IMG/VR virus record: IMGVR_UViG_2541047891_000003 | Reading direction: 5' to 3' (one strand) | Length of the DNA: 40,697 nt | Source of the DNA: a virus | Lineage: Duplodnaviria; Heunggongvirae; Uroviricota; Caudoviricetes | In this document: positions 1-40,697 of the stretch, piece by piece | Layout: each line of letters begins with the position of its first letter | Position numbering within the stretch: position 1 is the first letter of the stretch | The notes under the pieces: generated by a model | The model's database searches: none | Told to the model about the DNA's origin: nothing | Seen by the model: only the letters and a program-made list of their open reading frames with translations | Position numbers and translations under genes: made by a program

Positions 1-468
1 ATGCCAGATCAAAAAGAAAGTGAGAACACCAAACTCACTTGTGAAGAACAAAAGGATAATGAACTGGTTTCTCGAGTAATCGAAAATCCAGAGGTCTTAA
101 ACAGGGTTTTGGATAGTCCGCAGGTGCGGGCTATTGTTTGCCAGCATTTTCAGGGGCCTGTTCCGCCACCTTCAATGCTTAAAAAGTATGATCAACTGGT
201 GCCTGGGCTTGCAAATCGACTTGTTGAGTTGACCGAAAAAGAGCAGGCTCATCGCCATAAAACAGTGGCTGATAGCATTGATATTGCCAGAGATGGTCAA
301 ACAAAGGCTTTTTGGTTGGCAATATTGATCATCTTAGCTGCCACTGTCTTTGGCGTCATGGGGGAGACAGTTCTTGCCGGAACTCTCGTTTCAATAGATC
401 TTGTTGCATTGGTTACGGCATTTATTGTTGGAAAACATTATTCTAAGCAGGAACCTGATCAAGATTAG
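1..468 (+). CDS. DUF2335-like small membrane protein (two C-terminal hydrophobic helices)
   Basis: 155-aa ORF with ATG start and a hydrophobic C-terminus (LAILIILAATVFGVMG...LVALVTAFIVG); family assignment from memory; followed by a hairpin plus T-run. Confidence 0.5.
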   Translation: MPDQKESENTKLTCEEQKDNELVSRVIENPEVLNRVLDSPQVRAIVCQHFQGPVPPPSMLKKYDQLVPGLANRLVELTEKEQAHRHKTVADSIDIARDGQTKAFWLAILIILAATVFGVMGETVLAGTLVSIDLVALVTAFIVGKHYSKQEPDQD

Positions 469-474
469 TCTCCG

Positions 475-500
475 AACCCCGGTTGATGCCGGGGTTTTTA
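475..500 (+). terminator. Rho-independent terminator candidate (CCCCGG-ttgatg-CCGGGG then TTTTT)
   Basis: 6-bp GC stem at 477-482/489-494 followed by T-run 495-499, directly after the stop codon at 466-468. Confidence 0.6.
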
Positions 501-544
501 CACTAGCAAAGCAATATCAACATTTTTCAGCTGTATTTATTTCG

Positions 545-1663
545 TCAAACAACCAATTTAACCCATTCCTGACCACGAGTATCGTTATAACGATCGGTGG
601 TTGCCTGGACTTTATGTCCCAGTAATGTTTTTGTATCAATACCCTGCGCGCGGTACAGTCGTTCTGACAGGGAGCGTTGTTCATGAAATGTTGGCGGAGT
701 TTTTCCTGCTGGTGGAGTTATCCCAGCCAGATCCCGTGCTTTGGCAAAGTAGTCGCTCAGGTTGTCTTTACTCATCGGCTTTGGTTGTTTCTGGTGCCGA
801 CTATGGATTAGATATGGACTTAATATTCTGTCTCGGCACCCATCAATAACTTCTTTTAACGTTATCCCAATGGCATCACAGCGTAGTGTAAGCGGTAACG
901 CCAGACGCATTCCGGTTTTTCCCTGGGTGATATGCAAGTGTTCGTTCCACACATCTGAAAAACGCATGTGGCAAATGTCATCACGGCGCTGACCAGTAAC
1001 AATCGCAAGGAGCATTGCGTTACGGATAAAGTGTTTTTCAGGCGTTGCGTTGTAAATTTTTTGCCAGTCTTCCAGGGTGAGCCTGGCTCTGGTTACTTTA
1101 GGGATCGGTTTACGGGTAGCCTCAGGAGGATTCCATCCAGGAGGAACTTCCCCTGCATGCTGTGCTTCTTTATAAATATCAACCCATAATCCGCGATTTA
1201 CTCGCGCTGTGCTGACCATGTCTTTATCCAGCCACTCATCCAGTATTAATGCAAAGTCTCTTACTTCCAGTTCTTTCAATGGGTGGTTTCCCAGACGGGA
1301 AACCAGGAATGCAGCCATTCGCGTTTTTTCTTTGTGGGTTGTAGCTGCAATATCTCCATTTTTCAGTCGCGTGTCTTGTATTTTCAGATATCGATCAACC
1401 CATGCCTTTAATCTAATACCCCGACGTTTTGTTGCTGACGGACTTTCATCAATTTTGCGCATGAAATATTCAGCTTCTGCTGCAGCTATTCGCTGATTGG
1501 CTGTGGAAGCGATTTTTTCTGCCTTACCTTTGTCTGTTCCGAGACCGTGAAATTTTCCAGTCACAGGGTTTTTATACTGGTAGTAAACTTTGCCAGTTCT
1601 GCGATCAAATTTTTCGTAAAGTCCGGCTACGTCAGTGCTGTTTTTTCGTGGCCTCGGTGACAT
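545..1663 (-). CDS. int: Tyrosine recombinase, lambda-family integrase
   Basis: 372-aa ORF; C-terminus PPTFHEQRSLSERLYRAQGIDTKTLLGHK...TTDRYNDTRGQEW matches the lambda Int catalytic region (HELRSL...LLGH...Y) as I recall it. Confidence 0.93.
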   Translation of the reverse strand: MSPRPRKNSTDVAGLYEKFDRRTGKVYYQYKNPVTGKFHGLGTDKGKAEKIASTANQRIAAAEAEYFMRKIDESPSATKRRGIRLKAWVDRYLKIQDTRLKNGDIAATTHKEKTRMAAFLVSRLGNHPLKELEVRDFALILDEWLDKDMVSTARVNRGLWVDIYKEAQHAGEVPPGWNPPEATRKPIPKVTRARLTLEDWQKIYNATPEKHFIRNAMLLAIVTGQRRDDICHMRFSDVWNEHLHITQGKTGMRLALPLTLRCDAIGITLKEVIDGCRDRILSPYLIHSRHQKQPKPMSKDNLSDYFAKARDLAGITPPAGKTPPTFHEQRSLSERLYRAQGIDTKTLLGHKVQATTDRYNDTRGQEWVKLVV

Positions 1664-1901
1664 GAGTTAAAATCTCCTTCAGTGCATCATCATCGCCAGT
1701 ATGAATTTCCGGCGCAATTCCCGTTTCACCAGGCCCAACAAATACTGCTCGGCGATCTATCAGCCAACGCCCACGAATTTTTTGTGGTCTTGGAACGATG
1801 TATCCTAGTTTTCCGTATTTCACCAGGGTAGTGTTTGTTATTGGGAGACTGAACCGTTTTGGTTTCCACTCGTCGAGCGTTATCAGGTACTGTTCGCTCA
1901 T
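1632..1901 (-). CDS. xis: Excisionase (Xis-like DNA-binding protein)
   Basis: Small ORF overlapping the int start; ATG at 1901 with GGAG 8 nt upstream (GTG at 1910 is the alternative); excisionase-like sequence and the typical position upstream of int. Confidence 0.75.
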   Translation of the reverse strand: MSEQYLITLDEWKPKRFSLPITNTTLVKYGKLGYIVPRPQKIRGRWLIDRRAVFVGPGETGIAPEIHTGDDDALKEILTHVTEATKKQH

Positions 1902-1962
1902 GGCTATCACTCCGGAACGCGCCAGTTGCAGAATATCAACGACAACTGGCGACGGTTGAACA

Positions 1963-4434
1963 TTAAAAATCAGCCTGATTCGGGATCAGTTTTTGCCAGA
2001 TAGCTGAAACGTATTTTGCCTGGTGACGAGCGTCATCAAGTGCATTATGGCGCTCACCTTCGAATGGAATAGCCGTTCTGGCATCGAAGTCTATGGCTTT
2101 CCCCAGCTCAACGATTGTGCGTACATCGCGATCGTTGTAGTAACGCCACGGGCAGGGGATCCCCTGCCGTTCGTATGAACGGCGCAAAATCGTGTTGTCG
2201 AAGTTTGCTCCATTTCCCCAGACCTGAACAAAAAATTCACCGGAGTTTTCGTCGATAAATTCCCGCAATTGTAACAGTGCATCATCTAACGGGATTTCAT
2301 CGGTCATAATGGCAGATTGCGCTTCGCGTGATTGCTTAAGCCACCATTTAATGGTGTCCCGATCAATGACTCCGCCAGCAGTTTCCAGATCGACAGTCTT
2401 ACTAAATTCCGGTCCCATATCTCCGGTTTGCGGATCGAAAAATATTGCACCTATTGAGATAATCGGGGCATCAGGATTTTTTCCCATGGTTTCAAGGTCG
2501 ATCATCAGATGAATCCCCGCTCTGCTGGTGGATGTGAGATTATGATGACCGTTCGCCTTAATTAAGGGATCTGACGCCTCGCCAGTTTCACTATCGCTGG
2601 CATGATGCTGATTGCCGCCAGTGTTCTCCTTGTGCTGATGCGCAGTGCCTTCCATTTCCTCCGGATCATTTTCCTGAACTTCAGGCTGATTCTCTTCATC
2701 GAATATTTCCTGGTATGTTGCGTCACCCATCACCGCACCACAATCAGGGCAGCTACCGCCGCCGATCTGACCGCAGGCGGTGCAGGCTTTTTCCGGCTCC
2801 TGTTGCGCTACTGGTTCAACCTGTTTCGTTTCTGGCTCGTTTTGTTGCGCATTTGGGCTGTTTTGTTCCGTTTTCTGGTCGTTCTGTTCCGATTCTTGCT
2901 GGTTCTGGTTTACAGAGTCGCGGGTTTCAATCCCCTTCACCCATTTCGGATCATTCGGGTCGCTAATCCCTGCAACAAATTCTCCGCGAGAGGCAGCAAG
3001 CAACTTATCGGCGTCAGGCTGGCTGATATTGGCTGCCTGCATAATTTTGTTTACTTCGTCAGCGGTAACTTTTACCGGCTCTGGTTGTGCGGTCGTGTCA
3101 GATGCACCAGTATTTTGTTGTGAACCTGAGTATGTACCGTTTTTGCGGGCAAAATATTCTTCTTTCGTGATTTCAGTAGCCCCTGCAGTCAGCGCCTTAT
3201 TCAGACCAGAAAGTTTGTTTGCGCGACCATATTTTTCGCCATCCTTATCTGTGAAGAGGAAGTAGAACGGCCCCTCACGCTCTACAGATGGTTCGACTTC
3301 CACTTTGCATTCGGTTTTTTCGTTGTCCGGAATTGCCGTTTCCACTGCATCAGTTTCTGGTACTGGCGACGAGAGAGTATCAGTTGCGCTCTGATTTGTT
3401 CCTTCATCTTCAAACACGCCCTTTGTAGTCAGGTATTCAGTAATGTATTTGTTCAGTGCCACAGGGTCTTTGTGAATGTCGATCGGACGTTCACGGACAA
3501 GGCCAAAAATAGTCTGGCGGTCGTAGCGAAGGGCATCAGGCTGTTTGCGCATTGATGCCGAGATACGCTTCCAGTCTTCGCGGTCGTTGTCGATAACTTC
3601 ATTTTTTGCCCAGCGATGGATGCTGCCGTCAATGTTTCCGGCATCCACATCACCAGGCCAGAGAGCGTAGGCCAGTTCGTCATCCAGTGTTTTCCATGTC
3701 TGCTTGTATTCGCGATGAATGGCAGCAATGACCGGGCTGATTTTTCCTGTTGAATTTTCAGTGTACTGTTGATTGGCTCTGGCGCGGGCGAGATCAACAA
3801 CAGACGTGTATTTTCCGGTTTCCTTGCGTTCACCTTCGCGACGTTTTTTCCAGATGCGCATCTCTGCCTGAATTTCGGGCCATTTAGCACCAGGAATACA
3901 TTTATGCTTAACCCACCCAATGGCATGCAGCTTAAGCTCCGGATACATGGCGTTAACTTCTGGCATTTTCATCAACGCTTCAACGATATGTCCGTCGAAT
4001 GTTGCCATGTCTTCCTGCAACAATTCCTGTGCGCTAATAACCATATCAACGGTGATGTTTTCACATGTGTCGAACTTAACCATGACAGCGTTCTGTACTT
4101 CAGGGGCCAGCTTGTCAAAAGTGACGTTCATCGGATCTGATTCAGTCTCAACCGGGACAAAGGAAGCAGAGTCCTCATCCCAGCGGTTTTCCTGCATATA
4201 TTCAGCATCCCAGGAATCGAGGGCAGGGCGGGGTATACCAGGTTTATCCTCGCAAACAAGAAATTTATAAGCGCAGTCCTGAGCAGCCGGATAATGTTCC
4301 AGGAATTGCCAGTGAAATTTTGCGCGGGCGCGACGTTCATCACCGGATTCAATGGCAGTGGCTACAGCGACTGCACCTTCTTCCTTTATTGCCTGTTCGT
4401 CCGGAATGGCGGCGCAAATAAAGACTTTACTCAT
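1963..4434 (-). CDS. Large putative exonuclease with a C-terminal DnaQ-like DEDDh 3'-5' exonuclease domain and a central Cys4 zinc ribbon (often annotated exodeoxyribonuclease VIII-like)
   Basis: 823-aa ORF; motifs LMIDLETMG and HNALDDARHQAKY near the C-terminus; CTACGQIGGGSCPDCG zinc ribbon; acidic Q/E-rich low-complexity linker. Confidence 0.6.
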   Translation of the reverse strand: MSKVFICAAIPDEQAIKEEGAVAVATAIESGDERRARAKFHWQFLEHYPAAQDCAYKFLVCEDKPGIPRPALDSWDAEYMQENRWDEDSASFVPVETESDPMNVTFDKLAPEVQNAVMVKFDTCENITVDMVISAQELLQEDMATFDGHIVEALMKMPEVNAMYPELKLHAIGWVKHKCIPGAKWPEIQAEMRIWKKRREGERKETGKYTSVVDLARARANQQYTENSTGKISPVIAAIHREYKQTWKTLDDELAYALWPGDVDAGNIDGSIHRWAKNEVIDNDREDWKRISASMRKQPDALRYDRQTIFGLVRERPIDIHKDPVALNKYITEYLTTKGVFEDEGTNQSATDTLSSPVPETDAVETAIPDNEKTECKVEVEPSVEREGPFYFLFTDKDGEKYGRANKLSGLNKALTAGATEITKEEYFARKNGTYSGSQQNTGASDTTAQPEPVKVTADEVNKIMQAANISQPDADKLLAASRGEFVAGISDPNDPKWVKGIETRDSVNQNQQESEQNDQKTEQNSPNAQQNEPETKQVEPVAQQEPEKACTACGQIGGGSCPDCGAVMGDATYQEIFDEENQPEVQENDPEEMEGTAHQHKENTGGNQHHASDSETGEASDPLIKANGHHNLTSTSRAGIHLMIDLETMGKNPDAPIISIGAIFFDPQTGDMGPEFSKTVDLETAGGVIDRDTIKWWLKQSREAQSAIMTDEIPLDDALLQLREFIDENSGEFFVQVWGNGANFDNTILRRSYERQGIPCPWRYYNDRDVRTIVELGKAIDFDARTAIPFEGERHNALDDARHQAKYVSAIWQKLIPNQADF

Positions 4435-4513
4435 TTTGTTTTACCTCATTACAGATTTAAGGGTGAACAAATCCCTGCCATTGCTGGCATATAAAAATGA
4501 AACCGGATATTAA

Positions 4514-4717
4514 TTACGGTGCTGTTTTAAGTCCTGCCGGGATTTCGTTATTATCCTGGTGAATAACTTTATCGACCGGGTAACAGTTACCGGGAATTTT
4601 CTGTTCGGTTGCTGCAGTCACACACTCCTGCATTGTCCTGTGAACACTGACTGCAATATCAACTGGCTCTCCGGAAACAAGAAAAACTGTCAGAACAAGT
4701 GCAAATGCTGTATTCAT
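4514..4717 (-). CDS. ydfD: YdfD-like small protein with an N-terminal signal/TM segment (Qin prophage lysis-protein family)
   Basis: 67-aa product MNTAFALVLTVFLVSGEPVDIAVSVHRTMQEC... from the internal ATG at 4717; lies immediately downstream of dicB as in Qin; overlaps the dicB stop. Confidence 0.65.
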   Translation of the reverse strand: MNTAFALVLTVFLVSGEPVDIAVSVHRTMQECVTAATEQKIPGNCYPVDKVIHQDNNEIPAGLKTAP

Positions 4718-4902
4718 TGCCAACATCCTTTTTGTATCGGACGTAAACGGGCCAGCATTGAAAGAATGCATATTTTATTTAATAACTCCCGTTCGTGTTT
4801 TCTCTTGTTAATGGCATCTTCAGTAAATACAGGGTTACTGATAGTGACACCAATTTCAAAACAACCTTCAGACGTATTAACGTTTGGTAATAACGTTTCC
4901 AT
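4714..4902 (-). CDS. dicB: Cell division inhibitor DicB
   Basis: 62-aa product METLLPNVNTSEGCFEIGVTISNPVFTEDAINKRKHERELLNKICILSMLARLRPIQKGCWQ, near-identical to E. coli DicB as I recall it; ATG verified at 4900-4902; the longer 97-aa track ORF is an upstream extension. Confidence 0.85.
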   Translation of the reverse strand: METLLPNVNTSEGCFEIGVTISNPVFTEDAINKRKHERELLNKICILSMLARLRPIQKGCWQ

Positions 4903-5071
4903 TATCGCGTCCTCAACAATGAATTTTGTGATGCGGTGCCTGGTGCCTCCAGGTGACGTTAACCAGTTAACAATTAACGCCGGATACAGAGAATCCACCC
5001 ATAACACTGTTTTTGGTTTTAACTGTTCCGCGTGCGCTCAGCCGCATTCACCACATCACAAAATTCACTTT

Positions 5072-5129
5072 AAAAAGGGCGGCAGAGCAGTCACGGAGTA
5101 AAACTGATACCGCCAAACGTCACCAGAAA
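5072..5129 (-). ncRNA. dicF: DicF small regulatory RNA (ftsZ-targeting sRNA)
   Basis: Minus-strand sequence TTTCTGGTGACGTTTGGCGGTATCAGTTTTACTCCGTGACTGCTCTGCCGCCCTTTTT matches the DicF sequence I recall; ends in a GC stem plus T-run; about 170 nt upstream of dicB as in Qin. Confidence 0.85.
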
Positions 5130-5463
5130 ATTGATAACAGAGGGCGTTGCAGCGGAGTTGTCACTTAAGCGTATGGTCAACCTGACAACCCGGTGTCCTC
5201 AACGGGGAAGGAATAACCCCGCCATACTTACCGCCGCGCCATTTCGCGGAGTGCCACAACCGGAAGCGCACGGTCGACGAAAATTTAACGACAGGCTATC
5301 TATGAACCAGCTACCTCGCCGTGCGCTTTCGCGTTATGGTCTGACTTTTCAGGGAAATATCCTTTCAGTAAACTGTCAGTGCCGGATGCTCACCCGTGTC
5401 CGGCGCACGCACTCCACCTCACCCGTGGAGAACTCCTTAATCACCAACCCTCAGGAGGGTGAA

Positions 5464-5739
5464 ATGTCGACTGAAAATGATGAAATCATTAACTCCCTGA
5501 TACGCCAGATTAATAATTTTGATAAAGCATTGCAGCATGCTGCGGCGCGTAGTGATATAACTCTTTTAGCAATTTCATTTCTTGCATCTGTTATGGATAA
5601 AAATGAAGTCGTACGACAGAGTCTTGTTGATTATATCGACTCGCTTCAACCCGGCACTTTCAATCATGAGAGCTTCAATCATGAGAAAGAGCATGTTAAG
5701 TCTGTAATTAATTCTCTTATTTTGAATCAAAAGAATTAA
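5464..5739 (+). CDS. Hypothetical 91-aa protein encoded antisense to the dicB operon
   Basis: ATG at 5464 preceded by a strong RBS (AGGAGGGTGAA); product MSTENDEIINSLIRQINNFDKALQ...; no family recognised; the N-terminal extension of the track ORF starting at 5131 is probably not coding. Confidence 0.5.
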   Translation: MSTENDEIINSLIRQINNFDKALQHAAARSDITLLAISFLASVMDKNEVVRQSLVDYIDSLQPGTFNHESFNHEKEHVKSVINSLILNQKN

Positions 5740-6037
5740 TGCTTTTTGTTGCAAAGTAATTTTCAAGGGGTTCTATTCGAATCCCTTTCTTTTTCATTAA
5801 CAAGCCAAACCCCTTATCAATGATGTCCATTAGATCCAGGAAGTGTTTTTCATGTAAATCCTGGTTATCAGAGAGCTGCTTCTCTTCGTACAGACCGATA
5901 AAGGCACGACGCACGTTACCGGATATAGTATCGATGGTTTCTTTTTCTACGGTACTCAGGTCAAGAGTCGCCAGTTGGGAACGAACTATATTCGCTGCCA
6001 TTTCCTGGAATTGCATTGGTAAATCTTTAAATTCCAT
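5717..6037 (-). CDS. Hypothetical 106-aa protein within the ydfABC-dicF-dicB operon
   Basis: ATG at 6037 with GAGG about 8 nt upstream, 22 nt after the ydfC stop (coupled arrangement); no family recognised. Confidence 0.55.
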   Translation of the reverse strand: MEFKDLPMQFQEMAANIVRSQLATLDLSTVEKETIDTISGNVRRAFIGLYEEKQLSDNQDLHEKHFLDLMDIIDKGFGLLMKKKGIRIEPLENYFATKSINSFDSK

Positions 6038-6059
6038 TATTAGCCTCGTTGGTTAGCTA

Positions 6060-6278
6060 TTAACGTGGGTATGTAATCATTCTGGCAATGCTTAATGCCG
6101 CTGCTTTTTGCAGCCTGGTGATATCCTGCTCCAGAGCGGACAGATTTTCAGTCTGCTTAGCCCTGGCTTCATTGGCCCATTTCAGATCCTGCGCTGCATT
6201 AATTTTCTGGCGCATCCACTCATAAAGTTCATCATCGGTATAGTCTGGCGCGATGATGACGGGTTCTCGTTTCTGCAT
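6060..6278 (-). CDS. ydfC: YdfC-like small protein
   Basis: 72-aa ORF in the position and size of Qin ydfC, directly downstream of ydfB. Confidence 0.6.
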   Translation of the reverse strand: MQKREPVIIAPDYTDDELYEWMRQKINAAQDLKWANEARAKQTENLSALEQDITRLQKAAALSIARMITYPR

Positions 6279-6307
6279 ACTGATTCCTCGCGGTGCTGTT
6301 TCGCTTA

Positions 6308-6436
6308 TCAGCCGTTAGATTTTGCCGAACTGGAAAGCGCCTGTTTAAACTCACTGAAGCTGAGAGCTTCTTCGCCTTCGGCAAGGCCTTCGAAGTATTC
6401 TTCGTAAGCCTTTTCCATGATTGCGTCGAAATCCAT
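6308..6436 (-). CDS. ydfB: YdfB-like small protein (42 aa)
   Basis: Hand-translated MDFDAIMEKAYEEYFEGLAEGEEALSFSEFKQALSSSAKSNG; not in the ORF track because it is under 60 aa; start 1 nt after the ydfA stop. Confidence 0.6.
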   Translation of the reverse strand: MDFDAIMEKAYEEYFEGLAEGEEALSFSEFKQALSSSAKSNG

Positions 6437-6437
6437 A

Positions 6438-6593
6438 TCACTCACCTGAATTTCTTTCCAGCCAGCGACGCGCGCCAGATTCGGTTTTAAACGTTTTGCT
6501 TTTGGTATACGTCATCGCGGTGAACGTACCGTCCTGGTTTGGGAACACGCCGTATACCAGAGATTCGTTGTTGCCAAGATCGATAGTATCCAT
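6438..6593 (-). CDS. ydfA: YdfA-like small protein (51 aa)
   Basis: Hand-translated MDTIDLGNNESLVYGVFPNQDGTFTAMTYTKSKTFKTESGARRWLERNSGE; length and sequence consistent with Qin YdfA from memory; not in the ORF track. Confidence 0.65.
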   Translation of the reverse strand: MDTIDLGNNESLVYGVFPNQDGTFTAMTYTKSKTFKTESGARRWLERNSGE

Positions 6594-6761
6594 GTTGACC
6601 TCATTTCCCCTTAACGCCGGGGTAGCGGAACTAAGACCTGTCGCACCGTTGTGCTTTGATGGAATACATTGTTCTCTCTAGGTGAACAAAAGTCAACATA
6701 ATGAATACATAAAAGGTAAAAAAAACCGCCTTGCGGCGGTATGATTCTGTAAAATAAAGAA

Positions 6762-7151
6762 TTATTTTTGTCGTGTTATTGGGTCGACGTATTCTGAGTA
6801 AAATTCGGTCAGTTTTTGAAGTCGCATTTGAAAAGCTGCCAGCATATTTCTACGTTCTACGGGTGGCAGGTTTCTGTAAACATCAAGCAGGGCCTTCTCG
6901 TCATCATCAAGCGCTTCTCTATTTGTCTCTTCTTTCCCTGTCAGTAGCCAAGAAAGGGAAACGTTTGTGGCTTCTGCAATTTTGGCTGCGGAATCTTTAC
7001 TGATTGTTCCTCTTTTTTTCCATGCGTTGACTGATGAACGACCTACACCAGCGATACGCGCTAAATCTGAACCACTTAAATGATGCTGTTGAGAGATCGC
7101 ATCTAACCTTTCTGCTAGCGGGGTGTCGTATTGCTTTTTTCTCATGTCCAT
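6762..7151 (-). CDS. Prophage repressor, HTH (XRE/CI-like) DNA-binding protein, functional analogue of DicA/CI
   Basis: 129-aa ORF with an HTH-like segment LSGSDLARIAGVGRSSVNAWKKRG; divergent from a Cro-like gene across an operator-rich intergenic region. Confidence 0.75.
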   Translation of the reverse strand: MDMRKKQYDTPLAERLDAISQQHHLSGSDLARIAGVGRSSVNAWKKRGTISKDSAAKIAEATNVSLSWLLTGKEETNREALDDDEKALLDVYRNLPPVERRNMLAAFQMRLQKLTEFYSEYVDPITRQK

Positions 7152-7166
7152 TTAGCAATTATAACC

Positions 7167-7250
7167 GTTCAGTGAACACTAACAATTCCTCGAGGTGTTG
7201 ACTTATGTTCGTTTTAAGTGAACAATTGTTGTGGTTAGTTGAACTGGAGG
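7167..7250. promoter_or_regulatory. Immunity-region operator/promoter cluster (palindrome GTTCAGTGAAC, repeated GTGAAC/GTTGAAC half-sites, -35-like TTGACT)
   Basis: Palindrome at 7167-7177; related half-sites at 7216-7244; TTGACT at 7198-7203; lies between the divergent repressor and cro-like genes. Confidence 0.5.
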
Positions 7251-7254
7251 TTGT

Positions 7255-7530
7255 ATGACAGCATTGGACAAAGCAATAAAGATTGCTGGTGGTATTCGTC
7301 CGCTAGGGCGTGCAATAGGGGCTTGGCCATCTCAAATACACAAATGGGCAAATGAATACAATGGTCGAGTTCCGACGGGGGAACGGGTTCGTCAAATTTA
7401 TATTGCAACTGGGGTTACTCCTCATGAATTGCGACCAGATTTATACCCGAATCCAACTGACGGGTTGCCTGCTGGAGATAAGGCTAACACACCAAATACA
7501 CCGGAGTTGATTCATGAAAATCAAGCATGA
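7255..7530 (+). CDS. Cro/DicC/YdaS-like HTH regulator
   Basis: 91-aa ORF MTALDKAIKIAGGIRPLGRAIGAW...ELRPDLYPNP; divergent from the repressor; resembles YdaS-type Cro analogues. Confidence 0.65.
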   Translation: MTALDKAIKIAGGIRPLGRAIGAWPSQIHKWANEYNGRVPTGERVRQIYIATGVTPHELRPDLYPNPTDGLPAGDKANTPNTPELIHENQA

Positions 7531-7939
7531 ACACATCCGTATGGCGATGAATGCCTGGGCGCATCCGGACGGTGAAAAAGTTCCGGCAGCTGAAATAACC
7601 CGGGCTTATTTTGAGCTGGGTATGACGTTCCCGGAGCTATATGACGACAGCCATCCGGAAGCGCTGGCTCGTAATACCCAGAAAATTTTCCGTTGGCTGG
7701 ATAAAGACACCCCTGATGCGGTTAAAAAAATTCAGGCGTTGTTACCAGCGATCGAAAAAGCAATGCCACCTTTGCTGGTGGCCCGAATGCGCAGCCACAG
7801 TTCAGCCTATTTTCGGGAACTGGTGGAGACGCGGGAACGACTGGTGAGAGACGCTGATGATTTTGTCGCAGTGGCGATCGCTGGTTTCAACCAGATGAAT
7901 CGTGGTGGCCCGGCGGGAAATATTGTGGTTGTGCATTGA
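7514..7939 (+). CDS. YdaT-like protein (CII-like regulator family)
   Basis: 141-aa ORF starting MKIKHEHI as I recall YdaT does; overlaps the end of the cro-like gene. Confidence 0.6.
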   Translation: MKIKHEHIRMAMNAWAHPDGEKVPAAEITRAYFELGMTFPELYDDSHPEALARNTQKIFRWLDKDTPDAVKKIQALLPAIEKAMPPLLVARMRSHSSAYFRELVETRERLVRDADDFVAVAIAGFNQMNRGGPAGNIVVVH

Positions 7940-8010
7940 CTGACAATATTCATACCGGATCGCTTCCGGCAATTCGTGAGTAAAAAGATTCGCTATCAGA
8001 AGAGGTGAGT

Positions 8011-9081
8011 ATGGCTAACGCCTGGCTCAGATTATGGCATGACATGCCAAATGACCCTAAGTGGCGAACAATTGCCAGGGTGTCAGGGCAGCCAATTGCA
8101 ACAGTGATGGCAGTGTATATCCACCTCCTGGTGAGCGCGTCACGAAATGTCACGCGAGGTCACATTGATGTCACGACAGAAGATTTGGCAAGTGCGCTCG
8201 ACGTGACAGAAGAGGTAATTGATTCAATTTTGCAGACGATGCAGGGGCGGGTACTTGATGGTGATTTAATCACTGGATGGGAAAAACGCCAGGTGCTGAA
8301 AGAGGACAACGGCAATATTTCGCAAACCGCAAAATCTCCTGCAGAGCGCAAGAGGGCGCAGCGAGAGAGGGAAAGAAAGCGGGAACAAAATGGAGATTGT
8401 CACGGCGCGTCACGAAATGTCACGCACATGTCACGACGAGTCACGACAGATAAAGATACAGATAAAGATACAGATCAAGAAGATCAAAACACTATGGTCC
8501 ATGGCGTAAAAAACGCCACGAACCAGGCAGGGGATGTTCAGACCGTCAATCCTGGTCAGCCAGCAGGCACGACACCGGAAGCCGATTCAGCGTATGCGCT
8601 GAAAGCCGATTCGGGCGCTGTGCAGCAGGTGATGACCGCAAGGCCGGAGCAATCACACCAACTGCAGCAGCCTGAAGCCGATTCCGCCATTCAGCGGGAA
8701 GCCGATCGGGTAGTCCCGGAAAACACCGGGCAGCCTGTGGGACGAGTGGATTATCCGGATGTGTTCGAACAGGTCTGGCGGGAATACCCGTTGCGTGCCG
8801 GGGCAAACCCGAAGAAATCCGCTTTCAGTGCCTGGAAGGCCAGATTACGCGAGGGGGTGTCACCAGAGGCCATGCTGGATGGCGTGAGGCGTTACGCAAG
8901 ATACCTTGCGGCTACCGGGAAAACGGGAACGGAATTTGTTCAGCGAGCGACGACGTTTTTTGGACCGGACCGGAATTTTGAAAACCCCTGGCTGCTCCCG
9001 GTAAGCGGCACGAACAACCAGCGTTGTGTGAATCATATTTCTGAACCGGATACCGAAATTCCGCTGGGCTTCAGGGGGTAA
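8011..9081 (+). CDS. Replication initiator / replisome organiser (O-like, YdaU-type N-terminal domain)
   Basis: ATG at 8011 with RBS AGAGGTGA upstream; N-terminal replisome-organiser-like region; iteron repeats embedded in the coding sequence. Confidence 0.65.
   Translation: MANAWLRLWHDMPNDPKWRTIARVSGQPIATVMAVYIHLLVSASRNVTRGHIDVTTEDLASALDVTEEVIDSILQTMQGRVLDGDLITGWEKRQVLKEDNGNISQTAKSPAERKRAQRERERKREQNGDCHGASRNVTHMSRRVTTDKDTDKDTDQEDQNTMVHGVKNATNQAGDVQTVNPGQPAGTTPEADSAYALKADSGAVQQVMTARPEQSHQLQQPEADSAIQREADRVVPENTGQPVGRVDYPDVFEQVWREYPLRAGANPKKSAFSAWKARLREGVSPEAMLDGVRRYARYLAATGKTGTEFVQRATTFFGPDRNFENPWLLPVSGTNNQRCVNHISEPDTEIPLGFRG
8137..8480. repeat. Iteron array (GTCACG-containing direct repeats) plus GATAAAGATACA tandem repeat; candidate replication origin inside the initiator gene
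   Basis: 19-mer GCGTCACGAAATGTCACGC at 8137-8155 and 8407-8425; TCACGACAGA at 8171-8180 and 8441-8450; GATAAAGATACA x2 at 8450-8473. Confidence 0.6.
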
Positions 9082-9121
9082 GTGTTTATTTCAGCTCATG
9101 AGGTAATTTTCAGGAGGACTT

Positions 9122-9529
9122 GTGGCAAAAGTTTTTACACAAGAAGAGCGGGAAAAAATTAAAGGGCAGGTTGTTGAACTTGTACGCCAGAGTGGGCGCG
9201 AGACGTTACGACAACTGGAAGCTAAAACCGGGGCAACAAGATATCTGATGAGTGTTCTCGCCAGAGAGCTGGTTGCCAGTGGCGATGTATACAATTCTGG
9301 CTACGGGTTATTCCCGTCTGAACAGGCTCGTAAGGACTGGCAAAACGCCCGCAAAAAACTCTCAAGGGCAAAGCTGAAGAAAAAAACACCTGTGGTTGAT
9401 CCGGACCTTATCTGGTCGTTACCAGACGGAGAAATACGTCGTTATGACAGGCGTCAGAACATAATCTGTAGCGAGTGCCGGGAAAGCGAAGTTATGCAGC
9501 GTATACTAACGTTCTATTGGGGAATATAG
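9122..9529 (+). CDS. Hypothetical protein (possible winged-helix DNA-binding protein)
   Basis: 135-aa ORF with GTG start and GGAGG 4 nt upstream; no family recognised. Confidence 0.5.
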   Translation: MAKVFTQEEREKIKGQVVELVRQSGRETLRQLEAKTGATRYLMSVLARELVASGDVYNSGYGLFPSEQARKDWQNARKKLSRAKLKKKTPVVDPDLIWSLPDGEIRRYDRRQNIICSECRESEVMQRILTFYWGI

Positions 9530-9544
9530 CCACTAAATAAGGTA

Positions 9545-9856
9545 ATGAACCAAATGAACACGGAAAAAGCGAAAACGCAGCTCAGGATAATGCTTGCCGG
9601 TCCGGCTGCGAGTTATGCGACACATTCACCAGCCATAAAAAAGGTTCTTGATGAACTGGAGGCCAAAGACAAGCGCATTGCAGAACTGGAGGCAAGGGAA
9701 GTCCAGCTACCGGCTGGCTATGAACTTCGATATGGACACCCGATAAATGCTGATGAGCGCCATGTCATGATACCTAAGGAAAATGGCAGCTGGATTTATC
9801 TGGCTGATTTAGAGCGCGCACTACGTGTTGCTGGCATTCGCATCAAAGGAGAGTGA
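9545..9856 (+). CDS. Hypothetical protein
   Basis: 103-aa ORF; the start may instead be the ATG at 9554. Confidence 0.5.
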   Translation: MNQMNTEKAKTQLRIMLAGPAASYATHSPAIKKVLDELEAKDKRIAELEAREVQLPAGYELRYGHPINADERHVMIPKENGSWIYLADLERALRVAGIRIKGE

Positions 9857-9857
9857 C

Positions 9858-10214
9858 GTGGAAATAAAACCAGAAGATGAGTTAAGTAATATTGTTTTAT
9901 TTCCGGTAAAAGAAGATGACCCACGTAATCAGGTTAATTTTCTTTATGAGCCATCGGAAAGACCATATTGCCATCACGCTTCTGTCCGGGTTGATGAAAA
10001 AGAGCGTCAGGTCCGCTGTAAAATCTGCGGTGCAGTTGTGGAGCCGTTTGACTGGATGCTCTCTGTGGCGAAAAGAGAAACCAGACTGGCAGATGATGTA
10101 AGGCTATTGCGTCAGGAGGAACGGGAAAGGCGGAAAAATATAGAAAAGCTAATTCAGATTGAGCGTAACGCAAAAGCGCGGATACGCAGAGCGACAAAAT
10201 CCAGAACTGAATAA
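9858..10214 (+). CDS. Hypothetical zinc-ribbon protein
   Basis: GTG at 9858 preceded by AAGGAGAG; CHH...CKIC motif; basic C-terminus. Confidence 0.5.
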   Translation: MEIKPEDELSNIVLFPVKEDDPRNQVNFLYEPSERPYCHHASVRVDEKERQVRCKICGAVVEPFDWMLSVAKRETRLADDVRLLRQEERERRKNIEKLIQIERNAKARIRRATKSRTE

Positions 10215-10307
10215 TTAAATTTAGCACGGTTAAAAATTTAATCCTTTACCGGAGGGATTTCTGCACCCTCAGAACAGCAGGAGACCACCCGAAAGGGCGG
10301 TAGTGAA

Positions 10308-10490
10308 ATGCGAAAGTTCAAAGTAATTATTGAAACTGGAATAGCTGGTGGAGATTTTGAGGATGTATTCGAAGTGGACGATGACGCAACACCTGATGAA
10401 ATTCATGACGAAGCAAAAGAAATTTTCTTTAACTACTGCAATTACTCATATCACGAAATAAAAGACGAAGAGGAAGAACAAAATGGCTGA
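10308..10490 (+). CDS. Hypothetical acidic small protein
   Basis: 60-aa ORF, 8-nt overlap with the next small ORF. Confidence 0.45.
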   Translation: MRKFKVIIETGIAGGDFEDVFEVDDDATPDEIHDEAKEIFFNYCNYSYHEIKDEEEEQNG

Positions 10491-10659
10491 TTTTGGTTCA
10501 ACTAAATATAACGCCAGTTTTGAAGAATGGCATGAACTGTTAATGGACTATGCAGAGTTACGCGGTGGAAGTGCCGCCGATGCTGAAGCATGGCGTGATG
10601 ACTATGAAGCAGGAAAAACTCCGGTCGAAGCATATTGTGATGAGTGGGGCTATGAATGA
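10483..10659 (+). CDS. Hypothetical 58-aa protein (not in the ORF track)
   Basis: Hand-translated MADFGSTKYNASFEEWHELLMDYAELRGGSAADAEAWRDDYEAGKTPVEAYCDEWGYE; ATGA overlap with the downstream gene at 10656. Confidence 0.5.
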   Translation: MADFGSTKYNASFEEWHELLMDYAELRGGSAADAEAWRDDYEAGKTPVEAYCDEWGYE

Positions 10660-11171
10660 GCGAGATTAATTATCAGGAAGGGCATGAAACGGCAGGGCAG
10701 GCAAAACCAGTTGCATGGCGATATCGCTACGTGAAAAAAGGCGTTACGGACTTTCAGGAGAAGATGTGGGTTGGTGACTGGAAATATGTACCGACAAAAG
10801 AGGATTGCAACGACAGGCCGAGCTATGAGATTCAGGCATTATTCACTACCCCGCCAGTCCCGGTGATATCAGAAGGACTGGTTAAAGCCGTGCGCTTTTA
10901 TGAACAGGTAAAGCGTGAGAATCCACCAGTCGAAACAGGAGCATGGAAAGATGCTGTTGATTGGGTACTCAAAGAGGCCTGCTGTGCTGTCATTCTGGGT
11001 AAAGCCGACAATCCACTAGCATCCAGTAATCAGGTTGGCGAATTAACAATGTGGGTTAAACGACTGGTCAGTCAACTGAAAAAAGCTAATCCAGACTGCA
11101 AATTACCGGAGATGGCGATGGATTACCTGAAACGAAATGGACTGATAAGCGTGGAGGATGTTTTACGATGA
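10656..11171 (+). CDS. Hypothetical protein
   Basis: 171-aa ORF, translationally coupled to its neighbours. Confidence 0.6.
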   Translation: MSEINYQEGHETAGQAKPVAWRYRYVKKGVTDFQEKMWVGDWKYVPTKEDCNDRPSYEIQALFTTPPVPVISEGLVKAVRFYEQVKRENPPVETGAWKDAVDWVLKEACCAVILGKADNPLASSNQVGELTMWVKRLVSQLKKANPDCKLPEMAMDYLKRNGLISVEDVLR

Positions 11172-11251
11172 CCTGGCCTGAAGCATTCACAACGGTAGGA
11201 ATCGCACTGGCGGTGGCGCTGGTGGTGTATTCGATTTGCCGCTGGGGGTGA
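11168..11251 (+). CDS. Hypothetical 27-aa hydrophobic peptide (not in the ORF track)
   Basis: ATGA overlap with the upstream stop; MTWPEAFTTVGIALAVALVVYSICRWG is a single TM helix. Confidence 0.35.
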   Translation: MTWPEAFTTVGIALAVALVVYSICRWG

Positions 11252-11294
11252 TAAGTGGAATAGTGCGGGGTATCGTGCAGCCCCGCTGATTTGA

Positions 11295-11468
11295 TTATTT
11301 ATTTGGGGAGACAATGTCCTGAAGCGTGACGATTACTTCTTCATCTGTATCTGTATTTCGGAGTTGATATGTAATGTCGTCGTTTCTAATAATTTGCACT
11401 ACAAGCCATTCTCCATTTTTTTCACATAAGTGAACAGTACTGTTTTCCGATATACCATGAACGGTCAT
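11295..11468 (-). CDS. Hypothetical 57-aa protein (not in the ORF track)
   Basis: Hand-translated MTVHGISENSTVHLCEKNGEWLVVQIIRNDDITYQLRNTDTDEEVIVTLQDIVSPNK; AAGG about 9 nt upstream; AT-rich. Confidence 0.4.
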   Translation of the reverse strand: MTVHGISENSTVHLCEKNGEWLVVQIIRNDDITYQLRNTDTDEEVIVTLQDIVSPNK

Positions 11469-11679
11469 TTTTATACCTTTTGTGTTGTGTGAAGGAGCAG
11501 TATAGTCAGAAATGAGACAAGTGAAAGGGGATAGAAAGTAATAGTTTGTTTTTGTAGAATTGCTGCGGGTGCTTGAGGCTATCTGCCTCGGGCATGAACA
11601 CCAACGGCAGATAGAGAAAAGCCCCAGTTAACATTACGCGTCCGGCAAGACGCTTAACATTAATCTGAGGCATATCTGT

Positions 11680-11880
11680 ATGCGACACATAAAGATTAGC
11701 CTCTTAACAGTAAGAAATCAACTAACAGGGGGCTGTAATGCGAAGGAGCTATGTGTTTTGTCTGGTGGTGGTTTGCATCACCATTCTGATATTTGTCGGG
11801 ATGGTTCGCGGTTCGCTATGCGAGCTGCACATCAGGCAGGGAAACACAGAGCTTTCAGCGTATTTAGCCTACGAAGTTGA
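11680..11880 (+). CDS. mok: mok-like overlapping reading frame of a hok-family locus
   Basis: 66-codon ORF starting upstream of, and overlapping in another frame, the hok-like toxin ORF, as in hok/mok/sok loci. Confidence 0.4.
   Translation: MRHIKISLLTVRNQLTGGCNAKELCVLSGGGLHHHSDICRDGSRFAMRAAHQAGKHRAFSVFSLRS
11693..11721 (-). promoter_or_regulatory. sok: Candidate promoter for a Sok-like antisense RNA (minus strand: -35 TTGATT, 17-bp spacer, -10 TAATCT)
   Basis: Promoter-like hexamers on the minus strand positioned so the transcript would be complementary to the mok start region. Confidence 0.35.
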
Positions 11881-11890
11881 AAAACGTTAA
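11738..11890 (+). CDS. hok: Hok/Gef-family type I toxin (50 aa)
   Basis: Hand-translated MRRSYVFCLVVVCITILIFVGMVRGSLCELHIRQGNTELSAYLAYEVEKR; matches the Hok/Gef pattern (TM helix, SLCE motif, conserved C-terminal AYxAYE); GGGGG RBS upstream; not in the ORF track. Confidence 0.85.
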   Translation: MRRSYVFCLVVVCITILIFVGMVRGSLCELHIRQGNTELSAYLAYEVEKR

Positions 11891-11961
11891 GAGCTACGGC
11901 GGGGAGCAATTCCCGCCACTCTTTAAGTTGTCAGGTATCCTCAATGCACCCGCACTTAACC

Positions 11962-12012
11962 CGCTTTAGCGCTGATTTATGGGGATCCCTCAGCGCTTCG
12001 GCGGGTTTTTTG
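11962..12012 (+). terminator. Strong Rho-independent terminator (nested hairpin CCGC..GCGCTGA...TCAGCGC..GCGG then TTTTTT)
   Basis: Long imperfect hairpin followed by T-run 12007-12012; about 70 nt after the hok stop, consistent with a hok mRNA 3' end. Confidence 0.7.
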
Positions 12013-12093
12013 TTGTTTATTTTCGGTGAGCATGATGCATCTGGTTGTACTGATGTGGCTGGCTGATTCTGTTATTCAGGTGGCTTATTGCTG

Positions 12094-12121
12094 TTGATTG
12101 GTATGTCTTCACGGCTAGAAT
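12094..12121 (+). promoter_or_regulatory. Sigma70-like promoter candidate (TTGATT, 16-bp spacer, TAGAAT)
   Basis: Good hexamers with 16-bp spacing; followed by the perfect 12-bp palindrome CCCCTTAAGGGG at 12160-12171. Confidence 0.45.
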
Positions 12122-12201
12122 CGAGGATCTTAAGTAGCGCGCAGGGAGAAGAGGGATGGACCCCTTAAGGGGAGGTGTTTAAAGTTCACGGGATTTTGGT
12201 T

Positions 12202-12369
12202 ATGAACGATAAGGAATTAATTGCTGCGCTCTCTGTACCTGGTAATTATGAAGTAATAGTTCTTGAGAATGGTGAATTTATCGTAATGCCATTGCCACCC
12301 GATGTTATTCTGATCACCAAAGAATCGCATGCGGATTCGGTCAGTCACTTCAGCATTAAGAAAGACTAG
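12202..12369 (+). CDS. Hypothetical small protein
   Basis: ORF MNDKELIAALSVPGNYEVIVLENGEFIVMPLPPDVILITKESHADSVSHFSIKKD; start uncertain (GTG at 12175 sits immediately after the RBS). Confidence 0.4.
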   Translation: MNDKELIAALSVPGNYEVIVLENGEFIVMPLPPDVILITKESHADSVSHFSIKKD

Positions 12370-12435
12370 ATTATAATGCCGTAGTTAAAGCCAGCCTGAA
12401 CAACTGGCGTCTGTCGCACCATTACGAGGATAGTA

Positions 12436-12714
12436 GTGGTGCATTACAAGAAAATTAACAATTCTGATAATACAGCCGTCTTTGCCAGCAGGCACGGGCG
12501 GCGTTCTCATGCATTTAAATCTGACTGGTTCCAGCATGACCCATGCACTGAAGAACAGGCCGAATGGCTGATTCAGAACTATCGCAGACGTGGGTGTGAG
12601 TTTAGGAAAGCCCTCAGCCTCGATTATCGTCACTGGATAATCTACGTCAGGCTCCCTTATTCCGAACGCCCACCACGCCCGTCCCGCACATTCCAGCAAC
12701 GGATCTGGAGGTAA
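12436..12714 (+). CDS. Hypothetical protein
   Basis: 92-aa ORF with GTG start and GAGG 6 nt upstream; directly precedes the ydfU-like gene. Confidence 0.5.
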   Translation: MVHYKKINNSDNTAVFASRHGRRSHAFKSDWFQHDPCTEEQAEWLIQNYRRRGCEFRKALSLDYRHWIIYVRLPYSERPPRPSRTFQQRIWR

Positions 12715-12715
12715 C

Positions 12716-13765
12716 GTGCGGGTATTACTTCGACCTGTTCCGATACCGGAACTCGGGCTGGTGGTCCTTAAACCAGGCCGTGAATCCATGCAGGTATTTC
12801 ATAACTCTCGAGTGCTGGTGGAGCCGGAACCGAAAAGCATGCGCGGCCTGCCATCCGGGGTCGTCCCTGCCGTTCGCCAGCCGCTGGCTGAGGATAAATC
12901 ATTACTGCCATTTTTCAGCGATGAGCGGGTGATTCGTGCTGCTGGCGGCGCTGGCGCATTGTTTGACTGGTTACTGCGCCATGTTAAATCCTGCCAGTGG
13001 CCACACGGCGATTATCATCACAGCGAAACCGTCATTCACCGTTATGGTACCGGCGCGATGGTGTTGTGCTGGCACTGCGACAACCAGTTGCGTGACCAGA
13101 CATCCGAATCACTCGGGCAACTTGCTCATCAAAACCTGTCAGCATGGATGATTGACGTCATACGCCATGCAATGAATGGCACACAGGAGCGGGAATTATC
13201 GCTGGCTGAATTATCCTGGTGGGCAGTCTGCAATCAGGTGGCGGACGCGCTACCGGAGACAGTATTACGTCGTTCTCTGAGGTTACGTGCGGAAAAAATC
13301 CGCTCGGTGTACCGCGAAAGCGACATCATGCCGGGAGAGCAGACAGCCACCAGCATACTGAAGCAGCGCACAAAAAATATTGTGCTATCGCCTCACGCCC
13401 ACCAGCAACAGAACTCACCGCAGGAAAAGGCGGTGGTCAGCATTGCTGTTGATCCTGAGTCTCCGGAATCTTTCATGAAGCGACCTAAACGTCGCCGTTG
13501 GGTAAATGAGAAATATACGCGCTGGGTAAAGACACAGCCGTGTGCGTGTTGTGGTAAGCCAGCCGACGATCCCCATCACCTGATTGGTCACGGTCAGGGA
13601 GGGATGGGAACAAAGGCCCACGATATTTTCACGCTACCGTTGTGCCGGGAACATCACAATGAACTTCATGCGGATCCGCTGGCGTTCGAAGAAAAGCATG
13701 GTTCCCAGGTTGATTTAATTTTTCGTTTTCTTGATCACGCCTTTGCAACCGGCGTGCTCGGGTAA
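12716..13765 (+). CDS. ydfU: YdfU-like protein (DUF968, Cys/His-rich C-terminus)
   Basis: 349-aa ORF; C-terminus CACCGKPADDPHHLIGHGQGGMGTKAHD...CREHHNELH; same length as Qin YdfU. Confidence 0.7.
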   Translation: MRVLLRPVPIPELGLVVLKPGRESMQVFHNSRVLVEPEPKSMRGLPSGVVPAVRQPLAEDKSLLPFFSDERVIRAAGGAGALFDWLLRHVKSCQWPHGDYHHSETVIHRYGTGAMVLCWHCDNQLRDQTSESLGQLAHQNLSAWMIDVIRHAMNGTQERELSLAELSWWAVCNQVADALPETVLRRSLRLRAEKIRSVYRESDIMPGEQTATSILKQRTKNIVLSPHAHQQQNSPQEKAVVSIAVDPESPESFMKRPKRRRWVNEKYTRWVKTQPCACCGKPADDPHHLIGHGQGGMGTKAHDIFTLPLCREHHNELHADPLAFEEKHGSQVDLIFRFLDHAFATGVLG

Positions 13766-13777
13766 AAGAGGTTACTG

Positions 13778-14152
13778 ATGCGTATAGAGTTTGTTTTGCC
13801 TTATCCGCCGACGGTGAATACTTACTGGCGACGTCGTGGCAACACATATTTTGTATCAAAAGCCGGTGAGCGTTATCGTCGTGATGTGGCGCTCATTGTT
13901 CGCCAGCAGCGACTGAAATTAAACCTGTCCGGAAGGCTGGCGATAAAGATTATTGCAGAGCCACCGGATAAGCGCCGTCGTGACCTGGACAATATTCTGA
14001 AAGCACCACTGGATGCGCTGACGCATGCGGGACTGCTTATCGATGACGAGCAGTTTGATGAAATCAATATTGTGCGAGGTCAGGTCGTTCCTGGTGGTCG
14101 GCTGGGCGTGAAGATTTACGAAATAATGCATGACGGGCAGGTCCAAAAATGA
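13778..14152 (+). CDS. rusA: RusA-family Holliday junction resolvase
   Basis: 124-aa ORF with the RRRDLDNxxKAxxDALT motif typical of RusA. Confidence 0.85.
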   Translation: MRIEFVLPYPPTVNTYWRRRGNTYFVSKAGERYRRDVALIVRQQRLKLNLSGRLAIKIIAEPPDKRRRDLDNILKAPLDALTHAGLLIDDEQFDEINIVRGQVVPGGRLGVKIYEIMHDGQVQK

Positions 14153-14970
14153 AACTGGAAGATTTACCGAAATACTATTCCCCGAAATCGCCAGGCCTGA
14201 CTGATGCATCCGCCTCGACATCAAAAGATGCACTGAGTATCACTGATGTGATGGCTGCACAGGGCATGACACAGAACCGGGCTGAGATGGGATTTTCTGC
14301 GTTCCTGGGGAAAATGGGCATTAGTATGAACGACAGGGCGCGGGCAACAGAATTACTGGCAGATTATGCATTAAGTCAGTGCGATCGCGTGGCGGCGTTA
14401 AGAAAACTTCCGGCAGAAATAAAACCGGCAGTGATGCGCATTATGGCTTCGTATGCTTTTGAGGATTATGCCCGCAGTGCAGCGAGTAAAAAGCAGTGCC
14501 CTTGTTGCGGTGGGAAAAAATTTATTGAAAGCGTAGTTTTTACAAACAAGGTCCGGTATCCGGATGGTAAACCGCCGGTATGGGCAAAGTGTACAAAGGG
14601 TGTGTATCCGTCTTACTGGGAAGAATGGAAAAAAATCCGGGAGGTGGTGAAAGTTTCTTGTCCTGAATGTAAAGGGAAGGGGGAGATTTCCACTGCCTGT
14701 AAAGACTGCCGTGGGCGTGGTGTTGCCATTCATCGTGAAGAGTCGGAAAAACGGGGTATGCCTGTAATCAGGAACTGCCAGCGTTGTGGCGGTCGGGGCT
14801 ATGAAAGACTACCATCAACGGAGGCATTTAATGCCATACGCAAAGTGACGAGTGCTATCACGCTTGATACGTGGAAAAAATCAGTGAAACGCTTTTACGA
14901 TACGTTGGTGGTTCGGTTTGACATTGAAGAGGCATGGGCGGAGCGGCAGTTAAAGAGGGTAACGCGATAG
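14149..14970 (+). CDS. quuQ: Late-gene antiterminator Q (phage 82/Qin QuuQ-like, zinc-finger type)
   Basis: 273-aa ORF with multiple CxxC pairs; typical position upstream of the lysis genes. Confidence 0.75.
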   Translation: MKLEDLPKYYSPKSPGLTDASASTSKDALSITDVMAAQGMTQNRAEMGFSAFLGKMGISMNDRARATELLADYALSQCDRVAALRKLPAEIKPAVMRIMASYAFEDYARSAASKKQCPCCGGKKFIESVVFTNKVRYPDGKPPVWAKCTKGVYPSYWEEWKKIREVVKVSCPECKGKGEISTACKDCRGRGVAIHREESEKRGMPVIRNCQRCGGRGYERLPSTEAFNAIRKVTSAITLDTWKKSVKRFYDTLVVRFDIEEAWAERQLKRVTR

Positions 14971-14975
14971 TGTTG

Positions 14976-15003
14976 TTGATTTTTCCCGAATCTGTGGTAA
15001 ATT
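14976..15003 (+). promoter_or_regulatory. pR'-like late promoter candidate (TTGATT, 16-bp spacer, TAAATT)
   Basis: Hexamers just downstream of the Q stop; TAAATT resembles the lambda pR' -10 as I recall it. Confidence 0.5.
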
Positions 15004-15052
15004 TTCTCTAACGATGGGCGTTTTATGCCTGACGTTACAAGGATTTTTACAG

Positions 15053-15074
15053 CCCGCCATCGAGCGGGTTTTTT
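15053..15074 (+). terminator. tR'-like Rho-independent terminator (CCCGC-catcga-GCGGG then TTTTTT)
   Basis: 5-bp GC stem plus T-run about 50 nt downstream of the candidate pR' start, implying a short 6S-like transcript. Confidence 0.55.
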
Positions 15075-15209
15075 ATATCTGGAAAGCGGTGCATAACGTT
15101 AAACGTGATGGCGATTGCGCAATGAGTTTCTCCTGCTCTGAAGTCTCTTGACTGCATGGAATCTCCTTTGTTATGTAAGGTGAGTTAATGTTTTAAAATT
15201 GTTAGAGAG

Positions 15210-15929
15210 ATGGGTATGGATGACAGCACTCTGCTGAGGAACTCTTCACTTTTTATTGCTTATATGGGCTGTCTTGGATGGGGAAGCGCTTATTTCTATG
15301 GATGGGGGACTTCCTTTTACTATGGCTTTCCATGGTGGATCGTCGGGGCTGGCGTTGATGATGTGGCCCGAAGTTTGTTTTATGCTGTGAGCGTTATCGT
15401 TATATTCCTTACTGGATGGGGAGTAGGTATTGTTTTCTTTTTAGGCATAAAACAAAAAAACAATATACAGAATTTGAGTTTTATCAGACTTTTTCTGGCA
15501 ATATTGCTGCTTTTTATTCCGCCTGTTCTGGAGTTTTCGGTAATTCATCAGCACGTTGAGCCAGATGTGCTGTTTTTTTGTGTTATTGCTGCCTTTACAA
15601 TTACGCTTTTTGTCAGGTCAGGAGGAAGACTTATTTCAGTCAAATGTTTTTCGGAAGTGTCTTTTATTCGCCATCACCGAATTGAGTTTATTATGGCTGG
15701 ATTCATGATTTATTTCTGGACATTCTCTCTTATTGCCGGTTGGTATAAACCTCAGTTTAAGAGGGAATATCAGACGATCCACTATGAGAATACTTGGTAT
15801 TACGTTCTTGCACGCTATGATGATCGTCTGGTTTTATCGAAATCGTACAGTAATGGGAGTTCTGCATTCGTTATACTTAATAGCGGGCAGATTGATGACT
15901 TTGAAATTAATGTAGTCAGAGTTCGTTAA
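15210..15929 (+). CDS. Hypothetical polytopic inner-membrane protein (about 5 TM helices plus a ~70-aa C-terminal soluble domain); moron between Q and the tRNA/lysis genes
   Basis: 239-aa ORF, AT-rich, Trp/Phe/Tyr-rich TM segments; possible own promoter TTGACT-17-TTATGT near 15160; no family recognised. Confidence 0.6.
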   Translation: MGMDDSTLLRNSSLFIAYMGCLGWGSAYFYGWGTSFYYGFPWWIVGAGVDDVARSLFYAVSVIVIFLTGWGVGIVFFLGIKQKNNIQNLSFIRLFLAILLLFIPPVLEFSVIHQHVEPDVLFFCVIAAFTITLFVRSGGRLISVKCFSEVSFIRHHRIEFIMAGFMIYFWTFSLIAGWYKPQFKREYQTIHYENTWYYVLARYDDRLVLSKSYSNGSSAFVILNSGQIDDFEINVVRVR

Positions 15930-16051
15930 TATTGCCTGAGTAACTTTCTGTTGACCGCTCAGATTCTTTTATCATGTGTAGGCCAATATGCAGGATTTAA
16001 TCAGGGTAGGGTATTGCAGAGCTAAACTGGCATAAGTATTATTCCGCATAT

Positions 16052-16127
16052 GGCCCTTTAGCTCAGTGGTGAGAGCGAGCGACTCATAATCGCCAGGTCG
16101 CTGGTTCAAATCCAGCAAGGGCCACCA
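16052..16127 (+). tRNA. ileZ: tRNA-Ile2 (anticodon CAU, lysidine type; could alternatively be tRNA-Met)
   Basis: Cloverleaf with acceptor GGCCCTT/AAGGGCC, anticodon loop CTCATAA, T-loop TTCAAAT, CCA end; close to E. coli ileX as I recall it. Confidence 0.8.
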
Positions 16128-16128
16128 A

Positions 16129-16205
16129 CCGCCACTAGCTCATCAGGAAAGAGCGTCAACCCTTTAAGTTGAGAGTGCGAGGTTCGAGTCCCCGGTGGCG
16201 GTCCA
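16129..16205 (+). tRNA. tRNA with atypical anticodon loop CCTTTAA (anticodon UUU = Lys if canonical; C at position 33)
   Basis: Acceptor CCGCCAC/GTGGCGG, D-arm GCTC..GAGC, anticodon stem TCAAC/GTTGA, T-loop TTCGAGT, CCA end; identity uncertain. Confidence 0.6.
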
Positions 16206-16207
16206 GT

Positions 16208-16283
<76 letters not shown>

Positions 16284-16286
16284 TAT

Positions 16287-16361
<75 letters not shown>

Positions 16362-16367
16362 GTTAGA

Positions 16368-16492
16368 GTCTTTCAGTCTGCGATGATGGGAAATCCCTGA
16401 GTGACTGAAAGACGTTTAAGTTATGAATGATCGCTTTTTTTGCAAAATTGCTGTGCAGAAATACTAACCTTCGGGCAGGCGATCATTCATAA
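16368..16492. repeat. Two long inverted repeats: 11-bp arms GTCTTTCAGTC/GACTGAAAGAC and 14-bp arms TTATGAATGATCGC/GCGATCATTCATAA
   Basis: Perfect arms at 16368-16378/16403-16413 and 16421-16434/16479-16492, between the tRNA cluster and the holin. Confidence 0.7.
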
Positions 16493-16652
16493 GCACTCTG
16501 CTTTTATTCCGATTAACTGTGGGTGGTTTGTTGGATAGAGTGCTTCCCTTACTGTATATATCGTTTCGCCCGTTTTTGCGGTTTTTTCTTTTCAAATCCC
16601 TTTCATTTCTCAGTGTAAAACTACGCCATCCGTTATTTGCGGAGGTGAGGCT

Positions 16653-16868
16653 ATGAAATCCATGGACAAAATTTCAACGGGCATTGCCTACGGCACCTCC
16701 GCAGGCAGTGCTGGCTACTGGTTTTTACAGTGGCTTGATCAGGTCAGTCCGTCACAGTGGGCTGCGATTGGTGTACTGGGGAGTCTGGTTCTGGGCTTGC
16801 TGACGTATCTGACAAACCTTTATTTCAAGATTAAAGAAGATAAGCGTAAGGCTGCGAGAGGTGAATAA
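16653..16868 (+). CDS. S: Class II holin / pinholin (phage 21 S21-like, dual-start MKSM)
   Basis: 71-aa ORF, two TM segments, near-identical to S21 as I recall it; RBS GGAGGTGA upstream. Confidence 0.9.
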
Positions 16869-17365
16869 TGCCGCCATCATTACGCAAGGCTGTTGCTGCT
16901 GCTATTGGTGGTGGGGCTGTTGCCATAGCGTCTGTGCTCATCACTGGTCCGAGTGGTGACGATGGCCTGGAAGGTGTCAGCTACATACCATACAAAGATA
17001 TCGTTGGCGTATGGACTGTATGTCACGGACACACCGGAAAAGACATCATGCTCGGTAAAACGTATACCGAAGCAGAATGCAAAGCCCTCCTGAATAAAGA
17101 CCTTGCCACGGTCGCCAGACAAATTAACCCGTACATAAAAGTCGATATACCGGAAACAACGCGCGGCGCTCTTTACTCGTTCGTTTACAACGTGGGCGCT
17201 GGCAATTTCAGAACATCGACGCTTCTTCGCAAAATCAACCAGGGTGATATCAAAGGTGCGTGTGATCAGCTACGTCGCTGGACATACGCTGGTGGTAAGC
17301 AATGGAAAGGTCTCATGACTCGCCGTGAGATTGAGCGTGAAGTCTGTTTGTGGGGGCAACAATGA
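16868..17365 (+). CDS. R: SAR endolysin (lysozyme with N-terminal signal-anchor-release domain, R21-like)
   Basis: 165-aa ORF with a Gly/Ala-rich SAR N-terminus and a lysozyme domain; overlaps the holin stop. Confidence 0.9.
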
Positions 17366-17829
17366 GCAGAGTAACCGCGATTACCTCCGCTCTGGTTATC
17401 TGCATCATCGTCTGCCTGTCGTGGGCTGTTAATCATTACCGTGATAACGCCATCGCTTACAAAGAGCAGCGCGACAAAAACGCCAGAGAGTTGAAGCTGG
17501 CGAACGCCACCATCGCTGACATGCAGCAGCGTCAGCGTGATGTTGCTGCGCTCGATGCAAAGTACTCGAGAGAATTAGCCAATGCGAAAGCTGAAAATGA
17601 AACTCTGCGCGCTGATGTTGCCGCTGGTCGTAAGCGCCTGCGGGTCAATGCCAGTTGCTCCGCAGCCGTGCGTGAATCCACCGGACCCACCAGCGTGGAT
17701 AATGCAACCATCCCCCGACTGGCAGACACCGCTGAACGGGATTATTTCACCCTCAGAGAGCGGCTGATGACGATGCAGATGCAACTGGAAGGGGCACAGG
17801 AGTATATCCGCACTCAGTGCATTAAGTAG
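17362..17829 (+). CDS. Rz: Rz i-spanin
   Basis: ATG at 17362 overlapping the R stop (ATGA); N-terminal TM helix then coiled-coil. Confidence 0.85.
17582..17767 (+). CDS. Rz1: Rz1 o-spanin lipoprotein embedded in the +1 frame of Rz
   Basis: 61-aa ORF fully inside Rz; lipobox LVVSAC; proline-rich. Confidence 0.8.
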
Positions 17830-17871
17830 CCTTTTTATCGTGGTAAACATTTCGCAGGGTATGAGGTATTT

Positions 17872-18222
17872 ATGCCATCACTAATCCCACGTGCCTGCCG
17901 TAAGCGTGGATGTGCAGGTACAACCACAGACAGTTCTGGTTACTGCGATAAACATCGTGGCGAAGGATGGGTACAGCATCAACGCGGACTGAGTCGCCAC
18001 CAGCGTGGCTATGGCTCGAAATGGGATGCCATACGTGCGCGCATACTGAAGCGTGATAATCATCTGTGTCAGAACTGCCTGCGCAATGGGAGAGCCGTTG
18101 AAGCCAGAACTGTGGACCACATCATTCCGAAAGCTCATGGTGGCACAGATGCAGACAGTAACCTGCAGAGTCTGTGCTGGCCCTGCCATAAAGCAAAAAC
18201 AGCGCGCGAACGCATCAATTGA
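17872..18222 (+). CDS. HNH endonuclease (terminase-associated)
   Basis: 116-aa ORF with Cys-rich HNH motifs (CQNC...DHIIPKAHGG...CWPCH) directly upstream of the terminase genes. Confidence 0.85.
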   Translation: MPSLIPRACRKRGCAGTTTDSSGYCDKHRGEGWVQHQRGLSRHQRGYGSKWDAIRARILKRDNHLCQNCLRNGRAVEARTVDHIIPKAHGGTDADSNLQSLCWPCHKAKTARERIN

Positions 18223-18369
18223 TAACAGTTCCCATCTGTAGGGGAGGGGCGGGTCAAATCTCTGCAGCCCTGGCTGCTCAGTACCGCCGCCTGACCTTTC
18301 CTCGCATCGCCGCAGGTTCGAAAACTTTTTTTTGGAATGTGATTAAATGATTGATAGGTAAAACCGATT

Positions 18370-18852
18370 ATGTCAGGACCCCCGAAAACCCCGCCACGCC
18401 TGCATTTGATACGAGGCAACCCCTCAAAGCGCCCCGTTAAAGACCCCAAAAAAGCCGCTAAAAAGGATGAAAAAGGTCTCCCTAAAATTCCGCAACATTT
18501 AGGGGCGCAGGGGAAGTACTGGTTCAGGCGAATGGCGGAAGAACTGAATGCGGAAGGGATCATTTCTCAGCTTGATGCGCGTGCACTCGAGTTACTGGTG
18601 GAAGCCTACATCGAATACCGGCATCACTGCGAAACACTCGATGTTGAGGGGTACACCTACCGCACGGAAACGCAGAACGGTGATGTGCTGATTAAGGCAC
18701 ACCCGGCTGCTGCGATGAAAGCGGATGCCTGGAAGCGGATCCGGGCGATGCTTGCAGAATTTGGTATGTCACCGGCAAGCCGGGCGAAAGTAAATACCGC
18801 CGGACCGGATGATGTTGATCCGCTGGCAGAGCTTTTAAAAGCGAGAGACTGA
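18370..18852 (+). CDS. Terminase small subunit
   Basis: 160-aa ORF immediately upstream of, and coupled to, the large terminase. Confidence 0.8.
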   Translation: MSGPPKTPPRLHLIRGNPSKRPVKDPKKAAKKDEKGLPKIPQHLGAQGKYWFRRMAEELNAEGIISQLDARALELLVEAYIEYRHHCETLDVEGYTYRTETQNGDVLIKAHPAAAMKADAWKRIRAMLAEFGMSPASRAKVNTAGPDDVDPLAELLKARD

Positions 18853-20609
18853 TGGCAAAAGTGGCTGACGGGATCCGCTACGCCGAACGTGTTGTTGCAG
18901 GAGAAATAGTCGCTGGCGAATTTGTCCGTCTGGCCTGCCAGCGTTTTCTTGATGATCTGAAGTATGGCGAAGAGCGGGGGATTTATTTCAGTGAACCCCG
19001 TGCGCAGCACATCCTGAATTTCTACAAATTTGTGCCTCATGTGAAAGGGGCGCTGGCAGGCCAGCCCATTGAATTGATGGACTGGCATGTATTTATCCTC
19101 ATTAATATTTTTGGTTTTGTCATTCCGCTGGTGAATGAAGAGACCGGGGAAGTTGTCATGCGCAGCGATGGCAGCGGACGCCCGGTGATGGTGCGCCGGT
19201 TCCGGACGGCGTACAACGAAGTTGCCCGTAAAAACGCAAAATCAACCCTGTCATCGGGTATCGGTCTGTATATGACGGGGGCAGATGGTGAAGGCGGGGC
19301 TGAGGTGTATTCAGCCGCAACCACGCGTGACCAGGCCAGAATTGTGTTTGAAGACGCCAAAAATATGGTCAGAAAAGCCCGGTCGACACTCGGGCGGTTG
19401 TTTGATTTCAACAAGCTGGCGATTTACCAGGAGCAGAGCGCATCAAAATTTGAACCGCTTTCCTCGGATGCAAACAACCTGGACGGTCTGAACATCCACT
19501 GCGCCATTATTGATGAGCTGCATGCTCATAAAACCCGTGACGTGTGGGACGTTCTGGAAACGGCAACCGGTGCCCGTCTGCAGTCCCTGTTATTTGGTAT
19601 CACCACGGCGGGCTTTAACAAGGAAGGGATTTGTTACGAGCAACGCGATTACGCCATCAAGGTATTGCGAGGCTATAACAGTGACGTGGAGGGCGCGGTA
19701 AAAGACGACTCCTACTTTGCGATTATTTACACGCTCGATGAGGGAGATGATCCGTTTGATGAAACGGTCTGGCAGAAAGCGAATCCGGGCCTGGGCATCT
19801 GTAAACGCTGGGATGATCTGCGTCGTCTGGCGAAAAAAGCGAAGGAGCAGGTCTCGGCGCGGGTGAATTTTTTCACCAAACACATGAATGTGTGGGTCAC
19901 TGCCGAATCGGCCTGGATGGACATGATTAAGTGGGAGAAGTGCGAATATATTGCTCCACAGCATGAGCTGAAAACGTATCCCATGTGGGTCGGTGTCGAC
20001 CTTGCTCATAAGATTGATATCTGCGCGGCGGCAAAACTCTGGCGAACCGATAACGGGCATGTTCATGCCGATTTTAAATTCTGGCTTCCGGAAGGGCGAC
20101 TGGATCGGTGTTCACGGCAGCAGGCAGAACTTTACCGGAAGTGGGCGGAGATGGATAAGCTCATCCTGACGGATGGTGATGTTATCGATCATGCTCAGAT
20201 AAAAAGTGACCTACTGGAATGGATTGGCGGTGAAAACCTGAGGGAACTGGGATTTGACCCGTGGAGCGCAATGCAGTTCAGTCTGGCGCTGGCTGAAGAA
20301 GGGATACCGCTGGTGGAAGTTCCGCAGACGGTCCGCAATCTGTCAGAGGCCATGAAGGAAACGGAATCACTGGTCTATGCCGGGCGTTTCCATCACAGCA
20401 ATCATCCGGTCATGAACTGGATGATGTCTAACGTTACGGTGAAACCGGACAAAAACGACAATATTTTCCCGAATAAATCCACGCCGGAAGCCAAAATCGA
20501 CGGTCCTGTTGCGATGTTTACAGCAATGAGCCGGATGCTGGTCAATGGCGGTGAACCGGAGCCGGATCTGTCTGAACACCTGATTAGTGTTGGTATCCGC
20601 TCGCTTTAA
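18852..20609 (+). CDS. Terminase large subunit (ATPase/nuclease)
   Basis: 585-aa ORF in the canonical position; ATGA overlap with the small subunit. Confidence 0.9.
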
Positions 20610-20620
20610 CCGAGGGCATT

Positions 20621-20803
20621 ATGTTTCTGATAATTCTCACGCCACTGGTGGGTGTGCTGGGGGCGCTTTTGCTGTCGTATGGTGCCTGGCTGATTTATCC
20701 CCCGTCGGGTTTTGTTGTTGCCGGGGCGCTGTGTCTGTGCTGGTCGTGGCTGGTTGCGCGTTATCTCGATCGCGGTCAGCGGGTCGCCTCCGGAGGTGAG
20801 TAA
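20621..20803 (+). CDS. Hypothetical small membrane protein
   Basis: 60-aa ORF with two hydrophobic helices and GAGGG upstream, between terminase and portal. Confidence 0.45.
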
Positions 20804-22044
20804 TGTTTTTCCAGGGGCTTTTTCAACGCAAAAATAACACTCCCGTTACAACACCCGGGATGCTTGCGGAAGAGTTGGGATTGTCATACGACACCTATAC
20901 CGGAAAGCGGATCAGCAGTCAGCGGGCCATGCGGCTGACGGCGGTGTATTCCTGCGTCAGAGTGCTGGCGGAGTCTGTTGGTATGCTGCCCTGTAGCCTC
21001 TACAAAATCACCGGCACCCTTAAAACACGGGCGGTGGATGAACGACTGCATAAGCTGATTTCGGCAAAACCCAATGGCTACATGACACCGCAGGAATTCT
21101 GGGAACTGGTCATTGTCTGCCTGTGTTTGCGGGGGAATTTTTACGCTTACAAGGTGAAGGCGCTGGGAGAAGTGGTGGAGCTTCTTCCGATAGATCCGGG
21201 TTGTGTGGAGCCGAAGCTGAACTGTCAGTGGCAGCCGGTTTATCAGGTGACGTTTCCGGATGGTTCCGTGGATGTGCTGACCCAGGATGAAATCTGGCAT
21301 GTGCGTACTCTGACGCTGGACGGACTGGTCGGGCTGAATCCCATTGCGTATGCGCGTGAGGCCATTTCACTGGCAGCGGCAACCGAGGAGCACGGCGCCA
21401 GGTTGTTTGGTAACGGTGCTGTGACATCCGGTGTGTTGCGTACGGAACAAAAGCTCACGCCGGATGCTTATGAGCGCATGAAGAGGGATTTTGAGGAGCG
21501 TCATCTTGGGCTGGGTAATGCGCACCGTCCGATGATTCTGGAAATGGGGCTGGACTGGAAGCCGGTGGCACTGAATGCCGAGGACAGCCAGTTCCTGGAA
21601 ACCCGCAAGTTTCAGTTGGAAGAAATCTGTCGTCTTTTCCGCGTGCCACTGCATATGGTGCAGAACACTGACCGCGCCACCTTCAACAATATTGAAGAGC
21701 TGGGGCTTGGCTTCATTAACTATTCCCTTGTGCCGTATCTGACCCGTATTGAACAGCGGATCAATACAGGGCTGGTGAGGGAGAGTAAAAAGGGAAAATT
21801 TTACGCCAAATTTAATGCCGGGGCGTTGTTGCGTGGTGACATGAAATCCCGCTTTGAAGCGTATGCCACGGGGATCAACTGGGGGATTTATTCCCCTAAT
21901 GACTGCCGTGATCTGGAAGATATGAATCCCCGACCGGGCGGTGATGTGTATCTGACACCGATGAACATGACCACCAGTCCCTCTGCTGGCGATGACAACG
22001 GTAAGAAAAAGGAGAGTGGAGATGCAGACAAAACAGCGTCTTGA
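20803..22044 (+). CDS. Portal protein (HK97 family)
   Basis: 413-aa ORF following the terminase; HK97-type portal by order and size. Confidence 0.85.
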   Translation: MFFQGLFQRKNNTPVTTPGMLAEELGLSYDTYTGKRISSQRAMRLTAVYSCVRVLAESVGMLPCSLYKITGTLKTRAVDERLHKLISAKPNGYMTPQEFWELVIVCLCLRGNFYAYKVKALGEVVELLPIDPGCVEPKLNCQWQPVYQVTFPDGSVDVLTQDEIWHVRTLTLDGLVGLNPIAYAREAISLAAATEEHGARLFGNGAVTSGVLRTEQKLTPDAYERMKRDFEERHLGLGNAHRPMILEMGLDWKPVALNAEDSQFLETRKFQLEEICRLFRVPLHMVQNTDRATFNNIEELGLGFINYSLVPYLTRIEQRINTGLVRESKKGKFYAKFNAGALLRGDMKSRFEAYATGINWGIYSPNDCRDLEDMNPRPGGDVYLTPMNMTTSPSAGDDNGKKKESGDADKTAS

Positions 22045-22672
22045 TATACCGCTGAACCTGAAATCCGTCAGTGATTCCGGGGAATTTGAAGGTTACGGTT
22101 CTGTTTTTGGTGTTAAGGACAGCCACGATGATGTGGTGGTCCCCGGAGCCTTTACCACAACACTCCAGAAATGGAGCGAAAAAAAGGCGCTGCCTGCGTT
22201 GCTCTGGCAGCACCGCATAGATGAGCCCATCGGTGTGTACACCGAAATGAAAGAAGATGATGTCGGGCTTTATGTCAGGGGACGATTACTCATTGATGAT
22301 GATCCCCTGGCAAAACGTGCACATGCCCATATGAAGGCCGGTTCTTTAACCGGCCTTTCTATTGGCTACATCCTGAAAGACTGGGAGTACGACCGTGAAA
22401 AAGGGGTATTCCTGCTGAAAGAGATCGACCTGTGGGAGGTCAGTCTGGTGACGTTTCCTTCCAATGATGAGGCTCGCATCAGCGATGTGAAAAATGCGCT
22501 GGCGCGTGGGGAGATCCCTGATCAGAAAATCATTGAGCGGGTCCTGCGCGATGTTGGACTTTCGCGAACCCAGGCCAAAGCATTCATGGCCGGGGGATAC
22601 GGCGCTTTATCCCTGCGTGATGCTGAGGATGTGGATGCCGCACTGAATGCATTGAAAAATCTTAAATTTTAA
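22022..22672 (+). CDS. Prohead protease (HK97 family)
   Basis: ATG at 22022 with AAGGAGAG upstream (track start 21992 is the alternative); in the position between portal and capsid. Confidence 0.8.
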   Translation: MQTKQRLDIPLNLKSVSDSGEFEGYGSVFGVKDSHDDVVVPGAFTTTLQKWSEKKALPALLWQHRIDEPIGVYTEMKEDDVGLYVRGRLLIDDDPLAKRAHAHMKAGSLTGLSIGYILKDWEYDREKGVFLLKEIDLWEVSLVTFPSNDEARISDVKNALARGEIPDQKIIERVLRDVGLSRTQAKAFMAGGYGALSLRDAEDVDAALNALKNLKF

Positions 22673-22685
22673 CCAGGAGTAAATA

Positions 22686-23912
22686 ATGGCTGTTGATATT
22701 AAAGACGTTGAACAGGTCGCGCAGGATTTGCAGCAGAAGTTTGACGATTTTAAGGCAAAAAACGACAAGCGCATTGACGCGATCGAACAGGAAAAAAGCA
22801 AGCTGGCCGAACAGGTGGAAAGCCTGAACGGGCAAATCAGCGAGCTGGAGAACCTGAAAAGCGACCTGGAAAAAGAGCTGGCAGACATCAAGCGTCCGGC
22901 AGGCGGCACGCAAAATAAAGTTGCCGGTGAACACAAAGAAGCGTTTATCGGATTTATGCGCAAGGGGCGTGAAGACGGTCTGCGTGAACTTGAACGTAAG
23001 GCGCTTCAGGTAGGTAATGATGAAGATGGTGGTTATGCCATTCCGGAAGAACTGGATCGTACCATCCTGACGCTGCTGAAAGATGAGGTGGTGATGCGCC
23101 AGGAAGCCACTGTGATCACCCTCGGTGGCTCGGATTATAAAAAACTGGTGAATCTGGGCGGCACTAAGTCCGGATGGGTGGGGGAAACGGATACGCGTCC
23201 GGAAACCGCCACCTCAAAACTGGGGCTGATTGAACCTTTTATGGGGGAAATCTACGGCAACCCGCAGGCTACCCAGAAAATGCTCGATGATGCTTTTTTC
23301 AATGTGGAAGACTGGATCAACAGTGAACTGGCGCTGGAATTTGCCGAACAGGAAGAAATTGCCTTTACCAGTGGCGACGGCAGCAAAAAACCAAAAGGTT
23401 TTCTGGCTTATGAGTCCACCGATGAAGATGACAAGACCCGTGCGTTTGGCAAACTTCAGCACATCGCTTCCGGTTCGGCTTCTGGCGTGACCGCTGATGC
23501 GATCATTAAACTGATTTACACCCTGCGCAAGGCGCACCGTAGCGGCGCGAAGTTCATGATGAATAACAGCAGCCTGTTTGCCATTCGCCTGCTGAAGGAT
23601 AACGACGGAAATTATCTGTGGCGTCCGGGCATTGAGCTGGGTCAGCCTTCTTCACTGGCGGGGTATGGCATCGTTGAGAATGAGCAGATGCCGGATATTG
23701 CTGCCGATGCAAAAGCCATTGCGTTTGGTAACTTCAAACGCGGCTATACCATTGTTGATCGCATCGGTACCCGTATCCTGCGTGACCCGTACACCAACAA
23801 ACCGTTTGTGGGCTTTTATACCACCAAGCGAACCGGCGGTATGCTGGTGGATTCTCAGGCGATTAAGCTGATGAAAATTGGGGCCGCAACCCGCCAGAAA
23901 GCCGCGGCGTAA
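22686..23912 (+). CDS. Major capsid protein (HK97 fold, N-terminal coiled-coil delta domain)
   Basis: 408-aa ORF with a coiled-coil N-terminal ~100 aa followed by a capsid domain. Confidence 0.85.
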   Translation: MAVDIKDVEQVAQDLQQKFDDFKAKNDKRIDAIEQEKSKLAEQVESLNGQISELENLKSDLEKELADIKRPAGGTQNKVAGEHKEAFIGFMRKGREDGLRELERKALQVGNDEDGGYAIPEELDRTILTLLKDEVVMRQEATVITLGGSDYKKLVNLGGTKSGWVGETDTRPETATSKLGLIEPFMGEIYGNPQATQKMLDDAFFNVEDWINSELALEFAEQEEIAFTSGDGSKKPKGFLAYESTDEDDKTRAFGKLQHIASGSASGVTADAIIKLIYTLRKAHRSGAKFMMNNSSLFAIRLLKDNDGNYLWRPGIELGQPSSLAGYGIVENEQMPDIAADAKAIAFGNFKRGYTIVDRIGTRILRDPYTNKPFVGFYTTKRTGGMLVDSQAIKLMKIGAATRQKAAA

Positions 23913-23956
23913 TGCGGTTTTTTATGCCCGCACAGTGTTGCGGGCAGGAGTTTCTG

Positions 23957-24274
23957 ATGGCAGCAATAGTGGAAAAACTCAGGGCGCAGTGCCGTATTGA
24001 TACAGATGATGCAACTGATGATGAGTTACTGATGCTGTATTTCCGGGCTGCCTGCCGCAAGGCAGAAAATTTTATCAACCGTAAGCTTTATGAGGAGACG
24101 GTGCCGGAAGGTGATCCTGACGGGGTGCTTATAGCTGATGATGTTTTGCTGGCGCTCATGTTGCTGGTCGGACACTGGTACGAAAACCGGGAAAATTCCT
24201 CAGATGTCAGCAAGGCACCAGTCCCGTTTGGTTTTTCTTCTCTGCTGGAGCCTTATCGTTTTATTCCTTTGTAG
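23957..24274 (+). CDS. Head-tail connector protein (gp6-like)
   Basis: ATG at 23957 with GGAG upstream; small protein after the capsid gene. Confidence 0.6.
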   Translation: MAAIVEKLRAQCRIDTDDATDDELLMLYFRAACRKAENFINRKLYEETVPEGDPDGVLIADDVLLALMLLVGHWYENRENSSDVSKAPVPFGFSSLLEPYRFIPL

Positions 24275-24282
24275 GAGGAACC

Positions 24283-24621
24283 ATGCAGGCGGGCAGATTA
24301 CGTGATCGCGTAACTATTCTGAATGTCACCACCGCCCGCTCTCCGTCAGGGCATCCGGTGGAGACGGTGACGGAGGGAGCTACCGTATGGGCAGAAGTTA
24401 AGGGTATCAGCGGGAGGGAGATAATCTCAGGCGGAGCAGAAACCGCTCAGGCTACGGTCAGAGTCTGGATGAGATTCCGGCGCGATGTGACAGCGACTTC
24501 ACGTCTGAAAGTGCTGACCGGTGCATTTAAAGGGGCCATTCTGGGTATAGAAGGTCCACCAATACCGGATGCACGCGCCACCCGGCTTGAAATACTCTGC
24601 AGCCTGAAGGGGAATGTGTGA
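24283..24621 (+). CDS. Head closure / head-tail adaptor protein
   Basis: 112-aa ORF in conserved order. Confidence 0.6.
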   Translation: MQAGRLRDRVTILNVTTARSPSGHPVETVTEGATVWAEVKGISGREIISGGAETAQATVRVWMRFRRDVTATSRLKVLTGAFKGAILGIEGPPIPDARATRLEILCSLKGNV

Positions 24622-25067
24622 TGGATTTCAGTCTTGATTTTTCCGGCCTGGCGGATATTGCACGGGATCTGGAGACGCTCAGCAGGGCAGAAAACAATAA
24701 GGTTCTGCGCGATGCCACCCGTGCCGGTGCTGAAGTTATGCGGGATGCAGTTGTTGAACGTGCGCCGGAGCGAACCGGGAAACTGAAGAAAAATGTGGTT
24801 GTTCTCACTCAGCGTTCAAAGCGTCGGGGGGAAATTATCTCGGGTGTCCACATTCGCGGACGGAACCTGCGAACCGGAAACAGTGATGACAGCATGAAAG
24901 CCAGCGATCCCCGAAATGCGTTTTACTGGCGCTTTGTGGAGCTGGGAACGATAAACATGCCCGCGCATCCATTCATTCGCCCGGCTTTCGATACGACAGA
25001 GGAGCTGGCGGCGCAGGTTGCCATACAGCGAATGAATCAGGCTATTGATGAGGTCTTAAGTAAATGA
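24618..25067 (+). CDS. HK97 gp10-like neck/tail completion protein
   Basis: 149-aa ORF overlapping its neighbours (ATGA). Confidence 0.6.
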   Translation: MMDFSLDFSGLADIARDLETLSRAENNKVLRDATRAGAEVMRDAVVERAPERTGKLKKNVVVLTQRSKRRGEIISGVHIRGRNLRTGNSDDSMKASDPRNAFYWRFVELGTINMPAHPFIRPAFDTTEELAAQVAIQRMNQAIDEVLSK

Positions 25068-25408
25068 GGGAGGCCACACTGTATTCCCTGCTGTCTCAGC
25101 TGGCCGGAGGACAGGTATATCCTTATGTGGTCCCGCTGACGGAGGGAAAGCCTGCGGTATCTCCGCCGTGGCTGGTGTTTTCTGTGGTGTCTGACACGGC
25201 GTCTGATGTGCTTGATGGTCAGGCTGAATCCAGAATTGTCGTGCAGATCGATGTCTGGGCGACGGTACCTGATGACGCAGATGATATTCGTGAGCAGGCG
25301 CTTGATGCAGTAAGGAAACTGGCACCTTCCGTTATTTCTAAAACGCAGGGTTATGATCCTGACTCCCGTCTGAGCAGAGCCACGCTTGAATTTCAGGTAA
25401 TAGCCTGA
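25064..25408 (+). CDS. Tail terminator-like protein (gp11/DUF3168-like)
   Basis: 114-aa ORF in conserved order. Confidence 0.55.
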   Translation: MREATLYSLLSQLAGGQVYPYVVPLTEGKPAVSPPWLVFSVVSDTASDVLDGQAESRIVVQIDVWATVPDDADDIREQALDAVRKLAPSVISKTQGYDPDSRLSRATLEFQVIA

Positions 25409-25429
25409 GGTCGTTAATGATTTTACCCA

Positions 25430-25450
25430 CCCGCCGCTGGCGGGTTTTTT
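25430..25450 (+). terminator. Hairpin plus T-run upstream of the major tail gene (CCCGCC-gct-GGCGGG then TTTTTT)
   Basis: GC stem followed by a T-run; the track ORF start at 25417 reads through it and is probably not real. Confidence 0.5.
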
Positions 25451-25467
25451 ATTTTCAGGAGACGAGT

Positions 25468-26172
25468 ATGTCCTCTAATTTTGAGCGTTCGCAACTGACG
25501 AAAATTATGATTTCGTCTGCACCGGTAACAGCAGAAACCCTGGATTCTGCCAGCTATCTTGGCCTGAGCTGTACAATCAAAGAGGTGCAGTTTACCGCAG
25601 GACAAAAGCAGGATATTGATGTCACCACGCTGTGTTCTGTTGAGCAGGAAAATATTAACGGTCTTGGTGCCGCGTCAGAGATTTCCATGTCAGGCAACTT
25701 TTACCTCAATGCTGCCCAGAACGCGTTGCGCAGTGCCTATGACAATGACACCACGTATGGCTTTAAAGTTATTTTTCCGTCAGGAAACGGATTTACCTTT
25801 ATGGCAGAGGTGCGTCAGCATACCTGGTCTGCAGGAACCAATGGTGTTGTGGCTGCAACGTTTTCCCTGCGCCTGAAAGGTAAACCTGTGCTGACGACAG
25901 AGCCGCTGAAAGTGAAGGTCGATTTAAACAGCACGCTGCAGGTTTCTGCCGGAGCGAAACTCGAAATGGTGGTTGAGGCTGCCGGTGGTGTGCCGCCTTA
26001 TTCTTATGTCTGGAAGAAAGGTAGTTCTCCTGTTTCCGGACAGACGGCGGCAACGTTCAGTAAGGCATCAGCAGCATCTGGTGATGCCGGTGCGTATACC
26101 TGCGAGATTTCTGATTCAGCAAGCCCGGTTAACAAAGTGACCTCCACTTCCTGCACTGTAACCGTCAGTTAA
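25468..26172 (+). CDS. V: Major tail protein (gpV-like) with C-terminal Ig-like domain
   Basis: ATG at 25468 with RBS CAGGAGACGAG upstream; C-terminal ~90 aa resembles a Big_2 Ig-like domain. Confidence 0.8.
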   Translation: MSSNFERSQLTKIMISSAPVTAETLDSASYLGLSCTIKEVQFTAGQKQDIDVTTLCSVEQENINGLGAASEISMSGNFYLNAAQNALRSAYDNDTTYGFKVIFPSGNGFTFMAEVRQHTWSAGTNGVVAATFSLRLKGKPVLTTEPLKVKVDLNSTLQVSAGAKLEMVVEAAGGVPPYSYVWKKGSSPVSGQTAATFSKASAASGDAGAYTCEISDSASPVNKVTSTSCTVTVS

Positions 26173-26558
26173 TGAGGATGGATGTGATGACTAAAAATAT
26201 CCGTAATCTGGCACTGGCAACGATGTCGGGGTTTCGCCATAAAACCGTTGATGTGCCTGAATGGGAGGGAGCAACGGTTGTATTACGGGAACCTTCTGCA
26301 GAAGCCTGGTTGCGCTGGCAGGAGATCGTTAAAGCCAGGGAAGATGATACATCGCCATCTGTTGCAGAGCGTGCCCGCCGAAATCTGGAGGCGGACGTTG
26401 AACTGTTCATTGATGTTCTGTGTGATACCGGACTGCAACCTGTATTTTCAGAGGATGATCGTGAACAGGTGATTGCCGTGTATGGCCCGGTGCATGCGCG
26501 GCTTCTTCGGCAGTCTCTGGAACTGATCAGTGATGCCGGAGAGGTTAAAAAAAAGTAG
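26172..26558 (+). CDS. G: Tail assembly chaperone G
   Basis: 128-aa ORF ending EVKKK-stop at a slippery A-rich run. Confidence 0.8.
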   Translation: MRMDVMTKNIRNLALATMSGFRHKTVDVPEWEGATVVLREPSAEAWLRWQEIVKAREDDTSPSVAERARRNLEADVELFIDVLCDTGLQPVFSEDDREQVIAVYGPVHARLLRQSLELISDAGEVKKK

Positions 26559-26860
26559 CGCTTCCGGGGATGCGTTTTCTGATGATGCTGGCGCTCAGGA
26601 TGGGGCGCACATTGTCAGAGTTACGCCGGGAAATGTCCGCATCAGAAATCATGATGTGGGCAGAATTTGACAGGTTCAGCCCGCTGGGAGACGAACGGGC
26701 TGATATCCGGGCTGCCCAGATTGTTTCAGCTGTTTACGGTGCGCAGGGGGTCAAAGTGCCACTGAATGATGCGCTTCTTCAGTGGGAGAAGGAGCAGACA
26801 GAAGGCGTATCAGATCCATTTGCCGGACTGGAAAACGCGCTTTTAATAGTGTCTCAGTGA
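26172..26860 (+). CDS. GT: Tail assembly chaperone G-T fusion made by programmed -1 ribosomal frameshift at A AAA AAG (26549-26555)
   Basis: Downstream ORF (to 26860) is in the -1 frame relative to G with no RBS of its own; slippery heptamer at the G 3' end. Confidence 0.7.
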
Positions 26861-26868
26861 GTCAACAT

Positions 26869-26891
26869 AACCGCTTCGGCGGTTTTTTTTT
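26869..26891 (+). terminator. Hairpin plus long T-run between T and the tape measure gene (CCGC-ttcg-GCGG then T9)
   Basis: Short GC stem with a 9-nt T-run; could equally be a regulatory or attenuating structure. Confidence 0.45.
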
Positions 26892-26901
26892 CGTCCGGAG
26901 A

Positions 26902-29900
26902 ATGAGTGTGGCGACATTACGTGAACTGATTATTAAAATCTCGGCAAATTCCCGGTCATTCCAGTCAGAGATCTCCCGGGCTTCGCGTATGGGGCAGGAT
27001 TACTACCGTACCATGCAGAACGGAGGCCGGCAGTCCGCTGCTGCATCCCGTGAAATGCGGCGTGCACTGGCAGAAGTGACGGATCAGATAAATACAGCTA
27101 AATCTTCGGCACTGAATATGGCGGGGGCATTTGCCGGGGCTTTTGCTACCGGTCATCTTATTTCTCTCGCCGATGAGTGGAATTCAGTAAATGCCCGTCT
27201 GAAGCAGGCCTCACAGTCCAGTGATGATTTTCAGGCATCACAGCGTGAATTAATGGCGATCAGCCAGAGAACGGGGACGGCGTTTTCTGATAACGCCAGC
27301 CTTTTTGCCCGTTCTGCAGCTTCCATGCGGGAGTATGGTTACAGTTCTGAGGAGGTACTGAAAGTCACCGAGGCGATCTCCACGGGCCTGAAATTATCCG
27401 GTGCCAGTACAGCAGAAGCCAGTTCGGTGATCACGCAGTTCAGTCAGGCACTGGCGCAGGGAGTGCTGCGCGGTGAAGAGTTTAACTCGGTGAATGAGAA
27501 CGGCGATCGTGTTATTCGTGCGCTGGCTGCGGGAATGGGGGTTGCCCGTAAGGATCTGAAGGCCATGGCGGATAACGGAAAGTTGACCGCCGATAAGGTT
27601 GTTCCTGCACTGATTAGTCAGCTTGGGGCATTACGTGATGAATATGCGGCAATGCCTGATACGGTTTCATCCTCTGCAACCAAAGTTGAAAACGCCTTTA
27701 TGGCCTGGGTTGGTGGTGCGAACGAGGCAAGCGGAGTGACGAAGACGCTCTCCGGTGTGCTGAATGGTATTGCAGGCAATATTGACACTGTGGCAACCGC
27801 TGCCGGTGCTCTGGTTGCCGTCGGGGTAGCCCGATATTTTGGCAATATGGCGTCTTCTGCTGGATCTGCAACTGCCGGATTAATTACTGCAGCCAGAAAC
27901 GAAGTGGCTCTTGCGGAAGCGCAGCTCCGGGGGACACAGATAGCAACAGCCAGGGCGCGTGCGGCGGTTTATCGTGCGCAACAGGCGGTTGTTGCTGCTC
28001 GCGGTACCGAAAGGCAGGCAGCCGCAGAAGCGAAACTGGCTGCTGCCCAGGCATCACTTACCCGTAATATTGCGGCCAGAACAGCAGCACAGACAACGCT
28101 GAATACTGTCACGTCAGTGGGAAGTCGTCTGTTAAGTGGAGCACTGGGACTGGTTGGTGGGGTGCCGGGGCTTGTCATGCTGGGGGCCGCGGCCTGGTAC
28201 ACGATGTATCAGAATCAGGAGCAGGCCAGAGAATCTGCACGCCAGTATGCCGCAACAATCGACGAAATTCGCCAGAAAACGTCGGCAATGTCGCTTCCTG
28301 AAGCGTCAGATAATGAGGAAAAGACGCGGCAGGCACTGGAGGAACAAAATCGCCTGATTAGCGAACAGGAAGGAAAAATTCGCGGACTGAAAAATCAAAT
28401 TGCTGATTATCAACGTTGGCTTGATGAAAGTTCGCAGAGTGGTTCGGGTGCTGAAATCATCCTTAAAGGGCTTGCCGAAGCAACAAATCAACTGGCAGTT
28501 GAACAATCCCGTCTCACTCAAATGCAGGGCAAAGCGCAATCTATTCAGGATGTGCTTGCCGGGCTGGAGGAGCGACGGGTGGCGTTGATCCGTCAACAGG
28601 CGGCGGAACAAAACAAAGCGTATCAGTCCCTGTTGATCATGAATGGGCAGCATACCGAGTTTAATCGCCTTCTTGGGCTTGGTAATGAATTACTTCAGCA
28701 GCGACAGGGGCTGGTGAATGTACCGTTACGGCTACCACAGGCAACCCTGGATGATAAACAGCAGACCGCACTGAATAACAGCAAGCGCGAACTGGCTCTG
28801 TCCCGCCTTAAGGGGGAAGCGCGTGAGCGTGCCCGACTGGGCTATGCTGCGGATGATCTCGGCTTTGTGGGAGAGGCGTATCAGACAGCCAGACAGAATT
28901 ATATCAATAACTCACTGGATGCCTGGCGAAATAACCAGGCAAATAAACCCAAAACGCATAAAAAGACCGAAGCGGAAAAAACAGAAGATATTTATAAACG
29001 GCTGATTAAACAGCAAAAAGAACAGATAGCACTGGCAGGGCAGAATACTGAACTGGCTAAGATGAAATATCAGGTCAGTCAGGGCGAATTATCAACCTTA
29101 TCAGAAGCGCAGAAACAAACCCTTTTACAGAATGCAGCACTCATCGACCAGAAAAAAATTCGTGAGCAAATTGCTGCTTATGAAAGCAGCCTGGCGGACA
29201 GTAACGCCAGTGTCAGGGCATCAAATGAGGCTCAGTTGTTAGGGTATGGAGACGGAACACGAATACGTGAGCGGCTTCAGGAAATGTGGAACATCCGACA
29301 GGAGTTTGAGCAGAAAAATAATGAGTTGCTGAGACAGTACCAGACCGGAGAAATCGAAGAAGCCCTGTGGAAACAGGAAAAAACGCTGAATGAAAAATAT
29401 CTGGAGGAGCGTCTCAACGATCAGCAGGATTATTATGCAAAGGCCGATGCTTTACGCAGTAACTGGAATGCCGGGCTCAAAGAGGGGCTGACGAACTGGG
29501 CAGACAGTGCCACTGATTATGCTTCACAAGCGGCAGATGCGGTCGTTTCCACTATGGATGGTCTGGTTTCAAATATTTCTGAGGCACTGGCCGGAAACGT
29601 TGTGGACTGGAGAAACTGGGGGAGTTCGATCCTTCAGGAAGTTTCAAAAATCCTGATGAACGCGGCAATTGTTAACGGGCTGAAATCACTCTCCGGGACA
29701 ATGTCGGGAGCGGGGGGATGGATTGGTAGTGTTGGCGACTGGCTTTCCGGTGCAGTAGCGAACGCAAAAGGCGGTGTTTACACATCGGCAAATCTGAGTG
29801 CTTACAGTAACACCATTGTGGACACGCCGACGTACTTTGCTTTTGCGAAAGGTGCCGGGCTGATGGGGGAAGCCGGACCTGAAGCTATCATGCCGCTTAC

Positions 29901-30120
29901 GCGGGCAGCGGACGGTTCTCTTGGGGTCAGGGCTATTGGCAATGTGAATGGTGGTGGCGGATTTGTCTATTCTCCCGTGTATCACATCAATATTCAGAAT
30001 AAAGGGAGCAATGGCGAGATTGATACGCAGTCAGCCAGGGGGCTGGTGGATCTGATCGACAGCAGGGTTGTGTCAATTATGCAGTCATCACGTCGGGACG
30101 GAGGATTATGCAGTGCCTGA
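26902..30120 (+). CDS. H: Tail tape measure protein (gpH-like)
   Basis: About 1070-aa Ala/Gln-rich coiled-coil protein; ATG at 26902; the track ORF start at 26782 overlaps the T frame. Confidence 0.85.
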   Translation: MSVATLRELIIKISANSRSFQSEISRASRMGQDYYRTMQNGGRQSAAASREMRRALAEVTDQINTAKSSALNMAGAFAGAFATGHLISLADEWNSVNARLKQASQSSDDFQASQRELMAISQRTGTAFSDNASLFARSAASMREYGYSSEEVLKVTEAISTGLKLSGASTAEASSVITQFSQALAQGVLRGEEFNSVNENGDRVIRALAAGMGVARKDLKAMADNGKLTADKVVPALISQLGALRDEYAAMPDTVSSSATKVENAFMAWVGGANEASGVTKTLSGVLNGIAGNIDTVATAAGALVAVGVARYFGNMASSAGSATAGLITAARNEVALAEAQLRGTQIATARARAAVYRAQQAVVAARGTERQAAAEAKLAAAQASLTRNIAARTAAQTTLNTVTSVGSRLLSGALGLVGGVPGLVMLGAAAWYTMYQNQEQARESARQYAATIDEIRQKTSAMSLPEASDNEEKTRQALEEQNRLISEQEGKIRGLKNQIADYQRWLDESSQSGSGAEIILKGLAEATNQLAVEQSRLTQMQGKAQSIQDVLAGLEERRVALIRQQAAEQNKAYQSLLIMNGQHTEFNRLLGLGNELLQQRQGLVNVPLRLPQATLDDKQQTALNNSKRELALSRLKGEARERARLGYAADDLGFVGEAYQTARQNYINNSLDAWRNNQANKPKTHKKTEAEKTEDIYKRLIKQQKEQIALAGQNTELAKMKYQVSQGELSTLSEAQKQTLLQNAALIDQKKIREQIAAYESSLADSNASVRASNEAQLLGYGDGTRIRERLQEMWNIRQEFEQKNNELLRQYQTGEIEEALWKQEKTLNEKYLEERLNDQQDYYAKADALRSNWNAGLKEGLTNWADSATDYASQAADAVVSTMDGLVSNISEALAGNVVDWRNWGSSILQEVSKILMNAAIVNGLKSLSGTMSGAGGWIGSVGDWLSGAVANAKGGVYTSANLSAYSNTIVDTPTYFAFAKGAGLMGEAGPEAIMPLTRAADGSLGVRAIGNVNGGGGFVYSPVYHINIQNKGSNGEIDTQSARGLVDLIDSRVVSIMQSSRRDGGLCSA

Positions 30121-30454
30121 ACCTGAAGTTTTTAACTGGATCCCCCGCGAGGGGATGGAGACGACACGAAAGCCATCTGTTATTACAGTAAAGTTCGGTG
30201 ACGGATATGAACAGCGACGGGCTGGTGGTCTGAATGCGGATCTGAAAACCTTTAAACCGGTATTTCGTGTCACAGATGAATATTCCCGCGCCGCGCTGGA
30301 CAGTTTTTTATCCCGTCATGCCGGGATGCGTGCTTTTTTGTGGCGCCCGCCAAAACACAACAGGACTGTCAGGGTTGTCTGCAGGGAGTGGAGTACTTCG
30401 GATAATGCCATGTATACCGATTTTAACTGTACCTTTGAAGAGGTCACTCACTGA
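30113..30454 (+). CDS. M: Minor tail protein M
   Basis: Similar to lambda gpM (VRFGDGYSQR-like motif); GTG at 30113 with GGAGG 9 nt upstream; ATG at 30155 is the alternative start. Confidence 0.8.
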   Translation: MPEPEVFNWIPREGMETTRKPSVITVKFGDGYEQRRAGGLNADLKTFKPVFRVTDEYSRAALDSFLSRHAGMRAFLWRPPKHNRTVRVVCREWSTSDNAMYTDFNCTFEEVTH

Positions 30455-31152
30455 TGCAGGATATACAACAGGAAACACTGAATGAGTGTACAAAAGCGGA
30501 GCAATCCGCACTGGTCGTGCTCTGGGAAGTCGATCTGACAGAAGTCGGTGGCGAGCGTTATTTTTTCTGTAATGAGCAGAACGAAAAAGGTGAGTCAGTC
30601 ACCTGGCAGGGGCGGCAGTATCAGGCGTATCCCATTCAGGGGAGCGGATTTGAGATGAACGGCAAAGGAGCCAGTGCCAGACCAACACTGAAAGTATCTA
30701 ATCTGCACGGTATGGTCACCGGTATGGCGGAAGATCTGCAGAGTCTGGTCGGCGGAACGGTGGTCCGGCGTAAGGTTTACGCCCGTTTTCTGGATGCGGT
30801 GAACTTCGTCAACGGAAACAGCGACGCCGATCCGGAGCAGGAGGTGATCAGTCGCTGGCGCATCGAGCAGTGCAGCGAACTGAGCGCGGTCAGTGCCTCC
30901 TTTGTACTGTCCACGCCGACGGAAACGGACGGCGCTGTTTTTCCGGGACGTATCATGCTGGCCAACACCTGCACCTGGACCTATCGCGGTGATGAGTGCG
31001 GTTATAACGGTCCGGCTGTCGCGGATGAATATGACCAGCCGACGTCCGATATCACGAAGGATAAATGCAGCAAATGCCTAAGCGGCTGTAAGTTTCGCAA
31101 TAACGTCGGCAACTTTGGAGGCTTCCTTTCCATTAACAAACTTTCGCAGTAA
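30454..31152 (+). CDS. L: Minor tail protein L
   Basis: 232-aa ORF matching lambda gpL by order and sequence recall. Confidence 0.85.
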   Translation: MQDIQQETLNECTKAEQSALVVLWEVDLTEVGGERYFFCNEQNEKGESVTWQGRQYQAYPIQGSGFEMNGKGASARPTLKVSNLHGMVTGMAEDLQSLVGGTVVRRKVYARFLDAVNFVNGNSDADPEQEVISRWRIEQCSELSAVSASFVLSTPTETDGAVFPGRIMLANTCTWTYRGDECGYNGPAVADEYDQPTSDITKDKCSKCLSGCKFRNNVGNFGGFLSINKLSQ

Positions 31153-31157
31153 ATCCC

Positions 31158-31901
31158 ATGACAGAGACAGAATCAGCGATTCTGGCGCACGCCCGGCGAT
31201 GTGCGCCAGCGGAGTCGTGCGGCTTCGTGGTGAGAACGCCGGAGGGGGAAAGATATTTTCCCTGCGTGAATATCTCCGGTGAGCCGGAGGATTATTTCCG
31301 GATGTCGCCGGAGGACTGGCTGCAGGCAGAAATGCAGGGTGAGATTGTGGCGCTGGTCCACAGTCATCCCGGTGGTCTGCCCTGGCTGAGTGAGGCTGAC
31401 CGACGGCTGCAGGTGCAGAGTGATTTGCCATGGTGGCTGGTCTGCCGGGGGGCGATTCATAAGTTCCGCTGTGTGCCGCATCTCACCGGGCGGCGCTTTG
31501 AGCACGGGGTGACGGACTGTTACACGCTGTTCCGGGATGCTTACCATCTGGCGGGGATTGAGATGCCGGATTTTCATCGCGGGGATGACTGGTGGCGTAA
31601 CGGTCAGAATCTCTATCTTGACAATATGGAGGCAACGGGTTTTTACCGTGTCGCACTGACAGAGACGCAGCCGGGCGATGTGCTGCTGTGCTGCTTTGGT
31701 TCATCGGTGCCGAATCATGCCGCCATTTACTGTGGTGACGGCGAGCTGCTGCACCATATTCCTGAACAACTGAGCAAACGAGAGAGGTATACCGACAAAT
31801 GGCAGCGACGCACACACTCCCTCTGGCGTCACCAGGCATGGCTCGCATCTGCCTTTACGGGGATTTACAACGATTTGGCCGCCGTATCGACCTTCGTGTG
31901 A
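31158..31901 (+). CDS. K: Tail assembly protein K (MPN/JAB plus NlpC/P60 domains)
   Basis: 247-aa ORF; HSHP motif for the JAB domain and a Cys/His NlpC/P60-like region. Confidence 0.85.
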   Translation: MTETESAILAHARRCAPAESCGFVVRTPEGERYFPCVNISGEPEDYFRMSPEDWLQAEMQGEIVALVHSHPGGLPWLSEADRRLQVQSDLPWWLVCRGAIHKFRCVPHLTGRRFEHGVTDCYTLFRDAYHLAGIEMPDFHRGDDWWRNGQNLYLDNMEATGFYRVALTETQPGDVLLCCFGSSVPNHAAIYCGDGELLHHIPEQLSKRERYTDKWQRRTHSLWRHQAWLASAFTGIYNDLAAVSTFV

Positions 31902-32446
31902 AAACGGGAGCCGAAGCTATCCGGGCACTGGCCACACAGCTCCCGGCGTTTCGTCAGAAACTGAATGACGGCTGGTATCAGGTGCGCATTGCCGGGCGTG
32001 ATGCAGGCGAAAACGAATTATCTGCCCGTCTTAATGAATCGCTGGCAAATGGTGCCGTGATCCACATCGTGCCGCGTCTGGCGGGAGCTAAAAGTGGCGG
32101 TGTGTTTCAGGTGGTGCTGGGGGCGGCGCTGATTGCGGTGGCATGGTGGAACCCTGTGGGCTGGCTGGGTGCCGCGGCTGTATCGGGCATGTATGCGGCA
32201 GGGGCCAGTATGATCCTGGGCGGTGTGGCGCAGATGCTGGCACCGAAAGTCAGAACTCCCCGCACACAGACAACGGATAACGGCAAACAGAACACGTATT
32301 TCTCCTCGCTGGATAACATGGTTGCCCAGGGGAATGTTCTGCCCGTTCTGTACGGTGAAATGCGCGTGGGGTCACGCGTGGTATCTCAGGAGATCAGCAC
32401 GGCAGACGAAGGGGATGGTGGTCAGGTTGTGGTGATTGGTCGATGA
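31799..32446 (+). CDS. I: Tail assembly protein I
   Basis: MAATHTLPLASPGMARICLYGDLQRFGRRIDLRV... is nearly identical to lambda gpI as I recall it. Confidence 0.85.
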   Translation: MAATHTLPLASPGMARICLYGDLQRFGRRIDLRVKTGAEAIRALATQLPAFRQKLNDGWYQVRIAGRDAGENELSARLNESLANGAVIHIVPRLAGAKSGGVFQVVLGAALIAVAWWNPVGWLGAAAVSGMYAAGASMILGGVAQMLAPKVRTPRTQTTDNGKQNTYFSSLDNMVAQGNVLPVLYGEMRVGSRVVSQEISTADEGDGGQVVVIGR

Positions 32447-32506
32447 TGCAAAATATTTTATGTGAAACCGCCTCCGGGCGGTTTTGTCGTTTATGGAGCA
32501 TGACGA

Positions 32507-35500
32507 ATGGGTAAAGGCAGCAGTAAGGGGCATACCCCGCGCGAAGCGAAGGACAACCTCAAATCCACGCAGTTGCTGAGTGTGATCGATGCCATCAGTG
32601 AAGGGCCGGTTGAAGGTCCGGTGGATGGCTTAAAAAGCGTGCTGCTGAACAGTACACCGGTGCTGGACAGTGAGGGGAATACCAACATCTCCGGCGTCAC
32701 GGTGGTGTTCCGGGCAGGTGAGCAGGAGCAGACTCCGCCGGAGGGATTTGAATCCTCAGGCTCCGAGACGGTGCTGGGTACGGAAGTGAAATATGACACG
32801 CCGATCACCCGGACCATCACGTCGGCAAACATCGACCGTCTGCGCTTTACCTTCGGTGTGCAGGCTCTGGTGGAAACCACCTCAAAGGGGGACAGGAATC
32901 CGTCGGAAGTCCGCCTGCTGGTTCAGATACAGCGTAACGGTGGCTGGGTGACGGAAAAAGACATCACCATTAAGGGCAAAACCACCTCGCAGTATCTGGC
33001 CTCGGTGGTGGTGGGTAACCTGCCGCCGCGCCCGTTCAATATCCGGATGCGCAGGATGACGCCGGACAGCACCACAGACCAGCTGCAGAACAAAACGCTC
33101 TGGTCGTCATACACCGAAATCATCGATGTGAAACAGTGCTACCCGAACACGGCACTGGTCGGCGTGCAGGTGGACTCGGAGCAGTTCGGCAGCCAGCAGG
33201 TGAGCCGTAATTATCATCTTCGCGGGCGCATTCTGCAGGTGCCGTCGAACTATAACCCGCAGACGCGGCAATACAGCGGTATCTGGGACGGAACGTTTAA
33301 GCCAGCATACAGCAACAACATGGCCTGGTGTCTGTGGGATATGCTGACCCACCCGCGCTACGGCATGGGGAAACGTCTTGGTGCGGCGGATGTGGACAAA
33401 TGGGCGCTGTATGTCATCGGCCAGAATTGTGACCAGTCGGTGCCGGACGGCTTTGGTGGCACGGAGCCGCGCATCACCTGTAATGCCTACCTGACCACAC
33501 AGCGTAAGGCGTGGGATGTTCTCAGTGATTTCTGCTCGGCGATGCGCTGTATGCCGGTATGGAACGGGCAGACGCTGACGTTCGTGCAGGACCGACCGTC
33601 GGATAAGGTGTGGACCTATAACCGCAGTAATGTGGTGATGCCGGATGATGGCGCGCCGTTCCGCTACAGCTTCAGCGCCCTGAAAGACCGCCATAATGCC
33701 GTTGAGGTGAACTGGATTGACCCGAACAACGGCTGGGAGACGGCGACAGAGCTTGTGGAGGATACGCAGGCCATTGCCCGTTACGGTCGTAACGTCACGA
33801 AGATGGATGCTTTTGGTTGTACCAGCCGGGGGCAGGCACACCGCGCCGGGCTGTGGCTGATTAAAACAGAACTGCTGGAAACGCAGACCGTGGACTTCAG
33901 CGTGGGCGCAGAAGGGCTTCGCCATGTACCGGGCGATGTCATTGAAATCTGTGATGATGACTATGCCGGTATCAGCACCGGTGGTCGCGTGCTGGCGGTG
34001 AACAGCCAGACCCGGACGCTGACGCTCGACCGTGAAATCACGCTGCCATCCTCCGGTACCACGCTGATAAGCCTGGTTGACGGAAGTGGTAATCCGGTCA
34101 GCGTGGAGGTTCAGTCCGTCACCGACGGACTTAAGGTGAAAGTGAACCGTGTTCCTGACGGCGTTGCAGAATACAGTGTGTGGGGGCTGAAGTTGCCGAC
34201 GTTGCGTCAGCGCCTGTTCCGCTGTGTGAGTATCCGTGAGAACGATGACGGCACGTATGCCATCACTGCCGTGCAGCATGTACCGGAAAAAGAAGCCATC
34301 GTGGATAACGGGGCGCACTTTGACGGCGACCAGAGCGGCACGGTGAATGGTGTCACGCCGCCAGCGGTGCAGCACCTGACCGCCGAAGTCACCGCAGACA
34401 GCGGGGAATATCAGGTGCTGGCGCGCTGGGACACGCCGAAGGTGGTGAAGGGCGTGAGCTTCCTGCTCCGTCTGACCGTAACAGCGGATGACGGCAGTGA
34501 GCGGCTGGTCAGCACGGCCCGGACGACGGAAACCACATACCGATTCACGCAACTGGCGCTGGGGAACTACAGGCTGACAGTCCGGGCGGTAAATGCGTGG
34601 GGGCAGCAGGGCGATCCGACGTCGGTATCGTTCCGGATTGCCGCACCGGCAGCACCGTCGAGGATTGAGCTGACGCCGGGCTATTTTCAGATAACCGCCA
34701 CGCCGCATCTTGCCGTTTATGACCCGACGGTACAGTTTGAGTTCTGGTTCTCGGAAAAGCGGATTACCGATATCAGGCAGGTTGAAACCACAGCCCGCTA
34801 TCTTGGTACGGCGCTGTACTGGATAGCCGCCAGTATCAATATCAAACCGGGCCATGATTATTACTTTTATATCCGCAGTGTGAACACCGTTGGCAAATCG
34901 GCATTCGTGGAGGCCGTCGGTCGGGCGAGCGATGATGCGGAAGGTTACCTGGATTTTTTCAAAGGCAAGATAACCGAATCCCATCTCGGCAAGGAGCTGC
35001 TGGAAAAAGTCGAGCTGACGGAGGATAACGCCAGCAAACTGGAGGAGTTTTCGAAAGAGTGGAAGGACGCCAACGATAAATGGAATGCCATGTGGGGCGT
35101 CAAAATTGAGCAGACCGAAGACGGCAGGCATTATGTCGCGGGGCTTGGCCTCAGCATGGAGGATACGGAGGAAGGCAAACTGAGCCAGTTCCTGGTTGCC
35201 GCTAACCGTATCGCGTTTATTGATCCGTCTAATGGCAACACGCGACCAATGTTTGTTGGTCAGGGCGATCAGATATTCATGAACGACGTGTTCCTGAAGC
35301 GTCTGACGGCCCCGACCATCACCAGCGGCGGTAATCCTCCTGCATTTTCCCTGACGCCGGACGGGCGGCTGACGGCGAAAAATGCCGATATCAGCGGTAA
35401 CGTGAATGCGAACTCCGGGACGCTCAACAACGTCACGATTAACGAGAACTGTCGGGTTCTGGGAAAACTGTCCGCGAACCAGATTGAAGGCGATCTCGTT

Positions 35501-35902
35501 AAAACAGTGGGCAAAGCTTTCCCCCGGGACTCCCGTGCTCCGGAGCGGTGGCCATCAGGGACCATTACCGTCAGGGTTTATGACGATCAGCCGTTTGACC
35601 GGCAAATTGTTATTCCAGCGGTGGCTTTCAGCGGCGCCAGACATGAGCGGGAGAATAGCGATACTTATTCGTCATGTCGCCTGATAGTGAAGAAAAACGG
35701 GGCTGAAATTTATAACCGAACGGCTCTGGATAATACTCTGATTTACACAGGTGTTATTGATATGCCTGCAGGCAGTGGCGTAATGACACTGGAGTTTTCT
35801 GTATCAGCATGGTGGGTAAATAACTGGTATCCCACAGCAAGTATCAGCGATTTGCTGGTTGTTGTGATGAAGAAAGCTACTGCAGGCATCACGATTAGCT
35901 GA
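32507..35902 (+). CDS. J: Host specificity protein J (central tail fibre)
   Basis: 1131-aa ORF, very close to lambda gpJ through most of its length by recall. Confidence 0.9.
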
Positions 35903-35921
35903 ATTTTATAACCCAGATACG

Positions 35922-35946
35922 GGCGCCAGAAATGGCGCCTTTTTTA
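35922..35946 (+). terminator. Rho-independent terminator after J (GGCGCC-agaaat-GGCGCC then TTTTTT)
   Basis: Perfect 6-bp GC stem followed by a T-run. Confidence 0.7.
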
Positions 35947-35969
35947 TTGCAGAAAAGCGAGAGGTAATT

Positions 35970-36569
35970 ATGCGTAAATTATGTGCTGTTATTCTGTCCG
36001 CAGTAGTCTGGCTGGTTGCCGCTGGTACGCCAGCGAGCGCAGCAGAGCATCAGTCCACACTAAGCGCCGGGTATCTTCAGACCCATACTGATATGCCAGG
36101 CAGCGATGACCTGAAGGGCATTAACGTGAAATACCGTTATGAGTTTACGGACACGCTGGGGCTGGTGACGTCATTCAGTTATGCCAATGCCAAAGATGAG
36201 CAAAAAACGCATTACAGCGATACCCGCTGGCATGAAGATTCAGTGCGTAATCGCTGGTTCAGCGTGATGGCGGGGCCGTCTGTACGCGTGAATGAATGGT
36301 TCAGTGCTTATGCGATGGCGGGTGTGGCTTACAGCCGTGTTTCGACTTTCTCCGGGGATTATCTCCGCGTAACTGACAACAAGGGGAAAACGCACGATGT
36401 GCTGACCGTAAGTGATGACGGTCGCCACAGCAACACGTCTCTGGCATGGGGGGCTGGCGTGCAGTTTAACCCGACCGAATCCGTGGCCATTGACCTTGCT
36501 TATGAAGGTTCCGGCAGTGGCGACTGGCGCACTGAAGGTTTCATCGTGGGTGTCGGTTATAAATTCTGA
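35970..36569 (+). CDS. lom: Lom outer-membrane protein (Ail/PagC family beta-barrel)
   Basis: 199-aa ORF with a signal peptide, near-identical to lambda Lom by recall; ends in aromatic F. Confidence 0.9.
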   Translation: MRKLCAVILSAVVWLVAAGTPASAAEHQSTLSAGYLQTHTDMPGSDDLKGINVKYRYEFTDTLGLVTSFSYANAKDEQKTHYSDTRWHEDSVRNRWFSVMAGPSVRVNEWFSAYAMAGVAYSRVSTFSGDYLRVTDNKGKTHDVLTVSDDGRHSNTSLAWGAGVQFNPTESVAIDLAYEGSGSGDWRTEGFIVGVGYKF

Positions 36570-36596
36570 TTAGCCAGGTAACACAGTGTTATGACA

Positions 36597-36622
36597 GCCC
36601 GCAGATTCTGGCGGGCTTTTTT
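36597..36622 (+). terminator. Rho-independent terminator after lom (GCCCGC-agattctg-GCGGGC then TTTTTT)
   Basis: 6-bp GC stem followed by a T-run. Confidence 0.7.
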
Positions 36623-36633
36623 GTGGAGTGGAT

Positions 36634-39033
36634 ATGGCAGCAGTAAAAATCTCTGGTGTGCTGAAAGATGGTGCGGGAAAACCAATACAAAACTGCACTA
36701 TTCAGCTCAAAGCAAAGCGTAACAGTACCACGGTACTGGTGAACACGGTGGCCTCTGAAAATCCGGATGAAGCCGGACGTTACAGCATGGATGTCGAGTA
36801 TGGCCAGTACAGCGTCGCCCTGCTGGTTGAAGGTTTTCCGCCTTCACATGCCGGGACCATTACCGTCTATGAAGGTTCCAGACCAGGTACGCTGAATGAT
36901 TTTCTCGGTGCCATGACGGAAGATGATGTCATGCCGGAGGCATTGCGTCGTTTTGAGGCAATGGTGGAAGAAGTGGCACGCAACGCCGAAGCCGCCTCTC
37001 AGAGCGCAGCGGCGGCAAAGAAATCCGAAACTGCAGCGGCATCATCGAAGAACGCGGCGAAAACCTCAGAAACGAATGCAGCTAATAGTGCACAGGCGGC
37101 AGCGGCCTCGCAGACTGCATCGGCAAACTCCGCGACAGCAGCCAAAAAATCAGAAACCAACGCGAAAAACAGCGAGACAGCCGCAAAGACGAGCGAAACC
37201 AACGCAAAGTCCAGCCAGACGGCAGCGAAAACCAGCGAAACGAATGCCAAAGTCAGTGAAACTGCAGCGAAAAATAGCCAGGCTGCAGCAGCCGAAAGCG
37301 AGAGCGCGGCAGCCGGTTCTGCGACTTCAGCAGCCGGATCAGCAACTGCTGCGGCTAACAGTCAGAAAGCAGCGAAGACGAGCGAAACCAACGCAAAGTC
37401 CAGCCAGACGGCAGCGAAGACCAGCGAAACGAATGCTAAAGCCAGCGAAACTGCGGCGAAAAACAGCCAGGCTGCAGCAGCCGAAAGCGAGAGTGCCGCA
37501 GCTGGTTCTGCAAGTGCGGCGGCTGCTTCTGCCACTGCATCAGCCAACAGTCAAAAAGCTGCAAAAACCAGTGAAACCAACGCAAAGGCGAGCGAGACTG
37601 CTGCGGCTAACTCGGCGAAAGCATCCGCTGCAAGCCAGACGGCTGCAAAAGCAAGTGAAGACGCAGCCAGAGAGTATGCAAGCCAGGCTGCGGAGCCGTA
37701 TAAACAAGTTTTGCAGCCGCTTCCCGATGTGTGGATACCGTTTAACGATTCACTGGATATGATTACGGGCTTTTCGCCGTCATATAAAAAGATTGTTATT
37801 GGTGATGATGAAATAACGATGCCTGGCGATAAGGTTGTAAAGTTTAAACGCGCATCAACTGCCACATATATCAATAAATCAGGCGTATTTAGTGTTGCTA
37901 AAATTGATGAGCCACGATTTGAAAAAGAAGGTTTATTGATTGAAGGACAGCGCACTAACTATTTTGTTAAATCCAATACCCCCGCTGAATGGACGAGTAC
38001 CAGCAATATCGATAAAACTAATAATGGTGTTGATGAATTTGGTTTTTCATATGCCAAAATGCGAGCAAAAGATAATATGACAGGACAATCATCTGCACTT
38101 AGTCTGCATACATGCAGTGCATCCCGGGGGATTGATGTTAGTGGCGATAATAAGTATTGCACTGTTTCATGCAGGGTTAAAGCTCCTGATGGTCTTCGTT
38201 GTCGTTTGCGTTTTGAAAAATACGATGGATCGGTTTATACATTTTTAGGAGATGCTTATTTAACTTTCGGAACTCTGATAATAGAAAAAACTGGCGGAGC
38301 AGCCAATAGAATAGCAGCTACTGCAACTAAAGATCCGGTTACAGGGTGGATTTTCTATGAGGCAACTATAGAAGCTGTTGAAGGTGAAACCTTAATTGGC
38401 GCAATGATTCAGTATGCGCCGAAAAAAGGTGGTGTAACTGAAGCGGGAGATTATATTTACCTTGCAACACCACAATTTGAAAACGGCGGATGTGCTTCAT
38501 CTTTTGTTATTACGACAACTGCACCCGCAACCCGCTCTAGTGATATGGTGACGATCCCAACTGAAAATAATATCTATAATAGACCGCTTACGTGTCTGGT
38601 CGAGGTTAATAGAAATTGGGGCGATATTCCTCCTAATGTAGCACCGCGTATTTTTGATTTTTCTGGTGTGCCACCTATTGAGTCAATTACATACGCTTTT
38701 AACACAACTGAGAAATATTACGGTCAGCTTTATATGCAAACTTATAAAGCGTCGACAAGTACTTACGTTTCTAGTGTGTTTGCTGGTCGAACTGATGTTC
38801 GAAAATTCATTGGTGGTTTTAATATTTATTCTGATGGTACTAAACGAGTAGTTTCTAACGGTGAGGCTACTAAAACTATGAAAACGGAGTGGACGGGCGT
38901 AAAAACACGGACCTTTATTCGAATTGGAGGTCAAGCCACATCAGGAACTCGTCATCTATTCGGCCATTTGAGAAATCTTCGTCTCTGGCATAAAGAATTA
39001 ACTGATGCGCAAATGGGGGAGAGTATTAAATGA
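36634..39033 (+). CDS. stf: Side tail fibre protein (Stf-like N-terminus, repeat-rich Ala/Ser/Thr shaft, divergent C-terminal receptor-binding region)
   Basis: N-terminus MAAVKISGVLKDGAGKPIQNCTIQLKAKRNSTT matches lambda Stf by recall; tandem KTSETNAK-type repeats; AT-rich C-terminal ~450 aa unlike lambda Stf. Confidence 0.8.
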   Translation: MAAVKISGVLKDGAGKPIQNCTIQLKAKRNSTTVLVNTVASENPDEAGRYSMDVEYGQYSVALLVEGFPPSHAGTITVYEGSRPGTLNDFLGAMTEDDVMPEALRRFEAMVEEVARNAEAASQSAAAAKKSETAAASSKNAAKTSETNAANSAQAAAASQTASANSATAAKKSETNAKNSETAAKTSETNAKSSQTAAKTSETNAKVSETAAKNSQAAAAESESAAAGSATSAAGSATAAANSQKAAKTSETNAKSSQTAAKTSETNAKASETAAKNSQAAAAESESAAAGSASAAAASATASANSQKAAKTSETNAKASETAAANSAKASAASQTAAKASEDAAREYASQAAEPYKQVLQPLPDVWIPFNDSLDMITGFSPSYKKIVIGDDEITMPGDKVVKFKRASTATYINKSGVFSVAKIDEPRFEKEGLLIEGQRTNYFVKSNTPAEWTSTSNIDKTNNGVDEFGFSYAKMRAKDNMTGQSSALSLHTCSASRGIDVSGDNKYCTVSCRVKAPDGLRCRLRFEKYDGSVYTFLGDAYLTFGTLIIEKTGGAANRIAATATKDPVTGWIFYEATIEAVEGETLIGAMIQYAPKKGGVTEAGDYIYLATPQFENGGCASSFVITTTAPATRSSDMVTIPTENNIYNRPLTCLVEVNRNWGDIPPNVAPRIFDFSGVPPIESITYAFNTTEKYYGQLYMQTYKASTSTYVSSVFAGRTDVRKFIGGFNIYSDGTKRVVSNGEATKTMKTEWTGVKTRTFIRIGGQATSGTRHLFGHLRNLRLWHKELTDAQMGESIK
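37186..37563 (+). repeat. Tandem direct repeat, 2 x 189 bp (63-aa units), inside stf, flanked by degenerate copies
   Basis: Near-identical units starting at about 37186 and 37375; encoded peptide KTSETNAKSSQTAAKTSETNAK.SETAAKNSQAAAAESESAAAGSA... Confidence 0.75.
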
Positions 39034-39311
39034 AAGATTTAACACTCAAATTTGCAGACAGGGCCGACTTTTCGGCCTTTATGGAGAGTATTGGCTATTA
39101 TGATGACGAGTCGATGCAGGATGATATTCTTATTGACTTGATAGGTAACGTGTACAAAGAAACCGGAGAACTGACTGAAGATGGCGAACCGGTATGTGTT
39201 AAGGAAGACGGATATTTTGTAAACGTGCGCATCATTAATGATTCGCAAATATCGTCATTATTCGATGAATACGTGGTTGCTGTTGAGCATCAACTTCGTG
39301 GCTGGATGTGA
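39030..39311 (+). CDS. Hypothetical acidic protein downstream of stf (possible fibre assembly or accessory protein)
   Basis: 93-aa ORF with ATGA overlap with the stf stop; not similar to lambda Tfa by recall. Confidence 0.5.
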   Translation: MKDLTLKFADRADFSAFMESIGYYDDESMQDDILIDLIGNVYKETGELTEDGEPVCVKEDGYFVNVRIINDSQISSLFDEYVVAVEHQLRGWM

Positions 39312-39320
39312 GGAAGAAAA

Positions 39321-40361
39321 ATGGCTACATCGACAGTAATTCCGGATGACATCAAAACGCTAAAATCCGACGTTAGCAAATTAAAAAACGATCAAGGAAG
39401 CTACGCAACAAAATCATATGTAGACAGCAAAGATGAAACCGTTGGTGACTGGTCTGCTTCATGGTATCAGCAGGTATTGCCAACTAGCGGAGCTATATTT
39501 GGGAGAAAACTCCGCTCAACTCACAGGACGGCAGGTGTTGAGGATGCGTATTGCGAACTATACCTCAAAAAATGGATAGACAGTCCAGGTAACGCAATGG
39601 CGCGCCTTAACCTGAACGATAACGGGACAAACATTTGCTGGGACTTTACCAACCTTTATGGCGGTACGATGATTTTTCCCGGTGACAGCGGATACCTCAA
39701 AATGGGTAACTGCCTTATGTCATACAGCAAGCGTGGAAGTAACGCGCTTATTAAATTTGATTACACCGACACATTACAGATCAAATATGCCAATCATGGG
39801 TCAACCATGACATTAAACACACAGGGAACCGCTTATGCTGGTGTTACTGCTCAATTGTGGGGCAACTCCAGCCGTCCTGTTGTTTATGAAGTCGGTGTTG
39901 ATGGTGGCGCTTATATGTTCTATGCGCAGAAAAATACCGATAACACCTATATGTTAAGCGTTAATGGTGCATGTCATGCCACCGCATTTAACCAGCATTC
40001 CGACCGGGATCTGAAAGACAACATTCAGGTGATCGATAATGCAACCGACCGCATCCGTAAAATGAACGGCTATACATACACGCTTAAAGAAAACGGTATG
40101 CCCTATGCTGGTGTCATTGCACAGGAAGCTCTGGAAGCAATCCCAGAAGTTGTAGGTTCCGCAGTGAAATATCAGGACGCTGCAAGCGGATCGGAAGGTG
40201 AAGAAGGTGAACGTTATTACACAGTAGATTATTCTGGTATTACTGGCTTGCTTGTTCAGGTAGCCAGAGAGTCAGACGACAGAATAACAGCACTGGAAGA
40301 AGAAAACGCAGAATTAAAACAAAGATTATCTGCAATTGAGGCGGCGCTTGCGTCTAAATAA
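39321..40361 (+). CDS. Tail fibre/tailspike-like protein with a C-terminal intramolecular chaperone (peptidase S74-like) domain and terminal coiled-coil
   Basis: 346-aa ORF; C-terminal segment DRDLKDNIQVIDNATDRIRKMNGYTYTLKENG...AGVIAQE resembles the self-cleaving chaperone domain of phage fibres. Confidence 0.6.
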   Translation: MATSTVIPDDIKTLKSDVSKLKNDQGSYATKSYVDSKDETVGDWSASWYQQVLPTSGAIFGRKLRSTHRTAGVEDAYCELYLKKWIDSPGNAMARLNLNDNGTNICWDFTNLYGGTMIFPGDSGYLKMGNCLMSYSKRGSNALIKFDYTDTLQIKYANHGSTMTLNTQGTAYAGVTAQLWGNSSRPVVYEVGVDGGAYMFYAQKNTDNTYMLSVNGACHATAFNQHSDRDLKDNIQVIDNATDRIRKMNGYTYTLKENGMPYAGVIAQEALEAIPEVVGSAVKYQDAASGSEGEEGERYYTVDYSGITGLLVQVARESDDRITALEEENAELKQRLSAIEAALASK

Positions 40362-40367
40362 TATTAA

Positions 40368-40390
40368 GGGGCCGAGCGCCCCGTTTTATT
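40368..40390 (+). terminator. Terminator candidate (GGGGC-cgagc-GCCCC then GTTTTATT)
   Basis: 5-bp GC stem followed by a T-rich stretch after the fibre gene. Confidence 0.5.
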
Positions 40391-40403
40391 GGGTAGGATG
40401 AAA

Positions 40404-40697
40404 ATGGATATAACACCTTTCCTTCATGCGCTTTGTGCTGCGGCTGCGCAGCTACTGATTGGTCTTTTTACCGGGAACTGGGCTTACGGGGCGATAGCCG
40501 GTTGTACGTTCTTCATTGCGCGCGAACATACCCAGGCAGAATATCGCTGGATTGAAATGTTCGGGCATGGCAAGCGTATGAATATGCCGTGGTGGGGCGG
40601 TTTTGATCCGCGCGTGTGGGATGTGGCAAGCCTGATGGATTTTGCTGTGCCGGTGGTGGTGTGTCTGCTGGTCTGGCTGTTGGTTAATCACGGGTAA
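40404..40697 (+). CDS. Hypothetical small membrane protein
   Basis: ORF ending with TAA at the window edge; two hydrophobic helices; start ambiguous between 40398 and 40404. Confidence 0.45.
   Translation: MDITPFLHALCAAAAQLLIGLFTGNWAYGAIAGCTFFIAREHTQAEYRWIEMFGHGKRMNMPWWGGFDPRVWDVASLMDFAVPVVVCLLVWLLVNHG

Follow-up and report, generated by a model that had tools for sequence, protein, structure and literature searches.

The window analysed here, a 40,697-nt stretch of tailed-phage DNA (IMG/VR record IMGVR_UViG_2541047891_000003), very probably carries an intact hok/mok/sok type I toxin–antitoxin module in the nin-like region of a lambdoid prophage, with a mechanism like that of plasmid R1 and a recombinant origin. 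The locus adds a hybrid to a family that is already thoroughly known, and RefSeq has a name for the toxin gene. The one feature out of the ordinary is the descent of its control region and its toxin from two different hok lineages. A first-pass annotation had proposed a full hok/mok/sok architecture at this place, and the presence of R1-type elements at homologous positions, a match to an Rfam model and a predicted Sok gene all point to that arrangement. The same annotation described the locus as unannotated. This holds for mok and sok, which have no annotation, and fails for hok, the one coding sequence recorded. The implied novelty was overstated, given that RefSeq already annotates the coding sequence and that hok/sok loci of prophages have been well described.

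The locus region is identical to Escherichia coli UMEA 3108-1 contig KE701552.1, and a copy that is 99.3% identical, also annotated as a Hok/Gef family protein, occurs in ETEC4085. The gene order of the prophage starts with an integrase, an exonuclease-like gene, DicF, a CI-like repressor, YdaS and YdaT, continues with replication-region genes, DUF977, the hok locus, DUF968, RusA and the Q antiterminator, and ends with four tRNAs, a holin, a lysozyme and a terminase. The hok locus shares the orientation of the early-right genes and its neighbours include phage genes with unassigned function. Its placement on the + strand of a nin-like region, outside a relBE-hok operon, was borne out by this order: the locus lies between the replication genes and DUF968/RusA/Q, no RelB or RelE was found among the neighbours, and the Qin-type relBE-hokD arrangement does not occur here. 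Prophage hok/sok is a well-described kind of element, known in lambdoid prophages since the hokW/sokW locus of phage 933W. Genes for hok are enriched about four-fold in prophages (10.1101/2025.08.07.668861).

The toxin gene, hok, spans positions 11738 to 11890 of the + strand and encodes a protein of 50 aa (MRRSYVFCLVVVCITILIFVGMVRGSLCELHIRQGNTELSAYLAYEVEKR). The product scores 65.4 bits against the Pfam family HOK_GEF (PF01848; cut-off 22, E 3.5e-18), which settles the earlier assignment to the Hok/Gef family. It also matches PHROG 251, 'MokW-like host killing' (E 7e-13), and RefSeq WP_021555242.1, 'Hok/Gef family protein', is an exact match. All family-wide residues are kept in the toxin (M1, C13, T15, L27, C28, E29 and E38); in R1 numbering, the conserved Hok residues are M1, C16, T18, L30, C31, E32 and E41 (10.1101/2025.08.07.668861). 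A single N-terminal hydrophobic segment, the run YVFCLVVVCITILIFVGMV, is seen in the translation. The protein falls below the NCBIfam cut-offs for the HokA equivalog (62.9 bits vs 89) and for the Hok family (56.6 bits vs 73), and it is a Hok/Gef member outside the named NCBIfam equivalogs. Its identity is 94% to Salmonella, 84% to Citrobacter and 78% to Enterobacter homologues, 58% to HokA of E. coli K-12, the closest K-12 relative, 47% to R1 Hok and 35% to hokW. The toxin has no match among the PADLOC defence-system protein models, and a defence role for hok might be proposed by analogy solely with the R1/T4 report cited in PMC8621323.

Two sequence variants distinguish the toxin gene. The W21G substitution is absent from the 11 other cluster members that were aligned and from 15 other Hok sequences that were compared, and is restricted to two assemblies, UMEA 3108-1 and one other. 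Elsewhere, this position is occupied by tryptophan (10 of 16 sequences), by tyrosine in R1, or by leucine in the hokC, hokD and hokW types, and it is hydrophobic or aromatic in every other Hok examined. The Shine–Dalgarno (SD) sequence of hok, at 11728–11732 on the + strand, reads GGGGG at the studied locus, and the same site reads GGAGG in the Salmonella, Citrobacter and K-12 hokA loci. In R1, A-to-G changes adjoining the hok SD abolish toxicity (PMC9841398).

The mok reading frame (11680 to 11880, + strand, 66 aa) overlaps hok out of frame. The overlapping upstream frame noticed by the first-pass annotation is present as an open reading frame, and the alignment reveals that its start position and frame are shared with R1 mok and with the Salmonella homologue. 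The mok product has no protein family match in Pfam or NCBIfam, and none was expected. The putative mok SD, GAGG at 11667 to 11670, aligns with the R1 mok SD, G105–G108 (PMC9841398). The element termed dcb (GCCUC, 11699 to 11703, + strand) would pair with the mok SD once the mRNA is processed, a role described in PMC9841398. Of the ten loci aligned, nine share the motif that includes it, AGCCTCTTA, and the tenth, K-12 hokC, has GCCTCTTA, which is one base shorter.

A candidate hok promoter is located at 11532 to 11560 on the + strand (TAGAAA, a 17-nt spacer and TAGAAT), with the -10 box at 11555–11560 and the +1 position at about 11567; the consensus scan gave it 9 of 12 matches. The -10 box is kept in all E. 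coli and Salmonella homologues, and the -35 region differs from theirs. This -35 region is foreign, because homology to the other loci starts only at about position 11553. The replacement hexamer, TAGAAA, has 4/6 consensus matches vs 3/6 for the usual TTGCGG. The predicted full-length hok/mok mRNA extends from 11567 to 12011 (+ strand, about 445 nt), its 5′ end being placed where the Rfam model begins and where the R1 +1 aligns. The leader (11567 to 11740, + strand, 174 nt) matches Rfam RF01794 'sok' in the sense orientation with 98.2 bits (gathering score 59, E 3.5e-21). Taken at face value, this match would put Sok on the + strand. That assignment was rejected, since the model spans the hok leader in sense, with the same strand and extent in 14 of 14 control loci, including K-12 hokC, where the hokC strand is matched and sokC is annotated on the opposite one.

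The fold of the transcript contains the elements by which hok mRNAs are recognized. The 444-nt stretch 11567–12010 has a minimum free energy (MFE) of -196.6 kcal/mol (z -11.7, 100 shuffles), and the hok start region is sequestered in this full-length fold. Folding the region for such elements, as the first-pass annotation had proposed, revealed the tac/fbi, ucb/mok SD and dcb elements, the metastable 5′ hairpin and the 3′ stem-loop. The 5′-terminal tac element (11567 to 11578, + strand, GGGUGCUUGAGG) pairs with fbi (11939 to 11951, + strand, CCUCAAUGCACCC) through 12 bp of the full-length MFE fold. The duplex energy is -21.5 kcal/mol, compared with -13.6 ± 2.0 kcal/mol for shuffled 3′ regions, which is about 4 SD better. 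The pairing covaries, R1 and Erwinia/Serratia having compensatory variants (UCUGGAU / AUCCA.GAG in the latter). The K-12 hokC control, in which IS186 separates hokC from its 3′ end, lacks it.

The remaining elements of the leader follow the same plan. The metastable 5′ hairpin (11569 to 11595, + strand; -18.8 kcal/mol, z -4.5) would sequester tac in the nascent transcript; such a hairpin has been described for R1 (PMC9841398). In the full-length MFE fold, the mok SD is bound by the anti-SD element ucb (AGCCCC, 11620 to 11625, + strand) through C59:G101, C57:G103, C56:G104 and G55:C105, with A102 opposite C58. The same A·C mismatch occurs in R1, as A106·C74 (PMC9841398). An alternative pairing between tac and ucb is formed when the first 59 nt of the mRNA are folded by themselves, and it is significantly stable. 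The GC-rich 3′ stem-loop at 11898 to 11917 (+ strand; -15.6 kcal/mol, z -3.9) is the expected 3′ end of the processed mRNA, and disruption of the R1 terminal stem at the corresponding position destabilises the truncated mRNA (PMC9841398).

We further compared the closed and open states of the RNA. Forcing the tac/ucb pairing reveals a closed-to-open energy gap that drops from 10.4 kcal/mol in the full-length mRNA to 4.9 kcal/mol in the truncated form, the same direction as in the R1 control (12.8 to 1.7 kcal/mol). The MFE fold of the truncated mRNA stays closed by these 4.9 kcal/mol. So does that of the validated R1 mRNA, by 1.7 kcal/mol, and the thermodynamic switch test is therefore undiscriminating.

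The predicted antisense gene lies on the - strand, within mok. Its putative promoter (11693 to 11721) consists of TTGATT at 11721–11716 and TAATCT at 11698–11693, separated by 17 nt, as the first-pass annotation had reported. The motif is weak by consensus (7/12 matches) and was not listed by the consensus scan, as too few positions match. Nor is such a motif significant in its own right: the window holds 11 copies of the relaxed pattern TTG-N20-TANNNT, where 17.9 ± 4.2 are expected by chance. The proposed promoter is present and homologous to those of sokW and R1 sok, although the motif alone carries no more than chance. It is column-aligned with the -35/-10 regions upstream of R1 sok and 933W sokW, whose boxes, read from the alignment, are TTGCGC-17-TATCCT and TTGCCT-17-TAACCT, respectively. 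The Salmonella and Citrobacter loci have the identical promoter sequence, and the Enterobacter locus retains both hexamers. In the alignment, the predicted Sok start (a G at 11686) coincides with the 5′ ends annotated for sokW and K-12 sokC. The weight of this candidate promoter would come from its homologous position, not from its motif.

The predicted Sok RNA (11615 to 11686, - strand, about 72 nt) folds with -29.3 kcal/mol (z -5.3) into a single-stranded 5′ tail (11686–11672), a long hairpin (11671–11621) and a UUUUCUCU tail, and spans the SD as well as the ATG of mok. The predicted 5′ tail pairs with its own target with -33.8 kcal/mol. Pairing with the hokW, O157, IncY, Salmonella and R1 targets reaches only -8 to -13 kcal/mol. 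Tail–target cross-pairing with loci of the hokW/hokD type lies between -7 and -14 kcal/mol, and cross-repression with them is therefore unlikely. Cross-talk with such loci through the shared Sok hairpin was rejected for the same reason, the tail–target pairing being too weak. By these modelled energies, the locus looks insulated from co-resident hok/sok copies despite the hairpin that it has in common with them.

The transcript would end at an intrinsic terminator (11958 to 12011, + strand), formed by a compound hairpin at 11958–12007 (-30.3 kcal/mol, z -6.2) and T6 at 12006–12011. The strong compound terminator seen by the first-pass annotation is thereby confirmed, and the consensus scan missed it as its loop is too long for the scan rules. 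The compound shape is due to a 32-nt palindromic insertion (11966 to 11997, + strand) in the loop of an ancestral terminator hairpin with the arms CCCGCT and TCGGCGGG. Neither the O157 nor the Salmonella loci contain the insert. Three other genomes have the identical 32 nt next to an IS4-family transposase pseudogene, with two distinct right-hand flanks among them. The inner palindrome was consequently rejected as a native feature of the hok terminator, as it adjoins the IS4-family pseudogene in other genomic contexts. The insert strengthens a terminator hairpin that must be degraded for activation.

A comparison along the locus reveals two sources. The segment 11553–11666, which includes the -10 box, tac through ucb and the Sok hairpin, matches the 933W hokW and O157 'hokD' loci with an identity of 93–100%, which from the +1 onward (11567–11666) is 100% to both. 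The Sok hairpin part has 32–37% identity to the Salmonella, Citrobacter and Enterobacter loci. By contrast, the segment 11693–11952 (Sok promoter, toxin, 3′ UTR and fbi) is 94–98% identical to Salmonella vs about 50–69% to hokW. The 26 nt between them (11667–11692), comprising the mok SD–ATG stretch that is also the Sok 5′ tail, are unlike both parent lineages. In K-12 hokA, the leader upstream of the IS150 contains a short Sok hairpin of the Salmonella type, implying that the short hairpin is native to the HokA-clade toxin and that the studied form is derived. These identities indicate that the locus is a recombinant, with a leader and Sok body from the lineage of hokW and the O157 'hokD' loci. 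The Sok promoter, the toxin and the 3′ UTR stem from a HokA-clade lineage that is best represented in Salmonella and Citrobacter.

The two halves differ greatly in frequency. Among 5,426 complete E. coli genomes, 11 contain the toxin half and 11 contain the hybrid junction. The leader half occurs in 4,257 genomes, with up to ten copies per genome. Recombination, chimeras or hybrids are unmentioned in a comprehensive survey of Hok that comprises 44,248 loci (10.1101/2025.08.07.668861). We tentatively suggest, as a possibility that we do not favour, that the locus arose by a natural swap of an antitoxin cassette between hok lineages, with the breakpoint exactly at the specificity determinant 11667–11692, which is predicted to be orthogonal to both.

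The nearest relatives of the control region are the hokW/mokW/sokW loci of the Stx2 phages 933W and Sp5 (AF125520; PMC8621323) and the O157 'hokD' loci, which are likewise prophage-borne. In 933W and O157, the leader with the long Sok hairpin is that of the studied locus over 11567–11666 and the Sok 5′ end is aligned; the Sok 5′ tail and the hexamers of the Sok promoter differ. The O157 'hokD' copy occupies the same slot upstream of the DUF968 gene and has the same sequence beyond the terminator. The 933W hokW locus lies at another genome position, with a toxin that is only 35% identical, and mokW is annotated there as an in-frame extension of hokW, whereas the mok studied here is out of frame.

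The toxin is most similar to those of the HokA-clade loci, that is, K-12 hokA/sokA and uncharacterised prophage homologues of Salmonella, Citrobacter and Enterobacter. In the Salmonella locus, the Sok promoter, the out-of-frame mok, the 3′ UTR and fbi are 94–98% identical. The HokA-clade loci have a short Sok hairpin (GACTATAAATC...) that is unalignable with the studied one, given the 32–37% identity noted above, and their predicted Sok is about 53 nt long vs about 72 nt here. The R1 hok/mok/sok locus shows the same order of tac, metastable hairpin, ucb, mok SD, out-of-frame mok and dcb (PMC9841398), and has likewise the Sok promoter inside mok, a 3′ stem-loop and fbi before the terminator (PMC9841398). 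It differs in being plasmid-borne, as opposed to the chromosomal prophage location of the studied locus, and in a toxin with 47% identity, a shorter Sok hairpin, and compensatory changes in tac and fbi.

Because each R1 element is found at the homologous position, element by element, we infer an R1-like mechanism at the RNA level with high confidence. A weak constitutive promoter, with its -10 box at 11555–11560, would give rise to a stable mRNA of about 445 nt. In the nascent mRNA, tac would be kept in the 5′ hairpin. In the full-length mRNA, tac would be paired with fbi and ucb would lie over the mok SD, so that neither translation nor Sok binding could occur. Slow exonucleolytic trimming from the 3′ end to the stem-loop 11898–11917 would remove fbi; tac could then take ucb, and the mok SD would be displayed in a hairpin closed by dcb. 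Ribosomes on mok would open the hok start, and the 50-aa Hok would enter the inner membrane and collapse it.

While the prophage is present and transcribed, the 5′ tail of Sok, about 72 nt long and presumably short-lived, would pair with the mok initiation region, blocking mok and marking the duplex for RNase III. Hok would be made once Sok synthesis stops, possibly through loss of the prophage, shut-off of transcription by an infecting phage, or prophage induction. By analogy, the net roles of the module are most likely prophage addiction and membrane damage at induction. The role put forward by the first-pass annotation, post-segregational killing or abortive infection, is putative. Precedents for R1 hok/sok are plasmid maintenance and T4 exclusion (cited in PMC8621323).

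Several features could attenuate the module: the W21G substitution, the GGGGG hok SD, the replaced -35 region and the terminator insert may each weaken expression or toxicity. None of these four candidates breaks a defined element. The same features, namely a substitution at an otherwise W/Y/L position found in two assemblies only, an SD with GGGGG instead of GGAGG, a -35 region replaced at the left recombination boundary and a terminator insert that resembles an IS end, would also fit a locus with the full hok/sok architecture that is attenuated or dead, a relic in decay, as most hok loci of the K-12 chromosome are, that neither kills nor stabilises. The larger closed-to-open gap of the truncated mRNA relative to R1 (4.9 vs 1.7 kcal/mol) points the same way. 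We regard such a relic as unlikely, however, since neither a frameshift nor a stop codon nor an IS interrupts the locus, all the regulatory pairings are preserved (K-12 hokC, by contrast, has lost fbi), and the Sok gene is retained, as expected if the toxin is still dangerous. Moreover, the TAGAAA -35 hexamer (4/6) is no worse than the usual TTGCGG (3/6). A protein gene, or a protein antitoxin, in the 60-aa open reading frame of the minus strand (11506 to 11688) is extremely improbable. Although present in the list of open reading frames, it was rejected as a gene for want of a Pfam match; its GTG start lies inside the Sok 5′ tail, it crosses the hok leader where conservation tracks RNA pairing, and it is unannotated in the RefSeq and 933W records and uncalled in the source assembly.

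A different balance of roles deserves more weight than a relic, while still being the less probable reading: the module may work, with its main role in the release of phage through membrane damage at induction, as reported for Sp5 hokW-sokW, and with addiction and defence against other phages as secondary roles. In Sp5, sokW RNA vanishes and HokW appears after mitomycin C in a RecA-dependent manner (PMC8621323), and the phage yield halves without hokW-sokW (PMC8621323). The studied locus is collinear with the early-right genes, so read-through from the early promoter at induction would be expected to collide head-on with the Sok promoter. On the other hand, Sp5 carries its locus at another site of the phage genome and with another toxin (35% identical), the reported effect is only two-fold, and roles in plasmid maintenance and T4 exclusion have been documented for R1 hok/sok (cited in PMC8621323); the sequence does not tell these roles apart. 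An intact, R1-like hok/mok/sok module of recombinant origin, with prophage addiction and membrane damage at induction as its most likely roles, is the reading that we prefer.

The locus illustrates how small type I toxin genes and their RNA partners escape open reading frame tracks filtered by length and annotation restricted to coding sequences. With W21G and the variant SD, it also offers natural candidates for mutations that attenuate such a module. The hybrid itself constitutes a natural test case for which part of Sok sets specificity, and for whether the leader and toxin halves of hok loci are freely interchangeable. If the proposed cassette swap is true and general, recombination or divergence at a short stretch would insulate co-resident prophage hok/sok copies from each other, or would allow the capture of antidotes, and it would explain how up to ten near-identical leaders can reside in one E. 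coli genome without cross-protection.

The toxin gene of the hok locus differs from its relatives at codon 21 (11798–11800, + strand), which reads GGG (Gly), whereas all 11 of the other cluster members aligned carry TGG (Trp). The equivalent residue in more distant Hok proteins is W, Y or L, and glycine at this position was seen only in UMEA 3108-1, the host of the prophage, and in the assembly GCA_024373425.1. The substitution may be an attenuating mutation. Further downstream, the Tyr45 codon TAC is followed by GAA (11870–11875, + strand), which creates a TACG context of the kind that has been tied to possible TadA A-to-I editing, with a change of Y to C, in a survey of Hok proteins (10.1101/2025.08.07.668861). 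The adenine of this codon (11871) is unpaired in the predicted RNA ensemble.

The Shine-Dalgarno sequence of hok reads GGGGG (11728–11732, + strand) and is shared with both hybrid relatives compared, ETEC4085 and L017, in contrast to the GGAGG found at the Salmonella, Citrobacter and K-12 hokA loci. In the plasmid R1 system, A-to-G changes adjoining the hok Shine-Dalgarno sequence abolish toxicity (PMC9841398).

Within the hok terminator, the inner palindrome (TTAGCGCTGATTTATGGGGATCCCTCAGCGCT; 11966–11997, + strand) constitutes a 32-nt insertion in the loop of a simple ancestral terminator. E. coli A10, MLI104K1 and WP5-S17 have the same 32 nt at the 3' end of a transposase pseudogene of the IS4 family, and among these three genomes the right-hand flank of the element is identical between MLI104K1 and WP5-S17. 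The insert is probably the remnant of an IS end. Because terminator-arm-like sequence flanks the element in each case, there are hints of a target preference for GC-rich hairpins.

At the opposite end of the locus, similarity to all other hok loci begins abruptly at ~11553, inside the hok promoter between its -35 and -10 boxes (region 11500–11553). A different upstream sequence, AAAAACGGTTTGCGGGAAAAGGAGAGTTAAG, is common to most of the hok copies in E. coli and Salmonella prophages. Directly upstream of the promoter lies a 57-aa ORF (11295–11468, - strand) that the source assembly annotates as a gene and that has no match in Pfam or PHROG.

Elsewhere in the prophage, a full-length DicF sRNA gene (5077–5128, - strand; 76.7 bits) is located in the early-left region. 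Four clustered tRNA genes, Met-CAT, Lys-TTT, Thr-TGT and Gly-TCC (16052–16361, + strand), are positioned between the Q antiterminator and holin genes, where the ETEC4085 relative has only those for Thr and Gly. The 239-aa ORF between Q and the tRNA genes (15210–15929, + strand) matches PHROG 1521, of unknown function, and its PADLOC match to AbiC is only marginal (E 0.0036).

A scan with Rfam revealed three hok leaders in tandem in Serratia inhibens (L010, 1322–2432), with a spacing of ~478 nt, and two in each of two Erwinia genomes (L007 and L008, both 1324–2057). The tac/fbi pairing, which closes the full-length mRNA, is weakened in copy c of Serratia. Some 0.8 kb upstream of hok, the Salmonella prophage with the closest toxin homologue (L004) carries genes for IsrK and C4 antisense RNA (444–630).

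In every locus tested, namely that of the window (11567–11740) and the comparison loci L002–L015, the match to the Rfam model RF01794, named 'sok antitoxin', lies on the hok-sense strand and extends from +1 as far as the hok AUG. The loci tested include K-12 hokC, where sokC is annotated on the opposite strand. Automated annotation based on RF01794 would assign sok to the wrong strand.

Follow-up and report, generated by a model that had tools for sequence, protein, structure and literature searches.

The closest described systems are the small antirepressors of the Qin and Gifsy prophages. In Escherichia coli K-12, the Rem protein (b1561) of the Qin prophage was shown experimentally to be an antirepressor of DicA (Ragunathan et al. 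2023, PMC10448788). Rem derepresses dicBp 165-fold and is the only known trigger of Qin-type prophages; its inducing signal is stated as unknown, and dicBp of K-12 is not induced by mitomycin C (PMC10448788). The K-12 rem gene is not co-transcribed with hokD or with ydfU in 3,376 RNA-seq sets (PMC10392735, file 5), which indicates that it forms a transcription unit of its own. GfoA, GftA and GfhA are the antirepressors of the Salmonella Gifsy prophages (Lemire et al. 2011, PMC3121763), and short non-cleavable repressors of the DicA/GfoR type have been reported in most E. coli genomes (PMC3121763). A literature search found no published follow-up on the regulation of rem, and the supplement of the in vitro transcription (ROSE) study contains no entry for the rem region.

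The DNA analysed here, hereafter called the window, is a stretch of 40,697 nucleotides of a Caudoviricetes virus (IMG/VR record IMGVR_UViG_2541047891_000003). About 260 related prophage loci, most of them E. coli prophages of common descent, were compared, and this places the stretch under study in the slot that the antirepressor ("rem") holds in Qin-like lambdoid prophages. The promoter, the palindrome, the 55-aa ORF and the 92-aa ORF are all located between a hok/sok locus and ydfU (Table 1), and the coordinates that a preliminary description had assigned to these features were confirmed. The hok ORF matched Pfam HOK_GEF (E 3.5e-18), the sok RNA was located by Rfam at 11567-11740, and the hok terminator insulates the module against upstream transcription. 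No Rfam match was obtained over 11900-12800 at either gathering or permissive thresholds. No LexA box (CTG-N10-CAG) is present within 11900-12450, and control of the module is not via LexA. A box of this kind at the promoter marks the LexA-controlled antirepressor loci, namely Gifsy, 186 Tum and N15 AntC. We consider it fairly probable that this stretch is the switch-on (antirepressor) module of a Qin/DicA-type lambdoid prophage of E. coli. The system is of a known kind, and what is added here is the position of the control region of the Rem-type antirepressors.

Table 1. Location of the features of the module and of the prophage repressor (positions in the window)
Feature	Position	Strand	Remarks
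Prophage repressor "RepW", 129 aa	6762..7151	-	HTH only; proposed target of the 55-aa protein
hok mRNA terminator	11958..12012	+	Nested GC hairpin plus T-run; inverted repeat I2
Sigma-70-type promoter, TTGATT-16-TAGAAT	12094..12121	+	-10 conservation and TTGnnn spacing in relatives
Leader core GCGCGCAGGGAGAAGAGGGATGGACCCC, near-invariant	12137..12164	+	Shared by three antirepressor classes; found behind ten promoter contexts
Short upstream ORF, MDPLRGGV, 8 codons	12156..12182	+	Start conserved, peptide not
CCCC-UUAA-GGGG RNA hairpin ("perfect palindrome" CCCCTTAAGGGG)	12161..12172	+	Stem kept, loop free
55-aa ORF, candidate antirepressor (short Rem-like class)	12202..12369	+	Slot, leader, repressor pairing, weak profile similarity
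Hairpin GCACCAUUAC-GAGGAUA-GUAGUGGUGC	12416..12442	+	Hides start of 92-aa ORF
92-aa ORF	12436..12714	+	GTG start; intact in 84/84 loci; pN/pS 0.14; phrog_1212
Two-tier hairpin on ydfU Shine-Dalgarno (GGAGG) and GTG	12683..12722	+	Inverted repeat I8
ydfU homologue, HNH-like C-terminus	12716..13765	+	Pfam DUF968, E 4.7e-78; phrog_96

A sigma-70-like promoter had been proposed on the basis of its two hexamers, TTGATT (12094-12099) and TAGAAT (12116-12121), separated by 16 nt. These hexamers match the consensus at 9 of 12 positions; five sites of this type occur in the 1.6 kb scanned, against 2.3 +/- 1.5 expected, so that the consensus match alone is not above chance. The promoter is nevertheless convincing, because the -10 element is retained in 177 of 180 related loci and all ten unrelated upstream contexts carry a TTGnnn with a spacing of 16 or 18 nt. 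The transcription start is predicted to lie near 12127-12129.

In the same 177 loci TAGAAT is followed, at a fixed distance of 15-16 nt, by a leader core of about 45 nt, and the ten upstream sequences that precede this block are shuffled among three classes of antirepressor genes. The leader core is unique within the window, and both it and TAGAAT are shared with the region upstream of rem in K-12. When 105 unbiased occurrences of the core were collected, solely Rem-family genes were found downstream, namely Rem (83-90 aa), short Rem-like genes (57 aa) and the 55-aa class. The block formed by TAGAAT and the leader could be a mere recombination linker at a mosaic joint, devoid of regulatory role, since interchangeable upstream contexts border it directly on one side and interchangeable gene classes on the other, a position at which lambdoid mosaic joints are expected. 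A linker, however, would not need the correctly spaced TTGnnn that all ten unrelated contexts supply; the block also holds a Shine-Dalgarno sequence, an ATG and a stem with a freely varying loop, and the K-12 data indicate that rem has a transcription unit of its own. This makes the linker very unlikely, and the block is treated below as a control region.

The 12-bp perfect palindrome is present as it had been described, 3 nt before the GTG (12175) of the longest form of the first ORF, and had been interpreted either as an operator or as a translational hairpin. Several features of the relatives bear on this choice. Only the CCCC/GGGG stem is kept in them, with 17 loop variants of 3-6 nt (GAACA, AAACA, GAA, GAGAA, ATAA and others), and the K-12 counterpart is CCCTTAAAGGGG. 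A C-to-U change in the stem retains a G.U pair, and no compensatory double change was found in this stem among the relatives. If the palindrome were a DNA operator, at which a dimeric regulator represses the promoter, a perfect inverted repeat some 35-45 bp past the predicted start, present as a single exact copy in the window (0.09 expected), would be in order. Nonetheless, the central TTAA is not conserved, and this reading lacks support because a dimeric DNA-binding protein would not tolerate such variation in the loop. The search for the palindrome elsewhere in the prophage yielded no second exact copy, none near any prophage promoter, and one copy with a single mismatch (28804). We regard the operator as highly improbable.

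As for the RNA form, most relatives carry CCCC-GAACA-GGGG or GAGAA/GAGCA pentaloops, which resemble the GNRA-like pentaloops of the phage lambda boxB and would suit a boxB-like element of a nut-type antitermination site. Against this, the loop of the window is UUAA and that of 17 loci AAACA, no boxA-like CGCTCTTA is found upstream, the pL region contains no evident N-like gene, Rfam gave no match, and the site, preceded by a promoter of its own, lies in the nin-equivalent region. An antitermination site is, in our opinion, the least probable of the alternatives considered. The translational hairpin is the better fit: the stem begins 2 nt after an invariant upstream ATG (12156), which has a GGGAG Shine-Dalgarno sequence (12144-12148) 7 nt before it. 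Hence, the palindrome, lying inside a short upstream ORF, probably tunes translation, as judged from these sequence features.

The upstream ORF ends 19 nt 5' of the 55-aa ORF in the window. In the rem-type relatives, the stop of the ORF that starts at the same ATG overlaps the antirepressor ATG in 91 loci and lies 2 nt upstream of it in 14, and in 32 loci the ORF is fused in frame to the antirepressor. The length of the ORF and its geometry relative to the main start vary among the classes. A conserved peptide was considered and rejected, since both its sequence and its length vary. RNAfold analysis of the leader of the window showed that a competing pairing, GAGGG/CCCUU, is preferred over the CCCC/GGGG hairpin, and that the whole leader is not unusually stable (z = +1.0). 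A window-wide search for RNA complementary to the leader (an antisense partner) returned 9-10-mers at chance level only, and a full-text literature search with the leader sequence found no paper.

The leader core contains several GGA motifs, and the global RNA-binding protein CsrA could read it, linking the GGAUGGA of the hairpin with the GGA in the ribosome site of the antirepressor and blocking translation, so that induction would follow the physiology of the host. The SELEX consensus of CsrA is RUACARGGAUGU, and AGGGAUG of the leader matches its core. An alternative fold of the leader presents AUGGAC in a hairpin loop. The second GGA overlaps the Shine-Dalgarno sequence in rem-type leaders (GGAAGGA) and lies in CACGGGAU of the window, where five GGA were counted by eye in the leader of about 75 nt. 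All of these are motifs, however, and GGA is to be expected in any purine-rich ribosome site; rem does not appear in the accessible parts of the CsrA CLIP and ribosome-profiling supplements, and no paper linking CsrA to antirepressors of the Rem type was found in the literature search. CsrA itself is therefore rated as improbable. A more general reading is put forward tentatively, namely that the leader (12137-12172 and its relatives) may be a post-transcriptional, non-SOS switch on the synthesis of Rem-type antirepressors, which responds to a host RNA-binding factor or to some other physiological signal and would decide induction for the whole prophage class, with the C-terminal domain of the repressor defining induction groups.

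The first of the two ORFs has a longest form of 64 aa, starting at GTG 12175; the ATG at 12202 (55 aa) is favoured by the RefSeq annotators and by alignment with Rem. This ORF is called by PGAP in relatives, and its pN/pS is 0.32, compared with 0.69 and 2.4 in other frames. The family comprises 11 clusters and is confined to Escherichia and Shigella. Neither small protein gave a useful match in Pfam-A or NCBIfam, and BLASTP produced no alignment of the 55-aa protein with Rem. By hhalign, the protein matched the short Rem-like proteins with E 7.4e-4 over 41 columns and Rem with E 9.4e-3, both at low probability; the Smith-Waterman shuffle p for homology to Rem was 0.005-0.03. Rem itself matched GfoA-like proteins with E 1.5e-3. 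The precomputed Pfam annotation PF27490 is present on Rem clusters but not on the 55-aa clusters. Of the two proteins that had been called unrecognised, the first sits in the rem slot with the promoter and leader of rem, although its homology to Rem is weak.

The prophage repressor, RepW, shows only Phage_CI_repr/HTH_3 in Pfam and no S24 cleavage domain, and is 25% identical to DicA (E 7e-6). The 55-aa ORF occurs with a RepW-type C-terminal domain in 16 of 16 loci, across two different HTH domains; Rem is found with a DicA-type C-terminal domain in 52 of 54 loci, across four HTH types; and the short Rem-like genes accompany a third C-terminal domain in 41 of 46 loci. Seven loci have other repressor types, and no cross-class pair of antirepressor and repressor was detected among the three classes. 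The type of antirepressor therefore tracks the C-terminal class of the repressor, a correlation drawn from counts without phylogenetic correction, which are not independent events because most of the loci belong to E. coli prophages of shared ancestry.

These observations have to be weighed against the possibility that the 55-aa ORF is an unrelated, moron-like accessory gene placed behind the rem promoter and leader, its link to one repressor type reflecting descent of the lineage and not function. The failure of BLASTP, Pfam and NCBIfam to relate the protein to Rem or to any family, its tiny and taxonomically restricted family and the phylogenetic dependence of the co-occurrence counts would all agree with such a gene. 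On the other hand, the linked repressors have two unrelated DNA-binding domains and the same C-terminal domain; the DNA just upstream recombines freely among the three classes, whereas the match with the repressor C-terminal domain persists over the intervening 5-7 kb. In addition, the leader never precedes anything other than Rem-family genes, and the profile similarity to Rem is bridged by the 57-aa class. The accessory gene is considered unlikely, and the 55-aa protein is probably, from sequence comparison, an antirepressor that inactivates the repressor of its own prophage.

The 92-aa protein is rich in Arg, Trp and His, as had been noted (14, 4 and 5 residues, respectively, counted by eye). 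Judged by its sequence constraint, the ORF is a real gene, which is absent from the K-12 annotation; the corresponding K-12 ORF lies at 1644584-1644306 on the minus strand. The gene is present in all 84 Escherichia loci, and its end coincides with the ydfU ribosome site in all loci checked. A 134-aa antisense ORF (12385-12789) was discarded as an artefact, being interrupted in many relatives in which the sense ORF stays intact. The AlphaFold2 model consists of a disordered N-terminal tail and a beta-alpha-beta-beta core of about 65 aa (core pLDDT ~95); the N-terminal 26 residues form a low-confidence, Escherichia-specific tail. Two PHROG families matched the protein, phrog_34610 (HMM E 3e-38) and phrog_1212 (HMM E 5.5e-37, covering residues 27-92 only), both of unknown function. 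The earlier statement that the proteins have no recognised family thus holds for Pfam-A and NCBIfam but not for PHROGs, and the second protein is not unrecognised, as it belongs to the broad 66-aa family phrog_1212, which is tied to DUF968. This family has 78 members, mostly of 66 aa, among 1.84 billion representatives. In Klebsiella a 66-aa homologue directly precedes DUF968, and in Citrobacter one gene intervenes between the two. Homology to known nin-region proteins, which would have spoken against the preliminary description, was not found: neither the 55-aa nor the 92-aa protein matched any Pfam family at E <= 1, those of the lambda nin region (NinB/E/F/G/H) included.

Two further hairpins flank this gene. 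In the first (12416-12442) the Shine-Dalgarno sequence of the 92-aa ORF occupies the loop and its GTG start the 3' arm; all nine sequence variants form it (dG -11 to -16.6 kcal/mol), and three of its pairs show compensatory double changes. In the Term-seq data of K-12 there is a reproducible 3' end at 1644572/3, 5 nt past the equivalent hairpin (PMC7815308, supplementary file 1), and the RNA ending at 1644572 could be read-through from hokD. The second (12683-12722) folds in 16 of 16 sequence variants (dG -15 to -21 kcal/mol), with too little variation to reveal covariation. Its 5' arms fall within the final 11 codons of the 92-aa ORF, so that translation of ydfU is predicted to be coupled to that of this ORF.

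Taken together, the following mechanism is proposed. The dedicated sigma-70 promoter, past the hok terminator, would by comparison with the relatives produce a short mRNA with a leader of about 75 nt. The 3' end of this mRNA would lie at the hairpin of 12416-12442, whether formed there or reached by trimming, as is partly shown in K-12. The 55-aa protein, as a short-form small antirepressor of the Rem/GfoA class, would bind the C-terminal (non-DNA-binding) domain of the non-cleavable repressor and the early promoters would be derepressed. In the lysogen the leader would restrain expression after initiation of transcription: the upstream ORF with its strong Shine-Dalgarno sequence and ATG, the hairpin and the GGA motifs may set the number of ribosomes that reach the antirepressor start, and the invariant leader core is probably read by a trans-acting factor. 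The 92-aa gene and ydfU would form a translationally coupled pair which, from its structure, appears to belong to the downstream ydfU-rusA-Q unit and not to that of the antirepressor.

This analysis delimits the control region of Rem-type genes to the -10 element, the 45-nt leader core, the upstream ATG and the hairpin. At least three antirepressor classes share this region, each matched to a repressor C-terminal domain, and this suggests which prophages can cross-induce. If the leader is such a switch, it would decide induction throughout a class of prophages of E. coli and Shigella, among them many O157 prophages and the dicBF cell-division inhibitors, and prophages that fire together would form "induction groups" set by the C-terminal domain of the repressor. 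A conserved small gene missing from the K-12 annotation, predicted to be coupled to ydfU, is also brought to attention.

Comparison with Rem shows the same slot, between hok and the 92-aa/ydfU pair, the same -10 element and leader core, a short repressor without a cleavage domain as partner, no LexA box, and an N-terminal motif (M-x-x-x-EL...G-x-Y-x-V-x-V-ENG) that the 55-aa ORF weakly shares. Rem differs in its size (83-86 aa, against 55 aa in the window), and its central ~28 residues and KAGFSAF tail are missing in the 55-aa ORF if the hhalign motif alignments are right. The 55-aa ORF, moreover, has neither BLASTP similarity to Rem nor the precomputed PF27490, and its partner repressor has another C-terminal domain. 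The short Rem-like 57-aa proteins of E. coli prophages (MKIEEL...ALIPDDHVVLSVEAFIEYLERLGFKVVRE) have the same leader, a similar length and the two-motif layout, and are the best profile match to the 55-aa ORF; in contrast to it they carry the precomputed PF27490, they show about 32% identity to it, and they pair with the third repressor C-terminal class (repressors of 153-154 aa).

The Gifsy genes resemble the 55-aa ORF in being small and distant from the immunity region; they follow the replication genes and a terminator-like palindrome and have their own promoter (PMC3121763). Their products act on non-cleavable repressors of about 130-150 aa, and the repressor of the window is likewise short and non-cleavable. 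A LexA box and a dinI homologue precede the Gifsy genes, whereas both are absent in the window, and the profile similarity between GfoA-like proteins and the 55-aa ORF is marginal (E 0.028). Loci of Citrobacter and Klebsiella, and some of E. coli, have a GfoA-like gene at this position, ahead of the 66-aa/DUF968 genes; in the Citrobacter and Klebsiella loci dinI and the GfoA-like gene stand just before the 66-aa homologue and DUF968.

In the coat-replicase pair of the RNA phage MS2, translation is coupled through a hairpin that hides the downstream ribosome site. A similar arrangement is predicted here from the sequence, the ydfU Shine-Dalgarno and GTG being paired with the end of the 92-aa ORF. 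As in the Rem/GfoA-type systems, the window has a gene of the ~50-100 aa class outside the immunity region, which follows the replication genes and lies behind a terminator and a promoter of its own, and its prophage also encodes a short CI-type repressor that has no S24 domain.

The window represents a lambdoid prophage of E. coli resembling Qin, and the promoter-like sequence, the palindrome and both small ORFs were all found where the preliminary description had placed them. The immunity region (6762-7939) is of the RacR/YdaS/YdaT type with a short HTH repressor. Compared with its K-12 and O157 relatives, the hok terminator (11958-12012) carries an insertion of ~30 nt that forms a nested second hairpin.

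Features of the prophage in window coordinates
Feature	Position	Strand
DicF RNA	5077-5128	-
Repressor, 129 aa, HTH domain, no S24 domain	6762-7151	-
YdaS-like Cro analogue, divergent	7255-7530	
YdaT-like protein	7514-7939	
sok/hok locus	11567-11890	
Promoter-like TTGATT-16-TAGAAT	12094-12121	
Palindrome CCCCTTAAGGGG	12161-12172	
Small (55-aa) ORF	12175/12202-12369	+
92-aa ORF	12436-12714	+
DUF968/ydfU gene	12716-13765	
rusA	13778-14152	
Q antiterminator	14149-14970	
Four tRNAs	16052-16358	

Both ORFs are real genes. In RefSeq genomes of like arrangement the two products are annotated as 'hypothetical proteins' (55 aa and 92-94 aa). The 92-aa frame is open in 84/84 related loci, with a pN/pS of 0.14 against about 1-9 for control frames. 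The pN/pS was 0.32 for the 55-aa frame, a figure with few substitutions behind it, and 0.35 for the rem frame in relatives. A 134-aa antisense ORF spanning the whole 92-aa gene (12385-12789, minus strand) is interrupted in many relatives; it was put down to shared third codon positions and rejected as an artefact. With a profile of the 92-aa protein, 78 relatives were found among 1.84 billion representatives, mostly of 66 aa and matching residues 28-92, in agreement with phrog_1212. The view that neither protein has a recognised family has been overtaken by PHROGs for the 92-aa protein and by the rem literature.

The 55-aa ORF occupies the position of rem in the K-12 Qin prophage, where rem follows hokD and is separated from ydfU by a 346-bp gap devoid of annotation; the two upstream regions have in common TAGAAT and some 45 nt of leader. 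Within the K-12 gap the 92-aa ORF has an intact homologue of 92 codons; in MG1655 (NC_000913.3) it lies at about 1644584-1644306 (minus strand), begins with ATG behind a GGAG Shine-Dalgarno, is absent from the RefSeq annotation, and has an 'orphan'-class Term-seq 3' end just within it. Rem has been shown to be an antirepressor of the Qin repressor DicA and derepresses dicBp 165-fold; mitomycin C is ineffective as inducer and the inducing signal is not known (PMC10448788).

Direct similarity of the 55-aa protein to Rem is weak. BLASTP of one against the other found nothing, Smith-Waterman alignment over the first 27 residues gave a shuffle p of 0.005-0.03, and hhalign an E of 9.4e-3. A class of 57-aa Rem-like proteins bridges the two (hhalign with the 55-aa protein, E 7.4e-4 over 41 columns). 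For Rem and GfoA-like proteins the E was 1.5e-3. Precomputed annotation places Pfam PF27490 on the Rem-family proteins (clusters P0206-P0293); a search of Rem against a Pfam-A copy lacking that model gave no family.

The strongest evidence pointing to the 55-aa protein as an antirepressor is co-variation with the repressor, which in the window is a distant relative of DicA. Each antirepressor class goes with one type of repressor C-terminal domain, and no cross-class pairs were found among the loci of the three classes. This fits recognition of the C-terminal domain by the antirepressor. Promoter-proximal DNA recombines among the classes, while the distant repressor domain remains matched.

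Antirepressor classes and matching repressor domains (loci are related by descent, so that counts are not independent)
Antirepressor	Repressor C-terminal domain	Loci	HTH domains
55-aa ORF	RepW type, that of the window repressor (..PPVExxNMLxAFxMRL..)	16/16	2 different
Rem (83-90 aa)	DicA type (..LPxSEQ..EMRARVxNF..)	52/54	4 different
57-aa Rem-like	Third type (153-154 aa repressors)	41/46	2 different

Seven Rem or Rem-like loci (L149, L198, L209, L229, L255, L204 and L263) carry other repressors: short types of 139 and 123 aa, and a long one of 238 aa that, judged by length alone, may be S24-like. These exceptions may represent further antirepressor-repressor pairs.

As a single sequence, TTGATT-16-TAGAAT matches a promoter at chance level. 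Leaders were compared in 180 loci with Rem, 57-aa or 55-aa class genes. A near-invariant leader core (12137-12164 in the window) was present in 177/180, with TAGAAT fixed 15-16 nt 5' of it. Ten unrelated groups can be told apart in the 30 nt 5' of TAGAAT; they are shuffled across the three gene classes, and TTGnnn occurs at 16 or 18 nt in every group. The comparison thus argues strongly that the promoter is genuine, as had been proposed. In an unbiased scan with the core, a Rem-family gene came next in 105/105 usable matches. Neither an Rfam match to the module nor an antisense partner for the leader within the window was found. Several GGA motifs in the core, AGGGAUG among them, suggest CsrA as a candidate reader; rem is not listed in the portions of the CsrA data sets consulted. 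In one relative (L095) the leader contains an 18-nt tandem duplication (AGGGATGGCCCCCATAAG), by which both the hairpin's 5' half and the upstream ATG occur twice.

The palindrome had been read as either an operator or a translational hairpin. In relatives only CCCC and GGGG are kept, with 17 different loops of 3-6 nt between them (K-12 has CCCTTAAAGGGG), a pattern that rules out a symmetric protein operator and speaks for an RNA stem. A C-to-U stem variant retains a G.U pair; a compensatory double change in this stem was never seen among the compared loci. RNAfold preferred a competing GAGGG/CCCUU pairing in the window's own leader, the stability of which was not unusual. The stem starts 2 nt 3' of an invariant ATG (12156) with a GGGAG Shine-Dalgarno 7 nt 5' of it. 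In rem-type loci the stop of the resulting upstream ORF overlaps the antirepressor ATG (91 loci), the ORF is joined in frame to the antirepressor (32) or it ends 2 nt 5' of its start (14); in the window it has 8 codons and ends 19 nt 5' of the 55-aa ORF. From this geometry we infer that the hairpin is a translational element of a ribosome entry site, from which ribosomes would be fed to the antirepressor start. Far downstream, probably in the structural-gene part of the prophage, the palindrome recurs with one mismatch (CGCCTTAAGGGG, 28804-28815), most likely by chance.

Two further hairpins lie at the starts of the 92-aa ORF and of ydfU. That at 12416-12442 holds the Shine-Dalgarno of the 92-aa ORF in its loop and the GTG in its stem, and was found in 9/9 sequence variants (dG -11 to -16.6 kcal/mol) with compensatory double changes at three pairs. 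A reproducible K-12 3' end at 1644572/3 (minus strand; three Term-seq data sets, PMC7815308) falls 5 nt past its equivalent, the listed sequences extending 10 nt beyond the 3' end, an offset verified with a canonical terminator from that table. In a 3,376-sample compendium neither hokD nor ydfU was scored as co-transcribed with rem (PMC10392735). A two-tier hairpin (12683-12722; 16/16 variants, dG -15 to -21 kcal/mol) pairs the GGAGG and GTG of ydfU with codons at the very end of the 92-aa ORF; translational coupling of the two genes is therefore predicted.

GfoA-like genes occupy the slot before the 92-aa/DUF968 pair in some E. coli loci (70 aa) and, together with a dinI homologue, directly 5' of the 66-aa homologue and DUF968 in Citrobacter and Klebsiella prophages, so this is a general antirepressor slot. 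In L265-L269, from these two genera, the Gifsy-type dinI homologue and the GfoA-like gene (81-85 aa) lie at about 2300-4600; in Citrobacter a 121-aa gene separates the 66-aa gene from DUF968. The preliminary interpretation of the region was partly right, and the module delimits a control region hitherto uncharacterised and suggests testable specificity rules. Gifsy antirepressor genes likewise lie downstream of replication genes, with a terminator-like palindrome and then a promoter in front of them; they are under LexA control and have dinI ahead (PMC3121763), whereas no LexA box was found at the window module. The module is a variant of the known control of non-cleavable prophage repressors by small antirepressors.

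Follow-up and report, generated by a model that had tools for sequence, protein, structure and literature searches.

RESULTS

The locus and its Q antiterminator

The window analyzed here is the whole 40,697-nucleotide (nt) stretch of IMG/VR virus record IMGVR_UViG_2541047891_000003, assigned to the Caudoviricetes. Its plus strand carries a gene for a Q antiterminator (14149 to 14970), directly followed by a candidate late promoter (pR'), a predicted pause element, and an intrinsic terminator (tR', 15051 to 15074). Beyond the terminator, on the same strand, lie a gene for a 239-amino-acid (aa) membrane-protein moron (15210 to 15929), four tightly packed tRNAs (16052 to 16361), a holin gene (16653 to 16868), a lysozyme gene (16868 to 17365), and Rz/Rz1 (17350 to 17829). 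This downstream annotation draws on the open reading frame (ORF) list, tRNA calls, and the RefSeq record of a 99.4% identical prophage. E. coli O18 (CP007275) contains a region with 99.4% identity.

The Q gene encodes a 273-aa protein of the Q-lambda family. It matches Pfam family PF03589 (E=2e-50) and shares 30% identity with lambda Q (E=5e-38), and a sequence search of the PDB returned matches only to Q-lambda (7ubm/7ubn/4mo1; phmmer to 7ubm, E=1.4e-40). A Foldseek search with an AF2 model of the protein likewise recovered, at E<=0.001, only Q-lambda structures (E=1.9e-12). The model has a pLDDT of 72 overall, with a confident body and a moderate arm (pLDDT 55 to 80), and we used it solely for the fold family and for the presence of an inserted beta-hairpin. 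In lambda, the N-terminal ~60 residues and the C-terminal VTR make the Q torus at the RNA-exit channel, and residues G39, L202, and T206 are needed for antitermination (PMC9388147). Both torus segments are conserved in the window Q, and the three residues have their counterparts in G39, L268, and T272, positions that vary little or not at all.

The window Q has an enlarged arm. Residues 183 to 217 align to the entire zinc ribbon of lambda Q, and residues ~117 to 174 are modeled as a second CxxC...CxxC site around a long beta-hairpin. In 39 homologues, no variation occurs at the eight cysteines of the two putative zinc sites (C117/C120/C171/C174 and C184/C187/C210/C213). This two-zinc arm (residues ~117 to 214) is encoded by window positions 14497 to 14790, and it also matches the DnaJ CXXCXGXG domain model just below threshold. 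A literature search on this Q type (quuQ, qO111) found neither a mapped pR' nor experimental work on the lineage, and quuQ-type Q proteins appear to be uncharacterized.

A second protein at the locus bears the Q name. Two genes upstream of Q, a DUF968/HNH-like protein (12716 to 13765; coordinates 817 to 1866 in loci L002 and L004) is labeled "Phage antitermination protein Q" in Evi and mEp460_ev081. Because this protein has no Q-family domain, the label looks like an annotation error.

A candidate promoter and a lambda-identical pause element directly follow Q

The stop codon of Q (TAG, 14968 to 14970) is separated by 5 nt from the hexamer TTGATT (14976 to 14981), read from the sequence as a candidate -35 element of pR'. 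The spacer, TTTCCCGAATCTGTGG (16 nt, 14982 to 14997), includes an extended -10 dinucleotide, T-15/G-14 (14995 to 14996), and is followed by the -10 hexamer TAAATT (14998 to 15003), which is the same as that of lambda pR'. The original prediction of TTGATT-16-TAAATT just downstream of Q thus holds up on direct reading, in its coordinates and in all of its spacings.

This candidate sigma70 promoter, TTGATT-16-TGn-TAAATT, is conserved, as described below, and its hexamers match 8/12 consensus positions, compared with 9/12 for those of lambda pR'. A generic promoter scan of the window did not list the site because the hexamers reach only 8/12, and the promoter call is therefore based on homology and conservation, not on consensus strength. 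By themselves, the hexamers are weak evidence for a promoter and stand barely above chance: TTGAYT-N16-TAAATT with at most one mismatch has 2 matches in the window, versus 0.56 expected. Judging from the sequence, it is the context, namely, the pause element, Q, and conservation, that appears to raise the site above chance.

Six nucleotides past the -10 hexamer begins AACGATGGG (15010 to 15018), identical in sequence and spacing to the sigma70-dependent pause element of lambda pR'. The window reads TAAATT-TTCTCT-AACGATGGG, with TTCTCT at 15004 to 15009, and lambda reads TAAATT-TGACTC-AACGATGGG. The combination TAAATT-N6-AACGATGGG, with 15 specified bases, has 1 exact occurrence in the window, and 0.11 occurrences would be expected even with up to two mismatches. 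In lambda, AACGAT (+1 to +6) is a -10-like element that is re-bound by sigma70 region 2 (PMC5001585; PMC9388147), and GGG at +7 to +9 is the pause-element discriminator (PMC5001585). Together, the two cause the promoter-proximal pause where Q loads (PMC5001585; PMC9388147). The lambda -6 to -1 segment supplies most of a -35-like TTGACT for repositioned sigma region 4 (PMC9388147).

The same two parts, AACGAT and the GGG discriminator, occupy +1 to +6 and +7 to +9 of the window element if transcription starts, as the lambda spacing predicts, at A15010. The lambda pause lies at +16/+17. U17/G18 and G8 of the window transcript fit the pattern given by the elemental pause sequence rule (PMC5001585), and a pause near +16/+17 (15025 to 15026) is therefore predicted. 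By this rule and by lambda analogy, we placed the promoter-proximal pause site at 15025 to 15027.

The promoter block is conserved across enterobacterial Q loci

For comparison, we assembled 125 loci encoding relatives of Q: 41 from genomes of distinct enterobacterial species, 80 from viral contigs, and 4 from phage records, including lambda. Anchoring on an AACGAT-like motif gave 123 usable regions, 82 of them unique. One of these (L031) had no recognizable promoter and was set aside, so that 81 unique Q-downstream regions were analyzed, spanning Q identities of 30 to 100% and many enterobacterial genera.

The layout of -10 element, N6, and pause element is constant in all 81 regions. Within the pause element, A2 and T6 are invariant (81/81) and G8 is present in 80/81; in a -10 element, these two positions would correspond to the critical bases -11A and -7T, for A2 and T6, respectively. 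In the -10 hexamer itself, position -11 is A in 79 of the 81 sequences and position -7 is T, again, in 79.

Among 42 unique close relatives, 17 to 33% of columns vary in the -35 hexamer window, the spacer, and the -10 hexamer, compared with 73% in the last 15 nt before the promoter (the 3' end of Q and its stop codon), 100% from -6 to -1, and 85% in the +29 to +41 linker. The -35 hexamer TTGATT is almost invariant in this group; other genera have TTTACT, the Qin-like clade has TTGCAA/T, and lambda has TTGACT. All six columns between the -10 hexamer and the predicted start vary among close relatives, most of which have TGCTCT or TGCCCT where the window has TTCTCT.

Across genera, at 25 loci whose Q proteins are 53 to 69% identical to that of the window, the DNA of the Q gene has a mean identity to the window of about 58%, whereas the block from -34 to -7 reaches 84% and the pause element (+1 to +9) reaches 94%. 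The flanks, at 26 to 31%, are unalignable.

Six non-E. coli loci (L008, L009, L012, L018, L026, and L030) have an extra 17 to 32 nt between the Q stop codon and the -35 hexamer. This extra segment, ~20 to 60 nt upstream of the -35 hexamer, contains an inverted repeat (e.g., GCTCACG-20 nt-CGTGAGC in L009). The window does not contain such a repeat upstream of its -35 hexamer.

Spacer sequences track Q clades

In close relatives, the spacer has a mean majority frequency of 0.987. Spacers of the class TTTCC[C/G]GAATCTGTG accompany Q proteins of at least 53% identity, and the class TTCAAAAAAnnTGG accompanies the Qin/QuuQ-like clade, with about 40% Q identity; two more versions are found in L045 and in lambda. 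The spacer is therefore strongly conserved within a clade and changes with the Q clade. In lambda, qut/QBE lies partly between the -35 and -10 elements (PMC6266700). Comparison of the window spacer with the whole lambda spacer, which contains the lambda QBE, revealed no similarity. Spacer classes that track Q clades are the pattern expected of a cognate Q-binding element, and we regard the window spacer (14982 to 14997) as a candidate for that role.

A terminator ends a predicted leader RNA of ~65 nt

The terminator tR' (15051 to 15074) consists of a 7-bp stem with 5 G-C pairs (AGCCCGC/GCGGGTT, 15051 to 15070), a 6-nt loop (CATCGA), and U6, encoded by T6 at 15069 to 15074. It begins 47 nt beyond the -10 hexamer, which agrees with the hairpin terminator originally proposed within about 50 nt of the promoter. 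The predicted fold has a free energy of -11.2 kcal/mol (z = -3.0). In a scan for terminators, tR' is the first on the plus strand; the whole scan returned 7 sites, versus 6.4 expected. No T-run follows the stem on the reverse strand, so the terminator would function in the plus direction only. The predicted 3' end, at about 15074 to 15076, gives a leader RNA of ~65 nt, in which the A/U-rich linker ACAAGGAUUUUUAC (15037 to 15050) upstream of the terminator is single stranded, being unpaired in a fold of the whole RNA.

Terminators at this position are a feature of nearly the whole family. Under one fixed rule (a hairpin plus a T-run), applied to relatives and controls alike, a terminator was found in 76 of the 81 unique regions, with the stem ending between +50 and +68 in 75 and at +94 in one (median, +59). 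For the controls, the rate under this rule was 4.2% in windows drawn at random from the same loci and 2.2% in shuffled sequences. The relatives use at least five unrelated stem sequences. Within the close clade, changes in the tR' stem are wobble compatible and the loops vary, and the linker is less conserved (11/13 columns from +29 to +41 vary). Since nearly all relatives have short leaders, the 194-nt 6S RNA of lambda is an outlier, and ~55 to 75 nt is the family norm.

A potential stem-loop at the 5' end of the leader RNA

The first 27 nt of the predicted transcript could form a 5'-terminal stem-loop (AACG..GGGCGU-UUU-AUGCCU..CGUU, 15010 to 15036, plus strand) that is flush with +1. Its minimum free energy (MFE) is -9.3 kcal/mol (z = -2.7), and most of 47 unique variants likewise have, as their MFE structure, a hairpin that starts at the 5' end or 1 nt from it. 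The corresponding lambda hairpin (L001, 788 to 812) is paired from +2, with -9.1 kcal/mol and z = -3.3. Taking in loci L005 to L045 as well, nearly all pR' regions of the Q-lambda family are predicted to give transcripts with such a 5' stem-loop.

The pause element dictates the sequence of the 5' arm, which leaves one question, namely, whether selection acts on the 3' arm to pair with it. Two unrelated downstream sequence types have the same 3' arm, (T)CGTT, and in L027 and L028 the arms are AACA/TGTT, a double change relative to AACG/CGTT. Within the main type, no covariation beyond column composition was detected: 93.2% of cells pair, the same as in shuffles. Because this 93% equals the shuffled control and the main type has no double changes, we do not claim covariation. 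A cross-type shuffle test over five sequence types gave a Fisher p of about 2e-4 under the optimistic assumption that the lineages are independent. Taken as a prediction, the retention of the 5' stem-loop across the family is a modest lead.

Such a structure raises the possibility that the leader RNA is functional, either because the stem-loop shields the 5' end of the late mRNA or because the ~65-nt RNA acts in lysogens as a small RNA (sRNA) like StxS. We consider this unlikely on present evidence, though not negligible. If it were true, the stem-loop could guard a very long late mRNA from 5'-end-dependent decay.

The more specific idea, that the short pR'-tR' RNA is itself functional, as an Hfq-type trans-acting sRNA or through a cis-acting 5' stem-loop, would add to the Q switch and seems to us somewhat less probable again. 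StxS provides a precedent, demonstrating that a constitutive late leader terminated at tR' can be a regulatory sRNA, and the lambda 6S RNA is still without an assigned function (PMC7547250). Like the predicted window RNA, StxS is short, arises constitutively from an antiterminated late promoter, and has its end at tR'; it derives from a 258-nt leader that RNase E cuts to 74 nt (PMC7547250). It differs in its Q type, and its sequence has no similarity to the window RNA. The architecture of the predicted 65-nt RNA is StxS-like: a hairpin at the 5' end, then a single-stranded, U-rich linker, then a terminator carrying U6. Predictions also place a stem-loop flush with +1 throughout the family, lambda included, in several unrelated downstream sequence types. 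However, the linker, where a seed would most likely lie, is conserved less than any other part of the RNA and is wholly different between clades, and pairing of the 5' hairpin in the main type does not covary above column composition. Constraints on the DNA, from the pause element and from sequences affecting pause escape (PMC4005639), could also account for the conservation from +1 to +28.

The length of the RNA also led us to suspect HnrS, a known multicopy prophage sRNA of 66 nt. Its sequence, taken from the primer table of a preprint, is unrelated to the window RNA and absent from the window, and this identity was rejected.

Q, pR', the pause element, and tR' form a mosaic module

The Q-pR'-tR' region has a match in 2,467 of 5,426 complete E. 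coli genomes. Among the 30 matches listed of these 2,467, most end at query positions 377 to 379, corresponding to window positions 15076 to 15078; among the E. coli matches listed, a separate class begins at 15091. Phage matches to the segment from 14900 to 15210 end at 15074 to 15076. From the other side, homology to the moron of phage 434 (L127, 1501 to 2336, aligned to window 15091 to 15929, with about 76% DNA identity) begins just past the tR' of an unrelated, Q82-like Q. A mosaic junction thus lies at 15076 to 15091, between the Q-pR'-tR' module and the moron cassette. Since homology typically ends at 15076, right past the terminator, we view Q-pR'-tR' as one mosaic module: across the sequences compared, Q, pR', the pause element, and tR' appear to travel together, with the cargo swapped immediately past the terminator.

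The module boundary bears on the view that the hairpin is mainly a terminator of the early Q operon and that the hexamers are either a chance occurrence or a Q-independent promoter of the moron and tRNAs. The hexamers are weak (8/12) and missing from the generic scan, the one-mismatch pattern is not rare in the window (2 found, 0.56 expected), and the terminator comes only about 80 nt past the Q stop codon, all of which would fit this view. Against it stand a pause element identical to that of lambda and at an identical spacing, the much better conservation of the promoter block than of the Q coding DNA or the flanks, and the linkage of the promoter, pause element, and terminator to Q through exchanges of the downstream genes. 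A promoter belonging to the moron or tRNAs would be expected to stay with its genes. Because the block instead moves with Q and not with the cargo, we consider a chance or moron-specific promoter very improbable.

A leader-peptide attenuator of the Trp-leader kind, in place of a Q-controlled terminator, is scarcely credible: the Rfam Trp_leader match over 14989 to 15077 (21.2 bits, E=0.37) falls far under the gathering threshold of 41 bits, and although an ATG within AACGATGGG opens a 45-codon ORF (15014 to 15151), that ORF lacks a ribosome-binding site, has no family match, crosses the module junction, and varies in length (the commonest variant has about 22 codons before the stop, and lambda has 2), and no alternative antiterminator pairing was seen in the RNA fold. 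The first three of these properties also led us to reject the ORF as coding. Apart from this subthreshold match, the Rfam search of the window returned only tRNAs.

Genes downstream of the terminator

From gene order, we presume that the moron, the tRNAs, and the lysis genes (15210 to 17829) are read by Q-modified polymerase. That all of them depend on Q alone is plausible. A promoter-like sequence, TTGACT-N17-TGTTATG, is present in the moron cassette at 15149 to 15180, and the form TTGAC-N17-TGTTATG is conserved and shared with the phage 434 homologue, which makes it a possible moron promoter. No Pfam or NCBIfam family was found for the 239-aa moron.

Several further features were observed in this region. 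Inside the moron ORF are a terminator-like hairpin with T7 (15549 to 15572) and a 16-nt A/T-rich inverted repeat (15447 to 15462 and 15571 to 15586); Q-modified polymerase would ignore the moron-internal hairpin, but a transcript from a moron promoter might not. The sequence TTGCAG-17-TATTAT (16014 to 16042), whose end lies 9 nt upstream of the first tRNA, could provide the tRNAs with a weak promoter of their own. This first tRNA is called tRNA-Met (CAT) by ARAGORN and tRNA-Ile in the RefSeq record of the 99.4% identical prophage. The gap between the tRNAs and the holin gene contains two perfect inverted repeats, one with 11-nt arms 24 nt apart (16368 to 16413) and one with 14-nt arms 44 nt apart and T7 just past the first arm (16421 to 16492). 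These may be processing or termination structures within the late transcript.

DISCUSSION

The region downstream of Q was originally proposed to have the pR'-qut-tR' arrangement, and in sequence terms we find a Q of the right family, a candidate promoter, the lambda pause element, and a terminator in the right order and at the right spacing. We conclude, with considerable confidence, that the region controls the late genes of a lambdoid prophage, has the build of lambda pR'-qut-tR', and probably works by the lambda mechanism.

In the proposed comparison with lambda and phage 82, the window fits the lambda layout and not that of phage 82. Shared with lambda are a Q of the same Pfam family and fold, a candidate promoter directly after Q, a TAAATT -10 hexamer, a 6-nt gap, the AACGATGGG pause element with its GGG discriminator, an intrinsic terminator ending in a similar TTTTTTATATCTG, and a stem-loop predicted from the 5' end of the RNA. 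In contrast, the Q proteins of phage 82 (Q82, PF06323) and phage 21 (Q21, PF06530) are unrelated to the window Q. In phage 82, the discriminator of the -10-like element lies at +15 to +17 and the pause at +25 (PMC5001585), and Q21 is a dimer that binds a direct repeat (PMC9388147).

The window also departs from lambda in several respects. Its leader is about 65 nt long, compared with 194 nt in lambda. Its spacer is 16 nt long, unrelated in sequence, and equipped with an extended -10 TG, whereas the lambda spacer is 17 nt. The window has no TTGACT-like element just upstream of the pause element, unlike lambda, in which this element serves sigma region 4 near the pause. Finally, the window Q has 273 aa, compared with 207 in lambda, owing to an arm that is about 66 residues longer and that adds, according to the model, a second CxxC/CxxC zinc site and a long beta-hairpin to the DNA-binding arm, where lambda Q has one zinc ribbon. 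Because the spacer is unrelated and 1 nt shorter, the -6 to -1 segment is variable, and the Q arm is larger, the geometry by which Q docks and loads may differ from that in lambda.

By analogy with lambda, we infer where transcription starts, that it pauses, and that Q binds and brings about readthrough, as follows. Host sigma70 RNA polymerase would start constitutively at about A15010 from TTGATT-16-TGn-TAAATT. Sigma region 2 would then re-bind AACGAT (+1 to +6) and GGG (+7 to +9) on the nontemplate strand, and the complex would scrunch and pause near +16/+17. In lysogens, without Q, polymerase would resume, stop at 15051 to 15074, and free an RNA of ~65 nt with its 3' end at 15074 to 15076. 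Once accumulated, Q would bind its own DNA site in the promoter spacer (about 14982 to 14997) and load onto the paused complex such that its N- and C-terminal segments lie at the RNA-exit channel. Because Q-modified polymerase resists terminators, it would during lytic growth read through tR' into the moron, tRNA, lysis, head, and tail genes.

The same cassette, with Q, a promoter, N6, AACGATGGG, a short leader, and a terminator, occurs with Qin/QuuQ-type and other long-arm Q proteins of the Q-lambda family in enterobacterial prophages (Gifsy-2, mEp237, mEp460, Evi, and an Stx2a phage). Those of mEp460, Evi, and Stx2_EH1910 are the same module as that of the window, with 81 to 92% DNA identity. 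The Qin-like clade, with about 40% Q identity, differs in its spacer (TTCAAAAAAnnTGG) and in its -10 hexamer, TAGGAT or TAAAAT. Judging from a literature search, the Qin/QuuQ-type and other long-arm lineages seem not to have been the subject of experiments.

The textbook mechanism of late-gene control is unchanged by these findings, and the cassette is an uncharacterized addition to the lambda-type late switch, useful for annotation and not surprising biologically. If the assignment by analogy is right, it fixes the regulatory anatomy of this prophage, placing the late and lysis genes, the four tRNAs, and probably the moron behind one Q-controlled terminator. Almost half of the complete E. coli genomes carry the module, as does at least one Stx2a phage; because the module is so widespread, its Q and spacer would represent a widespread, uncharacterized specificity class. 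The comparative table assembled here is a natural set of matched pairs of Q and candidate Q-binding site, together with pause-element positions that never vary, and these matched pairs could guide the study of DNA recognition by two-zinc-arm relatives of Q-lambda.

What the first reader, a model, noticed from the sequence alone, without database searches (positions are those of the whole stretch)
15076..15929. AT-rich polytopic membrane protein moron at the Q/tR'-to-tRNA position (the Stx-locus-equivalent site)
A 239-aa protein with about five aromatic-rich TM helices and a ~70-aa C-terminal soluble domain sits between the late terminator and the tRNA cluster. This is the position where lambdoid phages carry morons such as toxins or exclusion/defence genes. 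It is markedly AT-rich compared with its flanks and has its own candidate promoter (TTGACT-17-TTATGT near 15160). I recognise no known family, so it is the best candidate in this window for an undescribed accessory function such as superinfection exclusion, abortive infection or a membrane effector.
Basis: inference. Interest (0 to 1): 0.7.

Follow-up and report, generated by a model that had tools for sequence, protein, structure and literature searches.

The report
Uncharacterised TfpB/STM1630-family membrane moron after Q
The gene is real: a prophage "extra" gene for a five-helix inner-membrane protein sitting exactly where related phages carry Shiga toxin. It belongs to an already catalogued family (Pfam TfpB, NCBI "STM1630 family") whose function nobody has established, so it is a fair but not new puzzle.

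Summary
An intact ORF (15210/15216-15929, 237-239 aa, 39.6% GC against about 51% in the flanks) lies between the Q antiterminator with its pR'/tR' signals and four tRNA genes, upstream of the lysis cassette.

"No known family" is outdated:
- Near-identical RefSeq proteins are named "STM1630 family protein".
- Homologues carry Pfam PF27470 (TfpB) and match PHROG 1521 (unknown function).
- A profile reaches Moraxella TfpB, the ORF in the type IV pilin locus.

The gene is variable cargo. Prophages with the same hokD-DUF968-RusA-Q module carry other genes here: a DNA methylase, IS200, a TerB pseudogene or stx2e. One Stx2j prophage carries this gene directly upstream of stx2j.

It is under purifying selection (dN/dS 0.06-0.21). 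A conserved promoter-like element travels with it. The model shows five TM helices and a small periplasmic beta domain, with no structural relative in PDB or BFVD. Defence and lysis profiles do not match. Clean deletions of the Salmonella orthologue gave no motility or macrophage phenotype.

Best reading, at low-to-moderate confidence: a lysogenic-conversion envelope protein that acts alone at the periplasmic face of the inner membrane. Superinfection exclusion remains possible. Interest is moderate.

The parts
14149..14970 (+). Late-gene antiterminator Q (273 aa)
   Evidence: PF03589 Antiterm, E 2e-50; PHROG 127
14976..15003 (+). Candidate late promoter pR' (TTGATT-N16-TGgTAAATT)
   Evidence: Read directly from the sequence. 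It falls below the scan threshold. Inferred from its position just after Q.
15051..15080 (+). Intrinsic terminator (tR'-like) ending the short pR' leader
   Evidence: Stem of 7 pairs (5 G-C), loop of 6, then TTTTTATATCT. Conserved upstream of homologues in 434, EDL933 and E. albertii.
15148..15177 (+). Promoter-like element that travels with the gene: -35 TTGACT (15148-15153), 18-nt spacer, -10 TATGTA (15172-15177) preceded by TG as in an extended -10 (TGtTATGTA, 15169-15177)
   Evidence: Conserved in the window, phage 434, EDL933, E. albertii, Escherichia sp. MOD1 and an ETEC plasmid with unrelated upstream DNA. Not called by the consensus scan. Activity not tested.
15205..15209 (+). Shine-Dalgarno-like GAGAG serving the ATG at 15216
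   Evidence: Read from the sequence. Spacing fits 15216, not 15210.
15216..15929 (+). TfpB/STM1630-family inner-membrane protein gene (237 aa; 239 aa if the ATG at 15210 is used)
   Evidence: ORF; PHROG 1521, E 1e-87; homologues carry PF27470; RefSeq name 'STM1630 family protein'; dN/dS 0.06-0.21; AF2 model pLDDT 81 with five TM helices and a C-terminal beta domain.
16052..16361 (+). tRNA cluster: CAU (Met by ARAGORN, Ile by PGAP), Lys-UUU, Thr-UGU, Gly-UCC
   Evidence: ARAGORN; Rfam RF00005, 45-74 bits; PGAP annotation of the 99% identical locus. No terminator was found between the ORF and the tRNAs.
16653..17829 (+). Lysis cassette (P21-type holin, lysozyme, Rz), which marks the downstream edge of the cargo slot
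   Evidence: PF04971, PF00959, PF03245

Best explanation
This is a prophage moron of the TfpB/STM1630 family (Pfam PF27470).

What is shown:
- It is a self-contained cassette, a promoter-like element plus one gene, inserted directly downstream of tR'.
- It is variable cargo under purifying selection.
- Its conservation is concentrated at the periplasmic face.

What is inferred:
- It is transcribed from its own sigma70-type promoter in the lysogen, and by Q-modified read-through during lytic growth.
- The product is a five-helix inner-membrane protein, N-terminus in the cytoplasm. Its most conserved surface faces the periplasm. That surface is the aromatic/glycine-rich upper half of TM1, the GFPWW loop, the ARSL start of TM2 and a small C-terminal beta domain.
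- It works alone, with no genetically linked partner, on a conserved envelope component at the outer face of the inner membrane.
- It serves the lysogen as a lysogenic-conversion or host-association factor rather than phage morphogenesis or lysis.

The molecular target is unknown.
For: Family membership.

Variable cargo at one slot behind the same hokD-DUF968-RusA-Q module. The gene also sits behind at least three other Q types.

Conserved promoter-like element, retained on an ETEC plasmid that has no Q or tR'.

AT-rich composition.

Purifying selection.

Topology and model. Conservation peaks in TM1, periplasmic loop 1 and the start of TM2.

Stand-alone gene with changing neighbours in Pasteurellaceae, Neisseria and unnamed metagenomic contigs.

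Taxonomic range. All hits that carry an organism name are Enterobacterales, Pasteurellaceae, Neisseriaceae or Moraxella, apart from two MAG bins labelled Acinetobacter and Veillonella. From general knowledge, those four groups are largely host-associated.

Salmonella orthologue STM1630. It lies next to sseJ. It is listed among the genes co-regulated with SPI-2 under Salmonella's virulence regulators (PMC2639726). It has its own transcription start (10.1101/689075). The same preprint chose it for macrophage assays on the strength of earlier RNA-seq work.

Virulence-gene neighbours: LT, stx2j, cdtABC and an RTX operon.
Against: No phenotype is known.
- A clean STM1630 deletion had wild-type motility (PMC4534456). 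This contradicts the earlier screen (PMC4219756).
- The deletion showed no macrophage replication defect (10.1101/689075).

The gene is dispensable. It is interrupted by IS1 in strain KE51 and is a pseudogene in E. coli 536.

The promoter is inferred only and fails a strict consensus scan.

Toxin adjacency may merely reflect shared insertion hotspots.

No catalytic motif, structural relative or interaction partner was found, so the mechanism is not specified.
Confidence: 0.4

Rival explanations
1. Superinfection exclusion or abortive infection. The inner-membrane protein blocks DNA entry by incoming phages, or triggers membrane failure on infection, and so protects the lysogen.
For: It occupies a classic moron slot and has a promoter-like element of its own. 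It is polytopic in the inner membrane with a periplasm-facing conserved surface. Alleles within E. coli are strongly diversified, at 44-88% aa identity. There is a faint AbiC match.
Against: The PADLOC match is 14.9 bits, E 0.0036, over 58 residues, and is not meaningful. dN/dS is low, with no sign of diversifying selection overall. Stable stand-alone chromosomal copies exist outside prophages in Pasteurellaceae, Neisseria and Moraxella. The PHROG category is unknown.
Confidence: 0.2
2. Accessory factor for type IV pilin-like proteins (type IV pili or type II secretion pseudopilins). On this reading the prophage copy tunes pilus or secretion assembly in the lysogen, as the position of the name-giving Moraxella tfpB in the pilin locus suggests.
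For: Moraxella TfpB is a full-length homologue: 27% identity over residues 12-235, E 3e-22, and profile E 1.6e-66. It lies directly downstream of a PF00114 pilin gene, among other pilin genes. Size and N-in/C-out membrane architecture resemble the TfpY/FimB pilin accessory proteins, which promote pilus assembly (PMC11841053). From general knowledge, the family's taxa are classic type IVa pilus and competence clades.
Against: Pilin adjacency was seen only in Moraxella. No type IV pilin N-terminal motif occurs within 6 kb in 30 other loci, and no pilin gene was found in five further contexts. The TfpY-like architecture, three TM helices plus a large alpha/beta periplasmic domain, differs from five TM helices plus a beta domain of about 55 aa (against PMC11841053). 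Homology to TfpY/FimB could not be tested.
Confidence: 0.12
3. Lytic-cycle helper. As the first gene of the late transcript, it would modulate holin timing or membrane state before lysis.
For: It is the first ORF downstream of pR'/tR', so Q-dependent read-through must transcribe it. It is a membrane protein lying 5' of the holin.
Against: Close relatives of this phage lack it altogether and go straight from Q to the tRNAs and holin. A complete holin-endolysin-spanin set is present separately. Family members occur in non-phage chromosomal and plasmid contexts. No lysis-related PHROG or Pfam match was found.
Confidence: 0.05
4. Decaying hitch-hiker with no current function.
For: Pseudogenised or IS-interrupted copies exist. 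No phenotype has been found in Salmonella (PMC4534456; 10.1101/689075).
Against: The window copy is intact and full length. dN/dS is 0.06-0.21 across alleles. The family is conserved from Enterobacterales to Neisseria and Moraxella, with invariant residues.
Confidence: 0.05

Closest known systems
Pfam PF27470 'TfpB' = NCBI 'STM1630 family protein' = PHROG 1521 (function unknown)
   Same: Full-length, colinear sequence homology. Length is about 240 aa. It carries the conserved AY.YGWG...YYG.PWW...ARSL N-terminal block and the YFW...G.YKP / WYYVLAR C-terminal blocks. A 99.6% identical copy of the gene in a RefSeq genome already carries the family name.
   Different: Nothing structural. The window copy is one allele, found at 99% identity or more in 42 records of complete E. 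coli genomes. It is followed by four tRNAs rather than DUF3927 plus a SASA esterase as in EHEC prophages.
Phage 434 CPT_434_68 'putative membrane protein' and its EDL933 prophage orthologue WP_001302581.1
   Same: 58% aa identity. Same position immediately after Q and tR', and the same conserved promoter-like element.
   Different: They sit behind different Q types (Q82-like, and a 207-aa antitermination protein in EDL933). They are followed by DUF3927/TciB, a small membrane protein and a SASA esterase instead of tRNAs.
Salmonella STM1630
   Same: Same family, about 49-50% aa identity for the S. arizonae and diarizonae orthologues next to sseJ. AT-rich horizontally acquired singleton with its own promoter (10.1101/689075).
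   Different: It is chromosomal, beside the effector genes sseJ and steB, with no recognisable prophage. It is listed with the SPI-2 co-regulated genes (PMC2639726). No confirmed phenotype.
Moraxella TfpB (ORF in the type IV pilin inversion locus)
   Same: Family founder by name. 27% identity across nearly the whole length, E 3e-22.
   Different: It lies downstream of a pilin gene and between pilin cassettes. The window gene has no pilin neighbour. To my knowledge the function of Moraxella tfpB is also unknown.
TfpY/TfpX/TfpZ/FimB-like pilin accessory proteins (P. aeruginosa, D. nodosus)
   Same: Similar size (235-245 aa). Short cytoplasmic N-terminus, odd number of TM helices and a periplasmic C-terminal domain. 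The gene follows a terminator (PMC11841053).
   Different: They have three TM helices and a large mixed alpha/beta periplasmic domain, against five TM helices and a small all-beta domain here. They are always pilin-linked. Sequence relationship was not tested.
Classical lambdoid morons in the late region (stx, bor, lom, nanS-p)
   Same: Optional gene in a conserved phage backbone, with deviant GC and transcription independent of or added to the late operon. Here it occupies literally the stx slot.
   Different: Those have known functions. This one has none, and no terminator of its own was detected.

Membership tests
Pfam PF27470 TfpB / NCBI STM1630 family | Significant full-length sequence similarity to family members, including the name-giving proteins | tested here: met
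   Homologues at 97% identity carry PF27470. The profile hits Moraxella 'protein tfpB' at E 1.6e-66. Pairwise comparison gives 27% identity over 224 residues, E 3e-22. A 99.6% identical copy of the gene is annotated in RefSeq as WP_000342820.1, 'STM1630 family protein'. The S. arizonae orthologue sits next to sseJ. The local Pfam and NCBIfam copies lack the model, so no direct HMM score was obtained.
Pfam PF27470 TfpB / NCBI STM1630 family | Architecture: about 240 aa, polytopic membrane N-terminal part plus a short C-terminal beta domain, with the conserved aromatic/Gly block | tested here: met
   Hydropathy. AF2 model with pLDDT 81.1. Invariant A27 Y28 W32 G39 W42 A53 R54 S55 L56 G73 G177 Y198 across 59 sequences.
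Phage moron | Present in some and absent from other closely related phages, at a fixed site | tested here: met
   vB_EcoS-689R5 has Q followed directly by the tRNAs. PhiR47_1 and Evi have other ORFs. Behind the same Q module, other genomes carry a methylase, IS200, TerB or stx2e.
Phage moron | Base composition different from the surrounding phage genes | tested here: met
   39.6% GC against 51-52% in the flanks.
Phage moron | Own promoter | tested here: inconclusive
   TTGACT-N18-TGtTATGTA is conserved in six loci, including a plasmid context, but it falls below the consensus-scan threshold. No expression data are available for E. coli.
Phage moron | Own terminator | tested here: not met
   No terminator-like site lies between 15929 and the first tRNA.
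TfpY/FimB-like pilin accessory proteins | Encoded immediately downstream of the major type IV pilin gene | tested here: not met
   No pilin N-terminal motif occurs in the fetched Enterobacterales and Pasteurellaceae loci. In the window the neighbours are Q upstream and the tRNA cluster downstream.
TfpY/FimB-like pilin accessory proteins | Three TM helices followed by a large periplasmic alpha/beta domain (PMC11841053) | tested here: not met
   The model has five TM helices, and only residues 186-237 form a five-strand beta domain.
TfpY/FimB-like pilin accessory proteins | Sequence or profile homology to TfpY, TfpX, TfpZ or FimB | not testable with these tools
Known anti-phage defence / exclusion membrane proteins (PADLOC-DB v2) | Match to a defence-system profile | tested here: not met
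   Only AbiC at E 0.0036, 14.9 bits, residues 56-114.
Known anti-phage defence / exclusion membrane proteins (PADLOC-DB v2) | Protection phenotype | not testable with these tools
   Needs plating assays.
Lambdoid lysis proteins (holin, antiholin, spanin) | Match to holin or spanin families, and fixed membership of the lysis cassette | tested here: not met
   No Pfam or PHROG lysis match. The holin, endolysin and Rz genes are separate, at 16653-17829. The gene is absent from close relatives and present outside phages.

The most novel reading that the evidence does not exclude
The TfpB/STM1630 family is an unrecognised class of stand-alone inner-membrane factors acting on type IV pilin-like substrates, meaning type IV pili or type II secretion pseudopilins. 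On this reading, lambdoid prophages and toxin-bearing elements (Stx2j phage, LT plasmid, cdt and RTX loci) spread it to re-tune pilus or secretion function. One possible effect would be shutting out pilus-dependent phages. Another would be aiding toxin export in the lysogen.
Probability: 0.08. Interest if true: 0.7.

Novelty: already known. Interest (0 to 1): 0.38.

Why it matters
The gene family occurs, whole or as fragments, in at least 22% of complete E. coli genomes. It takes the first position of the late operon in many lambdoid prophages, including EHEC prophages and at least one Stx2j phage, where it lies directly upstream of the toxin genes. Its Salmonella orthologue is listed with the genes co-regulated with SPI-2.

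Even so, no function, partner or structural relative is known. Assigning one would fill a recurrent blank in Stx-phage and prophage maps. It would also give a first function to the long-unexplained tfpB ORF of the Moraxella pilin locus. As it stands, this is a correctly spotted but already catalogued gene of unknown function.

Tried and rejected
- **Local profile libraries.** Pfam-A and NCBIfam gave no hit, because PF27470 and the STM1630 model are newer than or absent from the local copies. The family name came from precomputed annotations instead.
- **Defence profiles.** PADLOC gave only a non-significant AbiC fragment.
- **First structure model.** The 32-sequence alignment gave a poor model (pLDDT 58.8) and was discarded. 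The 59-sequence alignment gave pLDDT 81.1.
- **Pilin linkage.** A motif scan of 30 loci and five more contexts found pilins only in Moraxella.
- **tRNA-codon link.** The ORF's use of AUA, AAA, ACA and GGA is not distinctive compared with neighbouring genes.
- **Rfam.** Only the four tRNAs matched.
- **Literature.** Searches for PF27470, the STM1630 family, PHROG 1521, phage 434 morons and lambdoid defence hotspots found no functional study. The old Moraxella tfpB papers are not held.
- **A3 alignment.** It was too divergent to use for a genome scan.

Full report
**Observation**

The window holds the right arm of a lambdoid prophage. In order it carries:
- DUF968 (12716-13765)
- RusA (13778-14152)
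- a Q antiterminator of the PF03589 type (14149-14970)
- the ORF in question (15210-15929)
- four tRNA genes (16052-16361)
- a P21-type holin, lysozyme and Rz, then HNH and the small and large terminase subunits

Just after Q the sequence reads TTGATT-N16-TGgTAAATT. A clean intrinsic terminator follows at 15051-15070 with a T-run. This is the expected pR'/tR' arrangement, though the promoter is my inference.

The ORF is intact. Its GC content is 39.6%, against 50.1% for the window and 51-52% for both flanks. All homologues align from the second ATG (15216). PGAP uses that start, and the GAGAG at 15205-15209 is correctly spaced for it. The product is therefore most likely 237 aa.

**Family**

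The local Pfam-A and NCBIfam copies also gave nothing. Several other sources do place it:
- It matches PHROG 1521 (unknown function) at E 1e-87.
- A 99.6% identical copy of the gene in a RefSeq genome is annotated as WP_000342820.1, 'STM1630 family protein'.
- Every homologue in the large protein collection carries the precomputed Pfam family PF27470, named TfpB.
- A profile of diverse members retrieves the Moraxella protein labelled 'protein tfpB' at E 1.6e-66.
- The pairwise alignment with that protein is colinear over residues 12-235 (27% identity, E 3e-22).
- In Moraxella the gene lies directly downstream of a pilin gene, among further pilin cassettes. From my own knowledge, this is the classical tfpQ/tfpI inversion locus.
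- The S. arizonae and diarizonae homologues (about 50% identity) sit beside an sseJ-like GDSL lipase gene. That makes them orthologues of STM1630.

The family is small: only 72 representatives at 50% clustering among 1.84 billion proteins. All hits that carry an organism name are Enterobacterales, Pasteurellaceae, Neisseriaceae or Moraxella, apart from two MAG bins labelled Acinetobacter and Veillonella.

**Cargo status**

The gene is optional at a fixed site.

Related phages with the same tRNA set:
- Phage vB_EcoS-689R5 goes straight from Q to the tRNAs.
- PhiR47_1 has two unrelated small ORFs before the same four tRNAs.
- Phage Evi, whose Q gene 3' end and pR'/tR' region are 95% identical to the window, has a TerB-domain ORF and no tRNAs.

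Complete E. coli genomes with the same hokD-DUF968-RusA-Q module carry, in this slot:
- a small ORF plus a DNA methyltransferase plus tRNAs (strain 81009)
- the same plus stx2e (STEC316)
- IS200 plus tRNAs (CFT073)
- a TerB pseudogene, DUF3927 and a SASA esterase (O157:H7)

So this is literally the Stx slot.

The gene also sits behind other Q types:
- Q82-like in phage 434
- a different, 207-aa antitermination protein in EDL933
- PF06530-type in Yersinia enterocolitica
- a Q of a different size and annotation in E. coli CFE299

In strain 2012C-4221 the order is Q, this gene (87.7% nt identity), tRNA-Ile, stx2jAB and the SASA esterase.

Copies or remnants also occur elsewhere:
- beside eltAB on an ETEC plasmid
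- as a pseudogene with a tRNA-Arg in an E. coli 536 island
- next to lpxR in C. rodentium
- on an IncFII-like Salmonella contig

At least 1197 of 5426 complete E. coli genomes carry the family or a fragment of it. The window's allele, at 99% identity or more, is in 42 records, mostly extra-intestinal isolates such as IHE3034.

**Is it functional, and how is it expressed?**

Nei-Gojobori dN/dS against eight other alleles is 0.06-0.21 wherever dS is not saturated. The protein is therefore under purifying selection.

As quoted, its -10 is weak, and the consensus scan did not list it. Read one base on, it becomes TTGACT-N18-TATGTA, with the TG placed as in an extended -10 (TGtTATGTA). That block is conserved upstream of the homologues in phage 434, EDL933, E. 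albertii, Escherichia sp. MOD1 and the ETEC plasmid. In the plasmid everything further upstream is unrelated. This is good comparative evidence that a promoter travels with the gene, but it is not proof.

Because the gene lies downstream of tR', Q-modified polymerase must also read through it late in infection. No terminator separates it from the tRNAs.

In Salmonella, STM1630 has its own mapped start (10.1101/689075). It is listed among the genes co-regulated with SPI-2 (PMC2639726). The same preprint selected it for macrophage assays on the basis of earlier RNA-seq work.

**Protein**

With a 59-sequence alignment, AlphaFold2 gives pLDDT 81.1 and pTM 0.73. The model has:
- helices 3-38, 49-80, 91-113 (kinked at the prolines), 118-138 and 157-183
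- two short helices in the 139-156 loop
- a five-strand beta domain at 186-237

The positive-inside rule places the K/R-rich loops 81-93 and 136-158 in the cytoplasm. The N-terminus is therefore cytoplasmic, and loop 39-50 and the C-terminal domain are periplasmic.

Conservation is highest in the upper half of TM1, periplasmic loop 1 and the start of TM2 (AY.YGWG..YYG.PWW.V..G....ARSL). It is lowest in TM4 and the cytoplasmic loops. The functional surface therefore faces the periplasm or the outer leaflet.

**Mechanism**

Nothing in the sequence specifies a chemistry. What the data do say is this:
- **(a) Not a lysis or structural protein.** It is absent from close relatives and present outside phages.
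- **(b) Works without a linked partner.** Its neighbours change in every lineage examined.
- **(c) Found in a narrow, largely host-associated set of taxa.** It often lies next to virulence cargo: stx2j, LT, cdtABC, an RTX operon and sseJ.
- **(d) Periplasm-facing conserved surface**.

On that basis I favour, at about 0.4, a lysogenic-conversion envelope factor acting at the outer face of the inner membrane.

Superinfection exclusion or abortive infection (0.2) fits the slot and the membrane location. It has no profile support and sits poorly with stable non-phage chromosomal copies.

A pilin-accessory role (0.12) is suggested by the Moraxella context and by a loose resemblance to TfpY/FimB proteins (PMC11841053). 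However, pilin adjacency was found only in Moraxella, and the architectures differ.

A lysis-timing role and 'junk' are unlikely.

Against all active-function readings, clean STM1630 deletions showed no motility change (PMC4534456; the earlier hypermotility call in PMC4219756 was not reproduced) and no macrophage defect (10.1101/689075).

**Verdict**

The finding is real and well described. Its positional inference, a moron at the Stx-equivalent site, is strongly confirmed. The gene is not an unrecognised family. It is an already annotated member of the TfpB/STM1630 family, whose function remains unknown. Interest is moderate (0.38). The gene is common, conserved and sits beside Shiga toxin genes in some phages. 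Nothing here is surprising to a specialist, and no mechanism can yet be assigned.

Noticed in passing
L043 (NZ_CP027437.1, E. coli 2012C-4221) 2439-5813: In this Stx2j prophage the order is Q, TfpB/STM1630-family gene (87.7% nt identity to the window), tRNA-Ile, stxA2j, stxB2. The family can therefore be co-cargo directly upstream of Shiga toxin rather than an alternative to it.
   Followed up: partly
L008 (ETEC1721 plasmid NZ_CP122871.1) 2982-5709: A 79% identical copy lies about 870 bp from eltAB (heat-labile enterotoxin) and is transcribed divergently from it. It keeps the same promoter-like element but has no Q or tR'. This may be a relic of a phage origin for the LT locus.
   Followed up: partly
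L020 (Glaesserella parasuis) 5974-9017; L014 (Mesocricetibacter MAG) 5980-12683: Distant family members lie convergent to cdtCBA (CDtoxinA domains confirmed) and to an RTX toxin/HlyB/HlyD operon. Repeated toxin adjacency across orders could be chance or could reflect shared insertion hotspots.
   Followed up: partly
window 16052-16361: All four phage tRNAs read A-ending codons: CAU anticodon (Met by ARAGORN, Ile by PGAP, so probably lysidine-modified Ile-AUA), Lys-UUU, Thr-UGU and Gly-UCC. The moron's use of these codons is not clearly higher than that of neighbouring genes.
   Followed up: partly
window 16368-16413 and 16421-16492: Two perfect inverted repeats lie between tRNA-Gly and the holin gene: 11-nt arms with a 24-nt loop, and 14-nt arms TTATGAATGATCGC/GCGATCATTCATAA with 44 nt between them. 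Function unknown.
   Followed up: no
window 15549-15582: A terminator-like hairpin (9-bp stem, then TTTTTTTGTG) lies inside the ORF, at codons of about 114-125. The peptide here is not conserved in other alleles, so it is probably fortuitous, but it could attenuate read-through to the tRNAs.
   Followed up: no
window 15794-15821: A promoter-like site, TTGGTA-16-TATGAT, lies within the 3' part of the ORF and points towards the tRNA cluster.
   Followed up: no
L001 (phage 434) 1666-2625 and L030 (C. rodentium) 4863-5823: An lpxR lipid A deacylase gene lies near the family member in both phage 434 (upstream of Q) and C. rodentium (immediately adjacent, split into two ORFs). This may be linked envelope-modifying cargo.
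   Followed up: no
L031 (Moraxella CP155576.1) 581-7606: The Moraxella pilin locus around tfpB contains several partial or complete pilin cassettes interleaved with two PD-(D/E)XK 'transposase' family ORFs (PF12784, 295-303 aa). No Piv-type invertase was seen within the stretch examined.
   Followed up: no
NZ_CP141080.1 (E. coli KE51) 2286100-2287595: The 99.6% identical allele is interrupted by an IS1 element, so the gene is dispensable in that lysogen.
   Followed up: no

What the first reader, a model, noticed from the sequence alone, without database searches (positions are those of the whole stretch)
16366..16652. Two long perfect inverted repeats upstream of the holin
An 11-bp-arm and a 14-bp-arm inverted repeat lie back to back in the leader between the tRNAs and the holin RBS. 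If transcribed from the late promoter they would form large stem-loops; as DNA they could be a regulator binding site or a recombination hotspot at the moron boundary. This structure is not explained by any annotated feature.
Basis: seen in the sequence. Interest (0 to 1): 0.45.

Follow-up and report, generated by a model that had tools for sequence, protein, structure and literature searches.

The report
Conserved structured RNA trailing prophage tRNAs
The two inverted repeats are real and belong to a conserved, roughly 190-base folded RNA that follows a small tRNA gene cluster in many E. coli-type prophages; it is in no RNA family database and its function is unknown.

Summary
They are hairpins 1 and 2 of a three-hairpin element (window 16362-16543, + strand).

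- **Position:** it begins right after the CCA end of the last tRNA of a four-tRNA array, and is followed by a weak terminator-like hairpin.
- **Distribution:** the same element is unannotated in 522 of 5426 complete E. coli genomes. Diverged copies (down to about 65% identity) occur in phage HK639, many viral contigs, Shigella, Citrobacter and Phytobacter.
- **Structure:** across 28 non-redundant copies, 96.9% of 56 predicted pairs are kept (41-47% in slid controls). Twelve pairs show compensatory changes, and many G-U pairs work only on the + strand. It is therefore an RNA structure, not a DNA site.
- **Transcription unit:** a sigma-70-like promoter is conserved upstream of the array, and terminators usually follow hairpin 3. 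Neighbouring Q, holin and endolysin families vary.
- **Known families:** no Rfam 15 family matches. It is not homologous to the PasA/C/D small RNAs.

Best reading: a self-contained tRNA-plus-noncoding-RNA insert in the late leader, whose 3' trailer is released as a stable folded RNA. Expression, processing and function are inferred, not shown.

The parts
16014..16042 (+). Putative sigma-70 promoter of the tRNA-RNA unit: TTGCAG (16014-16019), 17-nt spacer, TATTAT (16037-16042), ending 9 nt before tRNA-Met.
   Evidence: Read. The -35 TTGC(A/G)N and -10 TAT(T/C)AT hexamers stay at a fixed distance from the first tRNA in 54 unique upstream contexts, while the spacers and everything further upstream differ. 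Promoter activity was not tested.
16052..16361 (+). Array of four tRNA genes: Met/Ile2(CAT), Lys(TTT), Thr(TGT), Gly(TCC).
   Evidence: ARAGORN and Rfam tRNA hits of 45-74 bits. In 120 of 173 related loci the element starts 0 nt after the CCA of tRNA-Gly(TCC).
16362..16417 (+). Pairs: 16368-16378/16403-16413, then 16380-16381/16401-16402, then 16387-16390/16395-16398. The asymmetric internal loop matches the kink-turn consensus: 3-nt bulge GAU 16382-16384, then G16385.A16400 and A16386.G16399.
   Evidence: Pairs in window coordinates. Covariation at columns 8:51 and 9:50 and G-U/A-U alternation at 14:45. The bases G, A / G, A of the proposed tandem pairs are invariant or 27 of 28. The kink itself is inferred from sequence only. 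The hairpin is absent from about 15 related loci.
16421..16492 (+). Outer stem 16421-16435/16477-16492. Inner hairpin 2a 16437-16444/16454-16461 with the 9-nt loop AAAUUGCUG. Small CC-UUCG-GG hairpin 2b 16468-16475.
   Evidence: Compensatory changes at columns 62:135, 70:127, 74:123, 75:122 and 84:100. Present in all but a few of the 173 nhmmer hits. The 2a loop is nearly invariant even in copies found through the hairpin-3 motif. Hairpin 2b folds in most variants but weakly.
16493..16543 (+). Hairpin 3. Outer stem 16495-16500/16536-16541 (probably also 16493-16494/16542-16543), a 7-nt bulge, then inner stem 16508-16518/16525-16535 in which the GU-rich GGUUUGUUGGA pairs with UCCGAUUAACU.
   Evidence: Four of the six outer-stem pairs show changes on both sides, with several different stem versions. 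The inner stem shows A-U/G-U alternation.
16568..16593 (+). Weak terminator-like hairpin plus T-run (GCCCGTTTTTGCGG TTTTTTCTTTTC). It is a degenerate copy of the GCCCGC-TTTT-GCGGGC terminator found in close relatives.
   Evidence: Read. The consensus scan did not flag it. In 70 of 109 unique downstream contexts, one to three clear terminator-like hairpins begin 9-37 nt (median 14) after hairpin 3. The homologous site in HK639 is annotated as a terminator.
16594..16652 (+). Leader of the holin with its Shine-Dalgarno (GGAGG 16641-16645). This is not part of the conserved element; it is shared only with close relatives that carry the same holin.
   Evidence: The alignment with HK639 loses similarity after the terminator. 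Downstream genes differ among loci.

Best explanation
The repeats are hairpins 1 and 2 of a conserved, three-domain structured non-coding RNA. It is about 190 nt long, or about 230 nt counting the terminator, and lies on the + strand at 16362-16543/16593. It forms the 3' trailer of a self-contained tRNA transcription unit inserted in the late-gene leader of lambdoid phages, between Q/tR' and the lysis cassette. Proposed working: a sigma-70 promoter just upstream of tRNA-Met drives the unit in lysogens, and Q-modified polymerase from the late promoter also crosses it during lytic growth. Without Q, transcription stops at the terminator(s) after hairpin 3. Normal tRNA 3' maturation (an RNase E-type cut in the A/U-rich CCA-GUUAAAG linker) frees the trailer as a stable folded RNA. 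That RNA acts in trans through its invariant loops and a kink-turn-like motif, by binding a protein or another RNA. Shown: the repeats, the family, the strand, the secondary structure, the fusion to the tRNA array, the conserved promoter and terminator motifs, and the independence from neighbouring protein genes. Inferred: expression, processing, stability, action in trans and the partner.
For: - **Family:** the same 291 nt occur at 95-99% identity in 522 of 5426 complete E. coli genomes, with no annotated feature in any listed hit, and in 4 phage records. Copies at 65-76% identity occur in phage HK639 and in many viral contigs. The element is also in Citrobacter sedlakii, Phytobacter ursingii and Shigella flexneri.
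- **RNA structure on the + strand:** 28 sequences under 97% identical give 56 pairs with 96.9% of cells paired, against 41-47% when partners are slid. Twelve pairs and 70 cells changed on both sides. No shuffle of 500 reached the observed percentage paired, number of cells changed on both sides, or covariation score. Frequent G-U pairs would be A-C mismatches on the other strand. Fold z is -4.39 on the + strand and -1.85 on the - strand.
- **Link to tRNAs:** the gap to tRNA-Gly(TCC) is 0 nt in 120 of 173 loci, and most exceptions still carry a tRNA-Gly remnant.
- **Own promoter and terminator:** TTGC(A/G)N-17-TAT(T/C)AT is conserved in 54 unique contexts, in two of them directly abutting the preceding terminator hairpin. 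Terminators follow hairpin 3 in 70 of 109 contexts and are annotated in HK639.
- **Independence from neighbours:** the element sits next to two Q families (PF03589, PF06323), at least three holin families and two endolysin types, and next to unrelated inserted genes.
- **Invariant loops and a kink-turn consensus** point to specific recognition rather than a generic hairpin.
- **Not coding:** there are single-base indels and no conserved ORF.
Against: - There is no expression, 5'/3'-end or binding data for this RNA. I found no paper that mentions it.
- No target or partner was found. There is nothing complementary in the window and no special pairing with the array's tRNAs or the holin start region.
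- The terminator in this particular window is degenerate.
- In all contexts examined the element lies in the late leader upstream of lysis genes, which fits a cis role equally well.
- Sequence diversity comes from a few clades within Enterobacteriaceae, so part of the covariation count reflects shared ancestry.
- The kink-turn is read from sequence only.
Confidence: 0.5

Rival explanations
1. Cis-acting 5' element of the late mRNA. Once the tRNAs are cut out of the Q-dependent late transcript, the remaining message for lysis and structural genes starts a few bases before hairpin 1. The stable hairpins would then protect the new 5'-monophosphate end from RNase E, or provide an RNase III processing site that sets lysis-gene expression.
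For: The element is co-directional with the lysis cassette and lies upstream of it in the contexts examined. It starts 0-6 nt after the tRNA end. Its stems are long and stable.
Against: A protective hairpin does not need invariant loops, a kink-turn-like motif or three domains. Terminators directly follow the element. Unrelated genes are often inserted between it and the holin. The downstream leader is not conserved with it.
Confidence: 0.2
2. Trailer that serves the tRNAs themselves. On this reading the structured 3' external spacer guides or protects 3' maturation of the phage tRNA precursor and, with the terminators, insulates the lysis genes from the constitutive tRNA promoter. It has no function of its own after release.
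For: It is fused to tRNA-Gly in most loci. One to three terminators follow. The unit has its own promoter motif.
Against: The element persists where the tRNA is degenerate or absent, directly after protein genes. The conserved loop sequences are unexplained. Host tRNA operons manage with a simple terminator (general knowledge).
Confidence: 0.13
3. put-like processive antiterminator RNA: back-to-back stem-loops in the nascent transcript bind RNA polymerase and let it read through the terminators that follow.
For: It shows back-to-back stem-loops followed by terminators. It occurs in HK639, a phage I recall (own knowledge, not checked) to use put-type RNA in an early operon. put RNAs are two stem-loops that act on the transcribing polymerase (PMC9378689).
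Against: put RNAs are about 70 nt and sit just downstream of the early promoters. This element is about 190 nt with three domains, in the late leader of phages that encode Q. blastn finds no similarity to HK022 and only one place in HK639. If the conserved tRNA promoter is active, constitutive read-through into holin genes would kill lysogens.
Confidence: 0.05
4. DNA-level element: a palindromic binding site for a regulator, or a recombination hotspot at the boundary of an inserted gene block.
For: It has perfect palindromic arms. Homology between mosaic phages begins and ends at the element or at single hairpins.
Against: Stem positions change in a compensatory way and through G-U intermediates valid on one strand only. 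Arm sequences differ between clades while the loops are the most conserved parts. A 24-44 nt spacing between arms is unusual for an operator.
Confidence: 0.03

Closest known systems
3'ETS-leuZ: functional 3' external transcribed spacer of the E. coli glyW-cysT-leuZ tRNA operon (Lalaouna et al. 2015, from my own knowledge; it appears as '3'ESTleuZ' in the EPEC RIL-seq tables)
   Same: An RNA lying between the CCA end of the last tRNA of an operon and the operon's intrinsic terminator, released as a by-product of tRNA maturation and functional in its own right.
   Different: 3'ETS-leuZ is short (about 50 nt), essentially the terminator plus a single-stranded seed, chromosomal, and acts as a sponge for RyhB/RybB. 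This element is about 190 nt with three covarying domains, is phage-borne, and has no identified pairing partner.
Small RNAs of the insertion site downstream of the late promoter in lambdoid prophages: AgvB/AsxR anti-sRNAs (PMC4104026) and PasA/PasC/PasD (PMC8550237; bioRxiv 10.64898/2026.05.13.724894)
   Same: The same genomic niche, between Q/PR' and the holin-lysozyme cassette. They are prophage-encoded, end in intrinsic terminators, and are expressed in lysogens.
   Different: Those are 51-240 nt Hfq-dependent base-pairing RNAs, several of them convergent or antisense to late transcription. blastn finds no similarity between the element and the PasA, PasC or PasD1 loci of E2348/69. This element is sense, fused to tRNAs, and much more structured.
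GOLLD and ROOL large ornate RNAs
   Same: Structured non-coding RNAs of unknown function, encoded in phages and prophages, often next to tRNA islands, and sometimes covalently linked to tRNAs (PMC12286853).
   Different: They are 500-800+ nt, found in other bacterial groups, and form homo-oligomeric cages. The Rfam scan, in which I assume models for both exist, gave no match in 15930-16700. This element is several-fold smaller and restricted to enterobacterial lambdoid phages.
put antiterminator RNAs of HK022/HK639
   Same: Adjacent stem-loops in a lambdoid phage transcript, upstream of terminators.
   Different: They differ in size (about 70 nt against about 190 nt), location (early against late operon), number of domains, and show no sequence similarity.
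Stable RNAs C and D (species 1 and 2) of the phage T4 tRNA cluster (own knowledge)
   Same: Small stable RNAs of unknown function, co-transcribed with and processed from a phage tRNA gene cluster.
   Different: They come from a virulent phage, with unrelated sequences and partly tRNA-like folds. No comparison was run here.

Membership tests
Any Rfam 15 family | Covariance-model match at or near the family's gathering score | tested here: not met
   The gathering-threshold scan of the window finds only sok, DicF and four tRNAs. The permissive scan of 15930-16700 up to E = 10 gives only scores of 11-18 bits against cut-offs of 38-82 inside the element.
put antiterminator RNA (HK022 type) | About 70 nt made of two stem-loops | tested here: not met
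   Three domains over about 180 nt, with a branched hairpin 2. The put description comes from PMC9378689.
put antiterminator RNA (HK022 type) | [quoted passage not shown] | tested here: not met
   It lies downstream of Q and tR', upstream of the lysis genes, in the window, HK639, Citrobacter and Phytobacter.
put antiterminator RNA (HK022 type) | Sequence relatedness to known put sites | tested here: not met
   Sensitive blastn against 50,697 phage records returns six records, none of them HK022, and a single place in HK639.
put antiterminator RNA (HK022 type) | Suppresses termination in cis through the beta-prime zinc-binding domain | not testable with these tools
   Needs transcription assays.
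tRNA-operon 3' external transcribed spacer RNA (3'ETS-leuZ type) | Lies between the 3' end of the last tRNA and the operon's terminator | tested here: met
   It starts at 16362, one base after the tRNA-Gly CCA. The gap is 0 in 120 of 173 loci. Terminators begin 9-37 nt after hairpin 3 in 70 of 109 contexts.
tRNA-operon 3' external transcribed spacer RNA (3'ETS-leuZ type) | Released by RNase E, bound by Hfq, pairs with and titrates small RNAs | not testable with these tools
   Only an A/U-rich linker (CCA-GUUAGAG in the window, GUUAAAG in most relatives) and a U-tailed terminator are visible. No partner was found.
Prophage Pas sRNAs (PasA/PasC/PasD) | Sequence homology to the E2348/69 genes | tested here: not met
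   blastn with word size 7 against the three loci gives only chance matches of 10-33 nt (best E = 0.15).
Prophage Pas sRNAs (PasA/PasC/PasD) | Intergenic position next to the holin-lysozyme operon of a lambdoid prophage | tested here: met
Kink-turn motif (hairpin 1) | Canonical stem, 3-nt bulge, tandem sheared G.A/A.G pairs, then a non-canonical stem | tested here: met
   At sequence level only: C16381-G16401, bulge GAU 16382-16384, G16385.A16400, A16386.G16399, U16387.U16398, then three G-C pairs. The G and A bases are invariant or 27 of 28 in the alignment.
Kink-turn motif (hairpin 1) | Sharp kink in three dimensions, or binding by an L7Ae-type protein | not testable with these tools
   No RNA 3D tool was available. 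E. coli has no known L7Ae homologue (own knowledge).
Intrinsic terminator (for the two repeats themselves) | G+C-rich hairpin with a short loop followed directly by a T-run | tested here: not met
   No terminator-like site was called within 16362-16560. The loops are 24 and 44 nt, and neither stem is followed by a T-run.
GOLLD / ROOL | Match to the family model; length of 500-800+ nt | tested here: not met
   No Rfam match, on my unverified assumption that both families have Rfam models. The element is about 190 nt.

The most novel reading that the evidence does not exclude
This is a previously undescribed class of compact, tertiary-folded phage RNA (kink-turn plus three-way junction). It is made as part of a prophage tRNA transcript and works together with the phage tRNAs. 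One possibility is a protein-binding decoy or scaffold that protects or regulates them against host tRNA-targeting defences. That would make it a small enterobacterial counterpart of the tRNA-island-associated GOLLD/ROOL RNAs. The neighbouring tRNA with a hypervariable anticodon arm would fit such an arms race.
Probability: 0.2. Interest if true: 0.8.

Novelty: new member of a known kind. Interest (0 to 1): 0.55.

Why it matters
About one in ten complete E. coli genomes, including well-studied pathogenic strains such as IHE3034 and APEC O1, carries this element with no annotation in any hit inspected.

- **If it is a stable RNA in lysogens,** it adds a new and unusually structured member to the set of prophage RNAs that act on the host. 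It would also extend the idea that tRNA spacers are functional from one chromosomal case to a mobile, widespread one.
- **Its fixed fusion to a phage tRNA array** gives a genetically tractable E. coli system for an open question: why do phages place structured RNAs next to their tRNAs (GOLLD, ROOL, the T4 stable RNAs)?
- **For annotation,** it shows that the minus-strand 'hypothetical protein' called here in some phage records is probably spurious.

Tried and rejected
- **Known RNA family:** two Rfam scans found nothing.
- **Homology to PasA/PasC/PasD of EPEC E2348/69:** none.
- **GcvB mimic or sponge:** only a 10-mer (GGTCTGCGAT) is shared with the HK639-type hairpin 1, there is no antisense match, and the structural context differs. 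I treat it as chance.
- **Hairpin 1 as a degenerate copy of tRNA-Gly** (MAFFT aligned them, and both contain GATGATG): local alignment is no better than shuffles (p = 0.22 for the window, 0.04 uncorrected for HK639).
- **Pairing of the element with the four tRNAs or with the holin start region:** no better than shuffles.
- **Targets of the hairpin 2a loop within the window:** matches at chance level.
- **Small protein:** ORFs of 31-78 aa come and go among relatives, and single-base indels are frequent.
- **Riboswitch-like switch between hairpin 3 and the terminator:** a GAGG/CCUC alternative exists in the HK639 type, but by inspection not in the window type or the L073 type.
- **Literature:** searches for exact motif strings gave only unrelated hits. 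The 2011 HK639 paper (PMC3187212) is not held.
- **Species scan:** the genome-contig scan with a strict hairpin-3 pattern gave only 4 species, so the host range beyond Enterobacteriaceae remains unknown.
- **Not done:** I built no covariance model and did not scan metagenomes.

Full report
**Observation**

The two repeats are exactly as described: 16368-16378/16403-16413 (11 bp, 24-nt loop) and 16421-16434/16479-16492 (14 bp, 44-nt loop), both perfect. A third repeat follows immediately, at 16491-16499/16537-16545. Perfect inverted repeats of at least 11 nt with short loops occur 5 times in the window, against 0.47 expected. The 14-bp repeat has no equal in the window or in 100 shuffles, and its sequence occurs nowhere else in the window. 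The + strand RNA of 16362-16652 folds much better than shuffles (z = -4.39); the - strand does not stand out (z = -1.85).

**Setting**

Pfam places the region in a lambdoid late leader. The order of features is:
- a DUF968 protein, RusA, and Q antiterminator (PF03589, 14149-14970);
- a terminator-like site at 15051-15070;
- a 239-aa ORF without family (15210-15929);
- four tRNAs at 16052-16361: Met/Ile2-CAT, Lys-TTT, Thr-TGT, Gly-TCC;
- the repeats;
- a P21-type holin (16653), lysozyme, Rz and HNH.

The first repeat begins 7 nt after the CCA of tRNA-Gly.

**Relatives**

The 291-nt stretch is present at 95-99% identity in 522 of 5426 complete E. coli genomes. All copies are chromosomal, and no feature is annotated under any listed hit. 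It is also in four phage records, two of which call a minus-strand 'hypothetical protein' there.

A 76% identical copy lies in phage HK639, between two annotated terminators of the late leader and directly after a tRNA-Gly remnant. Scans of viral contigs with three different conserved motifs, followed by a profile search, gave 173 hits. Of these, 132 carry all three hairpins, about 15 carry hairpins 2+3 only, about 9 carry 1+2 only, and a few are single modules. Hairpin 2 is the constant core. A strict hairpin-3 pattern found the element in the representative genomes of E. coli, Shigella flexneri, Citrobacter sedlakii and Phytobacter ursingii.

**It is an RNA structure on the + strand**

Between the window and HK639 alone, all three stems show changes on both sides plus G-U wobbles. 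On 28 sequences less than 97% identical (alignment A2), RNAalifold predicts 56 pairs in six helices. Counting on that structure gives:
- 96.9% of cells paired, against 41-47% when the 3' partners are slid by 1-3 columns;
- 12 pairs and 70 cells with changes on both sides;
- none of 500 column shuffles reaching the observed percentage paired, number of cells changed on both sides, or covariation score.

The outer stem of hairpin 3 exists in several different paired versions. Pair 84:100 in hairpin 2a varies within one clade (U-A, U-G, C-G), so the support does not rest on a single split. Many pairs are predominantly G-U (columns 14:45, 19:41, 69:128, 85:99, 145:181, 158:175), and these would be mismatches on the minus strand. 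This rules out a duplex-DNA site as the selected feature and fixes the strand as that of the tRNAs and late genes.

Caveat: the sequences come from a few related clades, so the counts are inflated by shared descent.

**Anatomy in window coordinates**

- **Hairpin 1 (16368-16413).** A 13-bp lower stem, an asymmetric internal loop and a 4-bp cap. The loop reads C-G / bulge GAU / G.A, A.G / U.U / GGG-CCC. From my own knowledge of the motif, this is the kink-turn consensus. The four purines are invariant or nearly so. This is a sequence-level match only.
- **Hairpin 2 (16421-16492).** A 15-bp outer stem that opens into hairpin 2a (8 bp, with the nearly invariant 9-nt loop AAAUUGCUG) and a small CC-UUCG-GG hairpin 2b.
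- **Hairpin 3 (16493-16543).** An outer stem, a 7-nt bulge, and an inner stem in which the conspicuous GU-rich run is paired rather than free.

The most conserved bases are in loops and junctions, not in stems. This pattern is typical of an RNA that is recognised specifically or folds in three dimensions.

**A self-contained transcription unit**

- **Upstream.** In 54 unique contexts, a TTGC(A/G)N hexamer, a 17-nt spacer of variable sequence and a TAT(T/C)AT hexamer sit at a fixed distance from the first tRNA. In two of those contexts the motif directly abuts the preceding terminator hairpin. In the window this is 16014-16042.
- **Downstream.** One to three clear intrinsic terminators begin 9-37 nt after hairpin 3 in 70 of 109 unique contexts. 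The window carries a weakened version at 16568-16593.
- **Junction with the tRNAs.** The element starts 0 nt after tRNA-Gly(TCC) in 120 of 173 loci. Most exceptions keep a tRNA-Gly remnant, but some copies follow a protein gene directly.
- **Neighbours.** The flanking protein genes are not constant. Q belongs to PF03589 in the window and to PF06323 in Citrobacter. The holins are P21-type, holin_8/holin_3_7 or others. The endolysins are lysozyme or GH19. Unrelated small genes are often inserted after the element.

The conserved block is therefore promoter - tRNAs - structured RNA - terminator(s): an inserted transcription unit inside the late operon.

**Most likely working**

I infer the following.
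- The unit is transcribed from its own promoter in lysogens, and by Q-modified polymerase during lytic growth.
- tRNA 3' maturation cuts in the A/U-rich linker after CCA.
- The trailer survives as a stable RNA of about 190-230 nt, ending in a terminator hairpin and U-tail.
- This RNA acts in trans through protein or RNA binding.

None of these steps is shown here. I found no partner. There is nothing complementary in the window. There is no special pairing with the array's tRNAs or the holin start region. The only link to GcvB is a chance-level 10-mer.

The main rivals are a cis role at the new 5' end of the late mRNA after tRNA excision, and a role limited to tRNA maturation and insulation. 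Both are weakened by the invariant loops, by the lack of conservation of what lies downstream, and by copies without a tRNA.

A put-like antiterminator is unlikely for three reasons: size, location and lack of similarity; the presence of Q; and the lethality of constitutive read-through into a holin.

**Comparison with what is known**

No Rfam 15 family matches. The niche is known to hold small RNAs: AgvB/AsxR (PMC4104026) and PasA/C/D next to the holin-lysozyme operon. The element shows no similarity to the Pas loci, and it differs in size, strand logic and structure.

- **In mode of origin,** it resembles the chromosomal 3'ETS-leuZ spacer RNA (own knowledge).
- **In theme,** as a structured phage RNA beside tRNA genes, it resembles GOLLD and ROOL (PMC12286853) and the T4 stable RNAs (own knowledge).
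- **In membership,** it belongs to none of these families.

I file it as a new family within a known kind: a prophage-borne non-coding RNA derived from a tRNA operon.

**Verdict**

The element is a real, conserved and so far undescribed structured RNA whose function remains to be found. Interest 0.55.

Noticed in passing
window 16129-16205 (tRNA no. 2 of the array) and homologous arrays in L007-L189: This tRNA keeps its acceptor, D and T arms, but its anticodon arm is hypervariable among otherwise homologous arrays. Variants include Lys(TTT), Arg(TCT), Phe(AAA/GAA), Leu(TAA/CAG), a suppressor-like TTA, and several loops of abnormal length that ARAGORN cannot name. It also has the lowest tRNA score in the window (45 bits). 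This may reflect selection by anticodon nucleases, or decay into a tRNA-like RNA.
   Followed up: partly
window 16638-16647 / 16694-16703: A perfect 10-bp inverted repeat (TGCGGAGGTG / CACCTCCGCA) pairs the holin Shine-Dalgarno with codons about 14-17. It encloses both Met1 and Met4 of the MKSM dual-start P21-type holin. This could be a translational control of the holin/antiholin ratio.
   Followed up: no
window 16014-16042: A sigma-70-like promoter (TTGCAG-17-TATTAT) ends 9 nt before the first tRNA. Its hexamers are conserved in 54 different upstream contexts. It implies tRNA expression in lysogens independent of Q.
   Followed up: partly
window 11567-11740 (+) and 5077-5128 (-): There is a full-length match to the Rfam sok antitoxin RNA family (98 bits) and a DicF RNA (77 bits) elsewhere in the prophage.
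   Followed up: no
window 15210-15929 (+): A 239-aa, apparently membrane-spanning ORF with no Pfam match lies between the terminator-like site after Q and the tRNA promoter. It is absent from relatives such as vB_EcoS-689R5. It contains a perfect 12-bp inverted repeat at 15374-15385/15445-15456.
   Followed up: no
window 16464-16595 (-): The 43-aa minus-strand ORF annotated as a 'hypothetical protein' in phage records ON470583 and ON470580 overlaps hairpins 2-3 and the terminator. It is not conserved in diverged copies, so it is probably a spurious call.
   Followed up: partly
L079 about 9561-9700; L009, L010, L016, L118: Some copies are truncated exactly at hairpin borders. In L079 an IS3-type transposase ORF starts about 55 nt after hairpin 2. 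In a group of loci, hairpins 1+2 are followed by unrelated sequence.
   Followed up: no
L001 2505-2514 (HK639 hairpin 1) versus gcvB (L185 190-199): The 10-mer GGTCTGCGAT is shared in the sense orientation with the host small RNA GcvB. It is probably chance, but is noted because prophage RNAs that target GcvB are known.
   Followed up: partly

Follow-up and report, generated by a model that had tools for sequence, protein, structure and literature searches.

Evidence for a programmed -1 ribosomal frameshift at the G/T tail chaperone junction of an HK97-like Escherichia coli prophage

The tail module, G, T and the heptamer between them

The window (the whole stretch of prophage DNA that was analyzed, 40,697 nt) contains tail genes in the order major tail protein, G, T, tape measure, and M- and L-like minor tail genes (Table 1). 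Judged by their sequences, these are lambda/HK97-type tail genes around G/T, and two ORFs, G and T, lie between the major tail gene and the tape measure gene. Of 5,426 complete E. coli genomes, 902 carry this prophage type, and in the present region phages such as PhiR49_2, Evi, and phi467 share 96 to 98% identity with the window.

Table 1. Features at and around the G/T junction of the window
Feature	Position	Strand	Remarks
Major tail (tube) protein gene	25468..26172	+	C-terminal Ig-like domain; directly 5' of G; phrog_158, 9.7e-110
Gene G, tail assembly chaperone	26187..26558	+	123 aa, 13.9 kDa; 0-frame product, ends EVKKK-TAG
TAA stop, -1 (T) frame	26546..26548	+	5' bound of the shift window; from -1-frame translation
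Slippery heptamer A_AAA_AAG	26549..26555	+	inside an A8 run (26547-26554); read from the sequence
TAG stop of G	26556..26558	+	directly 3' of the heptamer; possible "shifty stop" context
-1-frame segment (linker VALPG, then T domain, Phage_tail_T)	26555..26860	+	ends at TGA 26858-26860
ATG opening the 96-aa ORF	26570..26572	+	12 nt 3' of the G stop; in the -1 frame; weak, mis-spaced SD
Terminator-like hairpin AACCGC-TTCG-GCGGTT plus T9 run	26869..26892	+	between T and tape measure; terminator scan
Tape measure protein gene	26908..30120	+	PF06120 Phage_HK97_TLTM, 1.2e-82; TMP_3, 7.7e-58; Tape_meas_lam_C, 3.2e-14; phrog_339, E=0

The ORF of the major tail protein opens at 25417, while PGAP starts the gene of the M19 prophage, which is 99% identical, at the position corresponding to 25468; gene starts of M19 were mapped to the window by a fixed offset, which is usable near the tail region only, there being indels elsewhere. 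The ORF was assigned by its match to the PHROG profile of the major tail protein, phrog_158, and has weak Pfam matches to Phage_TTP_11 and Phage_tail_2 as well as to Ig_2 and Ig_3. Its Ig-like domain covers residues ~170-251 of ORF 25417-26172 and also matches Hoc-like PHROGs; PGAP labels the homolog "immunoglobulin domain-containing protein" or "hypothetical protein," not major tail protein. On the other side of the chaperone genes, the tape measure protein (1070 aa) starts at GTG 26908 or ATG 26902, with GGAG 5' of the start. The spacer between T and the tape measure gene is 47 nt long (26861-26907) and carries a terminator-like hairpin. A second terminator-like GC hairpin with a T run, at 25429-25455, separates the tail completion gene from the major tail gene, and putative terminators are annotated at similar sites between genes in the tail operon of HK97. 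Such hairpins within the tail operon may bring about transcription attenuation that sets protein ratios. In HK97, the moron gp15 with its own terminator separates T from the tape measure gene (L133:1532-1720); this moron is absent from the window.

The ORF of G opens at 26172, and the likely start is ATG 26187, which is preceded by GAGGA 7 nt upstream, coincides with the beginning of the Pfam match, and has a predicted anti-SD duplex of -8.5 kcal/mol. G matches PF06222 (Phage_TAC_1) over the entire profile (positions 1-124 of 124; 3.9e-58; 195.2 bits against a cutoff of 25), and the G part also matches PDB 2ob9, "Tail assembly chaperone," with an E value of 1.9e-49; this entry is the structure of the G part of the HK97 pair gp13/gp14. 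The T part matches PF06223 (Phage_tail_T; 3.5e-19; 69.4 bits against a cutoff of 25.9), and no NCBIfam model matched either G or T. When the two parts are conceptually fused, a single stretch spanning residues 1-220 of 224 matches phrog_14766 with 310.9 bits, whereas the parts scored separately reach 153.1 and 139.5 bits, a sum below that of the fusion.

An earlier note on this DNA had proposed that G ends in EVKKK and a stop at the heptamer A AAA AAG, and that a 96-aa ORF follows in the -1 frame. Both features are present: the 3' end of G reads GAG GTT AAA AAA AAG TAG, where the heptamer has the X_XXY_YYZ phase relative to G; in the frame of T, positions 26540-26572 read AGA GGT TAA AAA AAA GTA GCG CTT CCG GGG ATG, and the downstream ORF extends in the -1 frame from ATG 26570 to the TGA at 26858-26860. 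The frame analysis that the note had suggested as a check places the opening of the -1 frame at the heptamer itself; this frame is bounded on the 5' side by TAA 26546-26548 and is open for 103 codons, from 26549 to the TGA. The overlap of G and T, from that TAA to the 0-frame TAG, is exactly the 7-nt heptamer, and since no other position is open in both frames, a -1 shift that joins the two ORFs is possible at the heptamer alone. The predicted GT product, join(26187..26555, 26555..26860), has 224 aa and a mass of 25.2 kDa.

The sequence AAAAAAG occurs 17 times on the two strands of the window; dinucleotide shuffling gives an expectation of ~10 copies, and a count of 17 was reached in 1 of 100 shuffled sequences. 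It is only at 26549-26555 that a long ORF in the 0 frame (139 codons) precedes the copy, a stop comes 2 codons further on, and the -1 frame stays open for 103 codons; none of the other 16 copies in the window has an ORF geometry suggesting recoding. The arrangement at the G/T junction exceeds chance. A frameshift that yields the G and GT chaperones is conserved among long-tailed phages, reportedly from the work of Levin in 1993 and of Xu, Hendrix, and Duda in 2004.

Comparison with known frameshift systems

The HK97 pair gp13/gp14 (NC_002167, HK97p12 and HK97p11) matches the window in both chaperone families, PF06222 and PF06223, and along the full length of the fusion, which is 61.9% identical over residues 1-224 to the product of HK97 7472-8142; the window pair is thus of the HK97 gp13/gp14 type. 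In RefSeq, gp14 is given beside gp13 as a joined CDS, "translated due to a -1 frameshift." In both phages, the site is flanked by the genes of the major tail protein and the tape measure protein, T is read in the -1 frame, and the slip falls on the same invariant Lys codon, AAG. They differ in the immediate context: HK97 has G_GAA_AAG, with the stop of G 15 nt further on and an overlap of 49 nt, whereas in the window A_AAA_AAG abuts the stop and the overlap is 7 nt. The feature in the window is orthologous to the frameshift annotated for gp13/gp14 in HK97, is known in kind, and belongs to a cluster for which experimental measurements on the same slip site exist.

Antonov et al. (2013) describe 41 frameshifted genes that resemble an HK97 protein and form one cluster, "phage tail assembly chaperone" (PMC3711429). 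Two cassettes of that cluster gave 6% and 7% frameshifting in an E. coli GST-MBP reporter (PMC3711429), and the 7% cassette comes from a Stx/O157 prophage Phage_TAC gene (fs-gene 15618692) with the motif A_AAA_AAG_TAG (PMC3711429, Table S2). We found that the 75-nt string of this cassette is the exact G/T junction of prophage Stx2a_WGPS6 (L136:946-1020). The G-T pair of Stx2a_WGPS6 is 63.8% identical to the window fusion and has the same A_AAA_AAG_TAG and the V-A-x-P linker of the window; it differs in having an A6 run (AGA AAA AAG) instead of A8 and ATT at the position of the T ATG, and it belongs to a different prophage lineage.

In lambda, gpG and gpGT are encoded at the same gene position as in the window, and a -1 shift on a heptamer ending in A_AAG fuses the T domain to G. 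Lambda T belongs to PF06223, the family of the window T, but lambda G matches PF06894 (Phage_TAC_2) only, unlike the window G. In the Pfam profile search, PF06222 was the sole match of the window G and PF06894 was not matched, and a BLASTP comparison of the window proteins with their lambda counterparts returned nothing significant (E=5.6 for G), so that the link to lambda is made via the Pfam profiles and for T only. The window G thus shows neither a PF06894 match nor similarity to gpG; by its sequence, it is of the HK97 gp13 type (Phage_TAC_1), not of the lambda gpG type (Phage_TAC_2). The lambda heptamer, G_GGA_AAG, is not adjacent to the stop of G, whereas that of the window abuts it. The roles of the chaperones are known in lambda: tail assembly depends crucially on a G:GT ratio of ~30:1, the tape measure protein is the partner of G and of the G portion of GT, the T portion attaches to the major tail protein, and the virion contains neither G nor GT (PMC5009743). 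The frequency of the lambda frameshift responds to modification (thiolation) of U34 in tRNA-Lys (PMC3296357).

The heptamer of the window is identical to that of E. coli dnaX (gamma/tau), where the same shift-prone tRNA-Lys is used (PMC3711429), although the gene families are unrelated. In dnaX, frameshifting reaches ~50% with the help of an SD-like element 5' of the heptamer and a hairpin at close spacing 3' of it (PMC3711429). Of this type of cassette, the window has the heptamer; it has neither an appropriately placed stem-loop on the 3' side nor an SD-like element ~10 nt on the 5' side. A search by single-sequence folding, z-scores in 25 homologs, and RNAalifold with 22 homologs found no conserved, well-placed stimulatory RNA structure. 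The main stem of the hairpin predicted in the window starts ~22 nt after the heptamer, and its z-score of -1.9 to -2.5 is marginally better than that of shuffled sequences. The sole family-wide helix has 5 bp and lies ~37 nt 3' of the heptamer; its covariation term of +0.16 amounts to no covariation support, and it coincides with conserved Ala-Leu...Gly-Arg codons. An SD-like GGAGAGG (26539-26545) was considered as a dnaX-type stimulator and rejected, as it ends 3 nt before the heptamer, which is too close, and is not conserved. The only recurrent flanking feature of the slip site is the adjacent 0-frame stop.

Conservation of the junction and alternative routes to T

We collected related loci, 126 in all, from both genomes and contigs of viruses, in which G is 42 to 100% identical to that of the window, and tabulated 50 distinct intact junctions. 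The hosts sampled included Escherichia, Serratia, Pectobacterium, Proteus, Morganella, Pantoea, Yersinia, Orbus, and Zophobihabitans. T is in the -1 frame at all 50 junctions, and at 53 of 54 in a separate tally of distinct intact junctions. Likewise, the C-terminal Lys codon of G (K123 in the alignment) is invariant: it is AAG or AAA, is preceded by A, and falls inside the overlap in 50/50. Four motifs account for the slip sites: A_AAA_AAG at 33 distinct junctions (with the stop adjoining the slip codon in 26), the HK97-type G_GAA_AAG at 8 (stop adjoining in none), [A/G]_GCA_AAG at 7 (stop adjoining in all 7), and A_AAA_AAA at 2 (stop adjoining in both). The 0-frame stop thus adjoins the slip codon at 35 of the 50 junctions, including all 7 that have the tetramer A_AAG only, where the preceding codon is GCA (e.g., L020, L021, L032, L033, L035, L037, and L039).

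The linker that follows the slip site, V-x-x-P-G, is also constrained. Its Val is kept in 44 of the 50 junctions, its Pro in 47 (by CCC in 17, CCG in 14, CCT in 9, and CCA in 7), and its Gly in 34, with the codons GGC, GGG, and GGT. Synonymous variation combined with amino acid conservation upstream of every potential start codon fits the expectation for a stretch that is translated within a fusion. In these divergent homologs, then, the frame arrangement and the slip site are conserved, and the linker is constrained as protein.

These comparisons bear directly on the question of whether T could instead be a separate protein, made from ATG 26570 or ATG 26582 by weak initiation or by re-initiation coupled to termination at the TAG, with the heptamer being incidental. 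All inspected database records of the prophage type (RefSeq/PGAP rows and phage records) give G and T as two CDS, with PGAP starting T at an internal Met, ATG 26582, five codons into the T ORF; this Met is conserved in 49/50 junctions, and the other candidate ATG follows the G stop by only 12 nt. However, five -1-frame codons separate the heptamer from ATG 26570, and these are conserved as amino acids with synonymous variation, with Pro kept through four codons and Gly through three, while ATG 26570 itself is ATG in just 17 of the 50 junctions and is replaced in the other 33 by codons for Thr, Val, Ile, or Leu (ACN, GTA, ATT, ATA, CTG). The ribosome-binding potential of the T-frame starts is weak. 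The earlier note had claimed that T has no RBS, and this holds approximately: there is a GGGG run adjoining ATG 26570, the only such element near the T-frame starts, but its predicted anti-SD duplexes (-4.5 kcal/mol at a spacing of 0 for ATG 26570 and -5.7 kcal/mol at a spacing of 12 nt for ATG 26582) fall within the background of -3.15 +/- 2.6 kcal/mol at random positions, against the -8.5 kcal/mol of the G start. Furthermore, the annotation of HK97 has the homologous product as a fusion made by frameshifting, and the homologous Stx cassette frameshifts at 7% (PMC3711429). We consider separate synthesis as the source of T very improbable; ATG 26570 most likely encodes a Met inside GT and does not serve as a start, although some minor independent initiation may take place at ATG 26582.

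The same GT protein could also arise if RNA polymerase, rather than the ribosome, slipped, adding one A on the A8 run (26547-26554). The run has 8 consecutive A residues, and poly-A runs of more than 7 have been linked to programmed realignment during transcription, A9 having been demonstrated in Thermus dnaX (PMC3711429); variants in run length do exist at the site, with A7 at two loci (L057 and L095) and A9 at a third (L048). Across the relatives, however, the run varies from 3 to 9 A, with just 3-4 A in 15 of the 50 junctions and 6 A at a further 2, whereas the in-phase A_AAG is invariant, from which it follows that the conserved mechanism is independent of a long homopolymer. In addition, the homolog that yields 7% has A6 only, and A_AAA_AAG is a classical ribosomal slip site of E. 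coli, used in dnaX (PMC3711429). It is therefore unlikely that transcriptional slippage is the main source of GT, and slippage by the ribosome remains the reading that we favor.

Six loci depart from the common pattern: L057 and L095 (A7), L029 (A6), L048 (A9), L005 (an 11-nt deletion), and L006 (an error-prone contig). L057 and L095 (at ~1860 in each) have A7 where close relatives have A8, and L029 has A6 versus A7. In L048, from "Ca. Symbiopectobacterium endolongispinus," a degraded symbiont genome, the A9 run results in an in-frame G-T fusion. The six departures look like sequencing errors or mutations at the homopolymer, but the length variants could also be real products of replication slippage that change the G:GT output. 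In L005 (1501-2169; JGI metagenome contig Ga0250194_04094), the deletion of 11 nt, TAGCCCGCCCG, immediately 3' of A_AAA_AAG brings G and T into one reading frame, so GT is the only product possible there; by analogy with lambda, this prophage is probably tail defective. Natural single-ORF fusions were also considered as evidence on the junction and were set aside: P0001 and P0003 (L006) come from error-prone contigs with homopolymer indels, and neither P0002 (L005, with the 11-nt deletion) nor L048 (A9, degraded symbiont) offers clean fusion evidence.

Proposed mechanism and significance

The phase of the heptamer, the families of G and T, the continuity of the fusion, the comparative conservation, and the 7% frameshifting of a homologous cassette lead us to regard it as highly probable that G and T of this HK97-like E. 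coli prophage are expressed via a programmed -1 ribosomal frameshift, a reading based on sequence comparison. The earlier note had invoked the conserved G-T frameshift, and gene order, the Pfam families, the single phrog_14766 match, the 62% identity to HK97, and the agreement of 50/50 junctions bear it out.

In the proposed mechanism, most ribosomes would translate the 123-aa G and terminate at TAG 26556-26558, while a minority, probably a few percent, would slip one base back on A_AAA_AAG (26549-26555). tRNA-Lys(UUU) would re-pair from AAG to AAA, possibly together with a P-site tRNA-Lys, and the slipped ribosomes would read GTA (Val, 26555-26557), GCG, CTT, CCG, GGG, and ATG in the -1 frame and continue into T, producing a 224-aa GT that consists of G, the linker VALPG, and the T domain. 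We infer the frameshift efficiency, the protein interactions, and the identity of the slipping tRNAs. An efficiency of a few percent, and not the ~50% of dnaX, would be expected here; neither of the dnaX stimulators is conserved or suitably spaced. By homology with lambda and HK97, G and the G part of GT would coat the tape measure protein, presumably their binding partner in this prophage as well, while the T part would recruit the major tail protein, and a fixed G:GT ratio, set by the efficiency of the frameshift, would be needed for correct tail assembly.

A more specific idea concerns the stop codon next to the slip site. In a shifty stop, the slip takes place with a stop codon, which is decoded slowly, in the A site, as distinct from the textbook tandem slip of two tRNAs. 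It is conceivable, though we hold this only tentatively and think it rather doubtful, that the chaperone family, the window included, uses such a mechanism, in which a single P-site tRNA-Lys slips with the stop in the A site. The idea stems from these observations: A_AAG, at the last Lys codon or close to it, is the sole invariant recoding signal, and the stop adjoins the slip codon in 35 of the 50 junctions, including all 7 where the preceding GCA codon does not allow re-pairing.

The junction described here is one more instance of a textbook recoding event, and the main value of its analysis lies in annotation, the correct product being join(26187..26555, 26555..26860). As a modest by-product, the tabulation of slip motifs (A_AAG invariant, and the stop adjacent where the tetramer alone is slippery) could guide frameshift predictors. 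If the shifty stop idea were true, the availability of release factor and the modification of tRNA-Lys would tune the G:GT ratio, and the A8 run of the window might add a transcriptional-slippage and phase-variable component.
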